Of a stretch of DNA of 64,000 nucleotides, positions 1 to 64,000 are shown piece by piece. The notes below the pieces were generated by a model. That model did no database searches. It was not told the origin of the DNA and was given only the letters and a program-made list of their open reading frames with translations. How positions within the stretch are numbered: the stretch's first letter is position 1; the number at the start of each line of letters is the position of its first letter. The DNA comes from an uncultured Clostridia bacterium (GTDB taxonomy: Bacteria > Bacillota > Clostridia > Oscillospirales > CAG-272): contig CANQYV010000001.1 in NCBI GenBank assembly GCA_947628165.1, positions 12,314 through 76,313 of the forward strand. The letters run 5' to 3'. A program made the position numbers and the translations under genes.

Positions 1-1
1 C

Positions 2-1483
2 ACAAAGGGAACGGGAGAGGAAAGCTGGCATCCGAGGTTCTGCTACCACGGATATAGGTTCCTTGAGGTCGTCGTGCCGTCGGAGATAGAGCTGACAAAC
101 GAAAATTTCGTCGGCTATATTCTCAGAACGGACAACGAAAAGATGGGCTCGTTTACATCTTCGGACGAGATACTGAACGAAATAAACACGCTGACGGAGC
201 GCTCGATCGAGAGCAATATGTACAGCACGTTCACCGACTGCCCGCAGATAGAAAAGCTCGGCTGGCTCGAAACGCCCGGACTTATGTTTTATTCGATGGC
301 GCATACATATGACATAAGCTCATGGATACCGAAGCTCGTCCGCGACATGACAGACGCTCAGTACAGAAACGGCAGGATAGCAGCCATCGCGCCCGAGTAT
401 TTCACGATAAACGGGCTTTCCGAGGATCTCAACTGGAACGGCTCCGTCATCTTCACGGCATGGCAGTATTATGAGACGTACGGAAATAAATCGATCTTTT
501 CCGACTCAAATTATGATGCAATGGAAAAATACATGGACTACCTTGAAAAGAACGTCGCGAGAAACGGTCTTGTCACACAGGGAAACATGGGCGAATGGGG
601 CGAGATGACGTCATACGGGACGACGCCGGTCGTGCTCGTCGAAACAACGGCATACTACCGCATGGCGACGACGATGGCGAAGATCGCGGAGGTCAGAGGA
701 GAGAGCAAGGTCGCGGAACGCTATCTTGCGCTTGCGGATAAAATAAAGGACGCGTTTCATAAAAATGCCGAGTGCTTCAACGAGAAATATCTCTACGGCA
801 ACGGCACGCAGTCAAGCTACGGATGCGTGCTTTACAGCGGGATCGTGCTCGAGGAACACAGGGAAGAAGCGCTCGAACGCCTCGTTTCGGCAATAGAAAA
901 GGCAGACTATCATCTCACATCGGGCGAGGTCGGCCTGCGGCAGGTGTTTTCCGCCCTCGCTGAGGGCGGCAGAAGCGACGTCATATACAAAATGGTGACG
1001 AACGACACGATGCCGAGCTACAAGTATTTTATCGATAAGGGACTGACAACGCTCCCCGAATACTGGAATTTTGAAGAGCTCTGGTACGGTCTTGCGCGTT
1101 CCCGCAACCATGCGATGATGGGCCACGTCAAGGAATGGTTCACAAAATACCTCGCGGGCGTCAGCGCCGCCGAGGCGGGATATGACGTCATAAACATAAA
1201 GCCGTCCGTCATAGACGGGCTGACGAGCGTCTCCGGCACAGTCGACACGGTGCACGGCTGCGTCACGTCCTCGTGGGAGCGCGACGCCGGGGCGGGCAAA
1301 TTCACGCTCAGCGTGACGCTGCCTGTCGGCGTCGAGGCAAACGTATATATCCCCGTCCTCGGAGAGGGACAGACGGTCACACTTGACGGCGCGGATGTCA
1401 AAACCGAGATGACAGAGGACGGAAGATATCTTTTAGTGACCGAAAAGCTCGGCTCGGGAACGTATACATTCACCGTAAACTGA
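2..1483 (+). CDS. alpha-L-rhamnosidase (GH78), C-terminal part; the 5' end lies outside the window
   Basis: The frame is open from base 2, with no stop before the track's GTG at 74. It has the TDCPQIEKLGWLET motif and the YHGYRFLEV segment typical of GH78 rhamnosidases. Stop at 1481-1483. Confidence 0.8.
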   Translation, partial: TKGTGEESWHPRFCYHGYRFLEVVVPSEIELTNENFVGYILRTDNEKMGSFTSSDEILNEINTLTERSIESNMYSTFTDCPQIEKLGWLETPGLMFYSMAHTYDISSWIPKLVRDMTDAQYRNGRIAAIAPEYFTINGLSEDLNWNGSVIFTAWQYYETYGNKSIFSDSNYDAMEKYMDYLEKNVARNGLVTQGNMGEWGEMTSYGTTPVVLVETTAYYRMATTMAKIAEVRGESKVAERYLALADKIKDAFHKNAECFNEKYLYGNGTQSSYGCVLYSGIVLEEHREEALERLVSAIEKADYHLTSGEVGLRQVFSALAEGGRSDVIYKMVTNDTMPSYKYFIDKGLTTLPEYWNFEELWYGLARSRNHAMMGHVKEWFTKYLAGVSAAEAGYDVINIKPSVIDGLTSVSGTVDTVHGCVTSSWERDAGAGKFTLSVTLPVGVEANVYIPVLGEGQTVTLDGADVKTEMTEDGRYLLVTEKLGSGTYTFTVN

Positions 1484-1516
1484 AAACCGCATCCGCAAAA
1501 GCGCGGCTGACGAAAA

Positions 1517-1556
1517 AAAGACAGCACAGAGAGAATGATCTTTCTGTGCTGTCTTT
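1517..1556. terminator. stem-loop downstream of the rhamnosidase gene
   Basis: 14-bp perfect stem (aaagacagcacaga / tctgtgctgtcttt) with a 12-nt loop. The A-run is on the 5' side, so the T-run is better on the minus strand. Its function as a plus-strand terminator is uncertain. Confidence 0.45.
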
Positions 1557-1664
1557 GCATAAACGAGCCGAGGAATACAATAAAGCATAAAAAAGAAACA
1601 GATAATTGACCGCTTCTTGACTTTTGTCTGCTATAATAAAACAGAGTATGCCCGGAGGATAAAA

Positions 1665-2342
1665 ATGAGTCATAAAATTCTTATCGTTGATGACGAAAAA
1701 ATGCTTACAGATCTTTTGTCGGAGCATCTGAGGGATTGCGGGTATGAGGCTTTTGCGGCCAACAACAGCGGTGAAGCCCTAAGAGAACTGCAAAAACGCC
1801 CCGATCTAATCTTGCTTGACATCAATATGCCCGGCGGCGACGGCTTTGAATTGTGCCGAAGCATACGCGATCGTGTCGCGTGCCCCATTATTTTCTTAAC
1901 GGCGCGTATCGCGGAACAGGATAAAATAAACGGATTTGGGTTCGGAGGCGACGACTATATCACAAAGCCGTTCAGCCTAAAGGAGCTTACGGCGAGGATA
2001 GACGCCCATCTGCGGCGCGAACTGCGAAGCAGGAAAAGGGCCGCTGTCCTCACGACTGCCGACGGCCTTATCATGGATCTTAACGAGCGCCGCGCTTTTT
2101 ACGGGACTGAGGAGATCGTTTTCTCGAAAAGGGAATTTGATATAACGGAATTTCTGATGACATACAGAGGGCAGATATTTGATAAAGAGCGGATCTATGA
2201 ATCGGTATGGGGAGTTGACGCGGAGGGCGACAGCAATGTTGTGAAGGAGCATATCAGAAAGATCCGATCAAAGCTGCGATTTGCGACAGGACGCGAATAC
2301 ATTGAAACGGTGTGGGGAGTCGGTTACAAATGGAATGGTTAA
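1665..2342 (+). CDS. OmpR-family response regulator
   Basis: MSHKILIVDDEK receiver start, a DxxMPxxDG segment, and a C-terminal winged-helix ending in VWGVGYKW. ATG at 1665 chosen inside the track ORF 1617-2342. Confidence 0.9.
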   Translation: MSHKILIVDDEKMLTDLLSEHLRDCGYEAFAANNSGEALRELQKRPDLILLDINMPGGDGFELCRSIRDRVACPIIFLTARIAEQDKINGFGFGGDDYITKPFSLKELTARIDAHLRRELRSRKRAAVLTTADGLIMDLNERRAFYGTEEIVFSKREFDITEFLMTYRGQIFDKERIYESVWGVDAEGDSNVVKEHIRKIRSKLRFATGREYIETVWGVGYKWNG

Positions 2343-3631
2343 AGAAGAAATACCGCGGCATGGGCCTTTTGCAGTCCTTTATATTCACTGTGTTTATCAC
2401 GTTCGCGTCGGTCACTGCCGCCTCTCTTCTCGCGGTGTTCGCTTGTCTTGCAATAAGGAACAGTCTTATACCCGATCCCGGGAGGATAGACGTGTCCATC
2501 ACGGCAAAAAATGAGGCAGGAGAGACGAAGAATTACACGGTGACAATGCATGTGGGCGAGCACAGCAAACTTCCTTCTATGCTGGTAAAGAAAGATGAGA
2601 ACGGAGAGCCCGTGCCGGACTTTATCGATCCGACGTCAGTTGCCGTGGCTCTCGGCAAGCTTCGGGACCCGTTCTCAACGCTTACACCGAAAAAGAAAAT
2701 ACTCTATCGGCTCAGCGGCGCCGCGATGGTTGTCCTGCCTTTCGTTATATCCGTATGCGGAGTTCTCGTTTGCGGCTTTACTTTCTATCGCCGAAAGCTT
2801 TGCCGTCCGTTAAAGCTCCTTTCGGATGCTACAGAGCAGATCGTGGAAAACGATCTTGATTTTAAGCTGTCGTATGACGCAGAAGATGAGATGGGGAAGC
2901 TGTGCCGCTCATTTGAAAAAATGCGGCAGGCGTTGTACGAAAACAACCGCGAGATGTGGAAAATGATTGAGGAAAGAAGGGCGGTTCAGGCGTCTGTGGC
3001 GCATGACCTGAGAAATCCTATCGCCATAATAGAAGGGTATACGGAGTATTTGCAGCTTAATTTGCGGGCGGGGAGCATGTCATCCGAAAAAATCGAAGAA
3101 ACAGTTGACAATATCGAAAAAGCCGCAAAAAGGCTCGAACAATATACGGAATCCGTCAGAAAGATCGACCAGCTTGACGATATTGAAATTCACCGCACAC
3201 CCGTTTCTAAAAGCGAGCTTATTGCCGATATTACGGAAGATTTGTCACTCATGGCGTCGGCGATCGGAATTGAGCTTCGCGTAACGGATACTGCCGCGGC
3301 GGAAACGTTTTTTATAGATACGTCCGTTTTGTACCGCGTGCTCGAGAACATCGTCGGCAATTCTTTAAGATTTGCGGAGAAAACGGTCTCGGTTTCTTTC
3401 GCCTCGGAAAACGGTATGCTCGAAGTTACCGTTTCAGACGACGGCATAGGGTATCCGGAAGAGATATTGAAGAGCAGAAACAAACTTTTGCTGCCGATGA
3501 CGGATGAGATGGGGCACTGCGGCATGGGACTCACGATAAGCAGGATACTTTGCCGCAAGCACGGAGGAAAGCTCGAGTTGTCGAACAATATACCGCACGG
3601 AGCCGTAACAAAAATATTTTTTTCGGTTTGA
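2330..3631 (+). CDS. sensor histidine kinase
   Basis: Two hydrophobic segments flank a ~90-aa loop. H-box SVAHDLRNP and a HATPase region (DDGIGYP ... GMGLTI). ATG 2330 follows a GGGGAG RBS and overlaps the response regulator stop. Confidence 0.85.
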   Translation: MEWLKKKYRGMGLLQSFIFTVFITFASVTAASLLAVFACLAIRNSLIPDPGRIDVSITAKNEAGETKNYTVTMHVGEHSKLPSMLVKKDENGEPVPDFIDPTSVAVALGKLRDPFSTLTPKKKILYRLSGAAMVVLPFVISVCGVLVCGFTFYRRKLCRPLKLLSDATEQIVENDLDFKLSYDAEDEMGKLCRSFEKMRQALYENNREMWKMIEERRAVQASVAHDLRNPIAIIEGYTEYLQLNLRAGSMSSEKIEETVDNIEKAAKRLEQYTESVRKIDQLDDIEIHRTPVSKSELIADITEDLSLMASAIGIELRVTDTAAAETFFIDTSVLYRVLENIVGNSLRFAEKTVSVSFASENGMLEVTVSDDGIGYPEEILKSRNKLLLPMTDEMGHCGMGLTISRILCRKHGGKLELSNNIPHGAVTKIFFSV

Positions 3632-3704
3632 CCGTTTCTTGACCTATATTTTATATCATCTCCCCGTAAATCAATTTTTGATGATACGGAGAGGTCTTTT
3701 TTTT

Positions 3705-5108
3705 ATGAAGAAACGGATTTGCGCAATGCTGCTTGCGATTTCGGCGCTGTTATTTATCTGCGCCTGCGGCAGGGATGCCGTGTCAAACGCAGAGATGCCG
3801 GAAACTGACGGGAGTGTTCTGACAGCCGGACCTGATGATGCGGACGGGTCTGCGCCTGCGGAGGGCGGCAAGGATATTTTGCCGAAAGCAAAGGGAGAGC
3901 TGTCGCTGCTATATCATATGCAGAGGCAGTATGCCGAAAGCTTTACCGAAAACGGGTATTACTATCTGACGCTCGAAGCTGAGCGCCTTTCGGACGGGCG
4001 TGACGCGTGGCATCTTATGTATATGGATTTTGCTGCAAGACAGGAGATATATCTTTGCAGCGACGCGTCGTGCAGTCATAATACCGCTGACTGCACATCG
4101 GTTTTCCCGACCGATGAATTCGGCTTTTCAACGGCGCTCTTTGTTATGAACGACAGTCTCTTTATCCTTAGTAAGGAGCAGGACCATGACGGTTCTGCCG
4201 TGATGGGTGTTCTCGGTGACGGTTCGGGCGCCGCCGTTGAGGCGGAACCGACTGTTCTTTACAGGGCGAATCTTGACGGAACGGGGAGAGAAAAGCTCTA
4301 TACATTCGATCCGTCCGTGACCGTTGAAGATATCGCCGCAGGAGACGGCAAAGGTCTGTTTTTTATTACGAAAAAGGTGACAACGGAGGAGGGCGGCGGT
4401 TTTACATATCAGACCTCCGCCGAACGGAAGCTCGTATATCTCGAACTCGGTCAAAAAAAGGAGACTGCGCTCTTCTCAATGGATTTCGGCGACAACATCG
4501 ACTGGGACATCATCGGCTGTTCGGGACGAAAGCTGATTCTTTACGGTATAGACTTCGGGCGCGAGCTGTCGGAGGAGGAGAAGCATTCGGAGGGGAGCTC
4601 CAAATATGAAGGCTCATCGGGTGTTTTTGCGACTGTCGACGTTGACAGCTGGACCCTACATGAGATATATCGAAAGAAAAAATTACTATATGAGGCCGAG
4701 GTCGACAAAAACAAACTGTACCTTGGTAAGGACGGCGAAATAATAAGCGTAGATCTAAATACGGGGGCGAGCAGTACGCTCTGCACGGTTCCCGATACCC
4801 AACTTTGGGGAATTGTCGACGGCAGGCTTTATACACGCAGTGATAAAGACAAGACCTTATATTTTATCGATACCGAAACAGGCGATATAAGCCATTGCGG
4901 TCTTGTTGACAGATCTACGGGTTCGAGCCTTGACATTGTCGCGCCTGCGGGCGAGTTTGTCCTTGTGATTTACGACAGCGATGTGACGCCGAGAAAAGAC
5001 GGCTCTTTTACTGTCCACGGCTACAGATACGCGCTTATAGAAAAGGATGACCTTTTTTCCGGCAGAGATAATTTTGCGCCTATAAAAATGACAGGGAGCG
5101 GTCTTTAA
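3705..5108 (+). CDS. putative lipoprotein with beta-propeller-like (TolB/DUF5050-like) repeats
   Basis: MKKRICAMLLAISALLFICACG signal/lipobox after a GGAGAGG RBS. Repeated LY..NLDG.G.EKLY-type motifs. Function unknown. Confidence 0.6.
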   Translation: MKKRICAMLLAISALLFICACGRDAVSNAEMPETDGSVLTAGPDDADGSAPAEGGKDILPKAKGELSLLYHMQRQYAESFTENGYYYLTLEAERLSDGRDAWHLMYMDFAARQEIYLCSDASCSHNTADCTSVFPTDEFGFSTALFVMNDSLFILSKEQDHDGSAVMGVLGDGSGAAVEAEPTVLYRANLDGTGREKLYTFDPSVTVEDIAAGDGKGLFFITKKVTTEEGGGFTYQTSAERKLVYLELGQKKETALFSMDFGDNIDWDIIGCSGRKLILYGIDFGRELSEEEKHSEGSSKYEGSSGVFATVDVDSWTLHEIYRKKKLLYEAEVDKNKLYLGKDGEIISVDLNTGASSTLCTVPDTQLWGIVDGRLYTRSDKDKTLYFIDTETGDISHCGLVDRSTGSSLDIVAPAGEFVLVIYDSDVTPRKDGSFTVHGYRYALIEKDDLFSGRDNFAPIKMTGSGL

Positions 5109-5110
5109 AG

Positions 5111-5860
5111 ATGCTTGAGCTTTACGAAATTTCAAAAAAATACAGGGACAAGGTCGCGCTGGCGTCCGTTTCGCTGAGGCTTGATAACGGAATATACGGC
5201 CTATTGGGCCCGAACGGTGCGGGAAAGTCAACGCTCATGAATATTATAGCGGGCAATTTAAGGCCCGACTGCGGGCAGGTAATGTGGTACGGAAAAAGCA
5301 TTTCCGAGCTTGGCTCCGCGTATCGCTCCATTCTCGGATATGCCCCGCAGCAGCATGGAATGTACGATTCATTCACGGGACGCCGGTTTCTCTCATATAT
5401 GGCGGCGCTGAAGGGCATTCGGAAGAAGAATATGCGAGATGAGATATCAAGGGTCCTATCGTTTGTCAATATGACCGGCGCGGCGGATAGGGCAATCGGC
5501 ACCTATTCCGGCGGAATGAAACAGAGAATTCTTATCGCGCAGGCAATCCTCGGCACCCCGCGCCTTATTATATTGGACGAACCGACCGCCGGACTTGACC
5601 CAAAGGAGCGGGTTCGGATCCGTGAACGGATTTCTGCGCTCGCGGGGGATAAGATCATTTTGATCTCGACTCATGTCGTGTCAGATATAGAATCCATAGC
5701 AAAAGAGATCATATTGTTGAAATCCGGCACGGTTATAGACCAAGCTCCCGTTATAGAGCTTTGCAAAAGATATAATGCTTCGGGGCTTGAGGACGTTTAT
5801 ATGCAGCTATTCTGTGAAGAGGAGAAAAATGGGCACAGTGTGGAGACTGACAGCCTTTGA
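5111..5860 (+). CDS. ABC transporter ATP-binding protein
   Basis: Walker A GPNGAGKST, signature YSGGMKQR, Walker B LIILDEPTAGLD. Confidence 0.9.
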   Translation: MLELYEISKKYRDKVALASVSLRLDNGIYGLLGPNGAGKSTLMNIIAGNLRPDCGQVMWYGKSISELGSAYRSILGYAPQQHGMYDSFTGRRFLSYMAALKGIRKKNMRDEISRVLSFVNMTGAADRAIGTYSGGMKQRILIAQAILGTPRLIILDEPTAGLDPKERVRIRERISALAGDKIILISTHVVSDIESIAKEIILLKSGTVIDQAPVIELCKRYNASGLEDVYMQLFCEEEKNGHSVETDSL

Positions 5861-8105
5861 GCTTCAAAAGGTCTATTGCAGACGCGGCTTTCGCTTTTCC
5901 TTATGTGTGCTGCTTTTGCTGAATATTTTCTTTTTGTGGTATACAAATCTCGGAAACGGCAGTGCGCCGGAGCTTTCCTCATACAAGATGTTTACAGAGG
6001 ATATAAAAGATATGACGGAGGAAGAAAAGGACGCGTTTGTATCCGGTCTGAAAGAAAAAACAGACGGCTTGTCCTTTGTCGCTCGGATTCTTTCCATGCA
6101 GGAAAGTGAGGTCGGGCAGTTTTTTGTCGAGGAGGAAATGGCAGAACACCCGGGTGTGTTTGAAAAATATTACGATATCTATGCTGCCGGAGATTATTTG
6201 AGATATACGTCTTCACTTGAGCTTGAGAGCATTTTTGTAAACGAAATGTATGAAGAGGAAAAACAGGCCGCAAATTATTCCGAATACCTCGAGTCCGTGC
6301 AAAGACAAAAGGATATGCTTTTCGGGATATCGATATTCGCGCCGCAAGACTCGGACAGCTTTGCCTCGCGAAATCTTCAAAAAAGCGCCGACGACCACAG
6401 GGCGTTATCTGCCGACGGAATAAAATGGACGCCGTCGAAAACGGTGTGCTCGTCAATGGAAAATGTGTGGACAGACATTATTTTGCTTCTGCATTCGTTT
6501 TTGTTTGTAGGAAGCCTTATTACAGAAGAAAAGCAAAAGGGGCTTCTCTATATCACGCGCAGCACAAAGTACGGCATGGGAGTCGGAATTATCTCAAAGC
6601 TTTCCGCGCTTCTTGTCGACTGCCTGCTTGCCTCAGCCGTATTTTTCTTTTCCGATGTTCTCTTTTTCGGATATTCCTCGGGCATGTGCGATTTCACGGC
6701 TAAATTGCAATCGATAGCTCCTTATATGGAAAGCGCCGTGAATATAAACATCATTGAATTTATGATGCTGTCCGTATTGACGAAGGCGCTCGTCATTTTC
6801 GGCGTCGGTGCGGTGCTGACCGCGCTTTGCATCATGTCGGAAAGTATAGTACCGCCATATTTTATAGGCGCTGCCCTTTGGACGCTCAGCTGGGCGTTAT
6901 ACAGATTTGTTCCTGCCGCCTCAGCCTTGAGCGCCGTCAAGTATGTTAATATATTCGGCGCGCTGCGGACAGAGGAGCTGTACGGAAAATACTTAAATCT
7001 CAACATCGGCGGGATCCCCGTGTCAAGGCTGCTTTTGGCATGGCTCGTTATCGCCGCCGCGGTCTCGGCGGGTATTATACTGAGCCTCATATCATATCTG
7101 AAAGGGGAAAAGCTCGAGCTGAAGCGGGCGGAGGCTCGGCTACGATTCGGTTTTCGACCGCACGATTCCGTGTTTCGACATGAAGGATATAAAATTCTTA
7201 TTGCGGAAAAAGGGCTTTTGATCCTTCTTTTATTCGGTATCCTTATGGGATACAATATATTTCACCGAAGCTACCATCCGACAGCGGAGGAGCGGTACTA
7301 TCAAAATATAATGCTGCGGTTGGAGGGGACGCTGACGGAAGAAAAACGGAGCCTTATCGAGGCTGAAAAGGCCCGCTACCGAGAGGCGTTTTCCGAAATA
7401 GAAAAAATAGACAGAATGACCGCCGCAAATGAGATAGATTCGGAAACCGCAAAGGCCATGAAGATCAAATGGAACAGCGTAACGGCCTTTTATCCCGCGT
7501 TTCAGCGAGTGGAAGCGCAGGCGGAGCTTGTCTGTGAAAACGGCGGCTGTTTTATTTACGATACAGGATATTTGTATCTGCTTGGTGTGCTCGACGAAAA
7601 CAGGGTGGGAGATTTTTTGCTTTTGACGCTCGGGATACTTTTCGCGTTCGGCAGCGTAATGTCCGTGGAGCATGAAACCGGCGTATGGGGGATTTTGTGC
7701 GCTACCGCAAAAGGAAAAAAGAGAATAATGCAAAGCAAAACGGCGGTATGCGGCATATCAGCGGCGCTTTTTTCGCAGATCCCGTTTGTCTGCCGGTTTA
7801 TCAGCATATCAATGACATTTCCAATTCGCGGGCTGCTCTATCCGGCGGGAAGCATACCGATATATCGGGATATACCGCAGTTTATACCGGCGGTCGCGCT
7901 GCTTCTTTTTAAAATGCTCGTTCAGGCGGCTGTCGTACTGACGATTACATTCGAGGTGACAGCGCTGTCGGCATGGAGGAAAAATCATGTGCAGGTGATG
8001 TTTTTCGGATTTGTTCTTCTTTGCGCCCCACTTGTATTGTCCGTACTCGGCTTTAACTTCGCACAGTATTTTTCCCTGTATCCGCTGTATGCCTGCGCAT
8101 TTTAA
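5829..8105 (+). CDS. large multi-pass ABC-associated permease-like membrane protein (~759 aa)
   Basis: ATG 5829 follows a GAGGAG RBS and overlaps the ATPase gene. Two clusters of hydrophobic helices are separated by charged soluble inserts. No recognisable family motif by eye. Confidence 0.6.
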   Translation: MGTVWRLTAFELQKVYCRRGFRFSLCVLLLLNIFFLWYTNLGNGSAPELSSYKMFTEDIKDMTEEEKDAFVSGLKEKTDGLSFVARILSMQESEVGQFFVEEEMAEHPGVFEKYYDIYAAGDYLRYTSSLELESIFVNEMYEEEKQAANYSEYLESVQRQKDMLFGISIFAPQDSDSFASRNLQKSADDHRALSADGIKWTPSKTVCSSMENVWTDIILLLHSFLFVGSLITEEKQKGLLYITRSTKYGMGVGIISKLSALLVDCLLASAVFFFSDVLFFGYSSGMCDFTAKLQSIAPYMESAVNINIIEFMMLSVLTKALVIFGVGAVLTALCIMSESIVPPYFIGAALWTLSWALYRFVPAASALSAVKYVNIFGALRTEELYGKYLNLNIGGIPVSRLLLAWLVIAAAVSAGIILSLISYLKGEKLELKRAEARLRFGFRPHDSVFRHEGYKILIAEKGLLILLLFGILMGYNIFHRSYHPTAEERYYQNIMLRLEGTLTEEKRSLIEAEKARYREAFSEIEKIDRMTAANEIDSETAKAMKIKWNSVTAFYPAFQRVEAQAELVCENGGCFIYDTGYLYLLGVLDENRVGDFLLLTLGILFAFGSVMSVEHETGVWGILCATAKGKKRIMQSKTAVCGISAALFSQIPFVCRFISISMTFPIRGLLYPAGSIPIYRDIPQFIPAVALLLFKMLVQAAVVLTITFEVTALSAWRKNHVQVMFFGFVLLCAPLVLSVLGFNFAQYFSLYPLYACAF

Positions 8106-8162
8106 AAAAGCAGGGAAGCTCTTGTGACATATGATGATTTGAAGGCAGGGACGCTTTTAAAA

Positions 8163-9086
8163 CTACAGCGTTCTTGTTTCGCGGTATTTTATCGGGGTCA
8201 TATGGACGTACTTTTTGAAAACTTTGCCGAAATAATTGCCGTTGTCATATCCGCAAAGGCGGGCGATTTTATCTATGGGATAATTTGTATCCACAAGCAG
8301 CTTTAACGCATGGCTCATCCGTATTTTTGTGAGGTACTCGAGAGGGGACTCTTTGACCTCGGCGGAAAAAACGCGGGTAAGGTGGCTTTGCGAAACGCCG
8401 AGAATTTCGGCAGCCTCGGCAATTCCCCTCAAGTCCGCATACCGCGACTGAAAAAGGTCTGTCGCCTGCTTATTCAGGCGGCAGAATTTTTCTGCAGCAT
8501 TTGAAGCGCAGCAGAGCTTATTCAGAAAATCAAACGCAGCGGAGGAGGCGATCAGGCTGTTGTCAAGCAGATTTTTTTGGGCATTCAGATAGATCTCAAC
8601 GGCGCTTTTTACGGCGGGGTCGTCCTCGTCGAGATAAAATATATCGCCTTTGACGCTTTTTATTTTATCGTAATACGGACCGAGATATTTGCCCATGAAA
8701 AGAACGAAAATAAATTTCCATTCGGCTGTCTCGGGATCGCAGTAATATTTCGTCTCGCTCGGGATATAGGTAAAGAATGCCTGTCCGGGAGTTAAGACGG
8801 TCTTACTGCCGCCGATCTCGAAAATGCCCGAGCCTTCAAGCGTGTACTGAAAGAGGTAGCTGTCTATTTTTCGATTCTTGTTGTCGAAAAAATATGACGC
8901 ATCGGAGCGCACCTCAACGCCGACGCCCGTAAGACGTATCAGCGGTTCCGAAACCTCGTCAATAAACGGGAAACCGATAGTGCCGGAAAAAATGTCAATC
9001 AAAATATTACCCTCCAAATCAAATAAGTGCGATTGCGGTATAGAGTTATTGCTGATACAATTATAATTGAAAGACGAAATATGCAA
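8163..9086 (-). CDS. AraC-family transcriptional regulator
   Basis: C-terminal double HTH (AEILGVSQSHLTRVF ... IARLCGYDNGNYFGKVFKKYVHMTPIKYRE) and an N-terminal cupin-like sensing part. GC is lower than its neighbours by eye. Confidence 0.85.
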   Translation of the reverse strand: MHISSFNYNCISNNSIPQSHLFDLEGNILIDIFSGTIGFPFIDEVSEPLIRLTGVGVEVRSDASYFFDNKNRKIDSYLFQYTLEGSGIFEIGGSKTVLTPGQAFFTYIPSETKYYCDPETAEWKFIFVLFMGKYLGPYYDKIKSVKGDIFYLDEDDPAVKSAVEIYLNAQKNLLDNSLIASSAAFDFLNKLCCASNAAEKFCRLNKQATDLFQSRYADLRGIAEAAEILGVSQSHLTRVFSAEVKESPLEYLTKIRMSHALKLLVDTNYPIDKIARLCGYDNGNYFGKVFKKYVHMTPIKYRETRTL

Positions 9087-9131
9087 TATAAGTCATAATT
9101 TAAACGGCCTGAAATAAAAGTCCGCAGCAAT

Positions 9132-9160
9132 ATTATACCACATGCCTGCGAAAATAGAAA
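9132..9160 (-). promoter_or_regulatory. extended -10 promoter for the AraC gene
   Basis: The minus strand reads TGGTATAAT (-10 at 9132-9137). The -35 is weak (TTTCTA) at 17-nt spacing. It lies about 45 nt upstream of the ATG at 9086. Confidence 0.5.
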
Positions 9161-9271
9161 CATTTTTCCGCAAGGTGCATAGTCAAAAAAATACTTTTTC
9201 AAGATTGAATTCTTTAATTTGCATGATCAAGGCGCCATATGGCGTACTAAAAATAAAGGAGCAGCAGTAAA

Positions 9272-12200
9272 ATGAAGCGCTTGGAAAAAATCACGGTAGT
9301 TCTGCTTGCGGTCATGATGGCCGTTTCTTTGGCAAATCTTGTTTTTGCCGAGACGGAAACTCATGACGGAGTAAAGATCACTCTTTCATCCGACAAGAAG
9401 GAATATCAAGAGGGTGAGACTATCACGGCCGAGCTGACGGTGACGAACACGAACGAATTTGACCTCACGGACGTCTCGCTCAAACATCTTGTCCCTGACG
9501 GGTACAAGCTTGCGGAAAATTCTTCTGCGTCGAAGGAGCTTGACGTTCTCGGCGCCGGGCAGTCAGTTTCGCTGACCGTAAAGTATGCGGCGGAAAAAGC
9601 GGCCGAGACAACCCCGCCCAAGACCGAGGACAGAGGACATATTATTTTTTGGGTTATTCTGTTTGCTGCGGCATGTGCGGGAATGGCCGTTCTGATCTTC
9701 AGAAGAAAAAATAAGGGGACGCCGCTTCTGTTGCTTATTCTTTGTTTGGGGATAGTTGGTACTATGACTGTTGGCATATCCGCAGCTTCGGAAAACACAA
9801 ACGAGACGAAGTCGGTCGAGATCTCAAGCCCGATAAAGGTATCGGGAAAAGATACGGCTATAAAAGCAACGGTAGGATATAAGCTTTCGGACGAAAAGGC
9901 AGATGAAGGCGACGTTCTTGAGCTTTCCGACTATTATGTAGACGTGACCGGAAGCGACAAAAACCCCGGTACGAAGGATGCGCCGTTCCGCACGCTGGAG
10001 AAAGCAAGGGATACGGTGCGCAAATATAACGGCAATATGGCAAATGACATTGTGATACATATCGGCAGCGGCGTATTCGAGCTTGAAGATACATTCGAGC
10101 TCACGGACAAGGATTCGGGCTCAAACGGTCACCGCGTCATATACGAGGGGCAGGGAAAAGACAAGACCGTAATAAGCGGCGGCACAGAGGTCACGGGCTG
10201 GACTCTTTACGATGCGGATAAAAATATATACTGCGCCAAAGTTGAGGACGGCTTGAATTTCCGCCAGTTATATATCGACGGCACAAAGGCCGTTCGTGCA
10301 AGAAGCGGTAAGACGGGGCAGTACGACAAGCGGATACTCGACGCAGAAAGAATAAAGGACGGAAAGGTACTTCCCGAGCTTCTTCTCGGCGACAGCGCGG
10401 ACGCAAAGGCGCAGGCGGACGACGGCACGATATTTATCAGCAAAAATGACGGTACGTTCAGCAGCGAATGGGGCAATCTCAATGATGTTGAGCTTCATAT
10501 TTTCAGTGCGTGGACCGTCAATATCCTGCGGGTAAAATCTGCCGAACTCGACGGCAGCCGATACAGCATAAAAGTTGCCGACGAAGAGGCGGAGCTCATA
10601 TTCAACCGTCAGCACCCGAATATCGACGGTTACAGTCACATGAGCACAAGAAACTTTGTCTACTATGTTGAGAACGCATACGAGCTTATCGACGAAGAAA
10701 ATGAATGGTATCTTGACAGAGAGACGAATACGGCCTATCTGAAGGCGCCTGTCGGCGTCGATCCGAACAAAAAGCAGATAACGGTACCGAAGCTCGAGAC
10801 GGTGATAAACGTCAACGGTACGCTTGACAAGCCCGTCGAGAACGTCACATTCCGCAATCTGTCCGTTCAGTATTCGAGTTGGCTGAAGCCGTCTGAGGAA
10901 GGATTTGTAGACGGACAGTCGATGCAGTATATCACAAGGACGGTGTTTGCCAAAAACGACGCGGGAGTCGGCAGACCGTCGGCAGGAATACTTGTGACCG
11001 GAGCCAAAAAAGTCGAGTTTGACAATAATAAGATCGCAAATATGGGCGCCACGGGTATCGACTTCTTCTGGGGGACAGACCACTGCGTAATATCAAATAA
11101 CGAAATAGAAAACATATCCGGCAACGGCGTTTCTGTTGGCAAGTTCGCGGAAAACAGCGAGGTCGATTATCATGTTCCTTATAACCCCGCGGACAAACGG
11201 GAGATCTGCACAGGAGATATGATAGTAAACAACAAGATCACAAACGTCGGTACTGACTATGAAAGTGCCGTTGCGGTCGCCGCCGGGTATCCCAAAAACA
11301 TTCTTATAGCGAATAACACCATATCGTATTCGCCTTACACTGGCATAACCGTCGGCTTCGGCTGGACAAAGTCTCCGAATGCGATGAGCGGAAACCGCAT
11401 CATAAGAAACGAGATACACCATGTTACCACAATGCTCTGCGACGCGGGAGGCATATATACGCTTTCGGAACAGCCCGGGTCAAAGATGCTGCAGAACTAC
11501 ATCCATGACATAGTCCTCCCGAAGTGGGCGGATTACGGAACATTCGGCATATATCTCGACGAGGGTACAGGAGGATATGCGGTAAACGAGAACATTTTGG
11601 AAAATGCGTACACGATCAATCAGCATGCGACCGGTGAAAACCTTGTTTACGGAAATTATCTGAATCCTTCGGGGACCGTAGTATCCGACAGGGCGGATGA
11701 AATAAAGAAGCTCGCGGGAGTGCAGGAGAAAATCGATATCGAAGAGCTTCTTGCGCTGACGGAGGCATCCGAACAGCAAGGGAATGAGACCGAGCGTCTG
11801 ACTGAGGATAATTTCGACGGATACGGCGCCGGAGCATTTGCTTCCGATAAGTGGACAGTCGGCGACGGGCAGGATTCTCTTGTCAAAATCGTTGAAGGCG
11901 CTGACGGAAATAAATATGTGGAAATCGTCAGCCACGGGTCGAATACCACACTTTATTCGACGTATTCGTTCGGAGCGAACGTCACGACCTTCGACTTTAT
12001 GTTCCCGAAAAACCTGACACAATACGAGGGAATATATAACGTGATACGCAAATCGTCGATCACTTACACATCAAACATTACGCCCGCATACTGGACGAGC
12101 GTGCGTCTCGAGACAAAGGGGGACAGCGAGACGGGAATCTCCAAAGAGATAAAGTCTGAGACTTGGTACACCTGCAAGACGATGGTAAACGGCAGGACGA

Positions 12201-12373
12201 TGTATATGAAGGCATGGGAGCGCGGCGCGGCAGAGCCCGAGGAATGGGACGTTATCAGAGATATGAACGACGACGTGAAGAGCGACTGCATGCTCGGCAT
12301 CGAATTCTACGCATTTTCGGACGCAAGCGTATACATTGACAATGTCGCAATAGACGTTATCAAAGAGAAGTGA
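9272..12373 (+). CDS. secreted right-handed parallel beta-helix protein (putative polysaccharide-active enzyme) with a fused N-terminal wall-anchor-like module
   Basis: RBS AAAGGAG, then a signal peptide and a CARDB/DUF11-like Ig module. PPKTED, a TM helix and an RRKNK tail occupy residues 115-148. A second hydrophobic segment follows. Beta-helix repeats (NNKIxN, ISNNEIENISGNG, IANNTISYSPYTGI) and a C-terminal lectin/ConA-like region complete the protein. Confidence 0.7.
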   Translation: MKRLEKITVVLLAVMMAVSLANLVFAETETHDGVKITLSSDKKEYQEGETITAELTVTNTNEFDLTDVSLKHLVPDGYKLAENSSASKELDVLGAGQSVSLTVKYAAEKAAETTPPKTEDRGHIIFWVILFAAACAGMAVLIFRRKNKGTPLLLLILCLGIVGTMTVGISAASENTNETKSVEISSPIKVSGKDTAIKATVGYKLSDEKADEGDVLELSDYYVDVTGSDKNPGTKDAPFRTLEKARDTVRKYNGNMANDIVIHIGSGVFELEDTFELTDKDSGSNGHRVIYEGQGKDKTVISGGTEVTGWTLYDADKNIYCAKVEDGLNFRQLYIDGTKAVRARSGKTGQYDKRILDAERIKDGKVLPELLLGDSADAKAQADDGTIFISKNDGTFSSEWGNLNDVELHIFSAWTVNILRVKSAELDGSRYSIKVADEEAELIFNRQHPNIDGYSHMSTRNFVYYVENAYELIDEENEWYLDRETNTAYLKAPVGVDPNKKQITVPKLETVINVNGTLDKPVENVTFRNLSVQYSSWLKPSEEGFVDGQSMQYITRTVFAKNDAGVGRPSAGILVTGAKKVEFDNNKIANMGATGIDFFWGTDHCVISNNEIENISGNGVSVGKFAENSEVDYHVPYNPADKREICTGDMIVNNKITNVGTDYESAVAVAAGYPKNILIANNTISYSPYTGITVGFGWTKSPNAMSGNRIIRNEIHHVTTMLCDAGGIYTLSEQPGSKMLQNYIHDIVLPKWADYGTFGIYLDEGTGGYAVNENILENAYTINQHATGENLVYGNYLNPSGTVVSDRADEIKKLAGVQEKIDIEELLALTEASEQQGNETERLTEDNFDGYGAGAFASDKWTVGDGQDSLVKIVEGADGNKYVEIVSHGSNTTLYSTYSFGANVTTFDFMFPKNLTQYEGIYNVIRKSSITYTSNITPAYWTSVRLETKGDSETGISKEIKSETWYTCKTMVNGRTMYMKAWERGAAEPEEWDVIRDMNDDVKSDCMLGIEFYAFSDASVYIDNVAIDVIKEK

Positions 12374-12400
12374 CCCGCGCGTCACAGGTCAAGTGAAAAA

Positions 12401-12436
12401 AGTGCCGCAGGCAGACGCCTGCGGCACTTGATTTTT
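12401..12436. terminator. bidirectional intrinsic terminator between convergent genes
   Basis: 12-bp perfect stem (agtgccgcaggc / gcctgcggcact) with loop agac. An A-run lies upstream and tgattttt downstream. Confidence 0.75.
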
Positions 12437-12447
12437 ATGTATGTATT

Positions 12448-13065
12448 TCATCTTATGAAATTCGTTCTTTCGACGGGGACTTTTTCGGGGAGGCCGAATT
12501 TTTCTTTTCCGAGGGCGATGCTCTTCATCAGGAAAGCCATGTTGCCGGCGAGAATGCGCATTGTGGAAAGGCCCTCCGCGTCGCGCGCCGCCTCTCTGGG
12601 GGCGGCTCCGTGGATGCTGTTCCAATACATGCTTGACGCCACCGGCATCCCCGATATGGTAAAATACTTGTTCAGCTCGTCAAATGTCGCCGACAGACCT
12701 CCGCGGCGCGCGGCAACGACGCTTGCGCCGACCTTCATCGTTTTGTCGAAATGCGTGCTGTAAAACAGCCTGTCGAGAATGGCGACGAGCGTTGCGTTTG
12801 CGGAAGCGTAATAGACCGGGCTCGCGATGACGAGGCCGTCGCTCTCTTCAAAAACAGGCGCAAGCTCGTTCACGGCGTCGTCAAAGGCGCATCTCCCCGT
12901 CTTTGCGCATGTGCCGCAGGCGATGCAGCCTCTTATCGGCGATGTGCCGACGCAGAATGTCTCTACTTCTATGCCTTCGCGGTCGAATACCTTTTTCATC
13001 TCCTCGAGCGCCAGAGCGGTGTTCCCGTTTTTGCGCGGGCTGCCGTTTATCATAAGTACTTTCAT
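12448..13065 (-). CDS. iron-sulfur flavoprotein / flavodoxin-like FMN reductase family protein
   Basis: MKVLMINGSPRKNGNT flavodoxin-like start and a compact Cys cluster GCIACGTCAKTGRC (CX2CX2CX5C) as in Isf-type proteins. Confidence 0.8.
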   Translation of the reverse strand: MKVLMINGSPRKNGNTALALEEMKKVFDREGIEVETFCVGTSPIRGCIACGTCAKTGRCAFDDAVNELAPVFEESDGLVIASPVYYASANATLVAILDRLFYSTHFDKTMKVGASVVAARRGGLSATFDELNKYFTISGMPVASSMYWNSIHGAAPREAARDAEGLSTMRILAGNMAFLMKSIALGKEKFGLPEKVPVERTNFIR

Positions 13066-13409
13066 CGTTTCTCTCCCGTCTGTTCGTTATTTTGTTTGTA
13101 TTTTTCGCCCCAAGCCTTCATTGCGTCTAAAATCGGTTTGAGGCTCTCTCCCAGCTCCGACAGCGCATATTCCACTCTCGGCGGGACTTCGGGGTAAACG
13201 GTACGGGTGATGATTCCATCCGCTTCCATAGAGCGCAGGCTTTCCGTAAGCACCTTCTGACTTATGCCGGAAAGGCTTCTCCGCAGCTCGCCGAACCGCC
13301 GCGGACGGTCGAGCAGGTCGCGGATAATCAAAAGCTTCCACTTGCTGCCGATAAGATTGACCGTCGCCGCCACCGGGCACTCCGGCAAAAGCTCGTCTTT
13401 TGTTTTCAT
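13062..13409 (-). CDS. HxlR/DUF24-family winged-helix transcriptional regulator
   Basis: CPVAATVNLIGSKWKLLIIRDL ... RRFGELRR ... ISQKVLTESLRSMEADGIITR. ATG 13409 follows an AGGGGG RBS. There is a 4-nt overlap with the flavoprotein gene. Confidence 0.85.
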   Translation of the reverse strand: MKTKDELLPECPVAATVNLIGSKWKLLIIRDLLDRPRRFGELRRSLSGISQKVLTESLRSMEADGIITRTVYPEVPPRVEYALSELGESLKPILDAMKAWGEKYKQNNEQTGEKR

Positions 13410-13561
13410 GCTGCCCCCTAATATCGACAAAGAATTATCCCGCCCATATTGTACCGCAAAAGCGCCGGAAAATCAAGAAGCTGTGCGGACGCATTGACAG
13501 CAAGATAAAAGGATTATTTCTCGGTCACAAAACCGTGACCCGATAACAAAAATGTGCGTAC

Positions 13562-13590
13562 TTGCGCTTTGAATGCGATAACGGTATAAT
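13562..13590 (+). promoter_or_regulatory. candidate promoter of the macro/SirTM genes
   Basis: TTGCGC, 17 nt, TATAAT (13585-13590). It is followed by a perfect 12-nt tandem duplication at 13595-13618. Confidence 0.4.
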
Positions 13591-13661
13591 CAATATATGG
13601 CGCGGCATATGGCGCGGCGACACGAACGGCGCGTAAAGAAATTTCAAAAAGGGCGGGAAAA

Positions 13662-14423
13662 ATGACGCATAGGGAACGCAGGGTATATCTTATAAAGGCG
13701 CTGCTTGGGGAGGACAGGAGATATGACGGGATGTCCGTGCCGTCGGGCGACGAGGCACAGAAAAGACTTCTCCGCTCGCTTATGAACGTGCGCCCGCCGA
13801 TGCCTGTCGGCGAGGATTTTCTCGCGGTGCAGGACGCGTATCTGCGGGAGGAAATTGCACGAAAGGGCGTCACCGACATATCGGAGCTTCGGCCAGTTGA
13901 GGACGGCATATACCTTTGGCAGGGCGACATAACGACGCTTTCGTGCGGCGCTGTTGTGAACGCCGCAAACTCAGGCATGACGGGGTGCTACGCGCCGTGC
14001 CACGGCTGCATAGACAACGCTATCCACACATACGCCGGCGTTCAGCTCAGGCTCGCGTGCGCGGAAATAATGGAAAGGCAGGGGCATGGAGAGCCTGTCG
14101 GATGTGCGAAGGTGACGCCCGCATATAATCTGCCGTGCGGCAGCGTTATCCACACGGTCGGCCCCGCCGTTCACGGATATGTGACCGAGGAGGCACGGGA
14201 GCAGCTTGCGTCCTGCTACCGCTCGTGTCTGCGCGCGGCGGAGGAGCACGGGATACAAAGCGTCGCTTTTTGCTGTATTTCAACGGGGGAGTTTTGCTTC
14301 CCGAATGAGGAGGCGGCGGAGATCGCGGTCCGCACGGTCAGAGAATACAAAGGGAAAACGGAGGTAATATTCAATGTTTGGAAGGACGTCGACCTTGAAA
14401 TATACAGGCGGCTGCTCGGATGA
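13662..14423 (+). CDS. macrodomain protein (protein-ADP-ribose hydrolase type associated with SirTM)
   Basis: A ~90-aa N-terminal extension, then macro motifs VVNAANSGMTGC, GCIDNAIHTYAG and CISTGEFCFP. Confidence 0.85.
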   Translation: MTHRERRVYLIKALLGEDRRYDGMSVPSGDEAQKRLLRSLMNVRPPMPVGEDFLAVQDAYLREEIARKGVTDISELRPVEDGIYLWQGDITTLSCGAVVNAANSGMTGCYAPCHGCIDNAIHTYAGVQLRLACAEIMERQGHGEPVGCAKVTPAYNLPCGSVIHTVGPAVHGYVTEEAREQLASCYRSCLRAAEEHGIQSVAFCCISTGEFCFPNEEAAEIAVRTVREYKGKTEVIFNVWKDVDLEIYRRLLG

Positions 14424-15267
14424 GATAGAGACGCTCGGGGACGCGCTTGACAAAGCGGACGCCGTCGTCATCGGCGCGGGAGCCGGGCTTTCGACCTCTG
14501 CGGGCTTTGTGTACGACGGCGAGAGGTTCCGAAAATATTTCTCCGATTTTGCCTCAAAATACGGCTTTTCGGATATGTATTCCGGGGGCTTTTATCCTTA
14601 CGAAACAGAGGAGGAATTCTGGGCATACTGGAGCCGGTATATTTTCATCAACCGCTACATAGACGCGCCGAAGCCCGTATACGAAAACCTGCTTTCGCTC
14701 GTCGGCAAAAAGGACTACTTTGTCATCACGACAAATGTCGACCACTGCTTTCAGAAGGCGGGATTTGACAAAGCTCGCCTTTTTTACACACAGGGGGATT
14801 ACGGGCTGTTCCAATGCTCAAAGCCGTGCCGACAAGAAACATTCGACAACGAAGATATCATACGCGAAATGGCTGCGCGCCAGCGCGATATGAAAATTCC
14901 GACGGAGCTTTTGCCGAGGTGCCCGCATTGCGGAAGCCCTATGACGGTGAATCTGCGCTCGGACGGCAGCTTTGTCGAGGACGAGGGCTGGCACAAAGCC
15001 TCTGCCCGGTACACGGATTTTATAAGATCAAGGAAAGGAGGACGCGTTCTTTTCCTTGAGCTTGGCGTCGGCTACAACACCCCGGGCATAATAAAATACC
15101 CGTTTTGGAGCATGACGAACGAAAACCCGAACGCGGTATACGCGTGCTTGAACTTCGGGCAGGCTTTCTGTCCCGACGAGATAAGGACTAGATCGATATG
15201 CATAAACGGCGATATCGGAGAGGTGCTTTGCAGGCTGAAAAATAAGGAAAACGGGATCGCGCGATGA
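14374..15267 (+). CDS. class-M sirtuin (SirTM-like SIR2-family protein, putative protein ADP-ribosyltransferase)
   Basis: GAGAGLSTSAG NAD-binding loop and TTNVDH. YTQGDYG replaces the canonical sirtuin HG. Zn ribbon CSKPC ... CPHCGSP. GGAGG RBS 9 nt before ATG 14374. No in-frame ATG/GTG/TTG lies between 14423 and the GAGAG motif, so overlap with the macro gene is forced. Confidence 0.85.
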   Translation: MFGRTSTLKYTGGCSDEIETLGDALDKADAVVIGAGAGLSTSAGFVYDGERFRKYFSDFASKYGFSDMYSGGFYPYETEEEFWAYWSRYIFINRYIDAPKPVYENLLSLVGKKDYFVITTNVDHCFQKAGFDKARLFYTQGDYGLFQCSKPCRQETFDNEDIIREMAARQRDMKIPTELLPRCPHCGSPMTVNLRSDGSFVEDEGWHKASARYTDFIRSRKGGRVLFLELGVGYNTPGIIKYPFWSMTNENPNAVYACLNFGQAFCPDEIRTRSICINGDIGEVLCRLKNKENGIAR

Positions 15268-15381
15268 AGGCGCGGTCCTCTTTTATTTTCTGCTGTAAAA
15301 CAAGGGACTTTATTTTTCGGAAAAACCATGATATACTAAGGCATAATGAATTGACAAATGCCACGTTGCCGGGAGGGAGCC

Positions 15382-16053
15382 ATGTATCGGCTGCTCATAG
15401 TTGAAGACGACAGGAGCATTGCGGGCGCAATAACGGAACAGGCCGAAAGGTGGGACCTCGAATGCCGCGCGGTCAAGGATTTCAGAGCCGTGCTCGACGA
15501 ATTTGTGGATTTCGGACCTCATCTCGTCCTGCTCGACATCGGTCTGCCCGTCTATAACGGATACCATTGGTGCTGCGAGATAAGAAAAATATCGAAAGTG
15601 CCGATAATTTTCATCTCGTCCGCCTCCGACAATATGAATATCGTCATGGCGATGAACATGGGCGCGGACGATTTCATCTCGAAGCCGTTTGACGGGGCGG
15701 TGCTCATCGCGAAAATACAGGCGCTTCTGCGCCGCGTGTACGATTACGTCCCGGATTCGCGCCTGCTCTCGCACAGAGGCGCCGTCCTCAACACTGGCGA
15801 CGACACGCTTCAATATAACGGGGAGGTCATCTCCCTGACAAAAAACGAATACCGCATACTGCTCTGCCTTTTGGAGAACAAGGGAAAGGTCGTCAGCCGC
15901 GAGCGGCTGATGGAGAGGCTTTGGAAGACGCAGCAGTTCATAGACGAAAACACGCTTACGGTCAACATAAACCGCCTTCGCAAAAAGCTCGAGCAGTCGG
16001 GACTCACCGATTTTATTACGACGAAGGTCGGCCTCGGCTATATAGTCGAGTAA
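15382..16053 (+). CDS. OmpR-family response regulator (BceR-like)
   Basis: MYRLLIVEDD, LLDIGLPVYNGYHWC, and a C-terminal wHTH ending in KVGLGYIV. Confidence 0.9.
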   Translation: MYRLLIVEDDRSIAGAITEQAERWDLECRAVKDFRAVLDEFVDFGPHLVLLDIGLPVYNGYHWCCEIRKISKVPIIFISSASDNMNIVMAMNMGADDFISKPFDGAVLIAKIQALLRRVYDYVPDSRLLSHRGAVLNTGDDTLQYNGEVISLTKNEYRILLCLLENKGKVVSRERLMERLWKTQQFIDENTLTVNINRLRKKLEQSGLTDFITTKVGLGYIVE

Positions 16054-16078
16054 GCCAAAAATATAAGGGGAGGCAAAA

Positions 16079-16522
16079 ATGGTCGATATAGTCACGATGA
16101 CGGCGGAGCACAGAGAGTGTGTTCTTTCTATGATGCGGATGTTTTACAGCTCGCCGGCGCTTCTGACCGACGGCTCGGAGGAGATATACATGCGCGATGT
16201 TGAGGCGTGTCTCGGCGGCGACCCGTGCGTCGAAGGATACGTTTTCGTCGATAACGGTGCGCCCGTCGGGTATGCCATGACGGCGCAAAGCTTTTCGACT
16301 GAGTACGGCAGGCGGTGCGTATGGATAGAGGATATCTACCTTATGCCCGAATACCGCGGGCGCGGACTTGCCGCTCGGTTTTTCTCTCTCATAGAAGAGA
16401 AGCACCGCGGCGCGATATTTCGCCTTGAGGTGCAAAAGGACAATGCGCCGGCGATATCGGCGTACAGAAAAAACGGCTTTGACGAGATGACATACATGGA
16501 AATGAAGAAGATAGTGAAATGA
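16079..16522 (+). CDS. GNAT-family N-acetyltransferase
   Basis: AGGGGAGG RBS. Acetyl-CoA binding segment YRGRGLAARFF and NAPAISAYRKNGF. The stop overlaps the kinase start (ATGA). Confidence 0.85.
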   Translation: MVDIVTMTAEHRECVLSMMRMFYSSPALLTDGSEEIYMRDVEACLGGDPCVEGYVFVDNGAPVGYAMTAQSFSTEYGRRCVWIEDIYLMPEYRGRGLAARFFSLIEEKHRGAIFRLEVQKDNAPAISAYRKNGFDEMTYMEMKKIVK

Positions 16523-17508
16523 AACTGTTTTGGGCTTATATAAAGGAAAGGAAGAACGTAATACTCGCGGCGCTCGTTTTTTCCGCCGTGTTCGCCGCCG
16601 CGTTTCTGATGTATCATCTGCCGACGGCGGCGCTCCTCTATCCCGCGCTTTTATGCGCGCTCTTTGCCGCCGTTTTCACGGCTTTTGATTTTGTCCGCGT
16701 GAATCAAAAGCACGATGTCTTGACGCTTGTAAAGACGATGACCGCCGAGACGATGGACTCGCTCCCCGAGAAAAAGACTGTAGACGACTGTGATTATCAG
16801 GATATCATCGAGTCGTTAAAGCGCGAGGTGCTCGAGGAGAGGGAAGTGGCACAGCGCCGTTATCGCGATATGATGGAGTACTACACCGTATGGGTGCATC
16901 AGATAAAGACCCCCATCACCTCGATGAGGCTGACGCTCGAAAAGGAGGACTCGGCGACGTCGAGAAAGCTGTCGGTCGACCTGTCCGGGATAGAGCAGTA
17001 TGTTTCGATGGTGCTCGCTTTTTTGAGGCTTGACGGCGAGTCGGGGGATTACGTCTTCGGCAGATACGAGCTCGATGGGATAATAGAGCAGGCGATAACG
17101 AAATTCGCGTCCGAGTTTATAGACAGGCGGCTGAGGCTCGAATATACACCGACAAACAAGACTGTCGTCACGGATGAAAAATGGCTCCTTTTCGTGCTCG
17201 AGCAGCTCCTTTCAAACGCGCTGAAATATACGCGCGAGGGCGGGATCAAAATATATATGCAAGGGCAGGACGACCTCGTTATCGAGGACACGGGCATCGG
17301 AATATCGAAAAACGACCTCCCGCGCGTTTTCGAGATGGGATATACGGGCAAAAACGGACGGCTCGATATGCGCTCGAGCGGCATCGGGCTCTATCTCTGC
17401 CGCCGCATCTGTCAAAAGCTCGGCGTGGGGCTCGACATAACCTCCGAGCCGGGGCGTGGGACGACCATCACCCTCGGCCTTGAGCAGTACGAACTGAAAA
17501 AAGAGTGA
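16519..17508 (+). CDS. intramembrane-sensing histidine kinase (BceS-like)
   Basis: Two N-terminal TM helices with essentially no external loop. H-box WVHQIKTPI and a HATPase region (EDTGIGI ... GIGLYL). Confidence 0.85.
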   Translation: MKLFWAYIKERKNVILAALVFSAVFAAAFLMYHLPTAALLYPALLCALFAAVFTAFDFVRVNQKHDVLTLVKTMTAETMDSLPEKKTVDDCDYQDIIESLKREVLEEREVAQRRYRDMMEYYTVWVHQIKTPITSMRLTLEKEDSATSRKLSVDLSGIEQYVSMVLAFLRLDGESGDYVFGRYELDGIIEQAITKFASEFIDRRLRLEYTPTNKTVVTDEKWLLFVLEQLLSNALKYTREGGIKIYMQGQDDLVIEDTGIGISKNDLPRVFEMGYTGKNGRLDMRSSGIGLYLCRRICQKLGVGLDITSEPGRGTTITLGLEQYELKKE

Positions 17509-17540
17509 CCTTACAAAAATGAAAGATTTGATACGGGAAA

Positions 17541-17585
17541 TGTAAGCCGATAAAATGGCGGCGCGTTTCCCGTTCCTGCTATAAT
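17541..17585 (+). promoter_or_regulatory. candidate activator-dependent promoter of the Bce-like transporter genes
   Basis: TATAAT at 17580-17585 with no recognisable -35. TGTAAG at 17541-17546 has an inverted partner CTTACA at 17510-17515. Assigning it as a response-regulator box is inference. Confidence 0.3.
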
Positions 17586-17619
17586 AGGGGCACAGTCTTT
17601 TTTAGGAAAGGTATTTTTG

Positions 17620-18384
17620 ATGAGTATTTTAGAGGTAAGGGGAGTAGAGAAGATCTATTCCACACGCATAGGAGGCAGCAAGGTCCGGGCGCTGAGGAAC
17701 GTATGCTTCGCGGTCGAGCCGGGCGAATACGTCGCGATAATGGGAGAGTCCGGCTCGGGCAAAACGACGCTGCTCAATATCATTGCCGCGCTCGACAAGC
17801 CGACGAACGGGACGGTCACGCTCGACGGCATGGATATCGGAGGAATAAAGGAATCGGAGATCGCGGCGTTCAGACGCGACAATCTCGGCTTTGTCTTTCA
17901 GGAGTTCAATCTTCTTGACACATTTACGATCGAAGATAATATTTATCTTCCTCTCGTGCTCGCGAAAAAGAGCTACGCCGTGATGAGGGATCGCCTCATG
18001 CCGATAGCGGACAGGCTCGGCATATCGGGCATACTCAAAAAATATCCGTATGAGGTCTCAGGAGGGCAGAAGCAGAGGGCGGCTGTCGCCCGCGCCATGA
18101 TAACGGAACCGAGGCTCATCCTCGCGGACGAGCCGACCGGCGCGCTCGATTCCCGTGCGAGCGACGAGCTTTTGAGGCTTTTCGCTGACGTAAACGAGGC
18201 GGGGCAGACAGTCCTCATGGTCACGCATTCCGTAAAGGCGGCGAGCGTTTCGAGGCGCGTCCTCTTCATCAAGGACGGGGAGGTGTTCCATCAGCTCTAC
18301 CGCGGCGATGACACGAGCGAGCAGTTCTATCAGAAGATAAGCGACACGCTGACGCTGCTTGCGACCGGAGGTCAGATAAAATGA
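17620..18384 (+). CDS. ABC transporter ATP-binding protein (BceA/MacB-type)
   Basis: Walker A GESGSGKTT, signature VSGGQKQR, Walker B LILADEPTGALD. Confidence 0.9.
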   Translation: MSILEVRGVEKIYSTRIGGSKVRALRNVCFAVEPGEYVAIMGESGSGKTTLLNIIAALDKPTNGTVTLDGMDIGGIKESEIAAFRRDNLGFVFQEFNLLDTFTIEDNIYLPLVLAKKSYAVMRDRLMPIADRLGISGILKKYPYEVSGGQKQRAAVARAMITEPRLILADEPTGALDSRASDELLRLFADVNEAGQTVLMVTHSVKAASVSRRVLFIKDGEVFHQLYRGDDTSEQFYQKISDTLTLLATGGQIK

Positions 18385-20429
18385 AAACATTCTTTTATCC
18401 GAGGCTCGCGGCAAGCGGCATGATAAAAAACAAGCGGATGTATCTGCCTTTTATCCTGACCTGCACCGGGATGGTGATGATGTTTTACATCATCATATAT
18501 CTTGCGGTCAGCAGCGTCCTCGACAACCTTATCGGAGCCGAGTCGCTGCGGCAGATGTTTGCGCTCGGAAGCTGGGTCATCGCGGTCTTTGCCGCTATTT
18601 TCCTGTTTTACACAAACTCATTTCTCATAAAGCGTAGAAAGAAGGAATTCGGTCTTTATAACATTCTCGGCATGGGAAAGCGGAATATTGCCCGCATCCT
18701 CTTTTGGGAAACGGTCATTACAGCCGTCGTTTCCGTCATCGCGGGCCTTGCCGCGGGGATAGCATTTTCAAAATTCGCTGAGCTCGGCATGGTGAATATC
18801 ATGCACGGCGAGGTGAGCTACGATCTCTCCGTCTCGTTTGTCGCCGTTTTGCGCTCTGTTGAGGTCTTCGGCGTCATCTTTCTTTTGCTTTTGTGCAATT
18901 CAATACGGCAGGTGCGGTTTTCAAGCGCCGTATCGCTTCTCAGAAGCGAAAACGCGGGCGAGAAGCCGCCGAAGGGGAATTGGTTGTTCGGCATTTGCGG
19001 GGCGCTGCTCCTTTTGGGCGCGTATTATATCTCCGCAACGATAGAAAACCCGCTCGCCGCCCTTATGGTTTTCTTTGTGGCGGTTTTGATGGTCATCGTC
19101 GGAACTTATCTTTTTATGATCTCGGGCTCTGTCATTTTCTGCCGCCTTCTGCAAAAGGACAAGGGCTATTACTACAAGCCGAATCACTTCGTTTCCGTGT
19201 CGTCTATGGTATACCGCATGAAGCGGAACGGCGCGGGGCTTGCGTCGATTTGTATCCTTGCGACAATGGTGCTCGTCATGATGGCGTCTACGACGTGCCT
19301 TTATTTCGGCGAGGAGGACGCGGTGCTTACGCGATATCCGCGCGATATTAACCTTGAGTTCCAGTTTGACGATCTGTCCGATTTCTTGGATGAGCATACC
19401 GAAATACTCAAAAACGGGGTGTATGAAGAGCTCAAGGCGAAGAATGTGCTTCTAAGAAACGATTACCGCTACCGCGTCGCCACATTTTACGGCGTTGTCG
19501 ATGGGAATACGGTGGATGTGGACCCGACCGGGATAAGCGACACAGACTTCATGAATTCCGCATATGTTTTCAGATTTATCCCCCTTGCGGATTATAACGA
19601 ACTCATGGGAGCCGACGAGACGCTTGCCGACGGGGAGGCGCTGCTCTATTCACACAGGACGAACTACAACGCCGACGCGGTCAGTTTCAAAAACGGGGAA
19701 ACATTCAGGATAAAAAAGAAGCTCGACACGCTGACAGGCGGCAGCGAAACGGCAATGGACATGATATCCACCATTACGCTTGTCGTTCCGGAGCTCGAGA
19801 GCAGTCTGCGCCGGCTCGACGGTATCGCGAATTTCAACGGAGACAGTCTGCTTCAGAAGAAATGGATCTGCAGTTTTGATACGGGCATGGATCCGGAAGA
19901 ACAGATAGCGCTGTATCAGGATCTTACGGAGACGCTGAGACGGGATCCTTCATCAAGCGTGAAGCTCGGATATAAAAGCGTTTATATCAGCAGCCAGGAA
20001 TTTGAAAAGAATGATTTCTACGGGCTGTTCGGCGCGCTGTTTTATCTCGGCATAATCCTGAGCCTCGCCTTCACCGTTGCCGCCGTGCTCATCATATATT
20101 ACAAGCAGATATCCGAGGGGTACGAGGATCAGGCGCGGTTCCTCATCATGCAGAAGGTGGGCATGACGAAGCCCGAGATCAGGGCGAGCATAAATTCTCA
20201 GCTTTTGACCGTGTTTTTCCTGCCGCTTTTGCTCGCCGTGCTTCACGTCACGTTTGCGTTTCCCATTATCCGCAAGATACTGTTGATGTTCAATCTCAAC
20301 AACGCAAGGCTTTTCGCGTCGACGACGCTTCTGACCGTCGCCGTGTTCGCGCTGTTCTATACCGCCGTATACCGCCTCACGTCAAACGCTTACTATAAAA
20401 TAGTGAGCGGGCTCGGCGGCGAGAGATGA
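18381..20429 (+). CDS. FtsX-family ABC permease (BceB-like, ~10 TM with a large extracellular domain)
   Basis: The 682-aa architecture has TM clusters at both ends and a ~220-aa soluble domain in the middle. ATGA overlap with the ATPase gene. Confidence 0.85.
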   Translation: MKTFFYPRLAASGMIKNKRMYLPFILTCTGMVMMFYIIIYLAVSSVLDNLIGAESLRQMFALGSWVIAVFAAIFLFYTNSFLIKRRKKEFGLYNILGMGKRNIARILFWETVITAVVSVIAGLAAGIAFSKFAELGMVNIMHGEVSYDLSVSFVAVLRSVEVFGVIFLLLLCNSIRQVRFSSAVSLLRSENAGEKPPKGNWLFGICGALLLLGAYYISATIENPLAALMVFFVAVLMVIVGTYLFMISGSVIFCRLLQKDKGYYYKPNHFVSVSSMVYRMKRNGAGLASICILATMVLVMMASTTCLYFGEEDAVLTRYPRDINLEFQFDDLSDFLDEHTEILKNGVYEELKAKNVLLRNDYRYRVATFYGVVDGNTVDVDPTGISDTDFMNSAYVFRFIPLADYNELMGADETLADGEALLYSHRTNYNADAVSFKNGETFRIKKKLDTLTGGSETAMDMISTITLVVPELESSLRRLDGIANFNGDSLLQKKWICSFDTGMDPEEQIALYQDLTETLRRDPSSSVKLGYKSVYISSQEFEKNDFYGLFGALFYLGIILSLAFTVAAVLIIYYKQISEGYEDQARFLIMQKVGMTKPEIRASINSQLLTVFFLPLLLAVLHVTFAFPIIRKILLMFNLNNARLFASTTLLTVAVFALFYTAVYRLTSNAYYKIVSGLGGER

Positions 20430-20433
20430 CAAA

Positions 20434-20625
20434 ATGGAGAGTTGGGACGAAAAAAACCGCGTGAAAAAGAGAGCGGGCATACGCCCGCTCGCGCGGGGCT
20501 GCGTGTTCTTTACGGGGATGGCAGTCATCGCAACCCTCGCGGTACCGGCGGTTCTGCTGTTCGGGATGATATATGCCATATCAAAGCTGACGGACGCGCT
20601 GACCGACAAGATAGACAAGAGCTGA
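20434..20625 (+). CDS. possible small membrane protein (63 aa)
   Basis: A single hydrophobic stretch (VFFTGMAVIATLAVPAVLLFGMIYAI). It starts 5 nt after the permease stop and has a weak RBS. Confidence 0.3.
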   Translation: MESWDEKNRVKKRAGIRPLARGCVFFTGMAVIATLAVPAVLLFGMIYAISKLTDALTDKIDKS

Positions 20626-20649
20626 GAAAAAAAGGAGGGCAGAGCTGGC

Positions 20650-21537
20650 ATGGGACGAAAAAAGCGCGCCGGAAAAGGCAGGGCGGACAGAGGGGCGAAA
20701 GCCGTGCTCGCTGCCGTTTTGCTCATATACATGGGGCTTATAATTTTTACCGTATGGGGAAATACGGCGCTGATGCTCCACGAGATAGAGATCGAAAGCT
20801 CCCGCCTGCCCGAGGCGTTCTCAGGATTTCGGATAGCGCACATCTCCGATCTGCACAATGCGGAGTTCGGCGACGGGAACGAAAAGCTGCTCGATTTGCT
20901 CGGGCGGGCGGAGCCCGACATTATAGTCATCACCGGCGACCTTGTCGACAGAAGGCATGCGGACACCGAAAATGCGCTCCGCTTTGTCGAAAAGGCGGCG
21001 GCGCTGGCGCCGACGTACTACGTTTCGGGGAATCACGAGGCCGCGCGCGGGGATTATGATGAGCTCAGGGAAAAAATTGAGGACGCGGGAGCATTCGTGC
21101 TTGACGACGGGCGCACGGTTATCGAGCGGGACGGCGAGGAGATACTTTTGCTCGGGCTCATGGACCCGGACTTTGCCGTAAAGGGCGACTTTTTCGGCGA
21201 GGCATCCGCGATGGTGAAGGCGAAGCTCGGCGAGCTTATGAACGGGGAAGACAAATACACGGTGCTCCTCTCGCACAGGCCGGAGCTCTTCCTTTCGTAT
21301 GTTTCGTGCGGCGTCGACCTTGCATTTTGCGGTCACGCGCACGGCGGGCAGTTCCGCTTTCCGTTCGTCGGCGGACTTTACGCGCCCGGTCAGGGCTTTT
21401 TCCCGGAATATGACTCGGGGCTGTATACCGATGGGAGCACGTCGATGGCGGTGAGCCGAGGCCTCGGCAACAGTGTTATCCCGTTCCGCTTCAACAACAG
21501 GCCCGAGATAATTCTTGCCGTGCTCTCTCGTAAATAA
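20650..21537 (+). CDS. membrane-anchored metallophosphoesterase (YkuE-like)
   Basis: AAGGAGGG RBS. Motifs ISDLHN, GDLVD, GNHE and GHAHGGQ. N-terminal TM helix. Confidence 0.85.
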   Translation: MGRKKRAGKGRADRGAKAVLAAVLLIYMGLIIFTVWGNTALMLHEIEIESSRLPEAFSGFRIAHISDLHNAEFGDGNEKLLDLLGRAEPDIIVITGDLVDRRHADTENALRFVEKAAALAPTYYVSGNHEAARGDYDELREKIEDAGAFVLDDGRTVIERDGEEILLLGLMDPDFAVKGDFFGEASAMVKAKLGELMNGEDKYTVLLSHRPELFLSYVSCGVDLAFCGHAHGGQFRFPFVGGLYAPGQGFFPEYDSGLYTDGSTSMAVSRGLGNSVIPFRFNNRPEIILAVLSRK

Positions 21538-21540
21538 AAA

Positions 21541-21566
21541 GCGTCCCCCCGGGGGCGCTTTTTTAT
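21541..21566 (+). terminator. intrinsic terminator
   Basis: GC-rich stem gcgtccc/ggggcgc followed by tttttt. Confidence 0.7.
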
Positions 21567-21649
21567 GTAAAAAATACGAGTGAGACTTGATTATGAAATC
21601 CGTATCGGCTATAATGAAAATAAAGGATATGCATACGTTCGGAGGCGCT

Positions 21650-23659
21650 TTTTCGATGAGGAGCATTTCGATAACGGATGAGCTTTTGTTTGGCGGCGTG
21701 TCCGTCACTCGGCGCGGCGAGAACGGCTGCGAGCTTTTGTTTTCAAAAGACGGAGGCGGGCTCGTTTTGCCCGGGATCGCAGAATGCGCGGAGCGGTATC
21801 TGACGTTTCGCGTCTCCGTCATGGAGGAGCACAGCATACCGATGCACTTCCTCGTCTATGTGAAGGGCGAAGAAAAGCCTGCGTTCACCGTCAGATTCGG
21901 GCTCCTGCCGCGCGTTGAGGCGACCGTGTGCATCGACCTTTCCTGGATGGACGGGAGCAGGCTTTTCCCTGAGGCGATGCCTGGAACGCTGAAGATAGTG
22001 TGCCACGGGCGGCGTGTATACAGGGACGAGATAGTCCGCGTGACGCTCTCGACCCTGCCCGCGTTTCACGACATAAGGCTGAAGCTCGCGGACATGACGC
22101 TGACGGACGAGTACCCGGACACCGCCTCGCTCCCCGATGTGAAGCTTGTCGATATGTTCGGTCAGAGCAAATGGCGGCAGTGGCGCGGCAAAACCGAGAA
22201 TGAGGCGGAGCTGTCAGCAGCGCTCCGCCGCCAATATGATGAAGCCGTGAGCGGGTGCCGCATTCCCGACCGCACGGGGTACGGCGGATGGAAAAAGAAA
22301 AAACTCACGGACGGCACGGGATTTTTCTCCCGCGTCAAAAAGGACGGCAGATGGTGGCTCACCGACCCGCTCGGATACGCGTTTTTCAGCATGGGTCCCG
22401 ACTGCGTCGGTCTCGGCGGAGACTGCCGGATAGACGGCGTTGAAAAATGGCTCGACTGGCTCCCCGACAGGGACGATAAAGAATACGGGGACATGTATCA
22501 TGAGCCGGAGAAAAGACGCGGCAGAAGAAAGATAAGATATTTTTCATTTTACAAGGCGAACCTCCGCCGCGCGTTCGGCGTTGACTGGTACGAAAAGTGG
22601 CGCCGGATGCTCGTAGGGCAGCTTTGGAGTTGCGGGATGAACACGCTCGGCAACTGGAGCGACGGCGACCTTCTCGGAGCCGTCGGTATGCCTTATGTAA
22701 CGTCCCTGCCGAGATTCCCCTCGACGGAAAAGCGCATATTCCGCGATTTCCCGGACGTTTTCAGCGAGGAATACGAAGCGGACGCAAAAAGATGTGCCGC
22801 GGCGCTCGAAAAGAGGAAGAGCGACCCGCTCATGATAGGGTATTTTCTCCGAAACGAACCCGAATGGGCGTTCGTCGACGGACTTGTTCTCGCGGACGAG
22901 GTGCTCTATTGTCCCGAGCGCACTGCCTGCAAGGAACGGCTCGTGTCACATCTCAGAGAAAAATACGGCAATATAGCGGCGCTCAACGCGGCGTGGGGAA
23001 CGGATCTTCCCGATTTTGACGCGCTATATGAAAGCAGGCGCGAGGTATCGAAGCTCTCGGATACATCACGACGCGATATGAAAGAGTTTTCGAGGATGAT
23101 GCTGCGCGCATACATCGAGATACCCGTCCGCGAGTGCAGAATGGTCGACAAAAACCACATGATACTCGGCATGCGCTGGGCATGGATATCGGATCCCGAC
23201 CTTGTAACGGGATGGAAATGCTTCGACGTCTTTTCTATAAACTGCTACTCCGTCGACCCTACGGCAGCGATAGACGGCGTCACGTCGCTCGGAGTCGACC
23301 TTCCCGTGCTCATCGGAGAGTTTCACTTCGGAGCGCTCGACTCTGGGCTTCCGGCAACGGGGCTTGAGGCTGTCGAAACACAGCGCGACCGCGGTGTCGC
23401 GTACAGGCATTATGTCGAATGTGCCGCCGCGCACCCGAACGGGGTCGGCTGTCACTATTTCCAGTGCTACGACCAGTTCACGCTCGGGAGATTTGACGGC
23501 GAGAATTACAACATAGGCATTTTCGATATCTGCTCGCGCGCGTACCCCGAAATGACGGAGGAGATAAGAAAGTGCTCGGAGCGAGTGTATGCCATAGCTG
23601 ACGGCTCGCTCGAAAAAAGCCGTGAGCTGCCGCATTCGATCCCGATGATAGCATACTGA
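21650..23659 (+). CDS. putative glycoside hydrolase, (beta/alpha)8 clan GH-A-like; family not assignable by eye
   Basis: FLRNEPEW (NEP acid/base-like) and IGEFHFG (nucleophile-like) motifs. Start uncertain: ATG 21650 has a GGAGG RBS, and the track ORF opens at 21587. Confidence 0.5.
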   Translation, partial: FSMRSISITDELLFGGVSVTRRGENGCELLFSKDGGGLVLPGIAECAERYLTFRVSVMEEHSIPMHFLVYVKGEEKPAFTVRFGLLPRVEATVCIDLSWMDGSRLFPEAMPGTLKIVCHGRRVYRDEIVRVTLSTLPAFHDIRLKLADMTLTDEYPDTASLPDVKLVDMFGQSKWRQWRGKTENEAELSAALRRQYDEAVSGCRIPDRTGYGGWKKKKLTDGTGFFSRVKKDGRWWLTDPLGYAFFSMGPDCVGLGGDCRIDGVEKWLDWLPDRDDKEYGDMYHEPEKRRGRRKIRYFSFYKANLRRAFGVDWYEKWRRMLVGQLWSCGMNTLGNWSDGDLLGAVGMPYVTSLPRFPSTEKRIFRDFPDVFSEEYEADAKRCAAALEKRKSDPLMIGYFLRNEPEWAFVDGLVLADEVLYCPERTACKERLVSHLREKYGNIAALNAAWGTDLPDFDALYESRREVSKLSDTSRRDMKEFSRMMLRAYIEIPVRECRMVDKNHMILGMRWAWISDPDLVTGWKCFDVFSINCYSVDPTAAIDGVTSLGVDLPVLIGEFHFGALDSGLPATGLEAVETQRDRGVAYRHYVECAAAHPNGVGCHYFQCYDQFTLGRFDGENYNIGIFDICSRAYPEMTEEIRKCSERVYAIADGSLEKSRELPHSIPMIAY

Positions 23660-23696
23660 AGCGAAATAAAAAATAAATAAACGGAGGCAACAGAAA

Positions 23697-25769
23697 ATGA
23701 GCGCAAAAAAAAGAAGACTGATTGCTGTTTTGATATGTCTTTCGATGCTTCTCGCTTTTCTTCCTTCATGCGTAAAGGACGCGGGCGGCGATGAGACGGG
23801 AGACGTCATCGGAACAGGCAGCGGCACGTCGTTAAGCACGGGCAGCGCTTCCGGCACGGAGGCGGCGGATACATCCTCATCCGCAGGCAAGGAGCCGGAG
23901 AAGAACGATGCGGACAAAACCGTCGTGATCTCGCCCCTGAACGCGTCCACGAACAACGACGGCGTTTTCGAGGGCTGGGGCACGAGCCTTTGCTGGTGGG
24001 CAAACAGGCTCGGATATTCCGATGTGCTCGCGCAGAAGGCGGCGGATCTCTTTTACGGCGACGACGGACTGCGCCTCAACATCATGCGCTACAATATCGG
24101 CGGCGGCGACGACCCGACGCACACGCACATAACGAGGACAGACTCCGCCGTGCCGGGATGGCTCGTGTTTGACGAGGCGAGCGGCGAATATGTCTACGAC
24201 TACGACGCCGACAAAAACCAGATAAACGTGATGCAGCGCGCTGTCAAGGCGGCGGGGGACAACGCGATAGTAGAGGTATTCTCAAACTCGCCCCCGTACT
24301 TTATGACGAACAGCGGCTGCTCCTCCGGAAATACGGACGCGAACGTGAACAATCTGAAAAACGATTCCTATGAGGAGTTCGCGGAATATCTCGCTCACGT
24401 CACAAACTACATACAGAATGAGCTCGGCATCCGCGTTGCAAGCGTCGCCCCGATGAATGAGCCGAACACGAATTATTGGGGCGCCGGGAGCGACAAGCAG
24501 GAGGGCTGCCATTTTGACGCGGGAACGGCGCAGTCGAAGATAATCACGCTGACTGCCAAAGCTCTCGCAAGATACGGGCTCGACAACGTCATTATTTCCG
24601 CGAGCGACGAGACGAGCACGGGAAAGCAGCTTGAGGAATACGGGCTTTATTCAAAGGATGCAAAGGCCGTTATCGGAAGGATAAACACGCATTCCTACGG
24701 CACCGACAGGATAGCGGAGCTCGGTCAGCTTGCAAAGGACGAGGGGTTCGTCCTCTGGATGAGCGAGGTCGACGGCAGCGGGACCTCCGGAACGAACGCC
24801 GGCGAGATGGGCTCGGCGCTCTGGTTCGGCGAAAAGATAATCTCAGATATGAACGGGCTTTCTCCGTCCGCGTGGGTCATGTGGCAGGCAATAGACAACC
24901 ACATTTCAAAGGACGGATACAACGGGCGCCGTGATTTCGGAATGGTAGACGTCAACGGCGGCTTTTGGGGGCTCGCCGTCTGCGACCATGACAAGGAGGA
25001 CATAATCCTAACGCAGAAGTATTACGGCATGGGGCAGTTCACGCGATACATAAGACCGGGATACACGATAATAACGTGCAGCTCGGACGCGCTCGCGGCG
25101 TATGACGAAGAGAGCGGAACGCTCGTTGTCGTTGCGCTCAATACGGGCGCGAGGAAAAAGACGGTTAGATTTGACCTCTCGCAGTTTGAGAAGACGGGAT
25201 CGTCCGTCAGCGCCGTCCGCACGAGCGGGAATACTTCAAACGGCGAAAAATGGGCAGAGATCGGCGAATTTCCCGCCGACGGCGACGGATTTACCGTTGA
25301 GCTGAAGGCAAATTCCATCACGACCTACATCATGAAGGACGTGAAGATGGGAGATGCCAGGATAGAGGAAATACCTCTCGACGGCTCGAAGGTCACGGGC
25401 TCCGTACCGTGGAACGGCGGCGCCGACGTCGCAGCACACGTTATCGACGGCAGCGTCGGCACGTTCTTCGACGGCGTCGAGAACGGCTGGCTCGAGATAG
25501 ATATGGGAAAAGAGACGTCGTTCGACGTTATCGGATACGCGCCCCGCGCCGGATATGAGGACAGGATGGTGAAAGGCACCTTCTACGGCTCAAACGACGG
25601 CGAGAACTGGACGGAGCTTTACCGTGTGACGGAGGTCCCCGCCGCCGGGATAAACTTCGCGTTCATGGACGATGCCGTGAGCTTCCGCTATATCCGCTAC
25701 GACGTCCCGACGGGTACGGGAGACCTCTGCAATATTGCGGAGATAAAGCTCTACACAACCGGAAAATGA
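23697..25769 (+). CDS. GH30-family glycoside hydrolase lipoprotein with a C-terminal discoidin (F5/8 type C, CBM32-like) domain
   Basis: Signal peptide with LPSC lipobox. FEGWGTSLCWWANRLG and MNEPNTNYWG motifs typical of GH30. C-terminal IRYIRYDVP ... IAEIKLY discoidin-like end. Confidence 0.8.
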   Translation: MSAKKRRLIAVLICLSMLLAFLPSCVKDAGGDETGDVIGTGSGTSLSTGSASGTEAADTSSSAGKEPEKNDADKTVVISPLNASTNNDGVFEGWGTSLCWWANRLGYSDVLAQKAADLFYGDDGLRLNIMRYNIGGGDDPTHTHITRTDSAVPGWLVFDEASGEYVYDYDADKNQINVMQRAVKAAGDNAIVEVFSNSPPYFMTNSGCSSGNTDANVNNLKNDSYEEFAEYLAHVTNYIQNELGIRVASVAPMNEPNTNYWGAGSDKQEGCHFDAGTAQSKIITLTAKALARYGLDNVIISASDETSTGKQLEEYGLYSKDAKAVIGRINTHSYGTDRIAELGQLAKDEGFVLWMSEVDGSGTSGTNAGEMGSALWFGEKIISDMNGLSPSAWVMWQAIDNHISKDGYNGRRDFGMVDVNGGFWGLAVCDHDKEDIILTQKYYGMGQFTRYIRPGYTIITCSSDALAAYDEESGTLVVVALNTGARKKTVRFDLSQFEKTGSSVSAVRTSGNTSNGEKWAEIGEFPADGDGFTVELKANSITTYIMKDVKMGDARIEEIPLDGSKVTGSVPWNGGADVAAHVIDGSVGTFFDGVENGWLEIDMGKETSFDVIGYAPRAGYEDRMVKGTFYGSNDGENWTELYRVTEVPAAGINFAFMDDAVSFRYIRYDVPTGTGDLCNIAEIKLYTTGK

Positions 25770-25788
25770 TGCGGAAAGGAGTGGGCGC

Positions 25789-26346
25789 ATGAAAGACAAT
25801 ATATCCGCGGCGGATGCACTGTCCCGCCTTTTGGCAGGCAATGAGGCATACATAAGCGGGCGCAGGCAGTTCGGCGATATTTCGCCCGAAATAAGAAAGA
25901 AGACGTGCGAGCGCGGGCAGAGCCCGTATGCAGTTGTTGTGACGTGTTCGGATTCGCGCGTCATTCCCGAGGCTTTATTTTCGGCGGGCATCGGGGAGCT
26001 CTTCGTGATACGCGTCGCCGGGAACGTTGTCGGCGGTCACGAGCTCGGCAGCATCGAGTATGCCGCGGAGCACCTCGGGTGCAGGCTCGCCGTCGTGCTC
26101 GGTCACACGCACTGCGGCGCCGTCGGCGCCGCAGTGAAGGGCGAGACGGGAGGATATGTCGGCTCGATAACGGACGAAATACGCCGCGCCGCAGGCGGGG
26201 AGACAGACGAATATAAAGCCTGCGTCAAAAACGTCATGCACAGCGCCTCAGTCATAAAAGAAGCGCTCGCGAAATCTCCTGTAAGCCTTACGGTGGCGGG
26301 AGCCGTTTACGACATCGAGAGCGGCAAGGTCGAATTTCTGCAATAA
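25789..26346 (+). CDS. beta-class carbonic anhydrase
   Basis: CSDSRV and HTHCGAV zinc-ligand motifs. Confidence 0.85.
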   Translation: MKDNISAADALSRLLAGNEAYISGRRQFGDISPEIRKKTCERGQSPYAVVVTCSDSRVIPEALFSAGIGELFVIRVAGNVVGGHELGSIEYAAEHLGCRLAVVLGHTHCGAVGAAVKGETGGYVGSITDEIRRAAGGETDEYKACVKNVMHSASVIKEALAKSPVSLTVAGAVYDIESGKVEFLQ

Positions 26347-26351
26347 TACAA

Positions 26352-26388
26352 AAAATGCTCTCCGAGGCAATGCCCGGAGGGCATTTTT
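26352..26388 (+). terminator. intrinsic terminator
   Basis: 13-bp stem (aaaatgctctccg / cggagggcatttt, one G-U pair) with a 10-nt loop and a T-run. Confidence 0.7.
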
Positions 26389-26471
26389 GCTTTAGACACT
26401 GTCATTCGCCGACATCACGGGCGGCGTGTGTGCAAACCGTGAAAGCATACGCGCAAAGTAAGAAGAAAGTA

Positions 26472-26500
26472 TTGAAACCGTCCCCGGGGACGTATATAAT
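26472..26500 (+). promoter_or_regulatory. promoter with a palindromic spacer upstream of the LytTR gene
   Basis: TTGAAA, 17 nt, TATAAT. The spacer holds a perfect 14-bp palindrome CGTCCCCGGGGACG (26479-26492). Confidence 0.55.
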
Positions 26501-26533
26501 GTACACAGCAAAAGAAAAACGGAGGGCGCGCAG

Positions 26534-26986
26534 ATGAAGATACGGCTTCTTGTCAGCGACGAGGACTACGAGCTCATAAAGACCGAGCTTGAAAAGCTCG
26601 GGGTCGTTATAGACGACGACGCGGAGCTAATCCTGACGCAGAAGGACAAGTACGCGAGCTTCATTCCCGCGCGGGATCCGAAAACGGGCGGCAGGCTGCA
26701 CATCTCGACAGATGAGATAATTTTCTTTGAGTCGTTCGGGCATACGGTCGAGATACATACAGGCGTCGCCATTTACGAAACGTCCGACAGGCTGTATCAG
26801 CTCACCTCCATACTCGACCCGCAAAAATTTTTGCGCGTGTCAAACTCTGTCATAATCGCGCGCAGGCACGTCCTCCGAATAAATCCTGCGCTCTCGATGA
26901 AGTTCACGCTTATAATGTCGGACGGCTCGCGGGTCGATGTGACGCGCAGCTATTATAATATTTTCAAAGACGCTTTCAACATATAA
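26534..26986 (+). CDS. LytTR-family DNA-binding protein with a short N-terminal domain
   Basis: GGAGGG RBS. The C-terminal ~100 aa resemble LytTR (IIFFES ... TSDRLYQL ... FLRVSNSVIIA ... SRSYY). The N-terminal 45 aa are too short to be a full receiver. Confidence 0.75.
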   Translation: MKIRLLVSDEDYELIKTELEKLGVVIDDDAELILTQKDKYASFIPARDPKTGGRLHISTDEIIFFESFGHTVEIHTGVAIYETSDRLYQLTSILDPQKFLRVSNSVIIARRHVLRINPALSMKFTLIMSDGSRVDVTRSYYNIFKDAFNI

Positions 26987-27001
26987 AAGGAGGGGAAAGA
27001 A

Positions 27002-28051
27002 ATGGTCACCGGTCGTTCAATAATAGTCTTTTCCGTCATCATTGTCGCCGTCATACTGTTCGCGGTCGGTTTAGTGACAGCGGTATATTTTACGGTATAC
27101 AAACGCCATATAAACAAAACGCTTATGTACGGGGACAGCGGCGCGGAACAGCAAAATATACGCAGGATGCCGTCTGTCGGCTCCGCGGCGCGCGCCGTCT
27201 TTGTATGTGCGGCGATATTCTTCGCGGTATTCATGATGTATGAAATGATATCCCTCGGCAAAAGGCTCGACGATATGGTCAGCAGCCTTAATAACAGGAT
27301 AAACGGTATGCAGAGCAGCATACAGGGCATTCATGATTACACCGACGAGAAGATAAAGGATGCAAACAGCATCGTTACGTCCTCAGACATCAGGGCGGGC
27401 GAATATGAGATGTCAACGCACACGGTGGAAGTGATTTTTACCGTCGCGCCGAAAGCGACCTCGGGCGACGCGGAGCTGTCGGTCACATTCGGAGATCAGA
27501 CGACAGAGCTTCACAGTATAGGCGGAGGCATGTATGAAGGGACGGCAAAAGCGAACATCTTTCGCCTGTACGGCGCTAAGGTAATCCTTGCCATTCGCGA
27601 TGCGTCGGGGACGAGAACGGAGCCGCTCAGCCTGTCAATCGATGAGATTACGGCGGACTTTCTGCCTTCTATTTCAGCAAAGGCGGAGCTTGCAGACGAC
27701 GCTTCAAACGCTCTTATCATGCCGTATGTGGCCCGCCCCATGCGCGACACAGGGGTAAAGCTCGTTTCTTTAACTCTTATAACAGAGGTGAACGGTGAAA
27801 AGGCCGGTGAAAAGGATCTGACGTATCTTTTATCTAATAAAAATGATATAACCGACACCTCCGGCATATCTATCGACATTCCCGAAGGCGCGGACAGTAT
27901 TTTTGTTTACCTGACCGCAACGGACAGCGAAGGGTACATATACAGCGCACTCGCTTTAGGATACGACGCGGACGGCGATGCGCTTTATGCATCCCCGGAC
28001 TGGATGGAGATAAGGGATAAGAACGGAAACGTGCTTCGCAGCGATGAGTGA
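27002..28051 (+). CDS. hypothetical membrane-anchored extracytoplasmic protein
   Basis: AGGAGGGG RBS. Two N-terminal hydrophobic segments, then a ~250-aa soluble region with no motif I recognise. Confidence 0.5.
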   Translation: MVTGRSIIVFSVIIVAVILFAVGLVTAVYFTVYKRHINKTLMYGDSGAEQQNIRRMPSVGSAARAVFVCAAIFFAVFMMYEMISLGKRLDDMVSSLNNRINGMQSSIQGIHDYTDEKIKDANSIVTSSDIRAGEYEMSTHTVEVIFTVAPKATSGDAELSVTFGDQTTELHSIGGGMYEGTAKANIFRLYGAKVILAIRDASGTRTEPLSLSIDEITADFLPSISAKAELADDASNALIMPYVARPMRDTGVKLVSLTLITEVNGEKAGEKDLTYLLSNKNDITDTSGISIDIPEGADSIFVYLTATDSEGYIYSALALGYDADGDALYASPDWMEIRDKNGNVLRSDE

Positions 28052-28064
28052 CGGTTATAATTGA

Positions 28065-28105
28065 CGGGAGGCGGCTTGGCTTTTTGCCGCCTCCCGCATT
28101 TTTTT
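28065..28105 (+). terminator. intrinsic terminator
   Basis: 11-bp perfect stem cgggaggcggc / gccgcctcccg followed by ttttttt. Confidence 0.75.
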
Positions 28106-28180
28106 CTTCGGCTTTTTTAGCAGAGGCATCTTTTTTTGCGCCGTTTTGCCTCGAAAAGCACTTGCGAAACGGCTCGGATT

Positions 28181-28260
28181 GTGCGATAATATGTGCGAAG
28201 TATCGCAATTATCGCACGGAGCTCACTCCCTAAAAAAATTTTTTAAATCCGTGCGATAAA
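28181..28260. promoter_or_regulatory. three copies of GTGCGATAA (one inverted) upstream of the ECF sigma gene
   Basis: GTGCGATAAT at 28181-28190, its exact complement ATTATCGCAC at 28208-28217, and GTGCGATAAA at 28251-28260. A nested TGCGA/TCGCA pair lies between the first two. Confidence 0.35.
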
Positions 28261-28303
28261 AACGCTTCTTTCTGCATTTCTTTATTGACAGGAGAATCGA
28301 GGC

Positions 28304-28885
28304 ATGCTTATCATATCCGGTTTAACCGTATCCGGGGCGCATGATCCGGAGGAGGACAAACAAACGCTTGACGACCTTATAGTCCGCACCGGAAAAGGCG
28401 ACCGCGAGGCTTTCGCGGAGCTCTACGGCAGGACGCGCGCGGCAGTCTACGCGATGGCGCTTTCTTATCTGAAAAACGCCGAGGACGCAGAGGACACAGC
28501 GCAGGACACATTTGTAAAGGTCCTGACTTCGTCAGGCACATATGTGCCCAAGGGAACGCCGATGGCGTGGATATTGACGATAACGCGCAATCTGTCTCTC
28601 ATGCGTATGCGGCGCCGTATGCGCGAGGGGGAGCTTTCGCCCGAGGAATGGGACGCCATCCCGGAGGACGCACCGCGCGTTACGTCGGAGGACAGACTCA
28701 TTCTCGGAGAGGCGATGCGCTCGCTGACTGACGAAGAGAGAAGAATAGTGCTTCTTCACGCGTCATCGGGCCTGAAGCACCGCGAGACGGCAAAGCTTCT
28801 GGAGCTGCCGCTCTCGACCGTCCTGTCAAAATACAACCGTGCGATAAAGAAGCTGCAGAGCGTCCTGAAAGGAGAGCTTGTATGA
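28304..28885 (+). CDS. ECF-type RNA polymerase sigma factor (sigma-70 family, group 4)
   Basis: Region 2 (AEDTAQDTFVKV) and region 4 HTH (LKHRETAKLLELPLSTVLSKYNRAIKKL). GGAG RBS. Confidence 0.85.
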   Translation: MLIISGLTVSGAHDPEEDKQTLDDLIVRTGKGDREAFAELYGRTRAAVYAMALSYLKNAEDAEDTAQDTFVKVLTSSGTYVPKGTPMAWILTITRNLSLMRMRRRMREGELSPEEWDAIPEDAPRVTSEDRLILGEAMRSLTDEERRIVLLHASSGLKHRETAKLLELPLSTVLSKYNRAIKKLQSVLKGELV

Positions 28886-30942
28886 ACGAAAACAGGATCA
28901 ACGAAATGCTCGACAGTGCGCTCAGTCACGCCGCACCCGACGACCTTGAAAATGTCTTTCTGCGTGCGGAAAAGGAAAAAGAGAAAGGGAGTGAGATTGA
29001 AGTGACGGAAACTAAGACAAAAAAGAAATTCGGTAAATGGCAGATATGGCAGCGCGTGCTCGTTGCCGCGTGCCTCGTGCTCGTCGTCATAGGCGGCGTC
29101 GGTGGGATTTTGCTCGGGCAGGCAAACGCCGTTGTGAGCGTTGTGTCACTCGACGTGAACCCGGGAATTGAGCTTTCGATAAACAGGGGCGAAAAGGTGA
29201 TCTCGTGCCGCGCCGTCAATGCGGACGCGGAAAAGCTGCTTTCCGATATGGGAGGCGGGCGCGATCTCGAAGGCGTTAAGCTCGACGTCGCGGTGAACGC
29301 GCTCGTCGGCGCGCTCGTAAGGGCCGGATATCTCAACGATATTTCCTCCGCAATCCTTGTATCCGTCGAGGACGACGACGAGACACGCGCTGCCCGCATA
29401 CAGCAGGAGCTTGTCGACTATATCGACGGGGCGCTCAAGGGCGAGTCTGGTCAGGCGTCGGTTTTCAGTCACAGCACGACCCGCTCCGAGGTCGAAGCGA
29501 TTGCTCGCGACAACAATATTTCAACGGGCAAGGCGACGCTCATAAACGAGATAATAAAGAACAACGGCATCACGGATGAGGACGCGTTTGAAAAGCTGTC
29601 GCTCCTGACTGTCAAGGAGCTCGTCGAGCTGAAGCGCACCGGCGACAGCCGCATACCGATAGGCTCAGAGCTTGCCGCATCCGCCGCAATAGAATATGCA
29701 GGCGCCGCAGGAAAGGGTGTCCTCACGGACGTTGACCCCGAGCTCGACGACGTCCCGCCGTGCTACGAGGTCGAGATAATCACCGACAACGGAAAATACG
29801 AATACACCGTCGACGCATATACGGGCGAGGTACTCACAGGCGCACGCGATATATTCGCATCCGCTCCGAAGGAGAAGCTCACCGAGGATGAGGCGCTCGC
29901 CGCGGCAAAGGCTCATATGACCGCCCGCTTCCCCGAACTGTCGGGCAGCACGCCCGAAGGCGTCGTCATAAGAACGGACGACAAGGACGGCGAATACGAG
30001 ATAGAGTTCGTTTGCGGTGGGTACAAATTCGAGTACGACATCGACATCTACACCGCATCCGTGCTCGACTGGGATGTTGAAAAGATAAATGCCGGAGGAA
30101 ACGGAAGCGCACAGTCCCCGAGCGAGACAACGGCGTCCCCGTCGTCTCCCGCGCCCGCGCCGTCCGCAGACATAGGGGAGGAGGCTGCGAAAGCGGCGGC
30201 ATTCTCTCACGCCGGAGTCAAAGAGGCGGATGTGACTTTACTGCGCGTCGTGCGCGATTACGACGACGGCAGGCTTGAATACGATGTGGAATTCCGCGTC
30301 GGGAACATCGAATACGAATACGAGATAGACGGGGAGACAGGGGCTGTCATTTCCTATGACCGCGAAACGGTCGGTCAGGCGGGAACAACTACGCCTCCCG
30401 CGACGAAACCCGAAACAGAGCCTCCCACGACAACGAAACCCGAAACTCAGCCTCCCACGACGACAAAGCCGACCGTCAGCGACATTGGCTCCGAAAGCGC
30501 AAAGGCCGCGGCGTTTGCCCACGCCGGAGTCGGAGAAAACGAGGTTTCAAATCTCAAGGTAGAGCGTGACTATGACGACGGCATACTTGAGTATGAGGTC
30601 GAATTCCGCGTCGGCAATGCAAAATACGAGTATAAGATAAACGGAAGCACAGGCGCCGTCATCTCTTATGAGGTCGAGGGGGATCATGATGACGACCACG
30701 ACCATAACAGCGCCGGCGGAAACGCGTCCGCGGACATCGGTGCCGAGAAGGCGAAGGCTGCCGCGTTCTCACACGCGGGCGTCAGCGAGGCTGACGTCAG
30801 AGCTCTCAAGGTAGAGCGGGAGGAAGAGCACGGAAGGATCGAATACGAGATAGAATTCCGCGTTGGCGCTTACGAATACGAGTACACGATAGACGGTGCG
30901 ACCGGCAAGGTACTCTCACACGAGAAGGACCACGACGACTGA
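28882..30942 (+). CDS. membrane-anchored putative anti-sigma factor with five PepSY-like repeats
   Basis: ATGA overlap with the sigma gene. A short cytoplasmic N-terminus and a single TM (VLVAACLVLVVIGGVGGILLG). Five repeats of the A.AAA..HAGV ... YE.EF ... YEYEID..TG.V type. TKPETxPPTT linker. Confidence 0.7.
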   Translation: MNENRINEMLDSALSHAAPDDLENVFLRAEKEKEKGSEIEVTETKTKKKFGKWQIWQRVLVAACLVLVVIGGVGGILLGQANAVVSVVSLDVNPGIELSINRGEKVISCRAVNADAEKLLSDMGGGRDLEGVKLDVAVNALVGALVRAGYLNDISSAILVSVEDDDETRAARIQQELVDYIDGALKGESGQASVFSHSTTRSEVEAIARDNNISTGKATLINEIIKNNGITDEDAFEKLSLLTVKELVELKRTGDSRIPIGSELAASAAIEYAGAAGKGVLTDVDPELDDVPPCYEVEIITDNGKYEYTVDAYTGEVLTGARDIFASAPKEKLTEDEALAAAKAHMTARFPELSGSTPEGVVIRTDDKDGEYEIEFVCGGYKFEYDIDIYTASVLDWDVEKINAGGNGSAQSPSETTASPSSPAPAPSADIGEEAAKAAAFSHAGVKEADVTLLRVVRDYDDGRLEYDVEFRVGNIEYEYEIDGETGAVISYDRETVGQAGTTTPPATKPETEPPTTTKPETQPPTTTKPTVSDIGSESAKAAAFAHAGVGENEVSNLKVERDYDDGILEYEVEFRVGNAKYEYKINGSTGAVISYEVEGDHDDDHDHNSAGGNASADIGAEKAKAAAFSHAGVSEADVRALKVEREEEHGRIEYEIEFRVGAYEYEYTIDGATGKVLSHEKDHDD

Positions 30943-30960
30943 CAATGCCGTATTTTAAAA

Positions 30961-30997
30961 ACGTGTCCGGGGCAAAAAATGCCTCGGGCACGTTTTT
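30961..30997 (+). terminator. intrinsic terminator
   Basis: 12-bp stem (acgtgtccgggg / cctcgggcacgt, two G-U pairs) followed by ttttt. Confidence 0.7.
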
Positions 30998-31123
30998 CTT
31001 TTGCAAAAGAGACGCGTTTTTTTGTCAAAACCGTGACGCAGTACATAGACTGATAAGGAAAGTCGGCGGGGAAAACGAAAAAAGGCTCCGCACTTTTAAT
31101 TCTTATAGGGCACGGTATTTGCA

Positions 31124-32209
31124 ATGGAGCTCCATCATGCGATAAATCGGCGCGGCGCGCGCGGTTTCTTTGCGTCCGCAAACTCGTCGGCGGGGTTTTA
31201 CTCTCTGTTCGGTGAAGTGTTCAGTGAGGAAAAACTGAGATCTCTTTACATACTTAAGGGCGGCCCCGGAACGGGGAAAAGCACGCTCCTTGACACGTTG
31301 TCGGGCAGAGCGGAGGGTGAGGGGTACGGCTTTGAAGCGCTTCTTTGTTCCTCAGACCCTGCGTCTCTTGACGGCATAGTTATAGACGGTATAGGCGTGG
31401 CGGTGCTTGACGGAACGGCGCCTCATTCGCAGGAGCCGCACTATCCGGGGGTTTGCGGCGAGATAGTAAATCTCGGCGAGCTTTGGGACGGGGAAGAGCT
31501 TCGCCGCCGCCGTCGCGAGACCGAGGAGTATTTTCAGATAAAAAGTGAGGCATATGCGCGCGCGTACAGGCTGCTCCATGCGGCGGGGATCGCGGAGGAT
31601 GATGTTATCCGCGTGTACGAGCGCGCAGCAGATATGCCTAAGCTCGAAGCGGCTGTAAGACGGCTTTTGAAGCAGCGCGTAGGAAAAGGAGACGGAAGAA
31701 GAGGGACTGTCGTTCGCAGATTTATTACGGCATATTCCGTCGGCGGGTGCGTCCGTCTTAAAACGCTTGACGAAATGGCGGAGGTGACGGTGACCGTGAA
31801 CGGCAGCCACGGTTTCGGACGGATATATATGAACGCGCTTTATGACGCCGCGCGCTTGCAGGACATATCTATGACGGCGGCGCCCGACGCGCTGCTCCCC
31901 GAATATTACGAGGCAATATTTTTCCCGACTTCAAAGGTGCTCGTAAAGCTCGCGGACGGCGACGAATATGACCGCGGCGACGTCAGGGTGAACTGCGGAA
32001 GGTTCGTCCGTGCCGACGCGATAAGGCACGAGCGTTCAAAGCTCCGCTTTTCGGAAAAGGCCGCCGCAGGTCTATGCGAGGAGGCGCTCATATCTTTGGC
32101 GGAGGCGGGAAAAACGCACGCGGAGATAGAGAAGATATACAAAAGCGCAATGGATTTCGACGGCGTGACGCGCGCAGCACAGCTTCTCGAAAAGAAGATA
32201 TTCGGATAA
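31124..32209 (+). CDS. conserved uncharacterised P-loop NTPase (resembles the PRK06851-type family as I recall it)
   Basis: ILKGGPGTGKSTLL Walker A, then SSDPASLDGIVI and LDGTAPH segments. No clear RBS at ATG 31124, so the start is uncertain. Confidence 0.6.
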   Translation: MELHHAINRRGARGFFASANSSAGFYSLFGEVFSEEKLRSLYILKGGPGTGKSTLLDTLSGRAEGEGYGFEALLCSSDPASLDGIVIDGIGVAVLDGTAPHSQEPHYPGVCGEIVNLGELWDGEELRRRRRETEEYFQIKSEAYARAYRLLHAAGIAEDDVIRVYERAADMPKLEAAVRRLLKQRVGKGDGRRGTVVRRFITAYSVGGCVRLKTLDEMAEVTVTVNGSHGFGRIYMNALYDAARLQDISMTAAPDALLPEYYEAIFFPTSKVLVKLADGDEYDRGDVRVNCGRFVRADAIRHERSKLRFSEKAAAGLCEEALISLAEAGKTHAEIEKIYKSAMDFDGVTRAAQLLEKKIFG

Positions 32210-32229
32210 AAACCGCACAAATGAAAAAA

Positions 32230-32271
32230 CGGAGCCGAGGCAGATTTTTCTGTCCCGGCTCCGATTTTTTT
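32230..32271 (+). terminator. intrinsic terminator
   Basis: Stem cggagccg / cggctccg followed by attttttt. Confidence 0.7.
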
Positions 32272-32400
32272 ATTCTTAAAATGTGATTTTAATAAAACTC
32301 AAACAAAATTCAAACTATCCGCAAACAAAAGAGCGATAAAATACATCCGTCAAGCGGGGAAAAGAGTTCCCGCCTGAAATAAAATTCGGAGGTATTTTCC

Positions 32401-32769
32401 ATGAAGAAGAAAAATTTTGTGACACTCATCATGTGTGTTGTCGGCGGCATTCTCTTTGCCCTCGGCATGTGCATGGCACTGCTCCCGGAATGGGACGCAA
32501 TGACGCCCGGCATCGTCGTTGGTGCTGTCGGCGCGGCGGTCCTTTTGGCGACCGTGATCGTTCGCAGGAAAATGGACGGGAAGCGTGCGGTGGTTTTTAA
32601 CGGCAAGACCGTCGGCACGGTGCTTTTCGGCATTCTCGGCGCCGTCGTCTTCGGCGTCGGAATGTGCCTTGTCATGGTTTGGGACATGATGATACCGGGC
32701 ATTGCCGTCGGCATTGTCGGCATAGTCCTCTTGCTTTGCCTCATCCCGCTTTGCAAAGGTTTGAAATAA
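32401..32769 (+). CDS. small membrane protein made of two tandem 'GMC...PGIxVG' helical hairpins
   Basis: GGAGG RBS. Internal duplication: GGILFALGMCMALLPEWDAMTPGIVVGAVG and LGAVVFGVGMCLVMVWDMMIPGIAVGIVG. Confidence 0.55.
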   Translation: MKKKNFVTLIMCVVGGILFALGMCMALLPEWDAMTPGIVVGAVGAAVLLATVIVRRKMDGKRAVVFNGKTVGTVLFGILGAVVFGVGMCLVMVWDMMIPGIAVGIVGIVLLLCLIPLCKGLK

Positions 32770-32882
32770 CAGCCGAAAAAATTTTGCGTCGCGCCGAAAC
32801 GGAAACAAAACTTTAACATTTATGTGGTATGATAAATATGGTATGATATATATCATTGAGAACAACGACGGAGGGGCGCGCT

Positions 32883-33554
32883 GTGTTCAGGATATTGGTC
32901 GTAGAGGACGACAGGGACTTAAACCGCACCGTATGCTCTTTTTTAAACGGCAGCGGTTATGAGGCGGTGGGCTGCCTCGACGCGAACGGCGCGTATGACG
33001 CCATGTACGGAAACACGTTTGACATCATCGTGTCCGATATTATGATGCCCGATGTCGACGGTTTTGAGTTTGCGAAGGCTGTGCGTCTTTTAAACGAGAA
33101 TATCCCGATACTGTTCATGACGGCACGGGACGACCTCGCTTCAAAGCAAAAGGGCTACCGCATCGGGATAGACGACTACATGGTAAAGCCCGTCGACCTT
33201 GACGAGCTGCTTTTGCGGATAGGGGCGCTTTTGCGTCGGGCGAAGATCGCAGCGTCTCACAGGCTGGAGATCGGCAAGCTCAGGCTCGATGCGGACGAAC
33301 GGACCGCGGTTTATGACGGCGAGGAGATCCCGCTTACGACAAGGGAGTTCAATATAATATATAAGCTCCTTTCCTATCCCGGCAAGACTTTCACCCGCAC
33401 CCAGCTTATGGACGAGTTTTGGGACGCCGACACGAACACGGCACCGCGGGCGGTCGACGTCTATATGACGAAGCTGCGCGGAAAATTCGACTGCTGCGGC
33501 GAGTTTGAGATCAGGACCGTTCACGGTCTCGGCTACAAGGCGGTGATATTGTGA
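32883..33554 (+). CDS. OmpR-family response regulator
   Basis: GTG 32883 follows a GGAGGGG RBS (VFRILVVEDD). MMPDVDGFEF segment and a wHTH ending in HGLGYKAV. Confidence 0.9.
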   Translation: MFRILVVEDDRDLNRTVCSFLNGSGYEAVGCLDANGAYDAMYGNTFDIIVSDIMMPDVDGFEFAKAVRLLNENIPILFMTARDDLASKQKGYRIGIDDYMVKPVDLDELLLRIGALLRRAKIAASHRLEIGKLRLDADERTAVYDGEEIPLTTREFNIIYKLLSYPGKTFTRTQLMDEFWDADTNTAPRAVDVYMTKLRGKFDCCGEFEIRTVHGLGYKAVIL

Positions 33555-34651
33555 AAGAGAGCTCAAAATTCGGACGGTTTCTGTTCTCCTTGAGAAGCTA
33601 TGCCGCGTTTTTCCTGTTGATGTCCTTTGTCATAACCTGCTGCATGCTGCTGTTTTTGAATACGCTCGGTCATTCGATGGAGATAACATATACAGAGCGC
33701 GGGATACGTTTCGCGGCCGTTCTGACATTTGTAAACGTCATCTTCCTCAGCCTTTTATGCACCGTTATCGACGGCGTGCGCCGCCGGTTTACTGTGGAAC
33801 GCCCCGTGCGGCGCATCGTTGAGGGCGCGGAAAAAATCATGAATGGGGATTTCTCGGCGCGCATCGAGCCGTATCGCGGGATAGACAGCGAGTCGGGCTT
33901 TGACACCGTCATAGACTGCTTCAACCGAATGGCGAAGGAGCTTTCCGGTGTGGAAACACTGCGGACGGATTTCATTGCCGACGTGTCCCATGAGCTGAAA
34001 ACGCCGCTCTCCGTCATACAGAATTACGGGATCATGCTCCAAAGTCCCAATCTGACGGAAGAGGCGCGGATTGAATACGCAAAGGCGATCACCGAGCAGT
34101 CGCGCCGCTTGGCGGACCTCATTACGAATATTTTAAAGCTGAACCGGCTGGAAAATCAGCAGATCTATCCCGCCGCAAAACGGTACGACCTCGGTGAGCA
34201 GCTTGCCGGGTGCCTCTTGAATTTTGAGGACACCTGGGAGAAAAAGAATATCGACATCGAAACGGATATCGAGGAAGGCGTTATCGTTCAATCGGACGAT
34301 GAGCTTTTGTCCCTCGTCTGGAACAATTTGTTTTCCAATGCTTTGAAATTTACGGACGACGGTGGAAAAGTGTCGGTGACGCTGAAGACCGAAGGTGACT
34401 TTGCAACCGTCCGAGTTTCGGACACAGGCTGCGGAATATCAAAAACGACAGGTAAACATATTTTTGAAAAGTTCTATCAGGGCGACACATCTCACAAAAC
34501 GCAGGGCAACGGCCTTGGGCTGGCGCTTGTGAAACGGGTGGTTGATATCGTAGGCGGCGACATTTCCGTTGAGAGCGAGGTCGGTGTCGGAAGTACGTTT
34601 ACCGTAAAGATCCGGAGGGAGGCGGATGGAGACATTCAAAAAGATTTTTAA
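33551..34651 (+). CDS. sensor histidine kinase (2 TM, HAMP, HisKA, HATPase)
   Basis: H-box DVSHELKTPLS, N-box WNNLFSNALKF, and DTGCGI ... GNGLGLALV. Confidence 0.9.
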   Translation: MKESSKFGRFLFSLRSYAAFFLLMSFVITCCMLLFLNTLGHSMEITYTERGIRFAAVLTFVNVIFLSLLCTVIDGVRRRFTVERPVRRIVEGAEKIMNGDFSARIEPYRGIDSESGFDTVIDCFNRMAKELSGVETLRTDFIADVSHELKTPLSVIQNYGIMLQSPNLTEEARIEYAKAITEQSRRLADLITNILKLNRLENQQIYPAAKRYDLGEQLAGCLLNFEDTWEKKNIDIETDIEEGVIVQSDDELLSLVWNNLFSNALKFTDDGGKVSVTLKTEGDFATVRVSDTGCGISKTTGKHIFEKFYQGDTSHKTQGNGLGLALVKRVVDIVGGDISVESEVGVGSTFTVKIRREADGDIQKDF

Positions 34652-35543
34652 AAAAATATTTTGCCTGCCGCCGCTTTTGACGGTCCTGCTTGCCGCCGTC
34701 GGATACGGTGGCGTTATAGCCGTGTTTGCGCTCGATATAGAGGCTCCGGTGCTGCGATACGCTTCGTTTTCGGCTTCCGCATACGCGCTCGTCATTACGG
34801 TAACGGGACTGCCCCGGCTGACACGCTTTTTGAAGCACAGCAAAATAAAGGCGCTTGAAAGTTCGATCGTGCAAAAGCTCACATCAACTACGGCCTTCAG
34901 CAAGTATCTCAACGATATCCATTATCGTAATAAAATCACGCTTTCGGCGGGACTCGCAATAAATCTTGCATACATAATCATAAAGCTGTCCGCCGGTATC
35001 GTTTACCGCTCCGCGTGGTTCATTTCGCTTGCGGTGTACTATATTTTGCTTGCGTTTATGCGGGCGTCTCTGCTGCGGTTCAAAAAAACGAACGAGGAGG
35101 CGGCAGAACTGCGCCGCTATCGTTCGTGCGGGATCACCTTGCTTATTATGAATCAGGCGCTTGCCGGAATCGTAATATTTATGGTACGCCAAAACAGAGG
35201 TTTTCGTTATCCGGGAGTTCTTATATATGCGATGGCATTATATTCGTTTTACGCCGTCATTACGGCTGCCGTCAGCATCGTAAAAACGCGCCGACGCAAC
35301 AGCCCGATCTTGTCGGCGGCGAAAGCCGTCAGCTTTGTGGCGGCGCTCGTTTCAATACTGTCGCTTACGACAGCGATGCTCGCGCAGTTCGGCGGAGACG
35401 ACGACTTCGTGTTCCGCAGAAACATGACGGGAGCCGTTGGAGGCGGCGTCTGCACTGTTGTGATATGTATGGCGATATATATGATATGTCGAGCGAATGC
35501 AAATCTTAAAAAAATCGGAGGAATAAAAGATGGAAGAGAATAA
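34626..35543 (+). CDS. hypothetical polytopic membrane protein (305 aa)
   Basis: GGAGGGAGG RBS. It overlaps the kinase gene by 26 nt. It has six or more hydrophobic helices and no family motif I recognise. Confidence 0.55.
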   Translation: METFKKIFKKIFCLPPLLTVLLAAVGYGGVIAVFALDIEAPVLRYASFSASAYALVITVTGLPRLTRFLKHSKIKALESSIVQKLTSTTAFSKYLNDIHYRNKITLSAGLAINLAYIIIKLSAGIVYRSAWFISLAVYYILLAFMRASLLRFKKTNEEAAELRRYRSCGITLLIMNQALAGIVIFMVRQNRGFRYPGVLIYAMALYSFYAVITAAVSIVKTRRRNSPILSAAKAVSFVAALVSILSLTTAMLAQFGGDDDFVFRRNMTGAVGGGVCTVVICMAIYMICRANANLKKIGGIKDGRE

Positions 35544-35931
35544 ATCGAATGAAGAAAAAAACGAGGCGTTTACCTATACTTATTCCGCAAGGGAGCAGGA
35601 GGAGATAAAGAGAATACGGGACAAATATGTCGCGCCGAGCAAAGAGGAGAGCACGATCGAGCGGCTTCGCCGTCTTGACGCGTCCGCTGCAAGGGGAGCG
35701 ACTGTTGTTTCGCTCATCGTGGGAATTGTCGGGGCGCTTTTATTGGGTGTCGGGATGTGCTGCGCGATGGTCCCTGGGTGGGAAGCATATTTCGCCCCGG
35801 GGATCGCGGTCGGCATTATAGGTATTTTGTGCATTATCGCCGCATATCCGATATACGCCCGCATGATAAGGCGCAAAAGGGAGAAGCTCGCGCCTGAGAT
35901 AATGCGGCTGACTGACGAGCTGATGAAATAA
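35530..35931 (+). CDS. small protein: charged N-terminal domain plus one 'GMC...PGIxVG' membrane hairpin
   Basis: GGAGG RBS and a 14-nt overlap with the previous gene. VGALLLGVGMCCAMVPGWEAYFAPGIAVGIIG is paralogous to the repeats of 32401-32769. Confidence 0.55.
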   Translation: MEENKSNEEKNEAFTYTYSAREQEEIKRIRDKYVAPSKEESTIERLRRLDASAARGATVVSLIVGIVGALLLGVGMCCAMVPGWEAYFAPGIAVGIIGILCIIAAYPIYARMIRRKREKLAPEIMRLTDELMK

Positions 35932-35996
35932 AAATCGACAAAAAGGTAGACATGCTTTTTTCATGTCTCCCGATTATTTTTGCCGTCGCGGTCTTT

Positions 35997-37091
35997 TCAG
36001 ACGTTGAACCTGAACAGAACGACGTCTCCGTCCTGCATAACATAGTCTTTGCCCTCGCTGCGGACGAGACCGCGTTCCTTTGCGGTGTTCATGCTTCCGC
36101 ATTCGTGCAGCGCGTCGTAGGACACGATCTCGGCGCGGATGAAGCCGCGCTCGAAGTCGCTGTGGATCTTTCCCGCCGCCTGCGGCGCCTTTGTTCCGAG
36201 CGGTATCGTCCATGCGCGGACCTCTTTCGGACCTGCCGTCAGATAGCTGATAAGCCCAAGGAGGGAATAGCTCTTTTTAATGAGCCTGTCAAGCCCGCGC
36301 TCTTCAAGCCCGAGGTCGGAAAGGAACATGTCCCTGTCTTCTTTGTCGAGCCCCGCTATCTCCGCCTCGATCTCCGCGCATATCGGGATTATTTCCGAAT
36401 GCTCAACGCTTGCGAACTCACGGAGCTTTTTGTAGCCCTCAAGGTTTTCATATGAGCCGTCAAGGGACGCCTCGTCGATATTGGCGGCGTATATGACCGG
36501 TTTTGACGTCAGGAGCGCTATCTCGGAGATAATGGCGCGCTCGTCGTCGTTCATCTCGACGGAGCGGACGGTTTTGCCCTCGGAGAGCGCCTCGCGGACG
36601 CGTTCGAGAAAGGCGACCTCTGCCTCGAGTGATTTGTTTCCTTTCGCGAGCTTGCGCGAGCGGTCGAGCCTGTGGTCGAGCGTCTCTATATCCGAAAGAA
36701 TGAGCTCGAGATTTATAGTTTCAAGGTCGCGCATCGGGTCGACGGAGCCTTCAACGTGGATTATGTCGTCGTTTACAAAACAGCGGACGACGTGTATTAT
36801 CGCGTCGCATTCGCGGATGTGAGAGAGAAATTTATTGCCGAGGCCCTCTCCCTTCGAGGCGCCCCTCACAAGACCGGCGATATCGACAAACTCGATCGTC
36901 GCGGGCGTGTAGAGCTTGGGCTCATAGAGCTCGGCGAGCCAGTCGAGGCGTTCGTCGGGAACGGGGACGACGCCGACGTTTGGTTCTATCGTGCAGAAGG
37001 GATAATTTGCCGATTCCGCGCCTGCCGATGTAAGTGCGTTGAAAAGTGTGCTTTTGCCAACGTTTGGAAGACCGACTATTCCGAGTTTCAT
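35997..37091 (-). CDS. ychF: redox-regulated ATPase YchF
   Basis: MKLGIVGLPNVGKSTLFNALT, the TGS-like C-terminus, and the canonical 364-aa length. Confidence 0.95.
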   Translation of the reverse strand: MKLGIVGLPNVGKSTLFNALTSAGAESANYPFCTIEPNVGVVPVPDERLDWLAELYEPKLYTPATIEFVDIAGLVRGASKGEGLGNKFLSHIRECDAIIHVVRCFVNDDIIHVEGSVDPMRDLETINLELILSDIETLDHRLDRSRKLAKGNKSLEAEVAFLERVREALSEGKTVRSVEMNDDERAIISEIALLTSKPVIYAANIDEASLDGSYENLEGYKKLREFASVEHSEIIPICAEIEAEIAGLDKEDRDMFLSDLGLEERGLDRLIKKSYSLLGLISYLTAGPKEVRAWTIPLGTKAPQAAGKIHSDFERGFIRAEIVSYDALHECGSMNTAKERGLVRSEGKDYVMQDGDVVLFRFNV

Positions 37092-37200
37092 TTAATAAAA
37101 TACCTGACCTTACTTTTTTCGTCCTACATATTATAATTGAAAAATACCGTATCCGCAACCCCCGAACGAGAAATTCACGAAAAACTCAGCAAAAAGTGTG

Positions 37201-37229
37201 TTTACACATCACATATCCCGTGATATAAT
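37201..37229 (+). promoter_or_regulatory. candidate sigma-A promoter of the downstream two-component operon
   Basis: TTTACA, 17 nt, TATAAT. Confidence 0.5.
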
Positions 37230-37273
37230 TGATTTGAAGAGGATATCCTTTGCCAAAGGGGGACAGGCTATTT

Positions 37274-37990
37274 ATGGATAACGTATCCGAGATGGACGCC
37301 GGCACGAAGATACTCGTTGTCGACGACGATGTGAATATATGCGATCTTTTGCGGCTCTATTTTGAAAACGAGGGTTACGAGGTCAAAACCGCGAACGACG
37401 GAAACGAGGGAATATCTCTTTTCCGCGAATATCAGCCCGATCTCGTGCTTCTCGATATCATGCTCCCGCGCAAGGACGGGTGGCAGGTGTGCCGCGAGAT
37501 AAGGGAAGAGTCTAACAAGCCCGTTATAATGATAACGGCGAAGGGCGAGGTCTTTGACAAGGTGCTCGGTCTTGAGCTCGGAGCCGACGATTTTGTCGTC
37601 AAGCCGTTCGACATGAAGGAGCTTGCGGCGCGCGTCAAGGCCGTGCTCAGGCGCACGACGCACAGCGACTCGCAGACCGACAACGCCGTCGTGAAATTCG
37701 ACAATCTCGAGATAAATATCGAGAAGTTCGAGCTCAAGCTGTGCGGAAAGTATATAGAGATACCTCCGAAGGAGCTTCAGCTTCTGTATTTTCTCGCGCT
37801 CAACGTCAACCGTGTTTTTACGCGCGACCAGCTGCTCGACAAGGTGTGGGGCTTTGAGTATCTCGGAGACTCGCGCACCGTCGACGTTCACATCAAACGC
37901 CTCCGCGAGAAGATAGACGGCGCGTCCGACAAATGGTCGCTGAAGACCGTCTGGAGCGTAGGATACAAATTCGAGTGCCTCGGTTCGTAA
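37274..37990 (+). CDS. OmpR-family response regulator
   Basis: KILVVDDD, LLDIMLPRKDGW, and a wHTH ending in WSVGYKF. ATG 37274 chosen within the track ORF. Confidence 0.9.
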   Translation: MDNVSEMDAGTKILVVDDDVNICDLLRLYFENEGYEVKTANDGNEGISLFREYQPDLVLLDIMLPRKDGWQVCREIREESNKPVIMITAKGEVFDKVLGLELGADDFVVKPFDMKELAARVKAVLRRTTHSDSQTDNAVVKFDNLEINIEKFELKLCGKYIEIPPKELQLLYFLALNVNRVFTRDQLLDKVWGFEYLGDSRTVDVHIKRLREKIDGASDKWSLKTVWSVGYKFECLGS

Positions 37991-38063
37991 CGCCGGGATG
38001 CTCTTATCATGAAAAAGCGGGACACCTTGCGGCGTCTCTCTTTTTCTTTCGCGGGGTAGTGAT

Positions 38064-39515
38064 ATGTTCAGGTCGCTGTTTACAAAATATATAACCGTTT
38101 TCATGCTGATAATAATCGTCAGCTTCATAATCCAGATATCCATAATCTCAACGCTCATAGGCAGCTATTCGACGACGTCGAAGGAGCTGTCGCTTTCGCG
38201 CGCGTCCGACGTGATAACGGGCTTTCTTTCCTCCGATTATTCAGGGAGGGGCTCGGGAGATTTCGGGCGGTATGTTGTGGAAAACAGCACCTCGATAAAC
38301 GGAACGCTCGGCATGACGATGGAATATGCCGGCGACCTGTCCGTCGTTGTGACGGACAGGGACGGCGACGTGCTTTTGATCATAGGCGACGTCGGCGGCA
38401 AAGACGAGCGCACGGTCGGCAAGGATATAATGGAAAAGGTCTTCTCAGACGAAAAGGGCACGTTTATTTCGGACAAAGACGATGAGGCGGAGGGCGTTTT
38501 TGAAGGCGTCATGTACGTTTACGGTTCGGCGATCTACGGCGGCGGAGACGTCGTCGGTGCTGTGTTCACATGCTCGTCTTACGTCAGCACGGATACGCTG
38601 CTCGACTCGCTGATAAACAGCTCGATAATGTCGAGCCTTTGGATAATGCTCGCGGCCCTTATCGCCGTTTACTTTATAAGCGAACGCGTCACGAGCCCTA
38701 TAAAGAACATGAGCGTCGCGGCAAAGAGCTTTGCGGCAGGTGATTTCAGCGCGCGCGTCGTAGTCACGGGAAACGACGAGGTGACGGAGCTTGCGACCGC
38801 GTTCAACAACATGGCGAGTTCTCTTTCAAACCTCGAAGAGACGAGGCGCACGTTCCTTGCGAACGTTTCTCACGACCTGAGAACGCCGATGACATCCATA
38901 TCGGGATTCATTGACGGAATACTCGACGGGACGATACCGCCCGAGCAGCAGTCGCACTATCTCGGCATAGTCAGCGCCGAAATAAAGAGGCTGTCGCGCC
39001 TCGTGAATTCGCTCCTTGACATAACCCGCATCGAGGCGGGCGAGAGAAAATTCAATATGACGCGCTTCGACATATGCGAGATGGCGCGTCAGATAATAAT
39101 CTCGCTTGAAAAGCGCATAGAGGACGCGAAGCTGTCGGTCGAATTCAACTGCGACAGCGACAATATTTATGTTTTGGCGGACCGCGACGCCGTGTATCAG
39201 ATACTTTACAACCTTTGCGACAACGGCGTCAAATTCTCGCGCGATGGGGGAAGGTATCGCGTCAGCATACGTCACCACGGCAAGAAGGTGCGCGTCAGCG
39301 TCTACAATGAGGGCGTCGGCATCGCACAGTCGGAGATACCGTTCGTATTTGACAGATTCTATAAGACGGACAAGAGCCGCGGCCTCGACAAGAGCGGCGT
39401 CGGCCTCGGTCTCTATATCGCAAAAACCATAATAGACGCGCACGGCGAGGAAATAGACGTGAAAAGCGAGTTCGGCAAATACTGCGAGTTCAGCTTTACG
39501 CTCGCGGCGGACTGA
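38064..39515 (+). CDS. sensor histidine kinase (2 TM with a ~150-aa external loop, HAMP, HisKA, HATPase)
   Basis: H-box NVSHDLRTPMTS, N-box YNLCDNGVKFS, and G-boxes NEGVGI and GVGLGLYI. Confidence 0.9.
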   Translation: MFRSLFTKYITVFMLIIIVSFIIQISIISTLIGSYSTTSKELSLSRASDVITGFLSSDYSGRGSGDFGRYVVENSTSINGTLGMTMEYAGDLSVVVTDRDGDVLLIIGDVGGKDERTVGKDIMEKVFSDEKGTFISDKDDEAEGVFEGVMYVYGSAIYGGGDVVGAVFTCSSYVSTDTLLDSLINSSIMSSLWIMLAALIAVYFISERVTSPIKNMSVAAKSFAAGDFSARVVVTGNDEVTELATAFNNMASSLSNLEETRRTFLANVSHDLRTPMTSISGFIDGILDGTIPPEQQSHYLGIVSAEIKRLSRLVNSLLDITRIEAGERKFNMTRFDICEMARQIIISLEKRIEDAKLSVEFNCDSDNIYVLADRDAVYQILYNLCDNGVKFSRDGGRYRVSIRHHGKKVRVSVYNEGVGIAQSEIPFVFDRFYKTDKSRGLDKSGVGLGLYIAKTIIDAHGEEIDVKSEFGKYCEFSFTLAAD

Positions 39516-39537
39516 CGCGGCGCGGGAAATATTAAAA

Positions 39538-39569
39538 CTCCGTTCGGAAAGGTCCGAACGGAGTTTTTT
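39538..39569. terminator. bidirectional intrinsic terminator between convergent genes
   Basis: 11-bp perfect stem ctccgttcgga / tccgaacggag with loop aagg. It is flanked by aaaa and tttttt. Confidence 0.8.
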
Positions 39570-39594
39570 CATCCGGCGCATGCCGGACGATCGA

Positions 39595-40254
39595 TTATTT
39601 TTTTGCCGCCTCGCGGAGCTTTTTTACGGCTCCCGAGATGTCGGGGTCACCGAATACCGCGCTGCCCGTGACGATGACGTTTGCGCCCGCGCCGACGGCC
39701 GTCCCGATATTTTCTCTTCTGATGCCGCCGTCGACCTCGATCTTGAAGCCTTTGAGCCCGCGGCGGTCCGTCTCTGCACGCAGCGCGCTGACCTTTTCAA
39801 GGGTTTCGGGGATTATATGCTGCCCGCCGAAACCCGGCTCGACAGTCATTATGAGTATCATGTCGGCGTCGTTTATGTACGGGAACACTGTCTCGATCGG
39901 CGTTTTCGGGCTGACCGTGAGTGAAGGATGGACGCCGAGCGTGCGTATTTTTGAAAGCGTTTTGTGCGGATCGCTCAGCCGTTCGATGTGGACGGAGAGA
40001 AAATCGGCGCCGGACTCGCAGGCAAGTGTGACATATTTGTCGGGATCGTCTATCATCAGATGGACGTCGAGCGGTATGCTGAAATGTGCGCTAAGCGATT
40101 TGATTATAGGAAAGCCGAAGCTGATATTCGGGACGAAGACGCCGTCCATGACGTCGACGTGTATCATGTTTGCGCCTCCCGCCTGAGCGGCGGCGACCTG
40201 TTCACCCAGAATTGCGAAGTTTGATGCGAGTATGGACGGGGAAATGTAGATCAT
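39595..40254 (-). CDS. rpe: ribulose-phosphate 3-epimerase
   Basis: ISPSILASNF ... HVDVMDG.FVPN ... MTVEPGFGGQ motifs. AAGGAG RBS before ATG 40254. Confidence 0.9.
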   Translation of the reverse strand: MIYISPSILASNFAILGEQVAAAQAGGANMIHVDVMDGVFVPNISFGFPIIKSLSAHFSIPLDVHLMIDDPDKYVTLACESGADFLSVHIERLSDPHKTLSKIRTLGVHPSLTVSPKTPIETVFPYINDADMILIMTVEPGFGGQHIIPETLEKVSALRAETDRRGLKGFKIEVDGGIRRENIGTAVGAGANVIVTGSAVFGDPDISGAVKKLREAAKK

Positions 40255-40293
40255 AAAAAACTCCTTTGTCGCTTGCGGGATCAAAAAAATTTA

Positions 40294-40323
40294 TTGACAC
40301 ATAGACGGGGTGATTTTGATAAT
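40294..40323 (+). promoter_or_regulatory. promoter-like element on the plus strand (antisense orientation to the local genes)
   Basis: TTGACA, 18 nt, GATAAT. Confidence 0.35.
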
Positions 40324-40382
40324 AAACGGTCAGAGCGTTCAAAATGAGACGCCGATGCCCGATGTGAGGCAAAGGACGCCTG

Positions 40383-40411
40383 TTGACAGCTTTTCGGCTG
40401 TGCCATATGAT
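40383..40411 (+). promoter_or_regulatory. near-consensus promoter-like element on the plus strand, pointing antisense into ispF
   Basis: TTGACA, 17 nt, TATGAT. No plus-strand gene follows until 42091. Confidence 0.4.
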
Positions 40412-40519
40412 ATTACGGGAAGCGAAACTGCCTGCTCGCAGCTTCCCCGAATATCTAAGAAACGCGCGGCTGTCGTGGGCAGGGACGACAAAAATAAAGG
40501 ACGGAAGAGCAGATGGGAC

Positions 40520-41026
40520 TTACGGCTCCGCGCTTATGATAGAACCGATGAGGGCGACCGCGTGAGCCGCGATGCCGAGACGGGAGCCGGTAAAACCGAG
40601 CCCCTCTTCAGTCGTGGCCTTGACGTTGACAGAGTCTATACCGACGCCGAGCGCGTCGGCAATACGGCGTCTTATCTCTCCGATATAAGGGGAGAGCTTC
40701 GGCGTTTCCGTTATTACGGTGGCGTCGACGTTTATCACGCGGAAGCCCTTGTCGCTGAGCATACCGGAAACGGTTTTTGCAAGCGAGAGGCTGTCGGCGC
40801 CTCGGTAACGCTCGTCCTTGTCGGGAAAATAGTACCCTATATCGCGAAGTCCGGCGGCTCCGAGCAGTGCGTCCATTACGGCGTGCGTCAACACGTCCGC
40901 GTCCGAATGACCGAGAAGTCCCGGATGGTCCGGAATATGAACTCCGCCGAGAATGAGCGGACGCGAGGTGTCAAACCTGTGGACGTCATACCCGTGACCT
41001 ATTCTGATCTGTGTATTGTCCGTCAT
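40520..41026 (-). CDS. ispF: 2-C-methyl-D-erythritol 2,4-cyclodiphosphate synthase
   Basis: IRIGHGYDVHRF ... GHSDADV ... motifs and the canonical ~160-aa length. Confidence 0.95.
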   Translation of the reverse strand: MTDNTQIRIGHGYDVHRFDTSRPLILGGVHIPDHPGLLGHSDADVLTHAVMDALLGAAGLRDIGYYFPDKDERYRGADSLSLAKTVSGMLSDKGFRVINVDATVITETPKLSPYIGEIRRRIADALGVGIDSVNVKATTEEGLGFTGSRLGIAAHAVALIGSIISAEP

Positions 41027-41775
41027 CGGGGCAGTTCTCTTTCCTTTCGGCGCCGCAGGATCTCCTCGGCGCGAATTATATCTTCGGGGTAAGTTATCTT
41101 TATGTTGTCGGCGCCGACATCAACGAGCTTTACTTTAAAGCCGAGGCGCTCCGCGAGCATACAGTCATCCGTCGCCTCGAACTCTTCGTCACGCGCCGTA
41201 TAAGCGCATGCGCGGTAGAGATTTGCGGAGAAAACCTGAGGAGTTGACACGAGCCACACTCTGTCTCTGTCTATCGTATGGTCGATAAAGTCGTGTCCGT
41301 CGGAATACTTTACGGTGTCGACGACGCGGCTTGCGGCGGCGGCGGCGCGGTATTTCACGGCGGCGCGGCATACGCTTTCTATCATTTCGGGCGTGATAAG
41401 GCACCTTGCGGCGTCATGCAGCGCTATAAGGTCCGCTTTAGGATTGCACGCTTCAAGACCGGACAGCGCGGAGCCCTGCCTTGTGCTTTTTCCCGGGACG
41501 AGCCGTTTCACTTTGGCGGGAAGCGTGCCTGACGAAGTAAGGGCCGCCTTCCGTTCGCGGAAGCCGTCCGCGGGGAGGACAAGCACGATCTCGTCAATAA
41601 GAGGGCATGAGTCAAACGCGGTGAGCGTCCTTTCAAGGACCGTCATCCCGCCGACGAGTGCGTCGACCTTTCCGCCGCCGAAGCGTGAAGCACTCCCGGC
41701 GGCAAGGATAACGGCCGAGCACGTCGCCCGCTTGACGTTCAGTATTCTGTCAAAATTATTGAAAACAATCTTCAT
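41023..41775 (-). CDS. ispD: 2-C-methyl-D-erythritol 4-phosphate cytidylyltransferase
   Basis: AVILAAGSASRFG P-loop-like motif. 4-nt overlap with ispF. Start uncertain (ATG 41775 or GTG 41790), and neither has a strong RBS. Confidence 0.88.
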   Translation of the reverse strand: MKIVFNNFDRILNVKRATCSAVILAAGSASRFGGGKVDALVGGMTVLERTLTAFDSCPLIDEIVLVLPADGFRERKAALTSSGTLPAKVKRLVPGKSTRQGSALSGLEACNPKADLIALHDAARCLITPEMIESVCRAAVKYRAAAAASRVVDTVKYSDGHDFIDHTIDRDRVWLVSTPQVFSANLYRACAYTARDEEFEATDDCMLAERLGFKVKLVDVGADNIKITYPEDIIRAEEILRRRKERELPR

Positions 41776-41817
41776 GCGAAAAACGCTCACTGCTTTTTAT
41801 TTTGACGAAAGGCAACT

Positions 41818-41974
41818 ACATTAAACCACGAAGCAAAAATGCTTGCTTGCAAGAGCATTTTTGCGAGGCCGTCAATATCGAGCCGGCGGCGAAGCCGCCG
41901 CAAAAGCTCAGCTTTTGAGACTTGCAAAGCACAACTTTGCAAGTCTGCGAAGATATTATACCACAAGCAAATCC
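41818..41974 (-). repeat. copy A of a two-copy structured element (candidate sRNA or cis-regulatory leader) upstream of ispD
   Basis: Core at 41825-41964. The minus strand starts with GTGACA, 17 nt, then TGGTATAAT (-10 at 41955-41960). Four hairpins follow: 41918-41946, 41901-41917, 41885-41899 and 41833-41864. It ends in TGGTTTAAT about 43 nt before the ispD ATG. Confidence 0.6.
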
Positions 41975-42025
41975 GTTTGTCACTATACGTCGGATATTAA
42001 GTTTCACATTTTTTGTATCATAAAC

Positions 42026-42054
42026 TTGCCGACGGGGGCAAAAAGTGGTACAAT
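42026..42054 (+). promoter_or_regulatory. candidate promoter of pepD
   Basis: TTGCCG, 17 nt, TACAAT, with an upstream TG (extended -10). Confidence 0.5.
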
Positions 42055-42090
42055 TACGGACAAGAGTTCAACATACGGAGGTCACTTGAA

Positions 42091-43515
42091 ATGGCATATA
42101 TCATAAACGGCAGGGAGCCGGAGAAGCTTTATCATCGCTTTGAGGACATCGCCTCGCTGCCGCACGGTTCGGGAAACGAAAAGGCGCTTGCGGACTACAT
42201 CGTAAAGTTTGCGGAAGATATCGGACTTTATGTCCTGCGCGACGAAAAAAACAACGTGTTCGTAAGAAGAGACGCGTCGCCGGGGTATGAAGATCATCCG
42301 CCGGTCCTTATTCAGGGGCACATAGACATGGTCTGCGAGGCGGACCCTGATGTGAAAATAGATTGGGAGCACGAGGGCGTAAAGCTGCGCCTTGACGGTT
42401 ATATGCTTTCCGCAAGCGGGACGACGCTCGGAGCCGACGACGGAGTCGCCGTCGCCATCATGCTCGCGCTGCTCGAAGATAAGGGGCTTTGCGCGCCCAC
42501 AATAGAATGTCTTTTCACAACGGAAGAGGAAACGGGGCTCACCGGCGCGTCCTCTTTCGATTATTCCAACCTAAAATCCCGCCGCATGATAAATCTCGAT
42601 ACGGGCGGCGAGGTAATAATAGTTTCGTGCGCCGGAGGGATGAGGACCCTGATCTCGGCAACCGCAGAGATGCAAGACTATAAAGGCACTGTTATGACAG
42701 TTTCCGTCGACGGGCTTGCGGGAGGTCATTCGGGCGCGGACATCCATCTCGGGCGCGGAAACGCAAATCTGATCGCGCTTAGGCTTGCGGAGGCAGCAGG
42801 CGGGCAGCTCGTGAGCATTCACGGCGGCAGCAAGGACAACGCGATCCCCTCAAGATGCAGAATTTCATTTGCATGTGAGGATGCGGACGCCGCAAAAAAA
42901 GCCGTTTTAGAATGCGAAAAAAAGATAAGGGAAGAGCTCACCGAGGCGGACGCGGGGATGAAAACAGCCGTCTCGACGGAAGAATTTGAAGGGAAGATCC
43001 CTTGCCGTGACTTTACAGACAGGCTCCTTTCATTTACTTCCGAGGTGCCGACCGGGGTTATCTCCATGTGCGAGGCGATAGACATGGTCGAAACGTCTCA
43101 GAATTACGCGATAATAGATCTTGACGAGAACGGCAGATTTGCTCTGCATCTTTCGGCTCGCTCGTCTGTTGACGAAGTTCTTGACAAAATGGAGCGAGAG
43201 ATCGGTGCACTTGCCGCAAAATACGGCTTCCGCGCCGAGACAGGCTCAAGGTACAACGGATGGAGCTACGAGCCGAGCTCGCCGATAAGAGACGTATATA
43301 TCGAGGTTTACCGCGAGACGGCAGGTCATGACATACCCGTTATGGGCATCCACGCCGGGCTCGAATGCGGCATAATCAAGCGCGCCGTCCCCGACATGGA
43401 TATAATAGCGACCGGAGCCGTCACCCTCGGTGAGCATACGACGAGGGAAGCGCTCGACCTTAACTCCTTCGCGCTCGTTTACGAAACCGTGAAGAAATTA
43501 TGCAGTCGTCTGTAA
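42091..43515 (+). CDS. pepD: aminoacyl-histidine (Xaa-His) dipeptidase
   Basis: MAYIINGREP ... SLPHGSGNEK start after a GGAGG RBS. M20-family motifs HIDMV and GADDGVAVA. Confidence 0.9.
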   Translation: MAYIINGREPEKLYHRFEDIASLPHGSGNEKALADYIVKFAEDIGLYVLRDEKNNVFVRRDASPGYEDHPPVLIQGHIDMVCEADPDVKIDWEHEGVKLRLDGYMLSASGTTLGADDGVAVAIMLALLEDKGLCAPTIECLFTTEEETGLTGASSFDYSNLKSRRMINLDTGGEVIIVSCAGGMRTLISATAEMQDYKGTVMTVSVDGLAGGHSGADIHLGRGNANLIALRLAEAAGGQLVSIHGGSKDNAIPSRCRISFACEDADAAKKAVLECEKKIREELTEADAGMKTAVSTEEFEGKIPCRDFTDRLLSFTSEVPTGVISMCEAIDMVETSQNYAIIDLDENGRFALHLSARSSVDEVLDKMEREIGALAAKYGFRAETGSRYNGWSYEPSSPIRDVYIEVYRETAGHDIPVMGIHAGLECGIIKRAVPDMDIIATGAVTLGEHTTREALDLNSFALVYETVKKLCSRL

Positions 43516-43526
43516 CGGCAAATGAC

Positions 43527-43564
43527 AAAAATAAAAAGAGCGGCACGCAAAACAGCCGCCGCTC
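43527..43564 (-). terminator. weak stem-loop terminator for the minus-strand hypothetical gene
   Basis: 7-bp stem gagcggc / gccgctc. On the minus strand it is followed by tttttatttttg. Confidence 0.45.
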
Positions 43565-43645
43565 ATAAAACAGTATCGAGAGACTATGTATCTGTGTGCC
43601 CTTTAGTTCCTAAAGGGGTTTGCAACTGCGTATCAAACTTTAAGT

Positions 43646-44353
43646 TTATATATCGAACAAAAATACGTTTGGCACAACATCGGAACCAAAAGTTTTTACT
43701 GCCATTCGATACATAGCCTTTGCATGAATTCTGTCGTGCCATATAAAACGTCTCAACACTTTTCTTAATGACCATTTCTCATCATAGCTTCCAAGATAGA
43801 TTATATTTTTTAAGAAATCAGGCTTGTCTTCGAGTGCGGCAAATCCACGCTCCCTGCACTCTAAGATTGTGCCCTCATTATCCGCAGAAACGCCTATCTC
43901 ATCGAAATAATATTCATTGACGTTCTTTGTATGCTCGTACATCTCAAACGCAGTACGAGGGACCTGACCGTAGAATGTCTCTCTGACCGGCAGACAGCTT
44001 TTATTCTTATCAGGTATTGCCTGATACAACGTCAAAAAATCAAGTGCCGATTTTAAGGCAAGGGCTTTCAAATCCGCATACTCGGACAGGCTTAATTCTT
44101 CTTTTTCCGCGTCAAAGAGGACATCTGAATCAGCGTCGGAAACCGCCAACTCAGATTGTTTTTCCTGAATTATTTCGAGTTCAAATGAGTCCGGCATTAA
44201 GTCGCCCTTCCATCTGAGATATGATTTAATTTCGGCAGGCATTTTCCGAAGTGCGATATCTCTGGAATTTCCTCTTGTAAATGCTCCGACAAAATTATCC
44301 GCATACAAAATACAGTCGTCGCCGTTATGTTCCCATACGCATCTTATTTTCAT
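43646..44353 (-). CDS. hypothetical protein: HicB-like N-terminal fold fused to a DinB/YfiT-like helical domain
   Basis: The N-terminus MKIRCVWEHNGDDCILYADNFVGAFTRGNS resembles HicB-type antitoxin domains. The C-terminus has WHDRIHAKAM-type His motifs. The gene is markedly AT-richer than its flanks. AAGGAGAG RBS. Confidence 0.5.
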   Translation of the reverse strand: MKIRCVWEHNGDDCILYADNFVGAFTRGNSRDIALRKMPAEIKSYLRWKGDLMPDSFELEIIQEKQSELAVSDADSDVLFDAEKEELSLSEYADLKALALKSALDFLTLYQAIPDKNKSCLPVRETFYGQVPRTAFEMYEHTKNVNEYYFDEIGVSADNEGTILECRERGFAALEDKPDFLKNIIYLGSYDEKWSLRKVLRRFIWHDRIHAKAMYRMAVKTFGSDVVPNVFLFDI

Positions 44354-44410
44354 TGGTAAATCTCTCCTTTGTAAATCCCGCTTGCCGAATAGTCACATAC
44401 CCGACAGTTA

Positions 44411-44572
44411 ACATTCTACCACGAAGCAAAAATGCTTGCTCGCAGAGCTATAGAGCATTTTTGCGAGGCCGTCAATATAGAGCCGGCGACGCAGCCGCCG
44501 CAAAAGCGCAGCGTTTGAAGACTTGCTAAGTGAAACTTTGCAAGTCTGCGAAGATATTATACCACCCAAATG
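44411..44572 (-). repeat. copy B of the structured element, upstream of the HicB/DinB-like gene
   Basis: Core at 44418-44565, same orientation as copy A. The minus strand has TGGTATAAT (-10 at 44556-44561). It ends in TGGTAGAAT about 58 nt before ATG 44353. Confidence 0.6.
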
Positions 44573-44638
44573 TGAAGAAATCTACTGTCCGTTAATATGC
44601 TTAATCGAATTTTTTTGAAGTTTCTGCCCACCTCGAAT

Positions 44639-44681
44639 AAAAAACGCTCCGGCGATTTTGTCCTCGTCCGGAGCGTTTTTT
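44639..44681. terminator. bidirectional intrinsic terminator
   Basis: 14-bp stem aaaaaacgctccgg / ccggagcgtttttt. It lies ~115 nt downstream of the minus-strand gene ending at 44798. Confidence 0.7.
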
Positions 44682-44797
44682 ATTCGATGTCCTTGCCAGT
44701 CTTAAAGACAAGCTAAAACAACATAATGTTTTATGACCATTCCCGCAAAGCTGCTATTTTATTTTTGACAGATGAAGAATTTTACAAACGCATATTA

Positions 44798-45445
44798 TCA
44801 ATACACGAAGTAGCCGCGGCTGCTGCGCGAGAAGATGAGCTTGTCGTGATACGTTTTCATCGATTTGTCGTTGATATTGTGTATGTGGACGGGGACGGCG
44901 CCTGGCGCGAGCGCAAGGTATTCGCCGATAGTCTCCTTCGGAACGAGCATTTTCGGCTCCACCGTCAGAAGAAAATGAACTATCTTTGCCTCGCTCTTCG
45001 AGAGCAGCAGCTTTGTTCCGTTATAATACACCTGCGCGGGCTTTCCGAGCGCGCATACGATCTCCTCGTCCTCGGCATACGACGGATCTATCTTGAACGT
45101 CTCCTTCAGGATGGTCATGAGCTCGGAAACCGCCGTGTCGGGCATGGGGGGCAGCACCGTCACCCGCTCGCTCTCGTTTATGTCATACGGCTCGCCGACA
45201 TAGATAATGATGGCGTTTTCGGCGTTGTCGGAAACATAATCCGTGAGCGCTTTGGCGGGGGAAGAGTATATGGGGGAATAAATGATGATTATGTCGACAG
45301 TGTCTATATTTTCTTTAACTCCGTTGAAATCGGACGTGTGAAAATATATTCCCGACCCGGAAAGCTCATGACGCAGCTCGTCAGTATTTGTCTTTTCATC
45401 TGCGGCGAGCAGTATCACCGGGTAATCTTTTCTGAACTTTATCAT
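44798..45445 (-). CDS. atypical response-regulator-like protein: degenerate receiver plus OmpR/PhoB-type winged helix
   Basis: C-terminal LSKSEAKIVHFLL ... VPVHIHNINDK ... SRGYFV resembles Trans_reg_C. The N-terminal half is receiver-like, but DIIIIYSP replaces the usual LLD phospho-acceptor context. Confidence 0.55.
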   Translation of the reverse strand: MIKFRKDYPVILLAADEKTNTDELRHELSGSGIYFHTSDFNGVKENIDTVDIIIIYSPIYSSPAKALTDYVSDNAENAIIIYVGEPYDINESERVTVLPPMPDTAVSELMTILKETFKIDPSYAEDEEIVCALGKPAQVYYNGTKLLLSKSEAKIVHFLLTVEPKMLVPKETIGEYLALAPGAVPVHIHNINDKSMKTYHDKLIFSRSSRGYFVY

Positions 45446-46728
45446 CTTTTATGTGCCTCCTCGGATATAAAAACAGCTGATATAATTTTTGAAAGTGTTA
45501 GTCTGTTCCTCACATACGGTGAGAAATAAAGAGAAAGTTTTGTGAATTTGTCGTTATCGGGAAGAGATATCTCATCAAGCGCGGCGGGACATCCGCATGA
45601 GCGGAGCAGATCCCGTATCTTTTCCGGTGCGGGCAGGCTTTCAATAAGCCGACCTATTTCTTCGGCATGTGCCGTCAACGAGTTATTGCCTAACTTTGCG
45701 ATAACAGACGAGCCTTTGCCGTTTGGAATATTTTCTTTGATTATGCCGTCAGTCAACGAACCGTATACGGGGCGTATGACATCGTCACTGAAAATTATGC
45801 TTTCGTCTATATCAAACGGCTTATCTATGATATCGGCATTTGACTTTAAATGCAACAGCATAAGAGCCGTGCCGACCGCTACTTTTTCGCCGTGGAGCGC
45901 GTCCGTCGGCTCGTTTGCCGCGTGCATCTCCCAAAAATGTGACATATGATGCTCGGATCCGGACGCGGGTCTTGAGTTTCCCGAAAGCTGCATGCAGAGC
46001 CCAGACAAGAGAAGTCCGTTCATCACGAGCAGGGGAAGCTTCGGGTCGTCGGCGTTGTTTTCTGCGGCGTAGATTATTCCTCCGAGAGCTTCCTTCATCA
46101 TGGAGTAAATCGGGGAGCAGAGCGGCTCGCCCGTGAGTATGTTCGATATTTTCCAGTCAAAAAGCGCCGTTATCTTTCCGATCATGTCCCCGATGCCGGA
46201 AGCCGTAAGTTTTCTCGGCGCCGACGAGAAAACAGCCGGTTCCGCGAAAAGGGCGACGGGAGAGCTTGACGGGTACGTCAGCTTCTGCCCGTACATCGTC
46301 ATCGCGGCGACGCCCGAAACAAAGCCGTCGACGCTCGCTGCGGTCGGGTATGAGATGAAAGGCGTGCCGATCTCATGCGCGCAGTACCTGACGATATCGT
46401 GTACCGAGCCCGAGCCGCAGGCGATCATTGCCGAGGGCGCGCCGCTTGCTTTTATGTAGGATGAAAGGCGGGCAGTCTCGATCTCGTTTGCGTGCGCGTT
46501 ACCAGGGAGGGTAAACGCGCGGCAGCCGACGGAAGAGATTATCGGCAACGCGTATTTTTCCGTATTTTCATCGGATACAACGAGAATGTCTTTTGCGGAA
46601 AAATTCTTTTTAAGGTAAGAGATCAGAAGCTCCGTCGCGCCGTCGCGGCACTCGAGCACGGACGTTTTTATCGCGTGCTTCTGCCCGCACGGACATGATG
46701 CGACGAGTTTCTGCGCTTCTTTCAGCAT
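45442..46728 (-). CDS. sn-glycerol-1-phosphate dehydrogenase-family (AraM/EgsA-like) iron-containing alcohol dehydrogenase superfamily protein
   Basis: ACGSGSVHDIVRY nucleotide-binding loop. GIGDMIGK, SGSEHHMSHFWEM and HGEKVAVG metal-ligand motifs. Confidence 0.7.
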   Translation of the reverse strand: MLKEAQKLVASCPCGQKHAIKTSVLECRDGATELLISYLKKNFSAKDILVVSDENTEKYALPIISSVGCRAFTLPGNAHANEIETARLSSYIKASGAPSAMIACGSGSVHDIVRYCAHEIGTPFISYPTAASVDGFVSGVAAMTMYGQKLTYPSSSPVALFAEPAVFSSAPRKLTASGIGDMIGKITALFDWKISNILTGEPLCSPIYSMMKEALGGIIYAAENNADDPKLPLLVMNGLLLSGLCMQLSGNSRPASGSEHHMSHFWEMHAANEPTDALHGEKVAVGTALMLLHLKSNADIIDKPFDIDESIIFSDDVIRPVYGSLTDGIIKENIPNGKGSSVIAKLGNNSLTAHAEEIGRLIESLPAPEKIRDLLRSCGCPAALDEISLPDNDKFTKLSLYFSPYVRNRLTLSKIISAVFISEEAHKR

Positions 46729-46827
46729 TTTTACGGCTCCTTTTTACCGTGCGCCGTCATATTCGGGCGAACGGGAAAATATATATGTATCAAAATGGCG
46801 TACACCGATATGGGGAGGTTTTGTTTT

Positions 46828-47391
46828 ATGTTTGTTTATGCCGTTCACGGAAATACCGTCAAATTCTTCGGTATCATCGGGATATCGATATTAACGCTTG
46901 CTCTGCTCATCGTTTTTCTGCCGAAGGACGGCGGAGCCGCGTCTCCCGTGACGCCCAATGAGCAGGCGACGCCGTCGCAGGTTGAGGTGCCGAAGGGGGA
47001 TGCCGACAAAGAGGCATCGAAAACCGTCAGCTTTGAAAAAATCAAGACGAACGAAGAACGCATAGCGCTTATCAAGAGCTTCGGCTGGGAGGTCGAGGGG
47101 ACGCCCGCCGAGGAGGCGAAGGTCACGATCCCCGCGGAATTTGACCGCGTGATGGAGAACTACAACAAGATCCAGCTCCAACAGGGATTCGACCTTTCCA
47201 AATACCGCAACCGCGACATGATGCGGTACACATACCGCATAACGAACTATCCCGATTACGAAGGCACCGTATACTGCAATCTTTTGATCTACAAAAACCG
47301 CGTTGTCGCGGCGGACATCTGCTCCTCCGACGTGAACGGCTTTATCGCCGGGCTTACCGGAAAGAGCGGCAGCGAGCTCGGGCAGGGATGA
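46828..47391 (+). CDS. DUF4830-like membrane-anchored protein
   Basis: ATG 46828 follows a GGGAGG RBS (the track ORF opens at 46795). One TM helix. FGWEVEGTPAEEAKVTIPAEFDRVMENYNKIQ ... YTYRITNYP. Confidence 0.6.
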   Translation: MFVYAVHGNTVKFFGIIGISILTLALLIVFLPKDGGAASPVTPNEQATPSQVEVPKGDADKEASKTVSFEKIKTNEERIALIKSFGWEVEGTPAEEAKVTIPAEFDRVMENYNKIQLQQGFDLSKYRNRDMMRYTYRITNYPDYEGTVYCNLLIYKNRVVAADICSSDVNGFIAGLTGKSGSELGQG

Positions 47392-47469
47392 CGTTTCCTT
47401 GCCGGAACCTCAGTGACTACAATATTATAATGTATATGAAGACAAAAATCAACAGACGTTTTTTTAAAG

Positions 47470-47498
47470 TTGAAAGTTAGTGAAAAATGTTGTATACT
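47470..47498 (+). promoter_or_regulatory. candidate promoter for the downstream methyltransferase leader
   Basis: TTGAAA, 17 nt, TATACT. Confidence 0.45.
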
Positions 47499-47531
47499 AA
47501 AGGTGCGGAAGGCTTCCGCACCTTTAATTTT
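47499..47531 (+). terminator. stem-loop terminator of the DUF4830-like gene, abutting the next promoter
   Basis: 12-bp perfect stem aaaggtgcggaa / ttccgcaccttt with loop ggc, followed by aatttt. Confidence 0.5.
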
Positions 47532-47705
47532 GACGAATGATTTAAAGCCATAATTAAAAAAGAAGCCCTCATTTGAATCCAAAAATGTGGAAAATGCATA
47601 AAAACCGTTTTTCTGCAAAAACGGGGGCTTCGGCGCGAAAATCGGTCGGCACAGCCGAAGCGGCATCCCGACATCATCAAAAAGAGCATCCCGGAGGACA
47701 AAAAT

Positions 47706-48860
47706 ATGGAATACGAACTTTGCGCAACGTGCCTTTTCGGACTTGAGCATTCGCTCGGCGAGGAGATAGACGCGCTCGGATACAGGCGGCGCGAGACTAT
47801 CGACGGCAGGGTGTATTTTTCGGGCGGCGAGGACGCAATAGCAAGGATGAATATATTCTCCCGATATGCGGAGCGCATTCTCATCGTCGTCGGCAGCTTT
47901 GACGCCGTGACGTTCAACGACCTTTTCGAGGGGACGAAGGCGCTGCCTTGGGAGCGCTATATTGGAAAAAACGACAAGTTCCCCGTAAAGGGGCACAGCA
48001 TAAAAAGCACGCTCTTTTCCGTGCCGGACTGCCAGCGCATAATAAACAAAGCCGTCGCGGACAGGCTGTCGGCACGACACGGCGTGACCGTTCTGCCCGA
48101 AACCGGGGTGCTCTGTCAGATCGATTTTTTCCTTTTCAAGGACCGCGCGGCGCTTATGATAGACACGAGCGGCGCGCCGCTCCACAAAAGGGGATACCGC
48201 CCCGAATCAAACGATGCTCCGCTCCGCGAGACGCTCGCCGCAGAGCTCGTCAATATCTCGCGTCCGCGCGAGGACGTCCTCTTCTGGGACCCTATGTGCG
48301 GCTCGGGAACTATCGCCATCGAGGCGGCGATGAGGATGATGAATATAGCCCCCGGCGCAAAGAGATATTTTGCCGCAGAAAAGTTCCCGTATCTTCCGCG
48401 CGAGCTTTGGCGGCGCGCGAGGGAAGAGGCGGCGGCATCCGTCAGAAAAACGGATTTTGAAGCTTACGCTTCGGACATCGACCCCGCATGCGTTGAGCTT
48501 ACGGAGGCGAATGTGCGCCGCGCGGGCGTTTCCGCCTGTGTGAAGGTCTTCCGCAAGGACGCGCTCGAGATAAAGACGGATGGCAGGCGCGGGACTATCG
48601 TCTGCAACCCGCCTTACGGCGAGCGGATGATGACCCCCGAGCAGGCGGCGGAGCTTTACCGCCGAATGGGGGAGCATTTCAGGACGCTTGACAGCTGGCA
48701 GATTTACATCATTTCATCGAGCGAGGATTTCCCGCGGCTCTACGGCGCGCGGCCCGACAAAACGAAAAAGCTCTATAACGGGATGATCCCATGCCGTTAT
48801 TACCAGTATTTCAGACGTCACGACGGCGAGCGCGGAGGAAGTAAGTATGGAAAACGATAA
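47706..48860 (+). CDS. THUMP-domain class I SAM-dependent RNA methyltransferase (COG0116/RlmL-like)
   Basis: GGAGG RBS. DPMCGSGTIAIEAA SAM-binding motif and NPPYGERM catalytic motif. Confidence 0.85.
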   Translation: MEYELCATCLFGLEHSLGEEIDALGYRRRETIDGRVYFSGGEDAIARMNIFSRYAERILIVVGSFDAVTFNDLFEGTKALPWERYIGKNDKFPVKGHSIKSTLFSVPDCQRIINKAVADRLSARHGVTVLPETGVLCQIDFFLFKDRAALMIDTSGAPLHKRGYRPESNDAPLRETLAAELVNISRPREDVLFWDPMCGSGTIAIEAAMRMMNIAPGAKRYFAAEKFPYLPRELWRRAREEAAASVRKTDFEAYASDIDPACVELTEANVRRAGVSACVKVFRKDALEIKTDGRRGTIVCNPPYGERMMTPEQAAELYRRMGEHFRTLDSWQIYIISSSEDFPRLYGARPDKTKKLYNGMIPCRYYQYFRRHDGERGGSKYGKR

Positions 48861-49608
48861 TTCGGGACTCTTTTCGGATATTGTCAGAATAGTATTTCTT
48901 ATCGCGCTCTGCGGCGTCGTTGTTTTCGGCGGGGTTTTTATTATACTCGGCTGGGCGGACGGCGCGCTCGAGCTCATCATCCGCGCGAGCGTTGCCGCGA
49001 GCTTAAGCGTTGCCGTTTACGGCGGAGCCGCGCTCATTTACGCGGCAGCTGCCTCCGCCGCGAGGCGGCGCGAGCGCGCATGGGAGGTCAGCAGGGATAA
49101 TCTGCTCGTCCCGGGACCCGCTTCATATTTTGTGCCGTGCACAGCCATTGTCTTTTTCGTCTCGATTTGGGGCATTGCAATGTTCGGCTACGGACAGGAG
49201 ATGGTTGAGTATGTGAAGGAGCAGCTGCAAAGCGGATCTCCCGACGCGTCTGTCGTGACGTTTCTTGTGTCCGCGCTGACGGGGCCGTTCGGCGTCATAT
49301 CACTCTTCTGGCTCGCGTTCAGCAGCATTTCCTATGACGGCACAGGCGTCCGCATATGTAAGCCTCTCGCGCGGCCAATGGCTTTTTCATGGTATGAGGT
49401 CTCGGGCGTGAAGTATATCGACAAGAAAAACGCCGTGACATTCTTCTTTTCATTCAGAGAAGCAGACGAGAGGCGCGCCTCTGTCTCTGTTTTCGTCTAT
49501 GAAAAGCAACAATGGGCAGAGTTTATAAAGGCCGTCGACGACGCCGTGGACAAATTCGGCATTGAGGTCATACCCGAGCACGGCAGGCGGAAAAGGACGA
49601 ACATATAA
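48847..49608 (+). CDS. hypothetical membrane protein
   Basis: Four hydrophobic segments and a soluble C-terminal ~80 aa. It overlaps the upstream gene by 14 nt. Confidence 0.5.
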   Translation: MENDNSGLFSDIVRIVFLIALCGVVVFGGVFIILGWADGALELIIRASVAASLSVAVYGGAALIYAAAASAARRRERAWEVSRDNLLVPGPASYFVPCTAIVFFVSIWGIAMFGYGQEMVEYVKEQLQSGSPDASVVTFLVSALTGPFGVISLFWLAFSSISYDGTGVRICKPLARPMAFSWYEVSGVKYIDKKNAVTFFFSFREADERRASVSVFVYEKQQWAEFIKAVDDAVDKFGIEVIPEHGRRKRTNI

Positions 49609-49616
49609 AAAGACAG

Positions 49617-49657
49617 GGCGTGTGAGAAATTCCTTGAGCTTTTCTCACACGCCTTTT
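49617..49657. terminator. bidirectional intrinsic terminator between convergent genes
   Basis: 13-bp perfect stem ggcgtgtgagaaa / tttctcacacgcc followed by ttttc. Confidence 0.75.
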
Positions 49658-49662
49658 CATTA

Positions 49663-51072
49663 TTATTTCTTTTTGCACCGCAGAAAGAGCTTTCCGAGCG
49701 CGCGGCCGTTCCACGGAATAAGAGGGTAAAGATAGCTCTTGCCGCACACGCCCTTCATCGTCAGAAGAAGGACGAGAATGACAATAAGCCCGCCGCAGAA
49801 GCCCCATATGCCGAAAAGCGCCGTCAGCAAAAGCAGCATGAGGCGGAAATACTTGAATGCGTATCCGAGCTCATAATTCGACTGCGTGAAGTTCGAGATG
49901 GCGGTGAATGCCATGTAGAATATGACCTCCGGCACGAGCCAGCCCGTCTCGATCGCAAAGTCGCCGAGCAAAAGACCGCCTATGATGGAGAGCGAGTTCG
50001 ACATTGTCGACGGCGTCGTAAGCGAGGCGAGCTTCAGCACGTCAAGGGCGAACTCTGTCAGGAAAAGCTGTACGATTATCGGCAGCGCGCCGAGCTCGTT
50101 CGGAAGGATAAAATGAAGCCATGAGGGAAGATATTCCGAGTGGGTGATGAGAAGATACCAAAGCGGCGTTATGAAGATGGTGGACGCGAAAACGAGCATC
50201 CTTATGATGCGAAGATACGAGCCTGTGAACGGCGGAAAATAGAAGTCGTTCGTCTCCTGTAAAAAGTCGAATATAGATGTCGGCAAAAGCATCGCTTCCG
50301 GCGAGGTATCGCAGAGAACGGCAACGCCGCCTTCGAGCAGATGCGCCGCCGTCGCGTCCGGACGCTCCGTCAGGCGCACCTTGGGGAACGGATTATACCA
50401 CTGTCGGCGGCAGAGCGCCTCCGTCAGCGACTGATGACCGAGCGGGAGCGCGTCCGTGTCTGCGTTCTCAAGCTGAGAGGAGAGCCTGTTTACAAAATCG
50501 ATGTCGGCAACGCCGTCGATATAGGCGACGACGACGTCAGTTTTTGATTTCCTTCCGACGCAGATATACTTCATCGTCAGCCGTGTGTCGCGTATCCTGC
50601 GGCGTATCAGCGCCGTGTTGAAGATGAGCGTCTCAACAAAGCCGTCGCGCGCGCCGCGCATCACGCGGTCGTTCTCGGCGTCCTGCGTGTCGCGCGAGGG
50701 GTACGAGCGCAGGTCTATGACAATCGCTTCGCCCGCGAAGCCGTCCGTCACCATGAGGCAGCAGCCGCCGAGCACTGAGCGCACGATGTCGTCTCCGTTC
50801 GTCGTGACGTCGACCTCGACGTCCGGCAGGTGGACCGCCGCGAAGCGCGCGGCGGCGCCGGGCTGTCCGTCGCCGAGGTCTGAAAGCCCGACGAGGAACA
50901 TCAACAGCTTTTGCAGCTCGCCGCCTTTTATGAACCCGTCTATATAATAGAGCACGCCCGTGTGACCGCCCGCCTCGATCTGCCGCTTTATCATATCGAA
51001 ATTAGAATCGACGAGAAGCGTTTCGTCTATCGATTTTACGGTCGCGTCGAGGTCGCCCGATATGTTTATCAT
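49663..51072 (-). CDS. GerA-family spore germination protein (SpoVAF/GerAA-like)
   Basis: A soluble N-terminal half (YYIDGFIKGGELQKLL ... PSRDTQDAENDRVMRGARDGFVE) and a C-terminal half with about five TM helices, as in GerAA/SpoVAF. AAAGGGGG RBS. Confidence 0.75.
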   Translation of the reverse strand: MINISGDLDATVKSIDETLLVDSNFDMIKRQIEAGGHTGVLYYIDGFIKGGELQKLLMFLVGLSDLGDGQPGAAARFAAVHLPDVEVDVTTNGDDIVRSVLGGCCLMVTDGFAGEAIVIDLRSYPSRDTQDAENDRVMRGARDGFVETLIFNTALIRRRIRDTRLTMKYICVGRKSKTDVVVAYIDGVADIDFVNRLSSQLENADTDALPLGHQSLTEALCRRQWYNPFPKVRLTERPDATAAHLLEGGVAVLCDTSPEAMLLPTSIFDFLQETNDFYFPPFTGSYLRIIRMLVFASTIFITPLWYLLITHSEYLPSWLHFILPNELGALPIIVQLFLTEFALDVLKLASLTTPSTMSNSLSIIGGLLLGDFAIETGWLVPEVIFYMAFTAISNFTQSNYELGYAFKYFRLMLLLLTALFGIWGFCGGLIVILVLLLTMKGVCGKSYLYPLIPWNGRALGKLFLRCKKK

Positions 51073-51154
51073 GAAAAGCCCCCTTTACCGAAGAAGGAAG
51101 ATAAATACATTATATCTTTCCGCGGCAAAGGGGGCTTTATTCATTCGGAGGAGG

Positions 51155-53407
51155 TTATTTTACGATGTCGGGCACATCACCTCTGAGGAACCACGTCTGA
51201 TAGCTGTCCGGGGCGACGACAATGTCGTCGTAGATCTGATATTCGACCGACGGATCATATTTCGAATCGTCGGGATACTTATCCGCATCAAAGTCGTCGT
51301 TTGTATAAGACTTGTAACCGAAGGTATTGTACTCGACGATGACGGAATAGTCCGCATCCGTTTTTGTCAGGGGAGAGATGTTTCTCCCGTTGAGGCTTGC
51401 GAGAGACGGCAGGATCTTTTCTATATCCGCCTGACTTTCGTATTTTGTCACCTCGCCGGTCTTGACATTGTAGACCTTGATGCACCTGACGCATTTTGCG
51501 ACGGATTTTATATACTCGTCATAAGTGAGGGAAGAGAGTATTCGCGGCACGTCGTTGGTGTATATAAATCTCGACAGCATGTTAAGGTCTACATACGGTA
51601 AAGAATCGTTGTAGTCATAGGCGACCTCGAGCAGCTTCCGAAGATCTTCAAAGCAGAGAGGAAACTGCGAATAATCGTAATACTCGTTGTACTCGCCATA
51701 CTTCGATGTCTGCGTTGTCAGATATCCTATCGTCTGGCGCTGATAAAAATCTTTTGAATTCGGCGTCAGAAGTTCTTTAAGCAGGACCGAATAAATCGGC
51801 TTGCTTGCTTCCTGGTTCACCTCCGCCTCTATAAAAACGTCTCGGAGCTTCTCTTTCGGAACAGACGATTCCGTTTTATCGTTAATGAAAACGGAGCTTG
51901 AAGCCGAAAACCTCATATTAAGGTCTTGTGAGTATGAGAAGTCTAAATTATCTCTTCCATACAGTGTGTCGCTGTCAAGTATAACGTCTATTATCGGCTC
52001 GATATATTTATAGTTGACGGAGTAAAACCTGTATCGAAGCGGTATGCCGAAGGGTGTGTCATAGCTGACGCTCAGGGAAGTCACACGGGTTCCGAAGTTG
52101 TCATCTTCTATTATCGCGCCTACCGGTGTTTTTTCATCGTTTTTCAATACCGAAATATAATCCTTTATCGCCTGGCGGACGTTTTTCACATCATCTTTTT
52201 CCGTAAACGTCACAGAGTCAGCGTCGCCGAAGTTGACTGTTACCCTCCCTGAGACGGGGACCGAGTAGTCGAAAATACCGAACATTCCCGTGGCAAAGAT
52301 GAGAGCCGCGACGCACGCCGACGCCGAATAGATGAGCATCCCGCGCCTGTGGGAGAACATCGCCTTTGCGGAGCGGTTAAGGACGGTATTGCAGAGCATG
52401 AATGAAAGCAGGAGCCCGACAAGGAAGCCTATTATGCGCCATGCCTCGCTCGCGTCGAAAAACTCGCCGAATATCTCCGACATAAGGACGGCGGAGGGCC
52501 CGATGATGATATATTTGACCGCTTCCGAGAGCGGCGCGTATATTATCGGCGTTCCCGTGCGCTCGACGGGGCGCTTTTTGTACGCGAAGAACGCGAGCGC
52601 AAACGCGCCTGCCGCGACGAGAATGTCAATTATGACGAGCAGCCACAGCGGCGTTCGTGAAAAACTCGGGCCGCCCGTCACCGATATGGCGCGGAAGACG
52701 GGAGACATACAGTTGTAAGCCTCAAGACTGCCCATCATCGAGCCGACGTCAAGATATCTGACGCCGTGGCGCAGGAGCATCAGGACGGAAATATACATCG
52801 CCGGGATGAAGAAGAGCAGAAACAGCGTCATTATCGCGTGTATCGCCGTCGTCCCCGAAACGGAGCCCGCAAGCATAGTGAACGACAGAAAGACGATGAA
52901 GTAGAACACGCCGAGCAGTAGAGCCGAGAGCAGCGGCCACACGACCTCGGCGTAGAGCCGTCCGTTCGCCGCGAAGACGAGCAGGACGAGCACGAAGTTT
53001 GTGACAGCGCCCAAAATATACGAGACGGCGGAGGAGAATATCACGGAGATGAAGTGCCCCGAGCGGCGCTCGGGCAGGCTGTGGAAGAACACCGCGCTCG
53101 TTTTGTTGTGCATCGGCGCGAAGAAGTAGCAGCCCGCGAATATTGCGGAAAGGCACGACAGCACGACGAACGTAGCCCTGAGCGAAACGGCATAATTCAA
53201 GACGCGTTCGAGTATATCCTCATGCGACATATAATGGTCACGGGCTCCGAGCGAGGAGATATACATCATCGACTGGATCGTGAAAAAGAGCATGAATACG
53301 ATAAAGATGAGCATCGCGACGGACCAGCCGCGCTTGGCTTTGCCGAGCATATAACGGCCCGTCACAAAATGCGGGCGGCGCTCACTCAATGATTTTTTTT
53401 GCGTCAT
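51155..53407 (-). CDS. large ABC-associated permease-like membrane protein (750 aa)
   Basis: About 350 N-terminal residues of hydrophobic helices are followed by a ~380-aa soluble domain. It overlaps the upstream ATPase gene. Confidence 0.55.
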   Translation of the reverse strand: MTQKKSLSERRPHFVTGRYMLGKAKRGWSVAMLIFIVFMLFFTIQSMMYISSLGARDHYMSHEDILERVLNYAVSLRATFVVLSCLSAIFAGCYFFAPMHNKTSAVFFHSLPERRSGHFISVIFSSAVSYILGAVTNFVLVLLVFAANGRLYAEVVWPLLSALLLGVFYFIVFLSFTMLAGSVSGTTAIHAIMTLFLLFFIPAMYISVLMLLRHGVRYLDVGSMMGSLEAYNCMSPVFRAISVTGGPSFSRTPLWLLVIIDILVAAGAFALAFFAYKKRPVERTGTPIIYAPLSEAVKYIIIGPSAVLMSEIFGEFFDASEAWRIIGFLVGLLLSFMLCNTVLNRSAKAMFSHRRGMLIYSASACVAALIFATGMFGIFDYSVPVSGRVTVNFGDADSVTFTEKDDVKNVRQAIKDYISVLKNDEKTPVGAIIEDDNFGTRVTSLSVSYDTPFGIPLRYRFYSVNYKYIEPIIDVILDSDTLYGRDNLDFSYSQDLNMRFSASSSVFINDKTESSVPKEKLRDVFIEAEVNQEASKPIYSVLLKELLTPNSKDFYQRQTIGYLTTQTSKYGEYNEYYDYSQFPLCFEDLRKLLEVAYDYNDSLPYVDLNMLSRFIYTNDVPRILSSLTYDEYIKSVAKCVRCIKVYNVKTGEVTKYESQADIEKILPSLASLNGRNISPLTKTDADYSVIVEYNTFGYKSYTNDDFDADKYPDDSKYDPSVEYQIYDDIVVAPDSYQTWFLRGDVPDIVK

Positions 53408-54290
53408 ATCCTATGCCCTCCATTTCTGAAATGAATATTTCCTCGAGCGTAAGCGGTATTACCTCGCAGTAGATGGGAGAAGCCGCGGAAAGCGTCTCCG
53501 TTATCTCGTCCTCGCCGCCGCGGCAGACGATCGTGTGGAGCCTGCCGTGCGTCTCATGCGACACGACGTCAAGGCGGGAAAGCGCCTCCGTCGGGTCGAG
53601 CTCAAACACGGCCTGTACCTTGTGTATTGTCAGCTTCATATCGTCAAGCTCGCGGTCTATCATGATCTCGCCTCGGTGAAGCAGGCAGATGTGATCCGTC
53701 ATATCCTCGAGCTCGCGCAGATTGTGCGTCGAGATTATCGCCGTCAGCCCGCCCTCGGCAACGCTTTCCGCTATCATGCGGCGGACAAGCTGGCGCATGA
53801 CGGGGTCTATCCCGTCAAACGTTTCGTCGCAGAGCAGATATTTCGGGCGGACGGAGAGTCCGAGCAAAAGGGAAGACTGCTTCTGCATGCCTTTCGAGAA
53901 TGTGTTTATCTTGCGTTCGCGGTCAAGACCGAACATATCGGTCATTTTCATGTAGAGCCCATCGTCGAACGTATCATATGTGCTGCGGTAGAACGCCCTC
54001 ATGTCCGAAAGCGTGGAATGCGGCAGAAAATACTGCTCGTCCGAAAGGTAGACGATACTCTGCTTTTTTTCGTAATTTTCGTAAACGGGCTCCCCGTCGT
54101 AAAGAACGCTGCCGGAGTCCGGCTTGAAAACGCCGCACATTATGCGCAGAAGCGTCGATTTGCCGCTCCCGTTCGAGCCTATAAGACCGAATATCGAGCC
54201 GTCGGAAACCTTTGTCGAGACGCCGCGAAGCGCGTCGACCCCGCCGAAATTCTTCTTTATATCCTTGATGTCGATCATTTGACGAACCAC
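53382..54290 (-). CDS. ABC transporter ATP-binding protein
   Basis: Walker A GSNGSGKST, signature FSKGMQKQ, Walker B LLCDETFDGIDP. Confidence 0.9.
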   Translation of the reverse strand: MVRQMIDIKDIKKNFGGVDALRGVSTKVSDGSIFGLIGSNGSGKSTLLRIMCGVFKPDSGSVLYDGEPVYENYEKKQSIVYLSDEQYFLPHSTLSDMRAFYRSTYDTFDDGLYMKMTDMFGLDRERKINTFSKGMQKQSSLLLGLSVRPKYLLCDETFDGIDPVMRQLVRRMIAESVAEGGLTAIISTHNLRELEDMTDHICLLHRGEIMIDRELDDMKLTIHKVQAVFELDPTEALSRLDVVSHETHGRLHTIVCRGGEDEITETLSAASPIYCEVIPLTLEEIFISEMEGIGYDAKKIIE

Positions 54291-54649
54291 TCCTTTCTGA
54301 TTATCTCCTCGGCCTCCTCAAACGACATCCCAAAATCGTGAGCCTCCTTTGCCGCCGCCGAGAGCGCGCGGCGAAGCTCCTCCCGCTTGGCGCTGTGCGC
54401 GGCGTCTATCTCGTCGGAGACAAAGCTGCCGCGGCCGGGAGACGAATATATCATTCCCCGACGCTCAAGCTCGGCATAAGCCTTGTGTATAGTGTTCGGA
54501 TTGATGCCGAGCTCCTGCGCCATCTGACGGACGCTCGGGATGCTGTCGTTGGGCTTGAGGATGCCGCGCAGGATGAGCGAGCTTACGTTTTCGACGAGCT
54601 GCTCGTATATGGGCTTTCTGCTTTTGAAATCGACGAAGAATAAGCTCAT
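54275..54649 (-). CDS. GntR-family transcriptional regulator, YtrA subfamily
   Basis: KPIYEQLVENV ... LPSVRQMAQELGINPNTIHKAYAELERRGMIYSSPGRGSFV. The short C-terminal domain is typical of the YtrA type. ATG 54649 chosen within the track ORF. Confidence 0.85.
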   Translation of the reverse strand: MSLFFVDFKSRKPIYEQLVENVSSLILRGILKPNDSIPSVRQMAQELGINPNTIHKAYAELERRGMIYSSPGRGSFVSDEIDAAHSAKREELRRALSAAAKEAHDFGMSFEEAEEIIRKEWFVK

Positions 54650-54694
54650 TTTTCCCGTCACACTCCTTTCCCGTTCCGTTCTGCTGTACGCGCT

Positions 54695-54723
54695 ATAGTG
54701 TACTGTTCGTAATAGTACACTAT
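54695..54723. promoter_or_regulatory. candidate GntR operator
   Basis: 10-bp inverted repeat ATAGTGTACT / AGTACACTAT with a 9-nt spacer, directly downstream of the -10 of the operon promoter. Confidence 0.5.
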
Positions 54724-54724
54724 C

Positions 54725-54753
54725 ATAATACACCCGATGTCGCCGTATGTCAA
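54725..54753 (-). promoter_or_regulatory. promoter of the GntR-ABC operon
   Basis: The minus strand reads TTGACA, 17 nt, TATTAT. Confidence 0.55.
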
Positions 54754-54811
54754 GTGTATTTTCATTATTTCACGCAGTTTTTTATTTTTTTTCGCAAACG
54801 GGAAAATGCTC

Positions 54812-54840
54812 TTGAAAAACGCGGACGGATATAATATAAT
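54812..54840 (+). promoter_or_regulatory. promoter of yajC
   Basis: TTGAAA, 17 nt, TATAAT. Confidence 0.55.
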
Positions 54841-54897
54841 AGTGCCATACGAAAAACGAAAGGAAACCCGGGAGCAAGAATCCCGAAAGACAAAGAA

Positions 54898-55230
54898 ATG
54901 CTGAACATTTTACTTGACGCCGCCGCGGAACCGACAGTAAATCCGGCGGCAAGCGGCTGGTCGACGATAATCATGCTCGTCGTCCTGCTCGTAGTTTTCT
55001 ACTTCTTTATGATAAGGCCGCAGAAGAAGCAGGAGAAAGAGACGGCGGAGATGAGAAACAACCTTCAGGTCGGCGATGAGATAACGACTATCGGCGGAAT
55101 CATAGGAAAGATCGTCTCGATAAAGGAAGAGACGATAATGATAGAGACCGGAAAGGAAAAAACGAAGATCCGTCTCTTGAAGACCGCAGTCCGCAACGTA
55201 GACGTCAAGGCTGAGGACGCCGAGGACTGA
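54898..55230 (+). CDS. yajC: preprotein translocase subunit YajC
   Basis: A single TM followed by FFMIRPQKKQEKE ... LQVGDEITTIGGIIGKIVSI. Confidence 0.85.
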   Translation: MLNILLDAAAEPTVNPAASGWSTIIMLVVLLVVFYFFMIRPQKKQEKETAEMRNNLQVGDEITTIGGIIGKIVSIKEETIMIETGKEKTKIRLLKTAVRNVDVKAEDAED

Positions 55231-55308
55231 CGCCCTGCCATTCATAAAATCAGATACTCCCGAATACTAATGTAATGAAAAAATTCGTATTCGGGAGTTG
55301 AGATTTTT

Positions 55309-55761
55309 TTGAATACTGTTTTAAGAAACGACAGGGACGAGGGCGTCGGCGCGGCGGAGCTCTTCATTCCAGCGCTGTTCGGCGTGGGAGTCGCCGCGGC
55401 AGTCTCGGTGCTGCTCATTTTCGCCGTCGGGGCGGCTGTTTACGCTACAGCTGATCCGAACAAGCTCGTGACCGCGGGTTCGCTTCTGACGGCTGCGGCA
55501 GCGTCATTCACCGCCGGATTTGTCGGTGCGAGGCGCGGGCACTCGCTTTTGTGCGGCGTCATATCGGGCGCATTTTTGGCGGTCATCCTGTTTGCCGCGT
55601 CGTTTATAACGAGCGGCGGAGGCGCTTTGCCCGCGCCGTATTCTTATCTTTTCAGGGCGGGCGCGTTTGCGCTCTCCGTGCTCGGCGCTTTTCTCGCGTC
55701 AAGGCTCGGGGGCAGAAGGATGCCGGGTGCGCCGAGGGTGCCGAAGATAAAAAAGAGGTAA
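55309..55761 (+). CDS. small membrane protein (TIGR04086/YrzE-like)
   Basis: Four Gly/Ala-rich hydrophobic segments. Its position next to yajC matches Bacillus yrzE. TTG start is uncertain. Confidence 0.55.
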   Translation: MNTVLRNDRDEGVGAAELFIPALFGVGVAAAVSVLLIFAVGAAVYATADPNKLVTAGSLLTAAAASFTAGFVGARRGHSLLCGVISGAFLAVILFAASFITSGGGALPAPYSYLFRAGAFALSVLGAFLASRLGGRRMPGAPRVPKIKKR

Positions 55762-55792
55762 GGTGGATTTTTAAACCGAAAACAGTCACGCG

Positions 55793-55836
55793 GAGCGCGG
55801 GGTCGTCCCAACGGGGCGTCCCGCGCGCGCTTTTTT
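55793..55836 (+). terminator. GC-rich stem-loop terminator
   Basis: Imperfect stem gcgcggg ... cccgcgc followed by tttttt. Confidence 0.55.
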
Positions 55837-55858
55837 GGATGCGTTTTCATTTTTGGGA

Positions 55859-55887
55859 TTGCTATTCGCGAAATAATGATGTATAAT
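55859..55887 (+). promoter_or_regulatory. promoter of secA
   Basis: TTGCTA, 17 nt, TATAAT. Confidence 0.55.
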
Positions 55888-55941
55888 ATCTTTTAAAGCA
55901 TTATTTCTGCTTCTTAAAAAAATTATAAGGAACAAAAGCTT

Positions 55942-58734
55942 GTGAAAATAATAGATAAGGTTTTCGGGACGTACAGCGACAGACAGATAAAGAAGGTGCG
56001 TCCGATAGTAGACAAAATAGAGGCGCTCGCCCCGAAGTTTTCCGCGATGAGCGACGCCGAGATGCTCGCAATGACGGACAAATTCCGCGCACGTCTTTCG
56101 GACGGGGAGACGCTCGACGACATCCTGCCTGAGGCTTTCGCGCTCGTGCGCGAGGCGTGCGACCGCGTGCTCGGCAAGCGGCCGTTCAACTGCCAGCTCC
56201 TCTGCGGCGTTCTGCTCCATCAGGGCAGGATCGCGGAGATGAAAACGGGCGAAGGAAAGACGATCGTCGCCACGATGCCGTCGTACCTGAACGCGCTGAC
56301 GGGCAAGGGCGTCCACGTCGTAACCGTCAACGAGTACCTCGCGCGCAGCCAGGGCGAGGAGATGGGCCGCGTCCATGAATTTCTCGGCCTCACGACGGGG
56401 CTTATCGTCCACGGACAGACGACGAAGGAGAAGCAGGACGCGTACAACTGCGATATAACATACGGCACGAACAATGAGTTCGGGTTCGATTACCTCCGCG
56501 ACAACATGGTCATATATAAGGAACAGCTGACGCAGCGCGGACACAACTTCGCGATCGTCGACGAGGTCGACTCGATACTCATAGACGAGGCGCGCACGCC
56601 GCTCATCATTTCCGGCGCGGGCGACGAGTCCACCGATATGTACGAGCGCGCAGACGAGCTCGTCTCGAGGATGAAGCCGTTTGTAATAAAGGAGCTCGAC
56701 GCGAAAGAGGACGTCGAGGATGTAATAAGGGAAGCGGGCGTCGACCCCGATTACATCGTTGACGAAAAGCAGAAGACGACGACGCTGACCGCCCGCGGCA
56801 TCGAGCGCGTGGAGAAGTTTTTCGGTATAGAAAACTTCGGCGACGAAGAAAACTCCGAGCTCAGCCACTATGTCTATGAGGCTCTTAAGGCTCACGGCAT
56901 AATGCACAAGGATATCGACTACGTCATACACAACGGCGGCGTCATGATAATCGACAGCTTCACGGGCAGAATGATGCCGGGGCGCAGATATTCAAACGGA
57001 CTGCACCAGGCTATCGAGGCAAAGGAGCACGTCGAGATACAGCGCGAGAACAAGACGCTCGCGACGATAACGTTCCAGAATTTCTTCCGTATGTACGGCA
57101 AGCTCTCCGGCATGACGGGCACGGCGCTCTCGGAGGAAAACGAGTTCCGCGAGATATATAATCTCGACGTCGTCGAGGTTCCGACGAACAAGCCGATGAT
57201 ACGCGAGGACCACAACGACATCGTATATAAGACCGAAAAGGCGAAATACGACGCCGTTATAGCTGAGATAAAGCGGTGCCACGAAAAGGGGCAGCCTGTC
57301 CTTGTCGGTACCGTATCTATAGAAAAGTCGGAGGCGCTCTCGAAAAAGCTGAAGGGCGCAGGGATCCCGCACACCGTTCTGAACGCGAAATACCATGAGC
57401 GCGAGGCTGAGATAGTCGCGCAGGCAGGTAAGCTCGGTGCCGTCACGATCTCGACGAACATGGCGGGGCGCGGCACCGATATCCTTCTCGGAGGCAACGC
57501 GGAATATCTTGCGAAGGCGCAGATGCGCCGCGACGGGTACGAGGAGCGCATGGTGGCGCTCGCCACGGGCTCGTCTCAGTCCGTCCCGGAAGAGGTGCTC
57601 GAGGCAAGACGCGTATATCAGGAGCTCTACAAGAAATATCAGAGCGAGATCGAGCCGGAGGCAAAGCTCGTCTGCGAGGCGGGCGGACTTTACGTCATCG
57701 GCACGGAGCGCCACGAGAGCAGACGCATAGACAACCAGCTCCGCGGACGTTCCGGACGTCAGGGTGACCCGGGAGAATCGAGATTTTATATCTCTCTCGA
57801 GGACGACCTGATGCGCCTTTTCGGCGGAGACAGACTTTACAATATAGTCGATAAGCTCAAGCTGCCGGACGACGTGCCGATAGACGCCGCCATCCTATCG
57901 AACTCCATCGAGACGGCGCAGAAGCGCATAGAGGGGCAGAACTTCAACAGGCGCAAGAACGTCCTTGAATATGACGACGTCATGAACCAGCAGCGCACGC
58001 TCATATACAGCCAGCGCTCCGAGGTCCTCGAAGGGCTCGACCTGCGCGACAAGATCCTTGCGATGATAAAAGGCACGGTCGAGGAGGACGTCAACCTCTA
58101 TGTCGGCGGGGACGACCCGAACGCTTGGTCGCTTGACGAGCTCCGCGCCGAGTATACCGGCATCCTCTTCGGAAAGGACGATCCCGACTTCTCAAAGGAA
58201 ACGCTGCTCACGAAAAATCACGGCGAGATACTCGACCTTCTGCGTGACAGGGCAGTCTCCATATACACCTCAAAGGAAGAGAAGTACGGAGCCGACTGGA
58301 TGAGAAACGTCGAGCGCAACGTGCTTCTGCGCACAGTCGACCGCCACTGGATGGAGCATCTCGACGCGATGGACGACCTTCGCGACAGCATACACCTTGA
58401 GGCATACGCGCAGCGCAATCCCATTTCCGAATACCGCATTGCGGGCATGAACCTGTTCGATCACATGACGGACGAGATCCGCCGCGACACGTCGCGCACG
58501 ATCCTGACCGCGATCCCGCGCGAGGAACTCGAACGCCGCCGTCAGATAATGGTCGTGAAGAACGCCGTATCGGGCACAAACGGACCTATCTCGACTGGCG
58601 AGAAGAAAAAGCCCGTCGTGAAAAAGGCATCCGAAAAAATAGGACGCAACGACCCGTGCCCGTGCGGCTCGGGAAAGAAGTACAAGAACTGCTGCGGCGC
58701 CGTGAACAACACGCCCACGGGCGGCGCAAAATAA
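55942..58734 (+). CDS. secA: preprotein translocase ATPase SecA
   Basis: MKTGEGKT Walker A, DEVDSILIDEARTPLIISG DEAD-like box, and C-terminal zinc finger CPCGSGKKYKNCCG. GTG start after an AAGGAA RBS. Confidence 0.97.
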   Translation: MKIIDKVFGTYSDRQIKKVRPIVDKIEALAPKFSAMSDAEMLAMTDKFRARLSDGETLDDILPEAFALVREACDRVLGKRPFNCQLLCGVLLHQGRIAEMKTGEGKTIVATMPSYLNALTGKGVHVVTVNEYLARSQGEEMGRVHEFLGLTTGLIVHGQTTKEKQDAYNCDITYGTNNEFGFDYLRDNMVIYKEQLTQRGHNFAIVDEVDSILIDEARTPLIISGAGDESTDMYERADELVSRMKPFVIKELDAKEDVEDVIREAGVDPDYIVDEKQKTTTLTARGIERVEKFFGIENFGDEENSELSHYVYEALKAHGIMHKDIDYVIHNGGVMIIDSFTGRMMPGRRYSNGLHQAIEAKEHVEIQRENKTLATITFQNFFRMYGKLSGMTGTALSEENEFREIYNLDVVEVPTNKPMIREDHNDIVYKTEKAKYDAVIAEIKRCHEKGQPVLVGTVSIEKSEALSKKLKGAGIPHTVLNAKYHEREAEIVAQAGKLGAVTISTNMAGRGTDILLGGNAEYLAKAQMRRDGYEERMVALATGSSQSVPEEVLEARRVYQELYKKYQSEIEPEAKLVCEAGGLYVIGTERHESRRIDNQLRGRSGRQGDPGESRFYISLEDDLMRLFGGDRLYNIVDKLKLPDDVPIDAAILSNSIETAQKRIEGQNFNRRKNVLEYDDVMNQQRTLIYSQRSEVLEGLDLRDKILAMIKGTVEEDVNLYVGGDDPNAWSLDELRAEYTGILFGKDDPDFSKETLLTKNHGEILDLLRDRAVSIYTSKEEKYGADWMRNVERNVLLRTVDRHWMEHLDAMDDLRDSIHLEAYAQRNPISEYRIAGMNLFDHMTDEIRRDTSRTILTAIPREELERRRQIMVVKNAVSGTNGPISTGEKKKPVVKKASEKIGRNDPCPCGSGKKYKNCCGAVNNTPTGGAK

Positions 58735-58748
58735 AAGAGGGGTGAAAG

Positions 58749-59444
58749 ATGGGACTCGGACTTCTTTTTGTAGGATACGTTTTCGTGTCCCTCTTTACGC
58801 TCGCGCCGACATACTTTGTGACGGACCTTGTCGGCAGCTTCATCATTTTCGAGGCGCTCGGAAAGCTGCGACGCCACGCGGAGAGATTCAGATACGCCCT
58901 CGCGGCGGTATATGCGATGTTCGCCGTATCCGTCGTGCAGTGCGCGTACTACGCGGTAAAATATATAGGGATAATTGAGGGGCGCGCGGTATTTGAAAAT
59001 GTGCTCGAGATAGTAAGGCTCGCGGTAATGTTCCTTCTGACAGAGGCGATGCTTTTGTCGCTGTCTCAGCTCGCCTCAAACGTCGGGGACAGGAAGCTGT
59101 CCGAAAAAGGCACGAGAAACGCGTGGTTCTACGTCGTAAACTATGCGTTTATAATCGCGCTCTCGCTCGATTTTGATTTTCTTGCGGGCTTCAAAAGCGC
59201 GTTTATGGCGTTCGGACTGCTTTTGCGCATCGTCTGCGCGCTTCTGAACTGCGCATTCATCTACAGCTGCTATATGTGGATCTGCCTTGAGGGAGACCGC
59301 GATATGAGCAGACCTTCGGCGGCGGACAGATTTATCGGAAAGCTTATGCCTAAAAAGGAAAAGGCAAACGACGCGCCCGCCGATAAAGACGCGGAGCCGA
59401 AGGCGTCCGAACAAAAGAAACCGACAAAAAAGAAGAAAAAATAA
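58749..59444 (+). CDS. hypothetical polytopic membrane protein with a Lys-rich tail
   Basis: GAGGGGTG RBS 14 nt after the secA stop. Six hydrophobic segments. C-terminal KKPTKKKKK. Confidence 0.5.
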   Translation: MGLGLLFVGYVFVSLFTLAPTYFVTDLVGSFIIFEALGKLRRHAERFRYALAAVYAMFAVSVVQCAYYAVKYIGIIEGRAVFENVLEIVRLAVMFLLTEAMLLSLSQLASNVGDRKLSEKGTRNAWFYVVNYAFIIALSLDFDFLAGFKSAFMAFGLLLRIVCALLNCAFIYSCYMWICLEGDRDMSRPSAADRFIGKLMPKKEKANDAPADKDAEPKASEQKKPTKKKKK

Positions 59445-59468
59445 AGGAGCTTATAAGGAGGAACTGCG

Positions 59469-61076
59469 ATGTCGATAACAATATCGATAACAGCGGCAAT
59501 ACTTGCGGTCATCTTTTTTGCGAACCCCTATATTTCAACGCTCGACCTTCTGCCAGATGCCGTCGGCTGTCTTCTTATGTGGTATTCTCTTCGCCGTGCC
59601 GAGGCGTTTTCGCCCAAGCTCGAGGAGGCGCGCCGCCGCTGGCTGCGTCTCGCCGCTATAACGGGGCTCGATTTCATCGTCTCGTATGTCACCCCGACAA
59701 GGGACGGGACGATGATACTGCTCGTCGTCTTTGTATTCCGCATCGCGGAGGCGTTCCTTATGTATAATGCCGCGGCGGAGACGTTTGACGGCGTCGTCTA
59801 CCTCGGGACAAAATTCGAGGGCGACGGCATATATATGCACGACTCAAAGCGCAAACAGGAGCGGCGCAGCAGAAAGGAAAACGCGGAGCGCGCGCGACTT
59901 GACAGGATGCTCGATCACGAACGCGAGCGCTACGAGCGCGAAACTGCCGACGGGATCGATGAGGAGCACCGTCACCGCGCGACCGTGCGTTACAGCCGTG
60001 CCGTCGCAAAGCTCTCGGCGGATGCAGGCAGAGTCAGGCACGACCGCGACGGGATCGCGGCTTTGTCCCGCCTGACGCTTGTGTTCCTTATAGTCAGGGC
60101 CGCCGCGTGCGTTCTCCCGGAATTTACGGCGCTCTCGTCGTATCAGCATCTCGGCGACGTCCCGGCGGAGGGCGCGTTCGACATAACGCGGTTCCGCCCG
60201 ATGTTCATCTCACTCGGCTTTATCGTCGCCGCAGTCTTTGCGATATGCTGGCTCATAAGAATGCTGATATATATCGGAGGCATAAGGCGCGACAGGAGAT
60301 TTCTCTCGGCTGTCAGGGACGAATTTGAGACGTTCGCAACAGAGAATTCAAACAAATATCTGAGCCGCAGACTTTCAGCGGCGCTTACATTTCTTATTAT
60401 AGGCGTTGTATGCACGCTCGATATCGTCGTCGACAATATCAATTATGTGCCGGACTTCATCGCCGCTGTCTTCTTCGCGGGATTTTTCATAATACTTTTA
60501 AAGGATCTTGAAAAGGCAAAGCGCGGGCTCATAATATGTGCGGCATGGGGCGCGGCCGCCGTCGCCCAGTGGCTGACGGTATACGCATACGTTGACAAGT
60601 TCCACGATTTCACGCGCACCGTCAACTCCTCCGAGGCGTTCGGCTTTTACGTCGTTTGCTGCGTCGTCACGGCTGTGACGGAGGCGCTCTTCATCCTGCT
60701 TGCCGTCACTATATTCGGCGAGCTGAAAAAGATAATCGCCTCGCATACGGGGAGCCTCACCGAAGAAGAGGAAGAGGCGGGCGGAAGCTCCGCGCGCAGG
60801 ACGACGTATATCAGGCAGGAGCTCTCAAAGATGAACTCGCGCGCGAGATTTCTGGCATATGCCGCATCCGTCGCGGCGCTCGCATACATGATAATCGTCG
60901 GCATAAACAAGCAGATTACGGTTGAGAACGAGATAATGGAATATGTGCGCTACGTTCCCGTATTTCCTGCGATAAACATCGTCTCGGTCGCGGTGACGTT
61001 GCTGTTCATAGTGTATACGGTGAAGTATATCTCCGACCTTGCCGACAACGTAAAGGAAAGGTACAGGCTGCTCTGA
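59469..61076 (+). CDS. hypothetical polytopic membrane protein with a central Arg/Glu-rich cytoplasmic segment
   Basis: AAGGAGG RBS. Two membrane modules are separated by KRKQERRSRKENAERARLDRMLDHERERYERE. Confidence 0.5.
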   Translation: MSITISITAAILAVIFFANPYISTLDLLPDAVGCLLMWYSLRRAEAFSPKLEEARRRWLRLAAITGLDFIVSYVTPTRDGTMILLVVFVFRIAEAFLMYNAAAETFDGVVYLGTKFEGDGIYMHDSKRKQERRSRKENAERARLDRMLDHERERYERETADGIDEEHRHRATVRYSRAVAKLSADAGRVRHDRDGIAALSRLTLVFLIVRAAACVLPEFTALSSYQHLGDVPAEGAFDITRFRPMFISLGFIVAAVFAICWLIRMLIYIGGIRRDRRFLSAVRDEFETFATENSNKYLSRRLSAALTFLIIGVVCTLDIVVDNINYVPDFIAAVFFAGFFIILLKDLEKAKRGLIICAAWGAAAVAQWLTVYAYVDKFHDFTRTVNSSEAFGFYVVCCVVTAVTEALFILLAVTIFGELKKIIASHTGSLTEEEEEAGGSSARRTTYIRQELSKMNSRARFLAYAASVAALAYMIIVGINKQITVENEIMEYVRYVPVFPAINIVSVAVTLLFIVYTVKYISDLADNVKERYRLL

Positions 61077-61115
61077 GGGTGAGAAAGACCCCGGCAGGGA
61101 AATATAACGCAAAAA

Positions 61116-61155
61116 ACGCTTCGGGCGGGCAAAGTCTCGCCGGAAGCGTTTTTTT
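61116..61155 (+). terminator. intrinsic terminator
   Basis: 12-bp stem acgcttcgggcg / cgccggaagcgt (one mismatch) followed by ttttttt. Confidence 0.75.
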
Positions 61156-61170
61156 GCGCTAAAAAAAGCC

Positions 61171-61199
61171 TTGACTTTACCGTGATAAAGTGATATCAT
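61171..61199 (+). promoter_or_regulatory. promoter of the yerC-his operon
   Basis: TTGACT, 17 nt, TATCAT. Confidence 0.55.
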
Positions 61200-61244
61200 A
61201 TGAAACACTGACTTTGAGATAACGAAATAATGAGGGAAAAAGCG

Positions 61245-61541
61245 ATGGAAAACCTTCACTCCGCCTCGACGGACAGGCTGTTTCGGGCGATACTCTCGCT
61301 CGGCAGCGTCGGGGAATGCTACGATTTTTTTGAGGATATCTGTACGATAAAGGAAATAGAAGATATGACGCAGCGGCTTGAAACGGCGCTCATGCTCGAC
61401 AGCGGCGCGAACTATCAGACCGTTTCGGAAAAGATAGGCGTCAGCACGGCGACGATAAGCCGCGTGAACAGGTGCCTCCGATACGGGAGCGGAGGATACA
61501 GGCGCGCGATAGACAAACTTCGGGACGAGGAGAGCACATGA
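61245..61541 (+). CDS. YerC/YecD-family TrpR-like protein
   Basis: FFEDICTIKEIEDMTQRLE ... GVSTATISRVNRCLRYG. ATG 61245 follows a GAGGGA RBS. Confidence 0.8.
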   Translation: MENLHSASTDRLFRAILSLGSVGECYDFFEDICTIKEIEDMTQRLETALMLDSGANYQTVSEKIGVSTATISRVNRCLRYGSGGYRRAIDKLRDEEST

Positions 61542-62572
61542 ACGAAAGCATTACAGATGTCATGAACGCGGAGGAACGCCTCGTTTTCGCTTTGCGCGCG
61601 CTCTTTTGGCGTTACGGATACAGGCCGTACCGCATGAGCAAATTTGAAGAATACGACCTTTACGCAAAAAACAAGGATTTTCTTATATCTGAGGACGTTA
61701 TCGTCTTCACGGACAAGGGCGGGAGACTGATGGCTCTCAAGCCTGACGTTACGCTATCGATCGTGAACAGTGTCCGCGTAAAAAAGGGCGAGGTCGAGAG
61801 GCTGTGCTACAACGAAAATGTTTACCGCGTTCCGAAGGGCGGCGTCTCGTTTTCGGAAATAATGCAGACGGGACTCGAATGCATAGGCGACATTGACGCA
61901 TACTGCGTCGGCGAGGTCCTTTGTCTTGCCGCGGCGAGCCTTGACCTTATATCGCAACGCTTTGTGCTTGACGTGTCGCACATAGGGCTGCTTTCGGCGG
62001 CGGTCGCCTCTCTTTCTCTCCCGAAAGATGCGGCGCGGAAGGTCTGCGGATACGTTTCCGCAAAAAATGTGCATGAAATAATGTCAGTCTGCCGTGAAAA
62101 CGGCGTCTCCGAGGAAAAGGCAAACGCGCTTTCCGAGCTCACGTCTCTGTACGGCACGCCTTCAGACGTTATGCCTAAAGTAAAAAGGATAGCGGAGCTG
62201 TTCTTTGCAGAGGCTGAATACGCGGAGCTTTCAGCCGCGTTATCGGTACTTGAGACGTCGCCTTTCCGCGACCGCGTGAGGGTGGATTTTTCAATCGTCG
62301 GAGATGCGGGATATTATAACGGTGTCGTTTTCAAGGGCTTTGTTGACGGCGTCCCGGAAGCAGTTCTTTCCGGCGGAAGATATGACGGCCTCCTCAAAAA
62401 AATGAAGCGCGATGGCGGCGCCGCGGGATTCGCGGTCTATCTCGACACGCTCGCCCCGATATTCAGAGGAAAAGAATCTTTCCCCGGGAACGGCGCCGTG
62501 ACAGAAAGCGCGGAAAGCGTTACCGGTAAAAAGCCGGTCTATGCGAAAGGATGCGATATTTATGAGGTCTGA
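61538..62572 (+). CDS. hisZ: ATP phosphoribosyltransferase regulatory subunit HisZ
   Basis: HisRS-like fold without an anticodon domain (RPYRMSKFEEYDLY ... LKPDVT ... YYNGVVFKGF). ATGA overlap with the upstream gene. Adjacent to a short-form hisG. Confidence 0.85.
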   Translation: MNESITDVMNAEERLVFALRALFWRYGYRPYRMSKFEEYDLYAKNKDFLISEDVIVFTDKGGRLMALKPDVTLSIVNSVRVKKGEVERLCYNENVYRVPKGGVSFSEIMQTGLECIGDIDAYCVGEVLCLAAASLDLISQRFVLDVSHIGLLSAAVASLSLPKDAARKVCGYVSAKNVHEIMSVCRENGVSEEKANALSELTSLYGTPSDVMPKVKRIAELFFAEAEYAELSAALSVLETSPFRDRVRVDFSIVGDAGYYNGVVFKGFVDGVPEAVLSGGRYDGLLKKMKRDGGAAGFAVYLDTLAPIFRGKESFPGNGAVTESAESVTGKKPVYAKGCDIYEV

Positions 62573-62576
62573 ACGA

Positions 62577-63212
62577 ATGCTCAATATCGCGCTCCCGAAA
62601 GGAAGGCTCGGCGAGCGCGTATACGGTATTTTCGAGAGCGCGGGGCTCGGCGTACCGTCTGTAAATGACGGAGGCCGCCGCCTGACGTTCGAGGATGCGG
62701 ACGTCGGCGTCCGATATTTTTGGGTCAAGCCGTCAGACGTTGCTATATACGTCGAGCGCGGCGCCGCGGACCTCGGCGTTGCGGGAAAGGATATCCTTCT
62801 TGAATACCGCCCCGACGTCTACGAGCTTCTTGACCTCGGAATAGGAAAATGCCGTATGGCATCGGCCGGAAAGGCAGATTTTAATTCATATTACGACAGC
62901 GGCGAATTTCCTCTGCGTGTTGCAACAAAATTTCCGAATATCGCGAGGGATTTTTTCGCCTCGCGAGGCAGGAGCATAGACATAATAAAGCTGCACGGGT
63001 CAATAGAGCTCGCCCCGCTGCTCGGCCTGTCTGACATAATCGTCGACATCGTCGAGACGGGGGAGACGCTTCGCGAAAACGGCCTTATCGTTATCGAGGA
63101 TATCGTGGAGATAAGCGCGAGGCTGATAGCGAACAAGGCGAGCCACAAATTCGATTTCGAACGGATAGAGGGCGTCGTCGGGTCGGTCGCAAAGATAAAG
63201 GAGAAAAAATGA
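62577..63212 (+). CDS. hisG: ATP phosphoribosyltransferase (short form)
   Basis: MLNIALPKGRL ... VKPSDVAIYVERGAADLGVAGKD ... DIVETGETLRENGL. Confidence 0.9.
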   Translation: MLNIALPKGRLGERVYGIFESAGLGVPSVNDGGRRLTFEDADVGVRYFWVKPSDVAIYVERGAADLGVAGKDILLEYRPDVYELLDLGIGKCRMASAGKADFNSYYDSGEFPLRVATKFPNIARDFFASRGRSIDIIKLHGSIELAPLLGLSDIIVDIVETGETLRENGLIVIEDIVEISARLIANKASHKFDFERIEGVVGSVAKIKEKK

Positions 63213-64000
63213 TAAAGATACTGAAATACGGAGAGGTGCCGCTTGACGAAATATTATCCCGCGCGGCGACGTCTTCGGATATTGCAGATACGGTCTTTCA
63301 AATAATAGAAAACGTGCGTGAAAAAAAGGATGCGGCGCTTTTTGAATATACGGAAAGATTCGACGGCGTCAGGCTGTCCCGATTCGAGATCCCGAAAGAG
63401 GAAATTGAGGCCGCCGCAAAAAGGGCGGATCCGGAGCTTTTGCGCGTCCTTGTCCGTGCGGCGGACAATATAAGAAAATTTCACAGCGCGCAGAAAAGAG
63501 AGAGCTTTATCATAAACGACACGCCAGGGGTGGTCATGGGGCAGAAGGTCATCCCGATAGAGAATGTGGGAATATATGTGCCGGGCGGCACGGCTTCACT
63601 TCCGTCTACGGTGCTGATGAACGCGATCCCCGCGAAGCTCGCGGGCTGCGGGAACATCGTTATGGCAACACCTCCCGGAAAGGACGGGCGCGTCTCGGAT
63701 GCGATACTTGCGGCCGCGAACGTCTCAGGGGTAGACAGGGTGTTCACGGTCGGCGGCGCGCAGGCGATAGCGGCACTCGCATACGGAACGGAGAGCATTC
63801 CGCGCGTCGACAAAATAGCGGGTCCCGGCAACGCGTTCGTTGCCGAAGCGAAAAGGCAGGTTTACGGCGCCGTCTCGATCGACATGATAGCGGGGCCGAG
63901 TGAGATACTCATAATCGCTGACGGTAAAAACGACCCTAGAAACATAGCTGCCGATATGCTGTCTCAGGCGGAGCATGACAGGATGGCGAGCGCCGTGCTT
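63209..64000 (+). CDS. hisD: histidinol dehydrogenase, N-terminal 264 codons; the 3' end lies outside the window
   Basis: My own translation from ATG 63209 (ATGA overlap with hisG) gives MIKILKYGEVPLDEIL ... VGIYVPGGTASLPSTVLMNAIPA ... IAGPGNAFVAEAK ... AGPSEILIIAD ... LSQAEHD. The frame stays open to the window end, so it is absent from the ORF track. Confidence 0.9.
   Translation, partial: MIKILKYGEVPLDEILSRAATSSDIADTVFQIIENVREKKDAALFEYTERFDGVRLSRFEIPKEEIEAAAKRADPELLRVLVRAADNIRKFHSAQKRESFIINDTPGVVMGQKVIPIENVGIYVPGGTASLPSTVLMNAIPAKLAGCGNIVMATPPGKDGRVSDAILAAANVSGVDRVFTVGGAQAIAALAYGTESIPRVDKIAGPGNAFVAEAKRQVYGAVSIDMIAGPSEILIIADGKNDPRNIAADMLSQAEHDRMASAVL

Follow-up and report, generated by a model that had tools for sequence, protein, structure and literature searches.

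The 64-kb stretch of DNA analysed here (the window), from an uncultured gut Clostridia bacterium, carries overlapping genes for a Zn-dependent macrodomain (Zn-Macro) and a class-M sirtuin (SirTM), and the locus raises the question of which protein this writer/eraser pair would modify where GcvH-L and LplA2 are missing, and what would control its expression. We consider it likely that the two genes form a functional "lone" Zn-Macro/SirTM operon, that is, a reversible protein mono-ADP-ribosylation module controlled by an HxlR-family regulator and reduced from a larger operon. The arrangement itself is not novel. "Lone SirTM/Zn-Macro pairs", whose genes partially overlap and whose targets are stated to be unknown, were named by Ariza 2024 (JBC, PMC11490716), and such pairs, including those of Clostridia, are described both there and by Rack 2015 (Mol Cell, PMC4518038). 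Their taxonomic range includes Clostridiaceae and Lachnospiraceae, with examples in Enterococcus faecalis and Treponema pedis (PMC4518038, PMC11490716). Homologues number at least 8000 proteins at E<=1e-10, with more than 586 matches in species-representative genomes, and the window pair is an ordinary member of this published and very common class.

Two enzymes encoded by overlapping genes

The predicted eraser matched NCBIfam NF003163 ('protein-ADP-ribose hydrolase') at 333.8 bits (cutoff 272) over residues 2-252, and the S. aureus Zn-Macro structure 5kiv aligned with residues 3-252 (E 1.2e-74). The N-terminal three-helix bundle is included in both matches, which bears out the annotation of a long-N-terminus macrodomain upstream of the sirtuin. 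Its zinc loop (C109, H114 and C116, residues that align in 5kiv) is followed by a Dx3H motif (D118 to H122), and this Cys/His/Cys loop, GCYAPCHGCIDNAIH in the window aligned to GCMQANHDCIDNIIH in SauMacro, stands in for the glycine-rich catalytic loop. The zinc-loop and Dx3H motif is described by Ariza 2024 (PMC11490716).

The sirtuin, in turn, matched the S. pyogenes SirTM structure 5a3a (E 1.6e-75). All of the class-M hallmarks first read from the sequence were recovered: IGAGAGLS (the GAGxS NAD loop), TTNVDH (N121) and YTQGDYG (Q140), together with R195 and the Cys4 zinc ligands C148-x3-C152 and C183-x2-C186, and these motif and zinc residues are invariant across 10 homologues. Q140, which belongs to a Gln-Gly in place of the catalytic His-Gly, aligns with Gln137 of 5a3a; the roles of the SpySirTM catalytic residues Asn118, Gln137 and Arg192 are described by Rack 2015 (PMC4518038). 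Judged by its family, the window SirTM would be an active ADP-ribosyltransferase. Both genes are under purifying selection, with dN/dS values of 0.10 (Zn-Macro) and 0.18 (SirTM) that are pairwise against the nearest relative (locus L004, SirTM 94% identical) and not assignable to the window lineage alone; the dS of both genes equals that of the flanking genes. The terminator-like hairpin at the 3' end overlaps the SirTM stop codon and ends the two-gene operon.

Features of the Zn-Macro/SirTM locus and its divergent neighbours (window coordinates)
Feature	Position	Strand	Details
Bidirectional terminator-like hairpin	12400-12429		13-bp stem, 9 GC pairs, T-runs on both strands
FMN_red, NADPH-dependent FMN reductase, Isf-like iron-sulfur flavoprotein	12448-13065	-	205 aa; PF03358, E 1.1e-26
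HxlR/DUF24-family regulator	13062-13409	-	115 aa; PF01638, E 8.7e-35
Candidate sigma-70 promoter of HxlR-FMN_red	13448-13476	-	TTGATT-17-TACAAT, 9/12 consensus; pattern match only
Upstream operator box (candidate)	13523-13540		inverted repeat GGTCAC-N6-GTGACC
Main operator box (box 2, candidate)	13552-13563		ATGTGCGTACTT; consensus AAGTGCGTACTT
Candidate -10 hexamer of Zn-Macro-SirTM promoter	13585-13590	+	TATAAT, 21 nt downstream of box 2
Zn-Macro, protein-ADP-ribose hydrolase	13662-14423	+	253 aa; predicted eraser
Shine-Dalgarno of SirTM	14360-14364	+	GGAGG, embedded in Zn-Macro codons T-E-V
Dual-coding overlap	14374-14423	+	50 nt; Zn-Macro C-terminus and SirTM residues 1-16
SirTM, class-M sirtuin	14374-15267	+	297 aa; predicted NAD+-dependent protein mono-ADP-ribosyltransferase, writer
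Intrinsic-terminator-like hairpin and T-run	15253-15289	+	10-bp stem, 7 GC pairs, tail CTTTTATTTT

Zn-Macro lies directly upstream of SirTM, and the two genes overlap by 50 nt if SirTM starts at ATG 14374 or by 29 nt if it starts at TTG 14395. Direct reading of the sequence found no in-frame ATG, GTG or TTG between the Zn-Macro stop and the GAGAG loop, in agreement with the initial annotation. Homologues of about 74% identity share the SirTM N-terminus (MFGRT...K.T...SD), which identifies ATG 14374 as the real start; SirTM is read in the +1 frame relative to Zn-Macro, and its 17th codon straddles the Zn-Macro stop. The start is preserved in related loci as GAGGTG-N7/8-ATG, and the ATG and ribosome-binding site fall within the conserved Zn-Macro codons EVIFNV. 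A homologous ATG with an overlap of 47-86 nt was retained in 59 of the 64 related loci with an adjacent Zn-Macro, and the 50-nt overlap holds zero substitutions relative to L004. The overlap is a family-wide trait and fits translational coupling: since the SirTM Shine-Dalgarno sequence lies within the last Zn-Macro codons, translation of SirTM from ATG 14374 would couple synthesis of the writer to that of the eraser.

The initial annotation had likened this coupling to toxin/antidote pairs such as DarT/DarG. Two features favour a reading of SirTM as a toxic ADP-ribosyltransferase and of the overlapping Zn-Macro as its obligatory antidote: a writer/eraser logic like that of DarTG and a conserved 50-nt overlap in which the eraser is translated first. 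The overlap alone, however, indicates translational coupling and not addiction. Co-occurrence is not obligate: in 12 genome loci SirTM (~70-77% identity) has no Zn-Macro next to it and follows a gene for a nitroreductase, PNPOx or alcohol dehydrogenase instead, and of the 30 metagenome loci with SirTM, 10 likewise lack an adjacent Zn-Macro. The pairing in relatives therefore lacks the obligate co-occurrence of the DarT/DarG type. Neither Zn-Macro nor SirTM matched any PADLOC defence or toxin-antitoxin model at E<=0.01, and the genes occupy the 3' end of stress/redox operons that have a sensor of their own. Characterised SirTMs are also highly target-specific and have been produced recombinantly (Rack 2015, PMC4518038). 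The coupling part of the comparison is retained, while the toxin/antidote part is extremely unlikely.

The divergent HxlR unit and its bipartite operator

Pfam matches support the earlier description of the divergent neighbours as an HxlR regulator and an Isf-like flavoprotein, the latter with an Isf-type CxxCxxCx5C cysteine motif (CIACGTCAKTGRC). The FMN_red start and the HxlR stop share 4 nt, which makes co-transcription of the two genes likely, and the same HxlR-FMN_red arrangement was found in L004 and in a second related locus (L093). The hairpin at 12400-12429 closes both HxlR-FMN_red on the minus strand and an upstream gene of 1033 aa on the plus strand. Homology to the L004 HxlR (88% identical) and an AGGGGG ribosome-binding site place the HxlR start at ATG 13409 rather than at TTG 13430, and the intergenic region therefore measures 252 nt and not 230 nt as previously given. 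The single cysteine of the protein, C11 in a P-x-C-P motif, is invariant in 87/87 orthologues. We predict that HxlR is a thiol-based redox/electrophile sensor and a repressor of the divergent promoter.

The inverted repeat at 13523-13540 was confirmed and proved to be the upstream box of a conserved bipartite operator. It corresponds to a GTTAC-N5/6-GGTRAC box of related loci, and at <=1 mismatch it has 2 matches in the window, one of them a near-copy, compared to 0.06 expected. In related loci the distance from the start of the upstream box to that of box 2 is constant at 29 nt; 9 of the 32 loci match the upstream box strictly, and most show its consensus. Box 2 overlaps the -35 position of the Zn-Macro-SirTM promoter, and its consensus has a single match across the 64 kb. 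At <=2 mismatches, AAGTGCGTACTT occurs in 30 of 32 HxlR-operon intergenic regions compared to a background of 0.023 per 300 nt, and a GTATAAT-like hexamer is kept ~21-24 nt downstream of box 2 across loci. The proposed promoter has a weak -35 (TTGCGC) and was not called by a consensus scan.

The window operon is thus preceded by a divergent one-cysteine HxlR and its operator, a functional link that the initial annotation had offered as inference only and that comparative genomics now backs. Of the 43 genome loci with enough flank, 23 have a divergent HxlR orthologue no more than 5.5 kb upstream and the other 20 do not; among metagenome loci collected with the ACGX radical-SAM gene as seed, 49/54 carry HxlR. 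These counts, taken with the operator matches, strongly support linkage of HxlR to Zn-Macro-SirTM. Since about half of the genome loci lack HxlR, control by this regulator would be specific to a lineage or cassette and not universal.

From this arrangement we infer repression by HxlR and a thiol-directed signal for induction. The repressor would bind both boxes (13523-13540 and 13552-13563) over the -35 of the Zn-Macro-SirTM promoter and come off when Cys11 is oxidised or alkylated during oxidative, electrophile or thiol stress. Release would induce Zn-Macro-SirTM on one side and HxlR with the Isf-like FMN reductase on the other, and the bicistronic mRNA would terminate at 15253-15289. SirTM, through N121, Q140 and R195, would then use NAD+ to ADP-ribosylate a specific target other than GcvH-L, and Zn-Macro would take the ADP-ribose mark off that target.

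GcvH-L, the ACGX module and possible targets of the pair

To date, no SirTM target other than GcvH-L is known (Ariza 2024, PMC11490716), and the visible part of this genome is 64 kb; the standard system might then simply be split, with a GcvH-L/LplA2 pair elsewhere in the genome as the real substrate. Within the window, phmmer searches of six-frame ORFs of >=50 aa with E. coli queries gave no match to GcvH or LplA at E<=1, and GCV_H, Biotin_lipoyl and BPL_LplA_LipB were absent from Pfam scans of 20 size-matched ORFs, as the earlier reading had held for GcvH-L and LplA2. Nor was a GcvH or LplA homologue found by phmmer (E<=1) within up to 10 kb of flank in the SirTM-seeded loci L001-L083, the set that makes up this screen of relatives; a later set of rSAM-seeded metagenome loci (L086-L165) lies outside it. 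The proteins argue against a split system as well. Arg175/Arg176 of SauMacro form a positively charged surface that contacts GcvH-L (Ariza 2024, PMC11490716), and in our alignment SauMacro QIRRL corresponds to AVHGY in the window (I-R-R-L to V-H-G-Y at the contact), leaving the window Zn-Macro without the Arg-Arg contact. Moreover, the Zn-Macros of lone pairs cannot demodify GcvH-L in vitro (Ariza 2024, PMC11490716). A split system is very unlikely, and the target of the window SirTM is probably a protein other than GcvH-L.

A survey of related Zn-Macro-SirTM neighbourhoods, suggested in the initial annotation, found HxlR, an ACGX module and redox genes to recur. In L004, the divergent HxlR is followed by an ACGX-repeat peptide (TIGR04341, 87.7 bits), the radical-SAM maturase rSAM_ACGX (TIGR04340, 576.5 bits), a nitroreductase, a PNPOx-ferredoxin, Zn-Macro and SirTM. 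Many genome loci have this module in whole or in part, and the neighbouring genes in relatives encode nitroreductases, Fer4-nitroreductases, PNPOx-ferredoxins, a flavin reductase, MarR and MatE. In the reverse test, which took the rSAM gene as seed, SirTM lay downstream in 30 of 42 metagenome loci, a count biased toward close relatives of the SirTM-linked seed gene. The rSAM_ACGX enzyme also shows a distant relationship to SbtM, a thio(seleno)oxazole maturase (149 bits, below cutoff).

This linked cysteine-rich peptide system may point to the target. We regard as tentative, and rather doubtful, a reading in which the pair acts in trans on the ACGX-repeat peptide or its rSAM-modified form, encoded elsewhere in the genome. 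By analogy to lipoyl-GcvH-L, ADP-ribose could possibly be placed on the Cys or the Asp/Lys of the ACGxxDK repeats and gate a thiol- or metal-scavenging peptide. Peptide, maturase, eraser and writer share one HxlR-flanked operon in L004, and the order of small carrier-like protein, modifying enzyme and writer/eraser parallels GcvH-L/LplA2; the recurrence of the module and the reverse test point the same way. However, tblastn of the L004 proteins against the 64-kb window gave only noise for the ACGX peptide and rSAM_ACGX (E>=0.65), many pairs, including those of the 20/43 loci, have no HxlR or ACGX nearby, and the reverse test carries the bias noted above. Genes of one operon also need not encode an enzyme and its substrate, and SirTM could regulate a flavoenzyme.

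It is conceivable, though on balance unlikely, that gut Clostridia have a second type of extended SirTM operon, not described before, in which the ACGX peptide is the target of SirTM and Zn-Macro, possibly by Cys-ADP-ribosylation. As a joint reading held with the same reserve, this type would comprise HxlR and, divergently, the ACGX peptide, rSAM maturase, nitroreductase, PNPOx-ferredoxin, an optional Zn-Macro and SirTM. The window pair would then be a reduced derivative acting in trans on the ACGX peptide or another thiol-stress protein, and the peptide the first candidate substrate for lone pairs. Returning to the preferred reading of an HxlR-controlled lone operon, the window locus would be a recombinant, reduced form of the relatives' ACGX-to-SirTM operon from which the module has been lost.

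Comparison with known systems

The extended SirTM operon of S. aureus/S. pyogenes (GcvH-L, Zn-Macro, SirTM, LplA2, plus OYE and LLM) encodes homologues of both enzymes (E ~1e-75) in the same eraser-before-writer order and with overlapping coding regions. An association with flavin oxidoreductases and the oxidative-stress response is also shared, as oxidative stress induces the published SirTM systems, which have links to the flavoenzymes OYE and LLM (PMC4518038, PMC11490716). In contrast, the window has neither GcvH-L nor LplA2, and its Zn-Macro is without the Arg-Arg surface. The genes adjacent to the window pair encode HxlR, FMN_red, a response regulator and a GNAT acetyltransferase, with no OYE or LLM among them, and the regulator and flavoenzyme families differ (HxlR and FMN_red here, nitroreductase and PNPOx-ferredoxin in relatives).

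Similarly, DarT/DarG is an ADP-ribosyltransferase and a macrodomain hydrolase encoded side by side, but the window transferase has a sirtuin fold and not the PARP-like fold of DarT. The DarT/DarG target is DNA and the gene order is reversed relative to the window pair, whose SirTM has relatives that occur without a macrodomain and which gave no PADLOC match. The ACGX peptide/radical SAM-SPASM system (TIGR04341/TIGR04340) is bracketed in relatives by the same HxlR, operator and Zn-Macro-SirTM, whereas the window has neither peptide nor maturase.

YodB, CatR and HypR of Bacillus subtilis are thiol-based sensors of the DUF24/HxlR type. The window HxlR is likewise small, belongs to the winged-helix HxlR family and has a conserved cysteine near its N-terminus; its gene is divergent from a detoxification/redox operon, with an inverted-repeat-like operator overlapping the promoter. 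Its operator sequence differs, however, and the genes under its candidate control encode an ADP-ribosylation writer and eraser, not reductases only.

With the published lone pairs (PMC4518038, PMC11490716) the window pair shares a two-gene operon of Zn-Macro then SirTM without GcvH-L or LplA, all catalytic and zinc-binding residues, and partially overlapping genes. We found no description of an HxlR, FMN reductase or operator context for lone pairs in the literature searched. The window pair differs from them in being tied to a divergent one-cysteine HxlR, an Isf-like FMN reductase and a conserved operator, and in having a nearest relative that carries the ACGX-peptide module.

Gene content and the macro-SirTM overlap

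The locus consists of four genes in two divergent units, with an HxlR-family regulator and an FMN reductase on the minus strand and a zinc-dependent macrodomain (Zn-Macro, the eraser) and a class-M sirtuin (SirTM, the writer) on the plus strand. The macrodomain exceeded the 272-bit cutoff of NF003163, the NCBIfam equivalog 'protein-ADP-ribose hydrolase', and its residues 3-252 were matched to S. aureus 5kiv, a span that takes in the N-terminal helical bundle as well as the Cys/His/Cys zinc loop and Dx3H motif. In SirTM, the class-M residues Asn118, Gln137 and Arg192 of SpySirTM have their counterparts in N121, Q140 (which takes the place of the catalytic His) and R195; these residues, the GAGAGLS loop and the four zinc cysteines are all invariant among homologues. 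Comparison with the nearest relative, GCA_947631245.1, indicated purifying selection on both enzymes (dN/dS 0.10 for the macrodomain and 0.18 for SirTM).

Features of the locus and of the additional module in the nearest relative
Feature	Location	Strand	Length	Evidence or remark
HxlR-family regulator	start ATG 13409	-	115 aa	PF01638, E 8.7e-35
FMN reductase	start overlapping HxlR stop by 4 nt	-		PF03358, E 1.1e-26; Isf-type CxxCxxCx5C
Zn-Macro	13662-14423	+	253 aa	NF003163, 333.8 bits; 5kiv, E 1.2e-74
SirTM	14374-15267	+	297 aa	S. pyogenes SirTM structure 5a3a, E 1.6e-75
Terminator-like hairpin	15253-15289	+		overlaps SirTM stop
Terminator-like hairpin	12400-12429			closes minus-strand unit
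ACGX-repeat peptide	GCA_947631245.1, between HxlR and macro			TIGR04341, 87.7 bits (cutoff 28)
Radical SAM/SPASM maturase rSAM_ACGX	GCA_947631245.1			TIGR04340, 576.5 (cutoff 400)
Nitroreductase	GCA_947631245.1, between HxlR and macro
PNPOx-2x[4Fe-4S] protein	GCA_947631245.1, between HxlR and macro

The HxlR start was placed at ATG 13409 rather than TTG 13430 because of homology with the closest relative and an AGGGGG ribosome-binding site, and the shared intergenic region, initially given as 230 nt, is therefore 252 nt long. An Rfam scan of 12300-15450 returned two sub-threshold chance matches and nothing else, and thus revealed no riboswitch or leader in this interval. Directly 3' of the pair, 15358-20429 encodes a response regulator, a GNAT acetyltransferase, a histidine kinase, an ABC ATPase and an FtsX permease (Pfam assignments taken from the 94%-identical locus L001); this unit resembles modules of the bacitracin- or peptide-sensing type and has no apparent connection with the pair.

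The SirTM ATG at 14374 lies 50 nt before the macrodomain stop codon and is preceded by GGAGG at 14360-14364; the window sequence offers no alternative start downstream of that stop. Homologues of about 74% identity share the N-terminus MF.R...K.T...SD, which fixes ATG 14374 as the true start. A macrodomain gene adjoins SirTM in 64 of 80 species-representative genome loci; 59 of these 64 retain the homologous SirTM ATG, always in the same relative frame, with overlaps of 47-86 nt (50 nt in 28 loci, 56 nt in 18). The conserved macrodomain codons E-V-I-F-N-V (gaGGTGatattcAATG) supply both the SirTM ATG and its Shine-Dalgarno sequence. The 50-nt overlap proposed in the initial annotation is thus real and an ancestral trait of the family, in agreement with the partially overlapping genes reported for these operons (Ariza 2024, PMC11490716). 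Its plain reading is translational coupling.

The overlap could instead mark a programmed +1 frameshift that yields a macro-SirTM fusion like fungal Mfs1. We rejected this possibility since the position of the macrodomain stop varies across the range of overlaps, GGA-UGA contains no slippery motif, and the SirTM start is conserved in its ATG, its Shine-Dalgarno sequence and its MF.R N-terminus. A 510-aa protein (P0003; 10001-11533 of the SirTM-seeded locus L003) was likewise rejected as a fusion and consists of a truncated SirTM copy joined with a full SirTM. Its neighbours are TnpV, a type I restriction-modification system, and MerR and HTH genes, a setting that suggests SirTM cassettes carried on mobile elements.

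The divergent HxlR regulator and its predicted operator

Of the 43 genome loci whose upstream flank extends to at least 5.5 kb, 23 have a closely related HxlR gene (E 1e-40 to 1e-65) upstream in the opposite orientation; among metagenome loci seeded on the rSAM gene, 49 of 54 contain HxlR. One cysteine, C11 in a P-x-C-P motif, is invariant across all 87 HxlR orthologues; a single conserved cysteine is the hallmark of thiol-based DUF24/HxlR sensors, YodB and HypR among them.

The aligned intergenic regions have a fixed architecture, in which a GTTAC-N5/6-GGTRAC box comes first; AAGTGCGTACTT begins 29 nt from the start of this box, and a GTATAAT-like -10 hexamer follows some 21-24 nt downstream of AAGTGCGTACTT. 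The 12-mer AAGTGCGTACTT was found with up to 2 mismatches in 30 of 32 intergenic regions, against a background of 0.023 per 300 nt, and the window copy (13552-13563) is the sole match within the 64 kb. In the window, the upstream box takes the form of the GGTCAC-N6-GTGACC inverted repeat at 13523-13540. The main box, the 12-mer at 13552-13563, overlaps the -35 position, as expected for a repressor, and we infer that HxlR binds there. Recurrence of both regulator and 12-mer substantiates the link between HxlR and the pair, which had been put forward as an inference only.

A near-copy of the inverted repeat (GTTCACGGATATGTGACC, 1 mismatch) is located at 14169-14186, within the macrodomain ORF and about 190 nt before the SirTM start. 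Together with the exact copy this gives 2 matches against 0.06 expected by chance; the near-copy could be an internal regulatory site or a chance occurrence.

The ACGX module and recombination at the locus

The nearest relative, an uncultured Clostridia bacterium from a rabbit-gut metagenome (GCA_947631245.1; SirTM 94% and macrodomain 90% identical), is colinear with window positions 13737-25266 at 94% DNA identity and carries four extra genes between HxlR and the macrodomain (ACGX module in the table). The resulting gut Clostridia operon, with divergent HxlR followed by ACGX peptide, rSAM_ACGX, nitroreductase, PNPOx-2x[4Fe-4S] protein, Zn-Macro and SirTM, occurs at 800-3457 of the relative's locus (L004) and in L011, L022, L030, L040, L058, L066, L086, L122, L130, L145 and others. 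The peptide has a MALSNLxGW leader followed by [P]AACGxACGAxDKPEEK repeats. The module recurs, in full or in part, in many of the 80 genome loci. When metagenome loci were instead seeded on the rSAM gene, 30 of the 42 that extend at least 3.5 kb downstream contained SirTM; this sample is biased to close relatives. Locus maps were anchored on homology; greedy longest-ORF calling had produced antisense shadow ORFs (clusters c7 and c12). No description of this operon, and no paper linking ACGX systems, radical SAM enzymes or HxlR with SirTM, was found in the literature searched.

No ACGX components were found elsewhere in the window. Between the window and GCA_947631245.1, dS is 0.19-0.24 for macrodomain codons 26-237 and SirTM, similar to the flanking genes (0.14-0.25), whereas it reaches 0.91 for HxlR and 1.46 for macrodomain codons 1-25. 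The breakpoint falls at about 13737 (macrodomain codon ~26): the 11.5 kb of the window to the right share 94% identity with L004 (dS ~0.2), and HxlR and the first 25 codons, on the left, have diverged much further (dS 0.9-1.5). This contrast indicates that the window is a recombinant in which an HxlR/promoter segment was joined directly to the macrodomain without the ACGX module.

Several further observations concern the arrangement of these loci. A perfect 12-nt tandem duplication (ATATGGCGCGGC x2) at 13595-13618, directly 3' of the conserved -10 hexamer, sits where the window diverges from ACGX-type relatives; it possibly represents a scar left in the 5' UTR by recombination or deletion. A DUF1848 protein recurs in L039 (PF08902, E 7e-101), L043, L046 and L053; it replaces the ACGX module between HxlR and the macrodomain in the first three, and no HxlR was detected in L053. 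Two metagenome loci with ACGX-type operons (L133, L152) have the reversed order, SirTM then Zn-Macro. SirTM identity to the window did not separate ACGX-linked from lone contexts, which are interspersed at 70-77%. Pairs about 70% identical to those of Clostridia occur in bins labelled Bacteroidaceae, Alloprevotella, Sphaerochaetaceae, Flexilinea, Bacteroides and Bifidobacteriaceae (L023, L037, L048, L054, L060, L073), reflecting either horizontal transfer or mis-binned contigs.

Partner genes, possible targets and comparison with known systems

Canonical Staphylococcus/Streptococcus operons encode the carrier GcvH-L and its lipoylation partner LplA2. With E. coli GcvH and LplA as queries, phmmer gave nothing at E<=1 among the six-frame ORFs of 50 aa or longer in the window and the SirTM-seeded loci L001-L083, the full scope of this screen. 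GCV_H, Biotin_lipoyl and BPL_LplA_LipB were absent from Pfam scans of 20 size-matched window ORFs, and the absence of both partners from the window is thus upheld. The window macrodomain has V-H-G-Y at the position of SauMacro I-R-R-L, where Arg175/Arg176 contact GcvH-L. Such an arrangement is not new: 'lone SirTM/Zn-Macro pairs' have been described, with macrodomains that cannot demodify GcvH-L and targets stated to be unknown (Ariza 2024, PMC11490716). The family comprises at least 8000 proteins at E<=1e-10, with more than 586 matches in species genomes. The window pair is one more member of this published, very abundant class and alone changes little.

The initial annotation had also likened the pair to a toxin and its antidote. 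Obligate co-occurrence is one of the features that define an addiction pair, but closely related SirTM genes without an adjacent Zn-Macro were found in 12 genome loci (each with at least 800 nt of upstream sequence) and in 10 of 30 SirTM-containing metagenome loci. Upstream of macro-less SirTM there are instead nitroreductase, Fer4-nitroreductase, PNPOx or alcohol dehydrogenase genes; in L015, L025, L027, L028, L045, L056, L060, L069 and L070, SirTM lies directly 3' of such genes (the dehydrogenase being of the Zn type), showing that it is not always linked to a macrodomain. PADLOC defence and toxin-antitoxin models matched neither protein. The survey thereby removes the toxin/antidote reading, which we consider highly improbable. 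Several macro-less loci retain a '..FS-M' junction resembling a remnant of the macrodomain 3' end. Overall, the initial observation was confirmed and its interpretation held in part, for the protein identities, the missing partners, the overlap and the HxlR link; novelty of a pair lacking GcvH-L and LplA2, and the toxin/antidote analogy, were not supported.

We consider it probable that the locus is an HxlR-repressed, stress-induced operon whose coupled eraser and writer carry out reversible mono-ADP-ribosylation of a specific target other than GcvH-L. HxlR would repress the bicistronic operon until stress induces it, translational coupling would tie eraser to writer expression, and SirTM would use NAD+ to modify a target from which Zn-Macro removes the modification. 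The physiological frame would be thiol, electrophile or oxidative stress, which fits the flavoenzyme neighbours in the window and its relatives as well as the published induction of canonical SirTM systems by oxidative stress (PMC4518038; PMC11490716).

The most interesting candidate target is the cysteine-rich ACGX peptide, which fits the unique ability of Zn-Macros to cleave Cys-ADP-ribose; it is nonetheless an unlikely one, because the peptide is not encoded in the window. Although the pair itself is ordinary, the conserved regulator with its operator and the link to ACGX bring a recognised question within experimental reach. With respect to the targets and control of lone pairs, left open by Ariza 2024 (PMC11490716), they provide two testable leads: a conserved thiol-sensor regulator with a defined, predicted operator, and a cysteine-rich ACGX peptide that recurs, together with its radical-SAM system, in operons with the pair.

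Follow-up and report, generated by a model that had tools for sequence, protein, structure and literature searches.

Introduction

Integron gene cassettes combine variable content with an imperfect palindrome, attC, while PATEs (derived from IS200/IS605) and REP/REPIN sequences are moved by HUH Y1 enzymes. Tandem arrays of small RNA or RNA antitoxin genes occur in several bacteria, examples being NsiR1, LhrC1-4, and ToxI. MITEs are defined by terminal inverted repeats of about 4–30 bp (PMC10969869). Putative mobile promoters have been described as near-identical, promoter-bearing upstream sequences which stand before non-homologous genes both within and between genomes (Matus-Garcia, Nijveen and van Passel 2012, PMC3488235).

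The element examined here occurs in two copies, A and B, in a 64-kb window (the whole stretch of clostridial DNA that was analysed). As in mobile promoters, its module and box are found before non-homologous genes (ispD, the gene of a 235-amino-acid protein, and an ECF sigma gene) at 86–98% identity. Mobile promoters are, however, a descriptive class without defined anatomy, whereas this element has junctions at the -10 hexamer, a 3' module, exchangeable cargos, and arrays. With promoter-carrying MITEs, such as the Correia element of Neisseria, it shares a length of about 100–200 bp, the lack of coding capacity, and an intergenic location often just upstream of genes (PMC10969869), as well as flanking direct repeats, -10-like boxes for the neighbouring genes, and stably folding transcripts. 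It differs from them in having no terminal inverted repeats, in using a promoter box of 9-10 nt rather than TA as target, in cargo types which share the 3' end only, and in its very low copy number.

Like PATEs and REPINs, the element lacks inverted terminal repeats, has asymmetric ends with hairpins in subterminal position, inserts in a fixed orientation beside a short specific sequence, and shows single-strand structure. In PATEs a single TnpA recognises similar hairpins near the two ends, and the target is not duplicated; here hairpin 1 (AGACTTGCAAAG...) on the left has no sequence relationship to hairpin 4 (GCAAAAATGCT...) on the right, and a copy of the target forms the end of the element. 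REP sequences, which are mostly found at the 3' ends of genes, are much shorter. Neither a TnpA nor a RAYT gene was seen in the 64-kb window or on the short contigs which carry relatives. Like integron cassettes the element is modular, with a conserved 3' imperfect palindrome and a short repeated core, and stacks in one orientation behind a promoter. Unlike them it has no cargo ORF, its core is TATAAT-like, and its module contains neither the core GTTRRRY nor the inverse core RYYYAAC; on the short contigs neither an integrase nor attI adjoins the arrays. NsiR1, LhrC1-4, and ToxI also consist of head-to-tail structured RNA units upstream of a gene, some of them each with its own promoter, but they occupy fixed loci without insertion polymorphism, and ToxI-type units, about 36 nt long, stand before the gene of an endoribonuclease toxin, whereas the genes downstream of the present element are unrelated. 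A literature search on the module sequence and on small elements targeting -10 boxes found nothing relevant. The cassette family of gut Clostridia to which both copies are assigned here appears to be undescribed.

Two Copies Inserted at Two Promoters

Copies A (41820-41964) and B (44413-44565) are non-coding and lie in the same orientation on the minus strand (Table 1). The preliminary description had put their identity at about 90% by eye, apart from an 8-nt indel; blastn yielded 87.1% over 155 columns, including the 8-nt indel and one of 1 nt, and a repeat search returned blocks at 88–93% identity. No third copy was found within the window. A -10-like box does close the 3' end of each copy as had been stated, GTGGTTTAAT in A and GTGGTAGAAT in B, and its distance to the start codon had to be corrected from 43 to 44 nt for ispD and from 58 to 59 nt for the 235-aa gene. 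A coding function was rejected, the ORFs over A and B differing in frame and being broken by the indels, with none common to both copies. An origin of the DGR type was likewise rejected, as the differences between A and B show no adenine specificity.

Table 1: Features of the two loci in the 64-kb window.
Feature	Position	Strand	Description
ispD (2-C-methyl-D-erythritol 4-phosphate cytidylyltransferase)	41023-41775	-	Pfam IspD, 1.3e-48
Copy A, inserted unit, 135 nt	41820-41954	-	Missing from L026
Copy A, 3' box GTGGTTTAAT	41820-41829	-	Right end of inserted unit, 44 nt before ispD start codon
Copy A, conserved 3' module	41830-41876	-	ATTGACGGCCTC, hairpin 4 (41833-41864), TTC
Copy A, cargo domain, type 1	41877-41954	-	Closing stem and three hairpins (MFE folds)
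Copy A, 5' box GTGGTATAAT	41955-41964	-	Host ispD extended -10; by alignment, left junction of insertion A
Host -35 hexamer GTGACA	41978-41983	-	Ancestral ispD promoter by comparison, outside element
235-aa gene, low G+C, behind insertion B	43646-44353	-	HicB-like N-terminal domain and DinB/YfiT-like four-helix bundle
Copy B, inserted unit, 143 nt	44413-44555	-	Type-1 cargo, module, 3' box
Copy B, 3' box GTGGTAGAAT	44413-44422	-	
Copy B, hairpin 4		-	With 8-nt loop insertion
Copy B, ATTGACGGCCTCG	44464-44476	-	
Copy B, 5' box GTGGTATAAT	44556-44565	-	Promoter -10 of the 235-aa gene itself; by alignment, left junction of insertion B

An insertion element with GTGGTATAAT as duplicated target had been among the readings first offered, and single-box empty sites are now known for both copies. 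At site A, strain L026 has an ispD gene 93% identical and an upstream flank 97.7% identical to those of the window and lacks the element; its allele reads ...GATTTGCTT GTGGTATAAT AAAG...TTGCCTTTCGTC... with a single box. At site B, the empty sites L010, L011, and L012 read ...CACATTTGG GTGGTATAAT GTTAAAT..., again with one box, while the window has flanks identical to these with 143 nt in between, and the two blastn pieces at this site overlap by exactly the 10-nt box. A GTGGTATAAT-like box is present on both sides of each copy and single in L010 and L026; in the Lapin strain the 3' box of copy A also reads GTGGTATAAT. Judged from these alignments, both copies are insertions with their junctions inside the box.

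The 5' box had been taken for the element's own extended -10 promoter, with GTGACA 17 nt upstream of it in copy A. A scan confirmed the hexamer at this spacing, with a match of 11/12 including the TG, but box and -35 together make up the ancestral promoter of the host gene ispD. The sequence ATAGTGACAAA is kept at the same place in L026 and in the sister species L003, L004, and L007, and ATAGTGACAAA-N-TGTGnTATAAT is found in these three species, all of which are free of the element. By this comparison the 5' promoter at ispD, GTGACA-17-TATAAT, is ancestral, and only the 3' box travels with the element. At site B the position 17 nt upstream of the first box holds only TAGATT, a 3/6 match.

The 235-aa gene at site B belongs to a horizontally acquired segment of about 950 nt (about 43642-44595), and the sister species are without it between pepD and a 215-aa ORF. 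Its AF2 model has a pLDDT of 89.7, Foldseek leads to YfiT/DinB and HicB N-terminal domains, and among 6153 homologues the best 120 are 76–97% identical and occur in many contexts.

Both copies are located between a promoter and a gene, are structured, and place a hairpin with A and U tracts ahead of the gene, as would a shared cis-regulatory leader (a riboswitch or attenuator) which subjects both ispD and the 235-aa gene to a common signal. Such leaders are as a rule conserved before genes that are orthologous or linked in function. This option of the preliminary description is disfavoured, and we give it very little probability. The element is missing from the ispD leaders of the 93%-identical L026 and of the sister species L003, L004, and L007, and these presence/absence data by themselves largely refute a leader. 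Moreover, the genes downstream are unrelated across the family, the units stack in arrays, and copy B is decaying, as seen from its stem mismatches and from the Lapin allele, in which 11 nt of one hairpin-4 arm are gone. Rfam gives no match: the presumption that the element belongs to no known RNA family held when the window was scanned with Rfam 15 at gathering thresholds, the best sub-threshold match being AaHKsRNA22 (24.5 versus a gathering threshold of 39.8 bits). The ispD leader of L007 contains 137-nt tandem units of its own, and these are not picked up by the covariance model of the family.

Relatives in Other Gut Metagenomes

Relatives were traced via spurious ORFs in protein databases, and the family is at present known from five loci, the window genome contributing two copies 2.6 kb apart. 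Common to the family is a 57-nt 3' module, consisting of ATTGACGGYCTC, a hairpin, and TTCG followed by TGGTATAAT, which is joined to structured 5' cargos of three or more types unrelated to each other. In L027-L029, with a G+C content of 0.42-0.44, TGGTATAAT is followed by an unrelated cargo, a module with 56/57 matches to copy A, a second TGGTATAAT, and an ECF sigma gene; the value of 56/57 for module plus 3' box of copy A was obtained with L028, from an organism of 42% G+C. By sequence, the 3' module stays the same in other organisms while the cargo attached to it is unrelated. In addition units pile up as tandem arrays behind what are, from their sequence, host promoters: L030 has four full units and a partial fifth, L031 three full units and a partial fourth, and both arrays contain cargo types 1 and 2, in alternation or mixed. 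These arrays lie on contigs of 1.3-2.1 kb, L030 between Amidase_3 and a gene with a PF18073 zinc ribbon at its start, which by eye is RadA-like, L031 between an rny-like gene (by eye, no Pfam match) and a gene of no assigned function. Against mobility it may be said that such arrays might also extend via unequal crossing-over alone.

Whether single or in tandem, units stand directly behind host promoters, and their orientation relative to the promoter is identical at 5/5 loci. With the exception of site B, the first boxes have -35-like hexamers at 17 nt (GTGACA, TTTTCA, TTGCAA, TTGAAA), whereas the hexamers 17 nt upstream of internal boxes, read by eye, match TTGACA at 2-3/6 only, and several internal boxes are degenerate (TGGTTTAAT, TAGTGAAAT). 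The arrays L030 and L031 have a first box which is unlike the unit box outside TATAAT (TGT or TAG versus TGG), so that the repeat is exact over TATAAT only, which places the junction at the hexamer. The genes downstream are unrelated, comprising ispD, the DinB-like gene, that of the ECF sigma factor, the gene with the PF18073 zinc ribbon, and the one of no assigned function.

The small size, the non-coding character, the 9-10-bp direct repeats flanking three sites, and the existence of empty sites would all suit a classical MITE which derives by internal deletion from an insertion sequence with DDE transposase, makes a 9-10-bp target-site duplication, and prefers TGGTATAAT by chance; promoters and stable hairpins are, moreover, frequent in MITEs (PMC10969869). 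Such an origin is nevertheless improbable. Terminal inverted repeats are absent (11 boundary registers in each of four copies gave terminal runs of at most 2 and 3-10 matches in 25), for which reason it does not qualify as a plain REP or MITE. The three well-defined targets (3/3) share one 9-mer, an uncommon outcome for staggered-cut duplication, and the first box of L030 and L031 departs from the unit box outside TATAAT. Cargo types 1, 2, and 3 have nothing in common at their 5' ends, only the 3' end being shared. MITEs are multicopy and have a parent insertion sequence with the same ends; such a parent was not found with exact words specific to cargo type 1 in 185,579 genomes and the JGI metagenomes. 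In the former, a collection of species genomes, a 24-mer of the 5' end specific to this cargo retrieved only the orthologous locus in one rabbit-gut MAG; the species-representative genome has two copies. In the latter, a 20-mer specific to the same cargo retrieved no copy and two chance matches within a coding region. Four patterns searched in IMG/VR gave no copy and at most chance coding matches, and blastn against plasmids and phages gave nothing. No recombinase or transposase was recognised among ten window ORFs of recombinase-like size, and none was seen linked to any copy in the 64-kb window or on the short contigs.

Dedicated mobility would be dispensable if microhomology had, on rare occasions, guided copying between two near promoters sharing GTGGTATAAT, with arrays elsewhere arising by unequal crossing-over. 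In favour of this, only 2.6 kb separates the two copies, neither has a closer relative than the other, and the flank preceding the ispD box (GATTTGCTT) is similar to the 3' end of the element (TTTTTGCTTC), so that the homology at site A exceeds 10 nt. To us this account is very improbable: the first copy would still need an insertion event to gain boxes at both ends, the module is found at 56/57 identity, with another cargo and at an unrelated promoter, in an organism whose G+C content is very different, and the arrays combine different cargo types.

Structure of the Units

Copy A has a minimum free energy fold of -59.2 kcal/mol (z = -4.9); copy B folds less well (z = -2.1). Four hairpins per copy had been proposed and are present in both; those of copy A are 41918-41946 with 13 bp in this fold instead of the 12 bp first given, 41901-41917 with 7 bp, a third at 41884-41900 with 7 bp where 41885-41899 and 6 bp had been noted, and 41833-41864 with 11+2 bp. 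To these is added a closing stem, TAATATC/GATATTG. The stem changes reported between the copies, one leading to G-U and two to mismatches, were found as described, all of them in B. The last hairpin had been called terminator-like; a consensus scan does not call it. An intrinsic terminator has a G+C-rich stem with a T-run directly after it, whereas here the T5 tract forms part of the stem, where it pairs with A5, and the tail, TTCGTGGT, brings no T-run.

Units of L030 and L031 have the same four-way architecture as the copy A cargo with different helix sequences, and a search of Rfam with L028, L030, and L031 gave nothing at E <= 1. The helices are conserved with covariation across the family, in an alignment which was fitted to the structure model. 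In this model-fitted alignment paired cells make up 78.8%, compared with 33–48% in slid controls, and 22 pairs are changed on both sides, compared with 2-9 in the slid controls and a value reached by 0/500 shuffles. Pairs 2, 3, and 10 of hairpin 4 covary among 12 units. Counting wobbles as a test of which strand folds gave similar numbers, 37 G-U and 30 A-C. Between two strains, 8/8 differences in copy A fall in unpaired positions, which make up 39/145 of the sequence (P ~3e-5, or ~4e-4 if adjacent doublets are counted once).

Conserved, covarying helices in a constant architecture, the confinement of between-strain changes in copy A to loops, and a TGnTATAAT-like box before nearly every unit are what would be expected of small regulatory RNA genes, each with its own extended -10, a variable body, the linker AUUGACGGCCUCG, and a 3' hairpin, which have spread by duplication and recombination. 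Tandem arrays of such genes exist in other bacteria, the linker is exposed and conserved and holds an anti-Shine-Dalgarno-like CCUC, and their location within host promoters would be due to chance or would serve to borrow a promoter. Mobility as such is compatible with RNA genes. We nonetheless consider this reading rather unlikely. The lack of a T-run after the last hairpin means that it is not a canonical terminator, stem pairs are lost in copy B and one strain is without half of hairpin 4, and internal boxes have no -35 and are in several cases degenerate. For its closing stem a unit needs TAAT from the 5' box. A start site using that box would lie downstream of these bases, so that an RNA started there would lack them. 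Finally, template-switch correction can keep palindromes perfect without selection.

A Proposed Cassette

In our judgement it is somewhat probable that each copy is a unit of a modular, non-coding, non-autonomous mobile cassette which integrates at host -10 hexamers. Points against this are the small number of loci, with two copies in this genome, the failure to see a linked recombinase in the window or on the short array contigs, and the use of TAAT from the 5' box by the closing stem. A unit would begin with a structured cargo which varies between types and measures about 70-85 nt (in both copies type 1, with its three hairpins and closing stem). It would continue with a 3' module common to the family, made up of ATTGACGGYCTC, an A/T-tract hairpin of 10-11 bp, and TTCG, and finish with its own TGGTATAAT-like 3' box. 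Integration would be confined to one orientation and would fall precisely on the -10 hexamer of a host promoter of the sigma-70 type, possibly by conservative site-specific or single-strand (HUH-like) recombination at or just after TATAAT, with an enzyme acting in trans. The host -35 and -10 would then precede the cassette, and the cassette's 3' box would take up the original distance from the start site of the host gene. The host promoter may transcribe the cassette to a structured RNA, while the 3' box, an extended -10 without -35, together with read-through would keep the host gene expressed. This would explain why an insertion is tolerated before ispD, a normally essential gene of the isoprenoid pathway. 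More tentatively, and with doubts prevailing, the units may represent an undescribed class of site-specific cassettes of gut Clostridia with the -10 hexamer as attachment site, exchangeable structured-RNA cargo, a module for recombination and promoter replacement, arrays, and a trans-acting recombinase.

If the cassette model applies, mobile DNA can settle inside promoters without silencing the gene behind, by splitting the promoter at the -10 hexamer and supplying a spare -10. In this way 5' leaders would be rewired and new promoter-driven structured RNAs could arise, even before ispD. The hypervariable leaders full of repeats which precede ispD in this clade, among others, would become easier to understand. 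It would also point to a recombination activity with a specificity for 6-10 nt of a promoter box. On the practical side, the element is invisible to Rfam and, without inverted repeats, would escape MITE finders seeking them; it breaks metagenome assemblies and yields spurious ORF calls.

Insertion sites of the repeated element

A repeat search of the 64-kb window yielded exactly two copies of the element in the same orientation, copy A before ispD and copy B before the gene of a 235-amino-acid protein, with 87.1% identity by blastn over 155 columns that contain two indels, one of 8 nt in the last loop and one of 1 nt. This agrees with the preliminary description, which had noticed the pair, the 8-nt indel, and GTGACA 17 nt 5' of the first TATAAT of copy A, the last also found by a promoter scan. 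Its characterization of the last hairpin as terminator-like was not upheld, as an intrinsic-terminator scan gave no call for this hairpin because the T5 tract lies within the stem and no T-run follows. The fold of copy A (-59.2 kcal/mol, z = -4.9) is stronger than that of copy B (z = -2.1), and the opposite strand folds with comparable stability (z = -6.2), as expected of DNA palindromes. No ORF over the element is conserved between the copies; gene callers emit spurious ORFs over the units (P0243-P0251).

Features of the window around both copies, in order along the minus strand
Feature	Position	Strand	Remark
Fe-ADH_2 gene	45442-46728		first in order
215-aa ORF	44798-45445		
Bidirectional terminator	44630-44690		
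5' box, copy B	44556-44565	minus	GTGGTATAAT
3' box, copy B	44413-44422	minus	-10-like, GTGGTAGAAT
235-aa gene	43646-44353	minus	low G+C (0.41)
pepD-like M20 peptidase	42013-43515	plus	ORF as listed; start codon probably ATG at 42093
5' box, copy A	41955-41964	minus	GTGGTATAAT
First three hairpins, copy A	41918-41946, 41901-41917, 41884-41900	minus	fold with closing stem
Hairpin 4 (last), copy A	41833-41864	minus	separate, after closing-stem domain
3' box, copy A	41820-41829	minus	-10-like, GTGGTTTAAT
ispD	41023-41775	minus	
rpe	39595-40284		farther downstream

Judged by comparison with empty sites, copies A and B are both insertions. For site B, the empty form occurs in L010-L012, from another rabbit-gut metagenome-assembled genome and two ENA contigs. 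Their homologue of the 235-aa gene, with 88% identity, is preceded by the same promoter carrying a single box, ...CAGTAGATTTCTTCACATTTGG GTGGTATAAT GTTAAAT.... The window has identical flanks with 143 nt between, and the two blastn pieces of L010 against the window overlap by exactly the 10-nt box. For site A, L026 comes from a strain whose IspD falls in the same cluster at 90% (ispD 93% and upstream flank 97.7% identical) and has one box and no element, ...ATAGTGACAAAACGATTTGCTT GTGGTATAAT AAAGCATAAAATGCTTGCCTTTCGTC...ATG. The earlier suggestion of a miniature insertion element with a duplicated target was thus right. Both copies occur in the window strain and in the rabbit-gut genome Lapin-033 (94.3% identity over the 3 kb compared), and in Lapin-033 four of four boxes read GTGGTATAAT. 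The inserted unit measures 135 nt for copy A, and for copy B 143 nt in the window and 132 nt in Lapin-033.

In the empty ispD allele of L026 (128-145) the box is directly followed by 11 nt (CATAAAATGCT) that filled alleles lack. The small palindrome that they form, AAGCAT-AAA-ATGCTT, is similar to the arms of hairpin 4, and the extra nucleotides may be a footprint or an indel of independent origin. The host sequence before the ispD box (41965-41973, GATTTGCTT) resembles the 3' end of the element before its box (41830-41840, TTTTTGCTTC), so that the direct repeat at site A covers some 17 of 19 nt instead of 10 nt, a hint that integration was assisted by homology or was of an att-like type. Two more exact GTGGTATAAT sites on the minus strand of the window are unoccupied: one (9132-9141), apparently the promoter of an AraC-family regulator ORF (8163-9086), lies 46 nt 5' of the first start codon of that ORF, and the other (50392-50401) appears to be inside a coding region. 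A 901-nt metagenome contig of the same species (L023) has one end, at its position 1, within copy B exactly at a 27-nt stretch identical in A and B, indicating that the repeat breaks short-read assemblies.

The preliminary description had assigned the 5' box to a promoter of the element's own, which is wrong. All sister species have ATAGTGACAAA-N-TGTGnTATAAT upstream of ispD, followed by mutually unrelated sequences of ~60, 100 and 570 nt in which blastn detected no element parts; the -35 and first -10 are therefore older than the element. In one of these species (L007, 3423-3851) the ispD leader contains 3.1 tandem copies of a structured 137-nt unit. Each unit opens with a degenerate form (TGTTTTAAT) of the TGTTATAAT box present in the promoter, and has an ATTGA motif after a closed stem domain. 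This layout at the same host promoter is similar to that of the cassettes, and their covariance model does not recognize it.

A wider family of single units and tandem arrays

DNA word scans for further copies were uninformative, in part because the words used were specific to one type of cargo, as the structured 5' part is called here. Relatives were reached by protein searches with the spurious ORFs running through the element in both frames. The minus-frame ORF matches a 56-aa "protein" encoded on three gut metagenome contigs (L027-L029; G+C 0.42-0.44 versus 0.53 in the window), where a first box reading aTGGTATAAT (TTTTCA-17-TATAAT) is followed by 67 nt of cargo unrelated to that of the window (AGCCACAG...CTGTGGC), ATTGACGGCCTCGCAAAAATGCTCTTGCAAGCAAGCATTTTTGCTTC, GTGGTATAAT, 53 nt, and an ECF sigma gene; the 57-nt 3' module is identical to that of copy A at 56 of 57 positions. 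The plus-frame ORF matches three "proteins" of 165-189 aa with 3-4 query matches each, spaced 42-45 aa, and the DNA behind them proved to be tandem arrays. In L030 (Hadza gut) an Amidase_3 gene is followed by TTGCAA-17-TATAAT, three type-1 units, one type-2 unit, a partial unit, and a gene starting with a PF18073 zinc ribbon (RadA-like by eye). In L031 the order is an rny-like gene (by eye), a terminator, TTGAAA-17-TATAAT, type-1, type-2, type-1, and partial type-2 units, and an uncharacterised gene.

In every unit a box is followed by the cargo and ATTGACGGYCTC, and hairpin 4 and TTCG then lead to the next box. A plausible -35 stands 17 nt from the first box of each locus other than site B, where the hexamer is only TAGATT (3/6). 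The hexamers 17 nt upstream of internal boxes, read by eye, agree with TTGACA in no more than 2-3 of 6 positions, and several of these boxes are degenerate, such as TAGTGAAAT, or TGGTTTAAT ahead of every type-2 unit. The host first box in L030 and L031 differs from the box of the unit only outside TATAAT (TGT or TAG versus TGG), which places the junction at the hexamer. The same difference speaks for a 3' box that is part of the element, and against a duplication of fixed length made by a staggered cut. Type-1 units preceding a type-2 unit in the arrays end in TGGTTTAAT or TGGTTAAAT, not TGGTATAAT, and the 3' box of copy A likewise ends in TGGTTTAAT, with loss of the key A at hexamer position 2; this variant may therefore be a native form of the element's 3' box rather than a random mutation.

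Structure conservation and decay

The type-1 units of L030 and L031 share the fold architecture of copy A with different helix sequences: the closing stem takes in TAAT from the box and ATTG from the module, and the rest consists of three hairpins, a linker, and hairpin 4. Among 12 units, pairs 2, 3 and 10 of hairpin 4 have double changes with wobble intermediates. A covariance model was built and used to align 11 matches. In this alignment, which is fitted to the model and made of mutually related units, 78.8% of cells are paired versus 33-48% with slid partners, 22 pairs are changed on both sides versus 2-9, and none of 500 shuffles attained the observed values; counts of 37 G-U versus 30 A-C favour neither strand as the one that folds.

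Between the two strains, all eight differences in copy A fall in unpaired positions (39 of 145; P about 3e-5, or about 4e-4 with adjacent doublets as single events). By this pattern copy A is either constrained or has its palindromes corrected by template switching. In copy B five of six substitutions are in stems, and one arm of hairpin 4 is shorter by 11 nt through loss in the Lapin allele; from these changes this copy is judged to be decaying. An element regulating the adjacent gene in cis is disfavoured by this decay, by the presence/absence polymorphism, and by the unrelatedness of the downstream genes.

Possible mechanism and relation to known systems

The data are consistent with a cassette, modular and non-autonomous, which would insert in a single orientation at the -10 hexamer of a host promoter and bring in a replacement box; units would stack because each supplies a new target. 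Ends that are asymmetric and have no inverted repeats, a shared 3' module next to the junction, and a target specific in sequence point to conservative site-specific recombination or single-strand recombination of the HUH type as candidate mechanisms, and away from a DDE transposase. The cassette RNA may have a function, with small-RNA bodies having an exposed CCUC linker as candidates. The elements match no Rfam family, as the preliminary description had supposed, and do not match canonical terminators.

The cassettes fall under "putative mobile promoters" as loosely defined (PMC3488235). MITEs such as Correia (PMC10969869) are similar in size, direct repeats and promoter donation, but a classical MITE was rejected as terminal inverted repeats were absent in all 11 possible boundary registers checked. 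PATEs of IS200/IS605 were rejected because the hairpins at the two cassette ends are unrelated to each other, and integron cassettes because cores are missing and no integrase was seen. The element is rated as one of the small non-autonomous mobile promoter-associated repeats, with a substantial chance of being something more distinctive. The sequence of the 3' module was not found in the literature searched, and the cassettes are apparently a family not described before.

Gene neighbourhood

The gene order is kept in the sister-species loci L003, L004/L005 and L007 (IspD 68-75% identical to the window) without the 235-aa gene and copy B, and in sister species ispF (Pfam YgbB) separates ispD from rpe. 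The 235-aa gene is a single-gene horizontal acquisition (43642-44595) missing in these species. It has 6153 database homologues, the best 120 of which are 76-97% identical; among the matches listed the surroundings are many and unrelated (behind argF, behind rpiB, in a Butyrivibrio metagenome-assembled genome), and the contigs are often of ~1 kb. No fitting family was found in Pfam, NCBIfam or PADLOC. In the AF2 model (pLDDT 89.7) the N-terminal domain is HicB-like and is joined to a four-helix bundle of the DinB/YfiT type with an invariant WHDRIH motif. Downstream of the homologue in L010 (4677-4783 and 5597-5710) are a DUF3800-I RNA (97.5 bits) before a DUF3800 gene and a sequence that weakly matches domains D1-D4 of group II introns.
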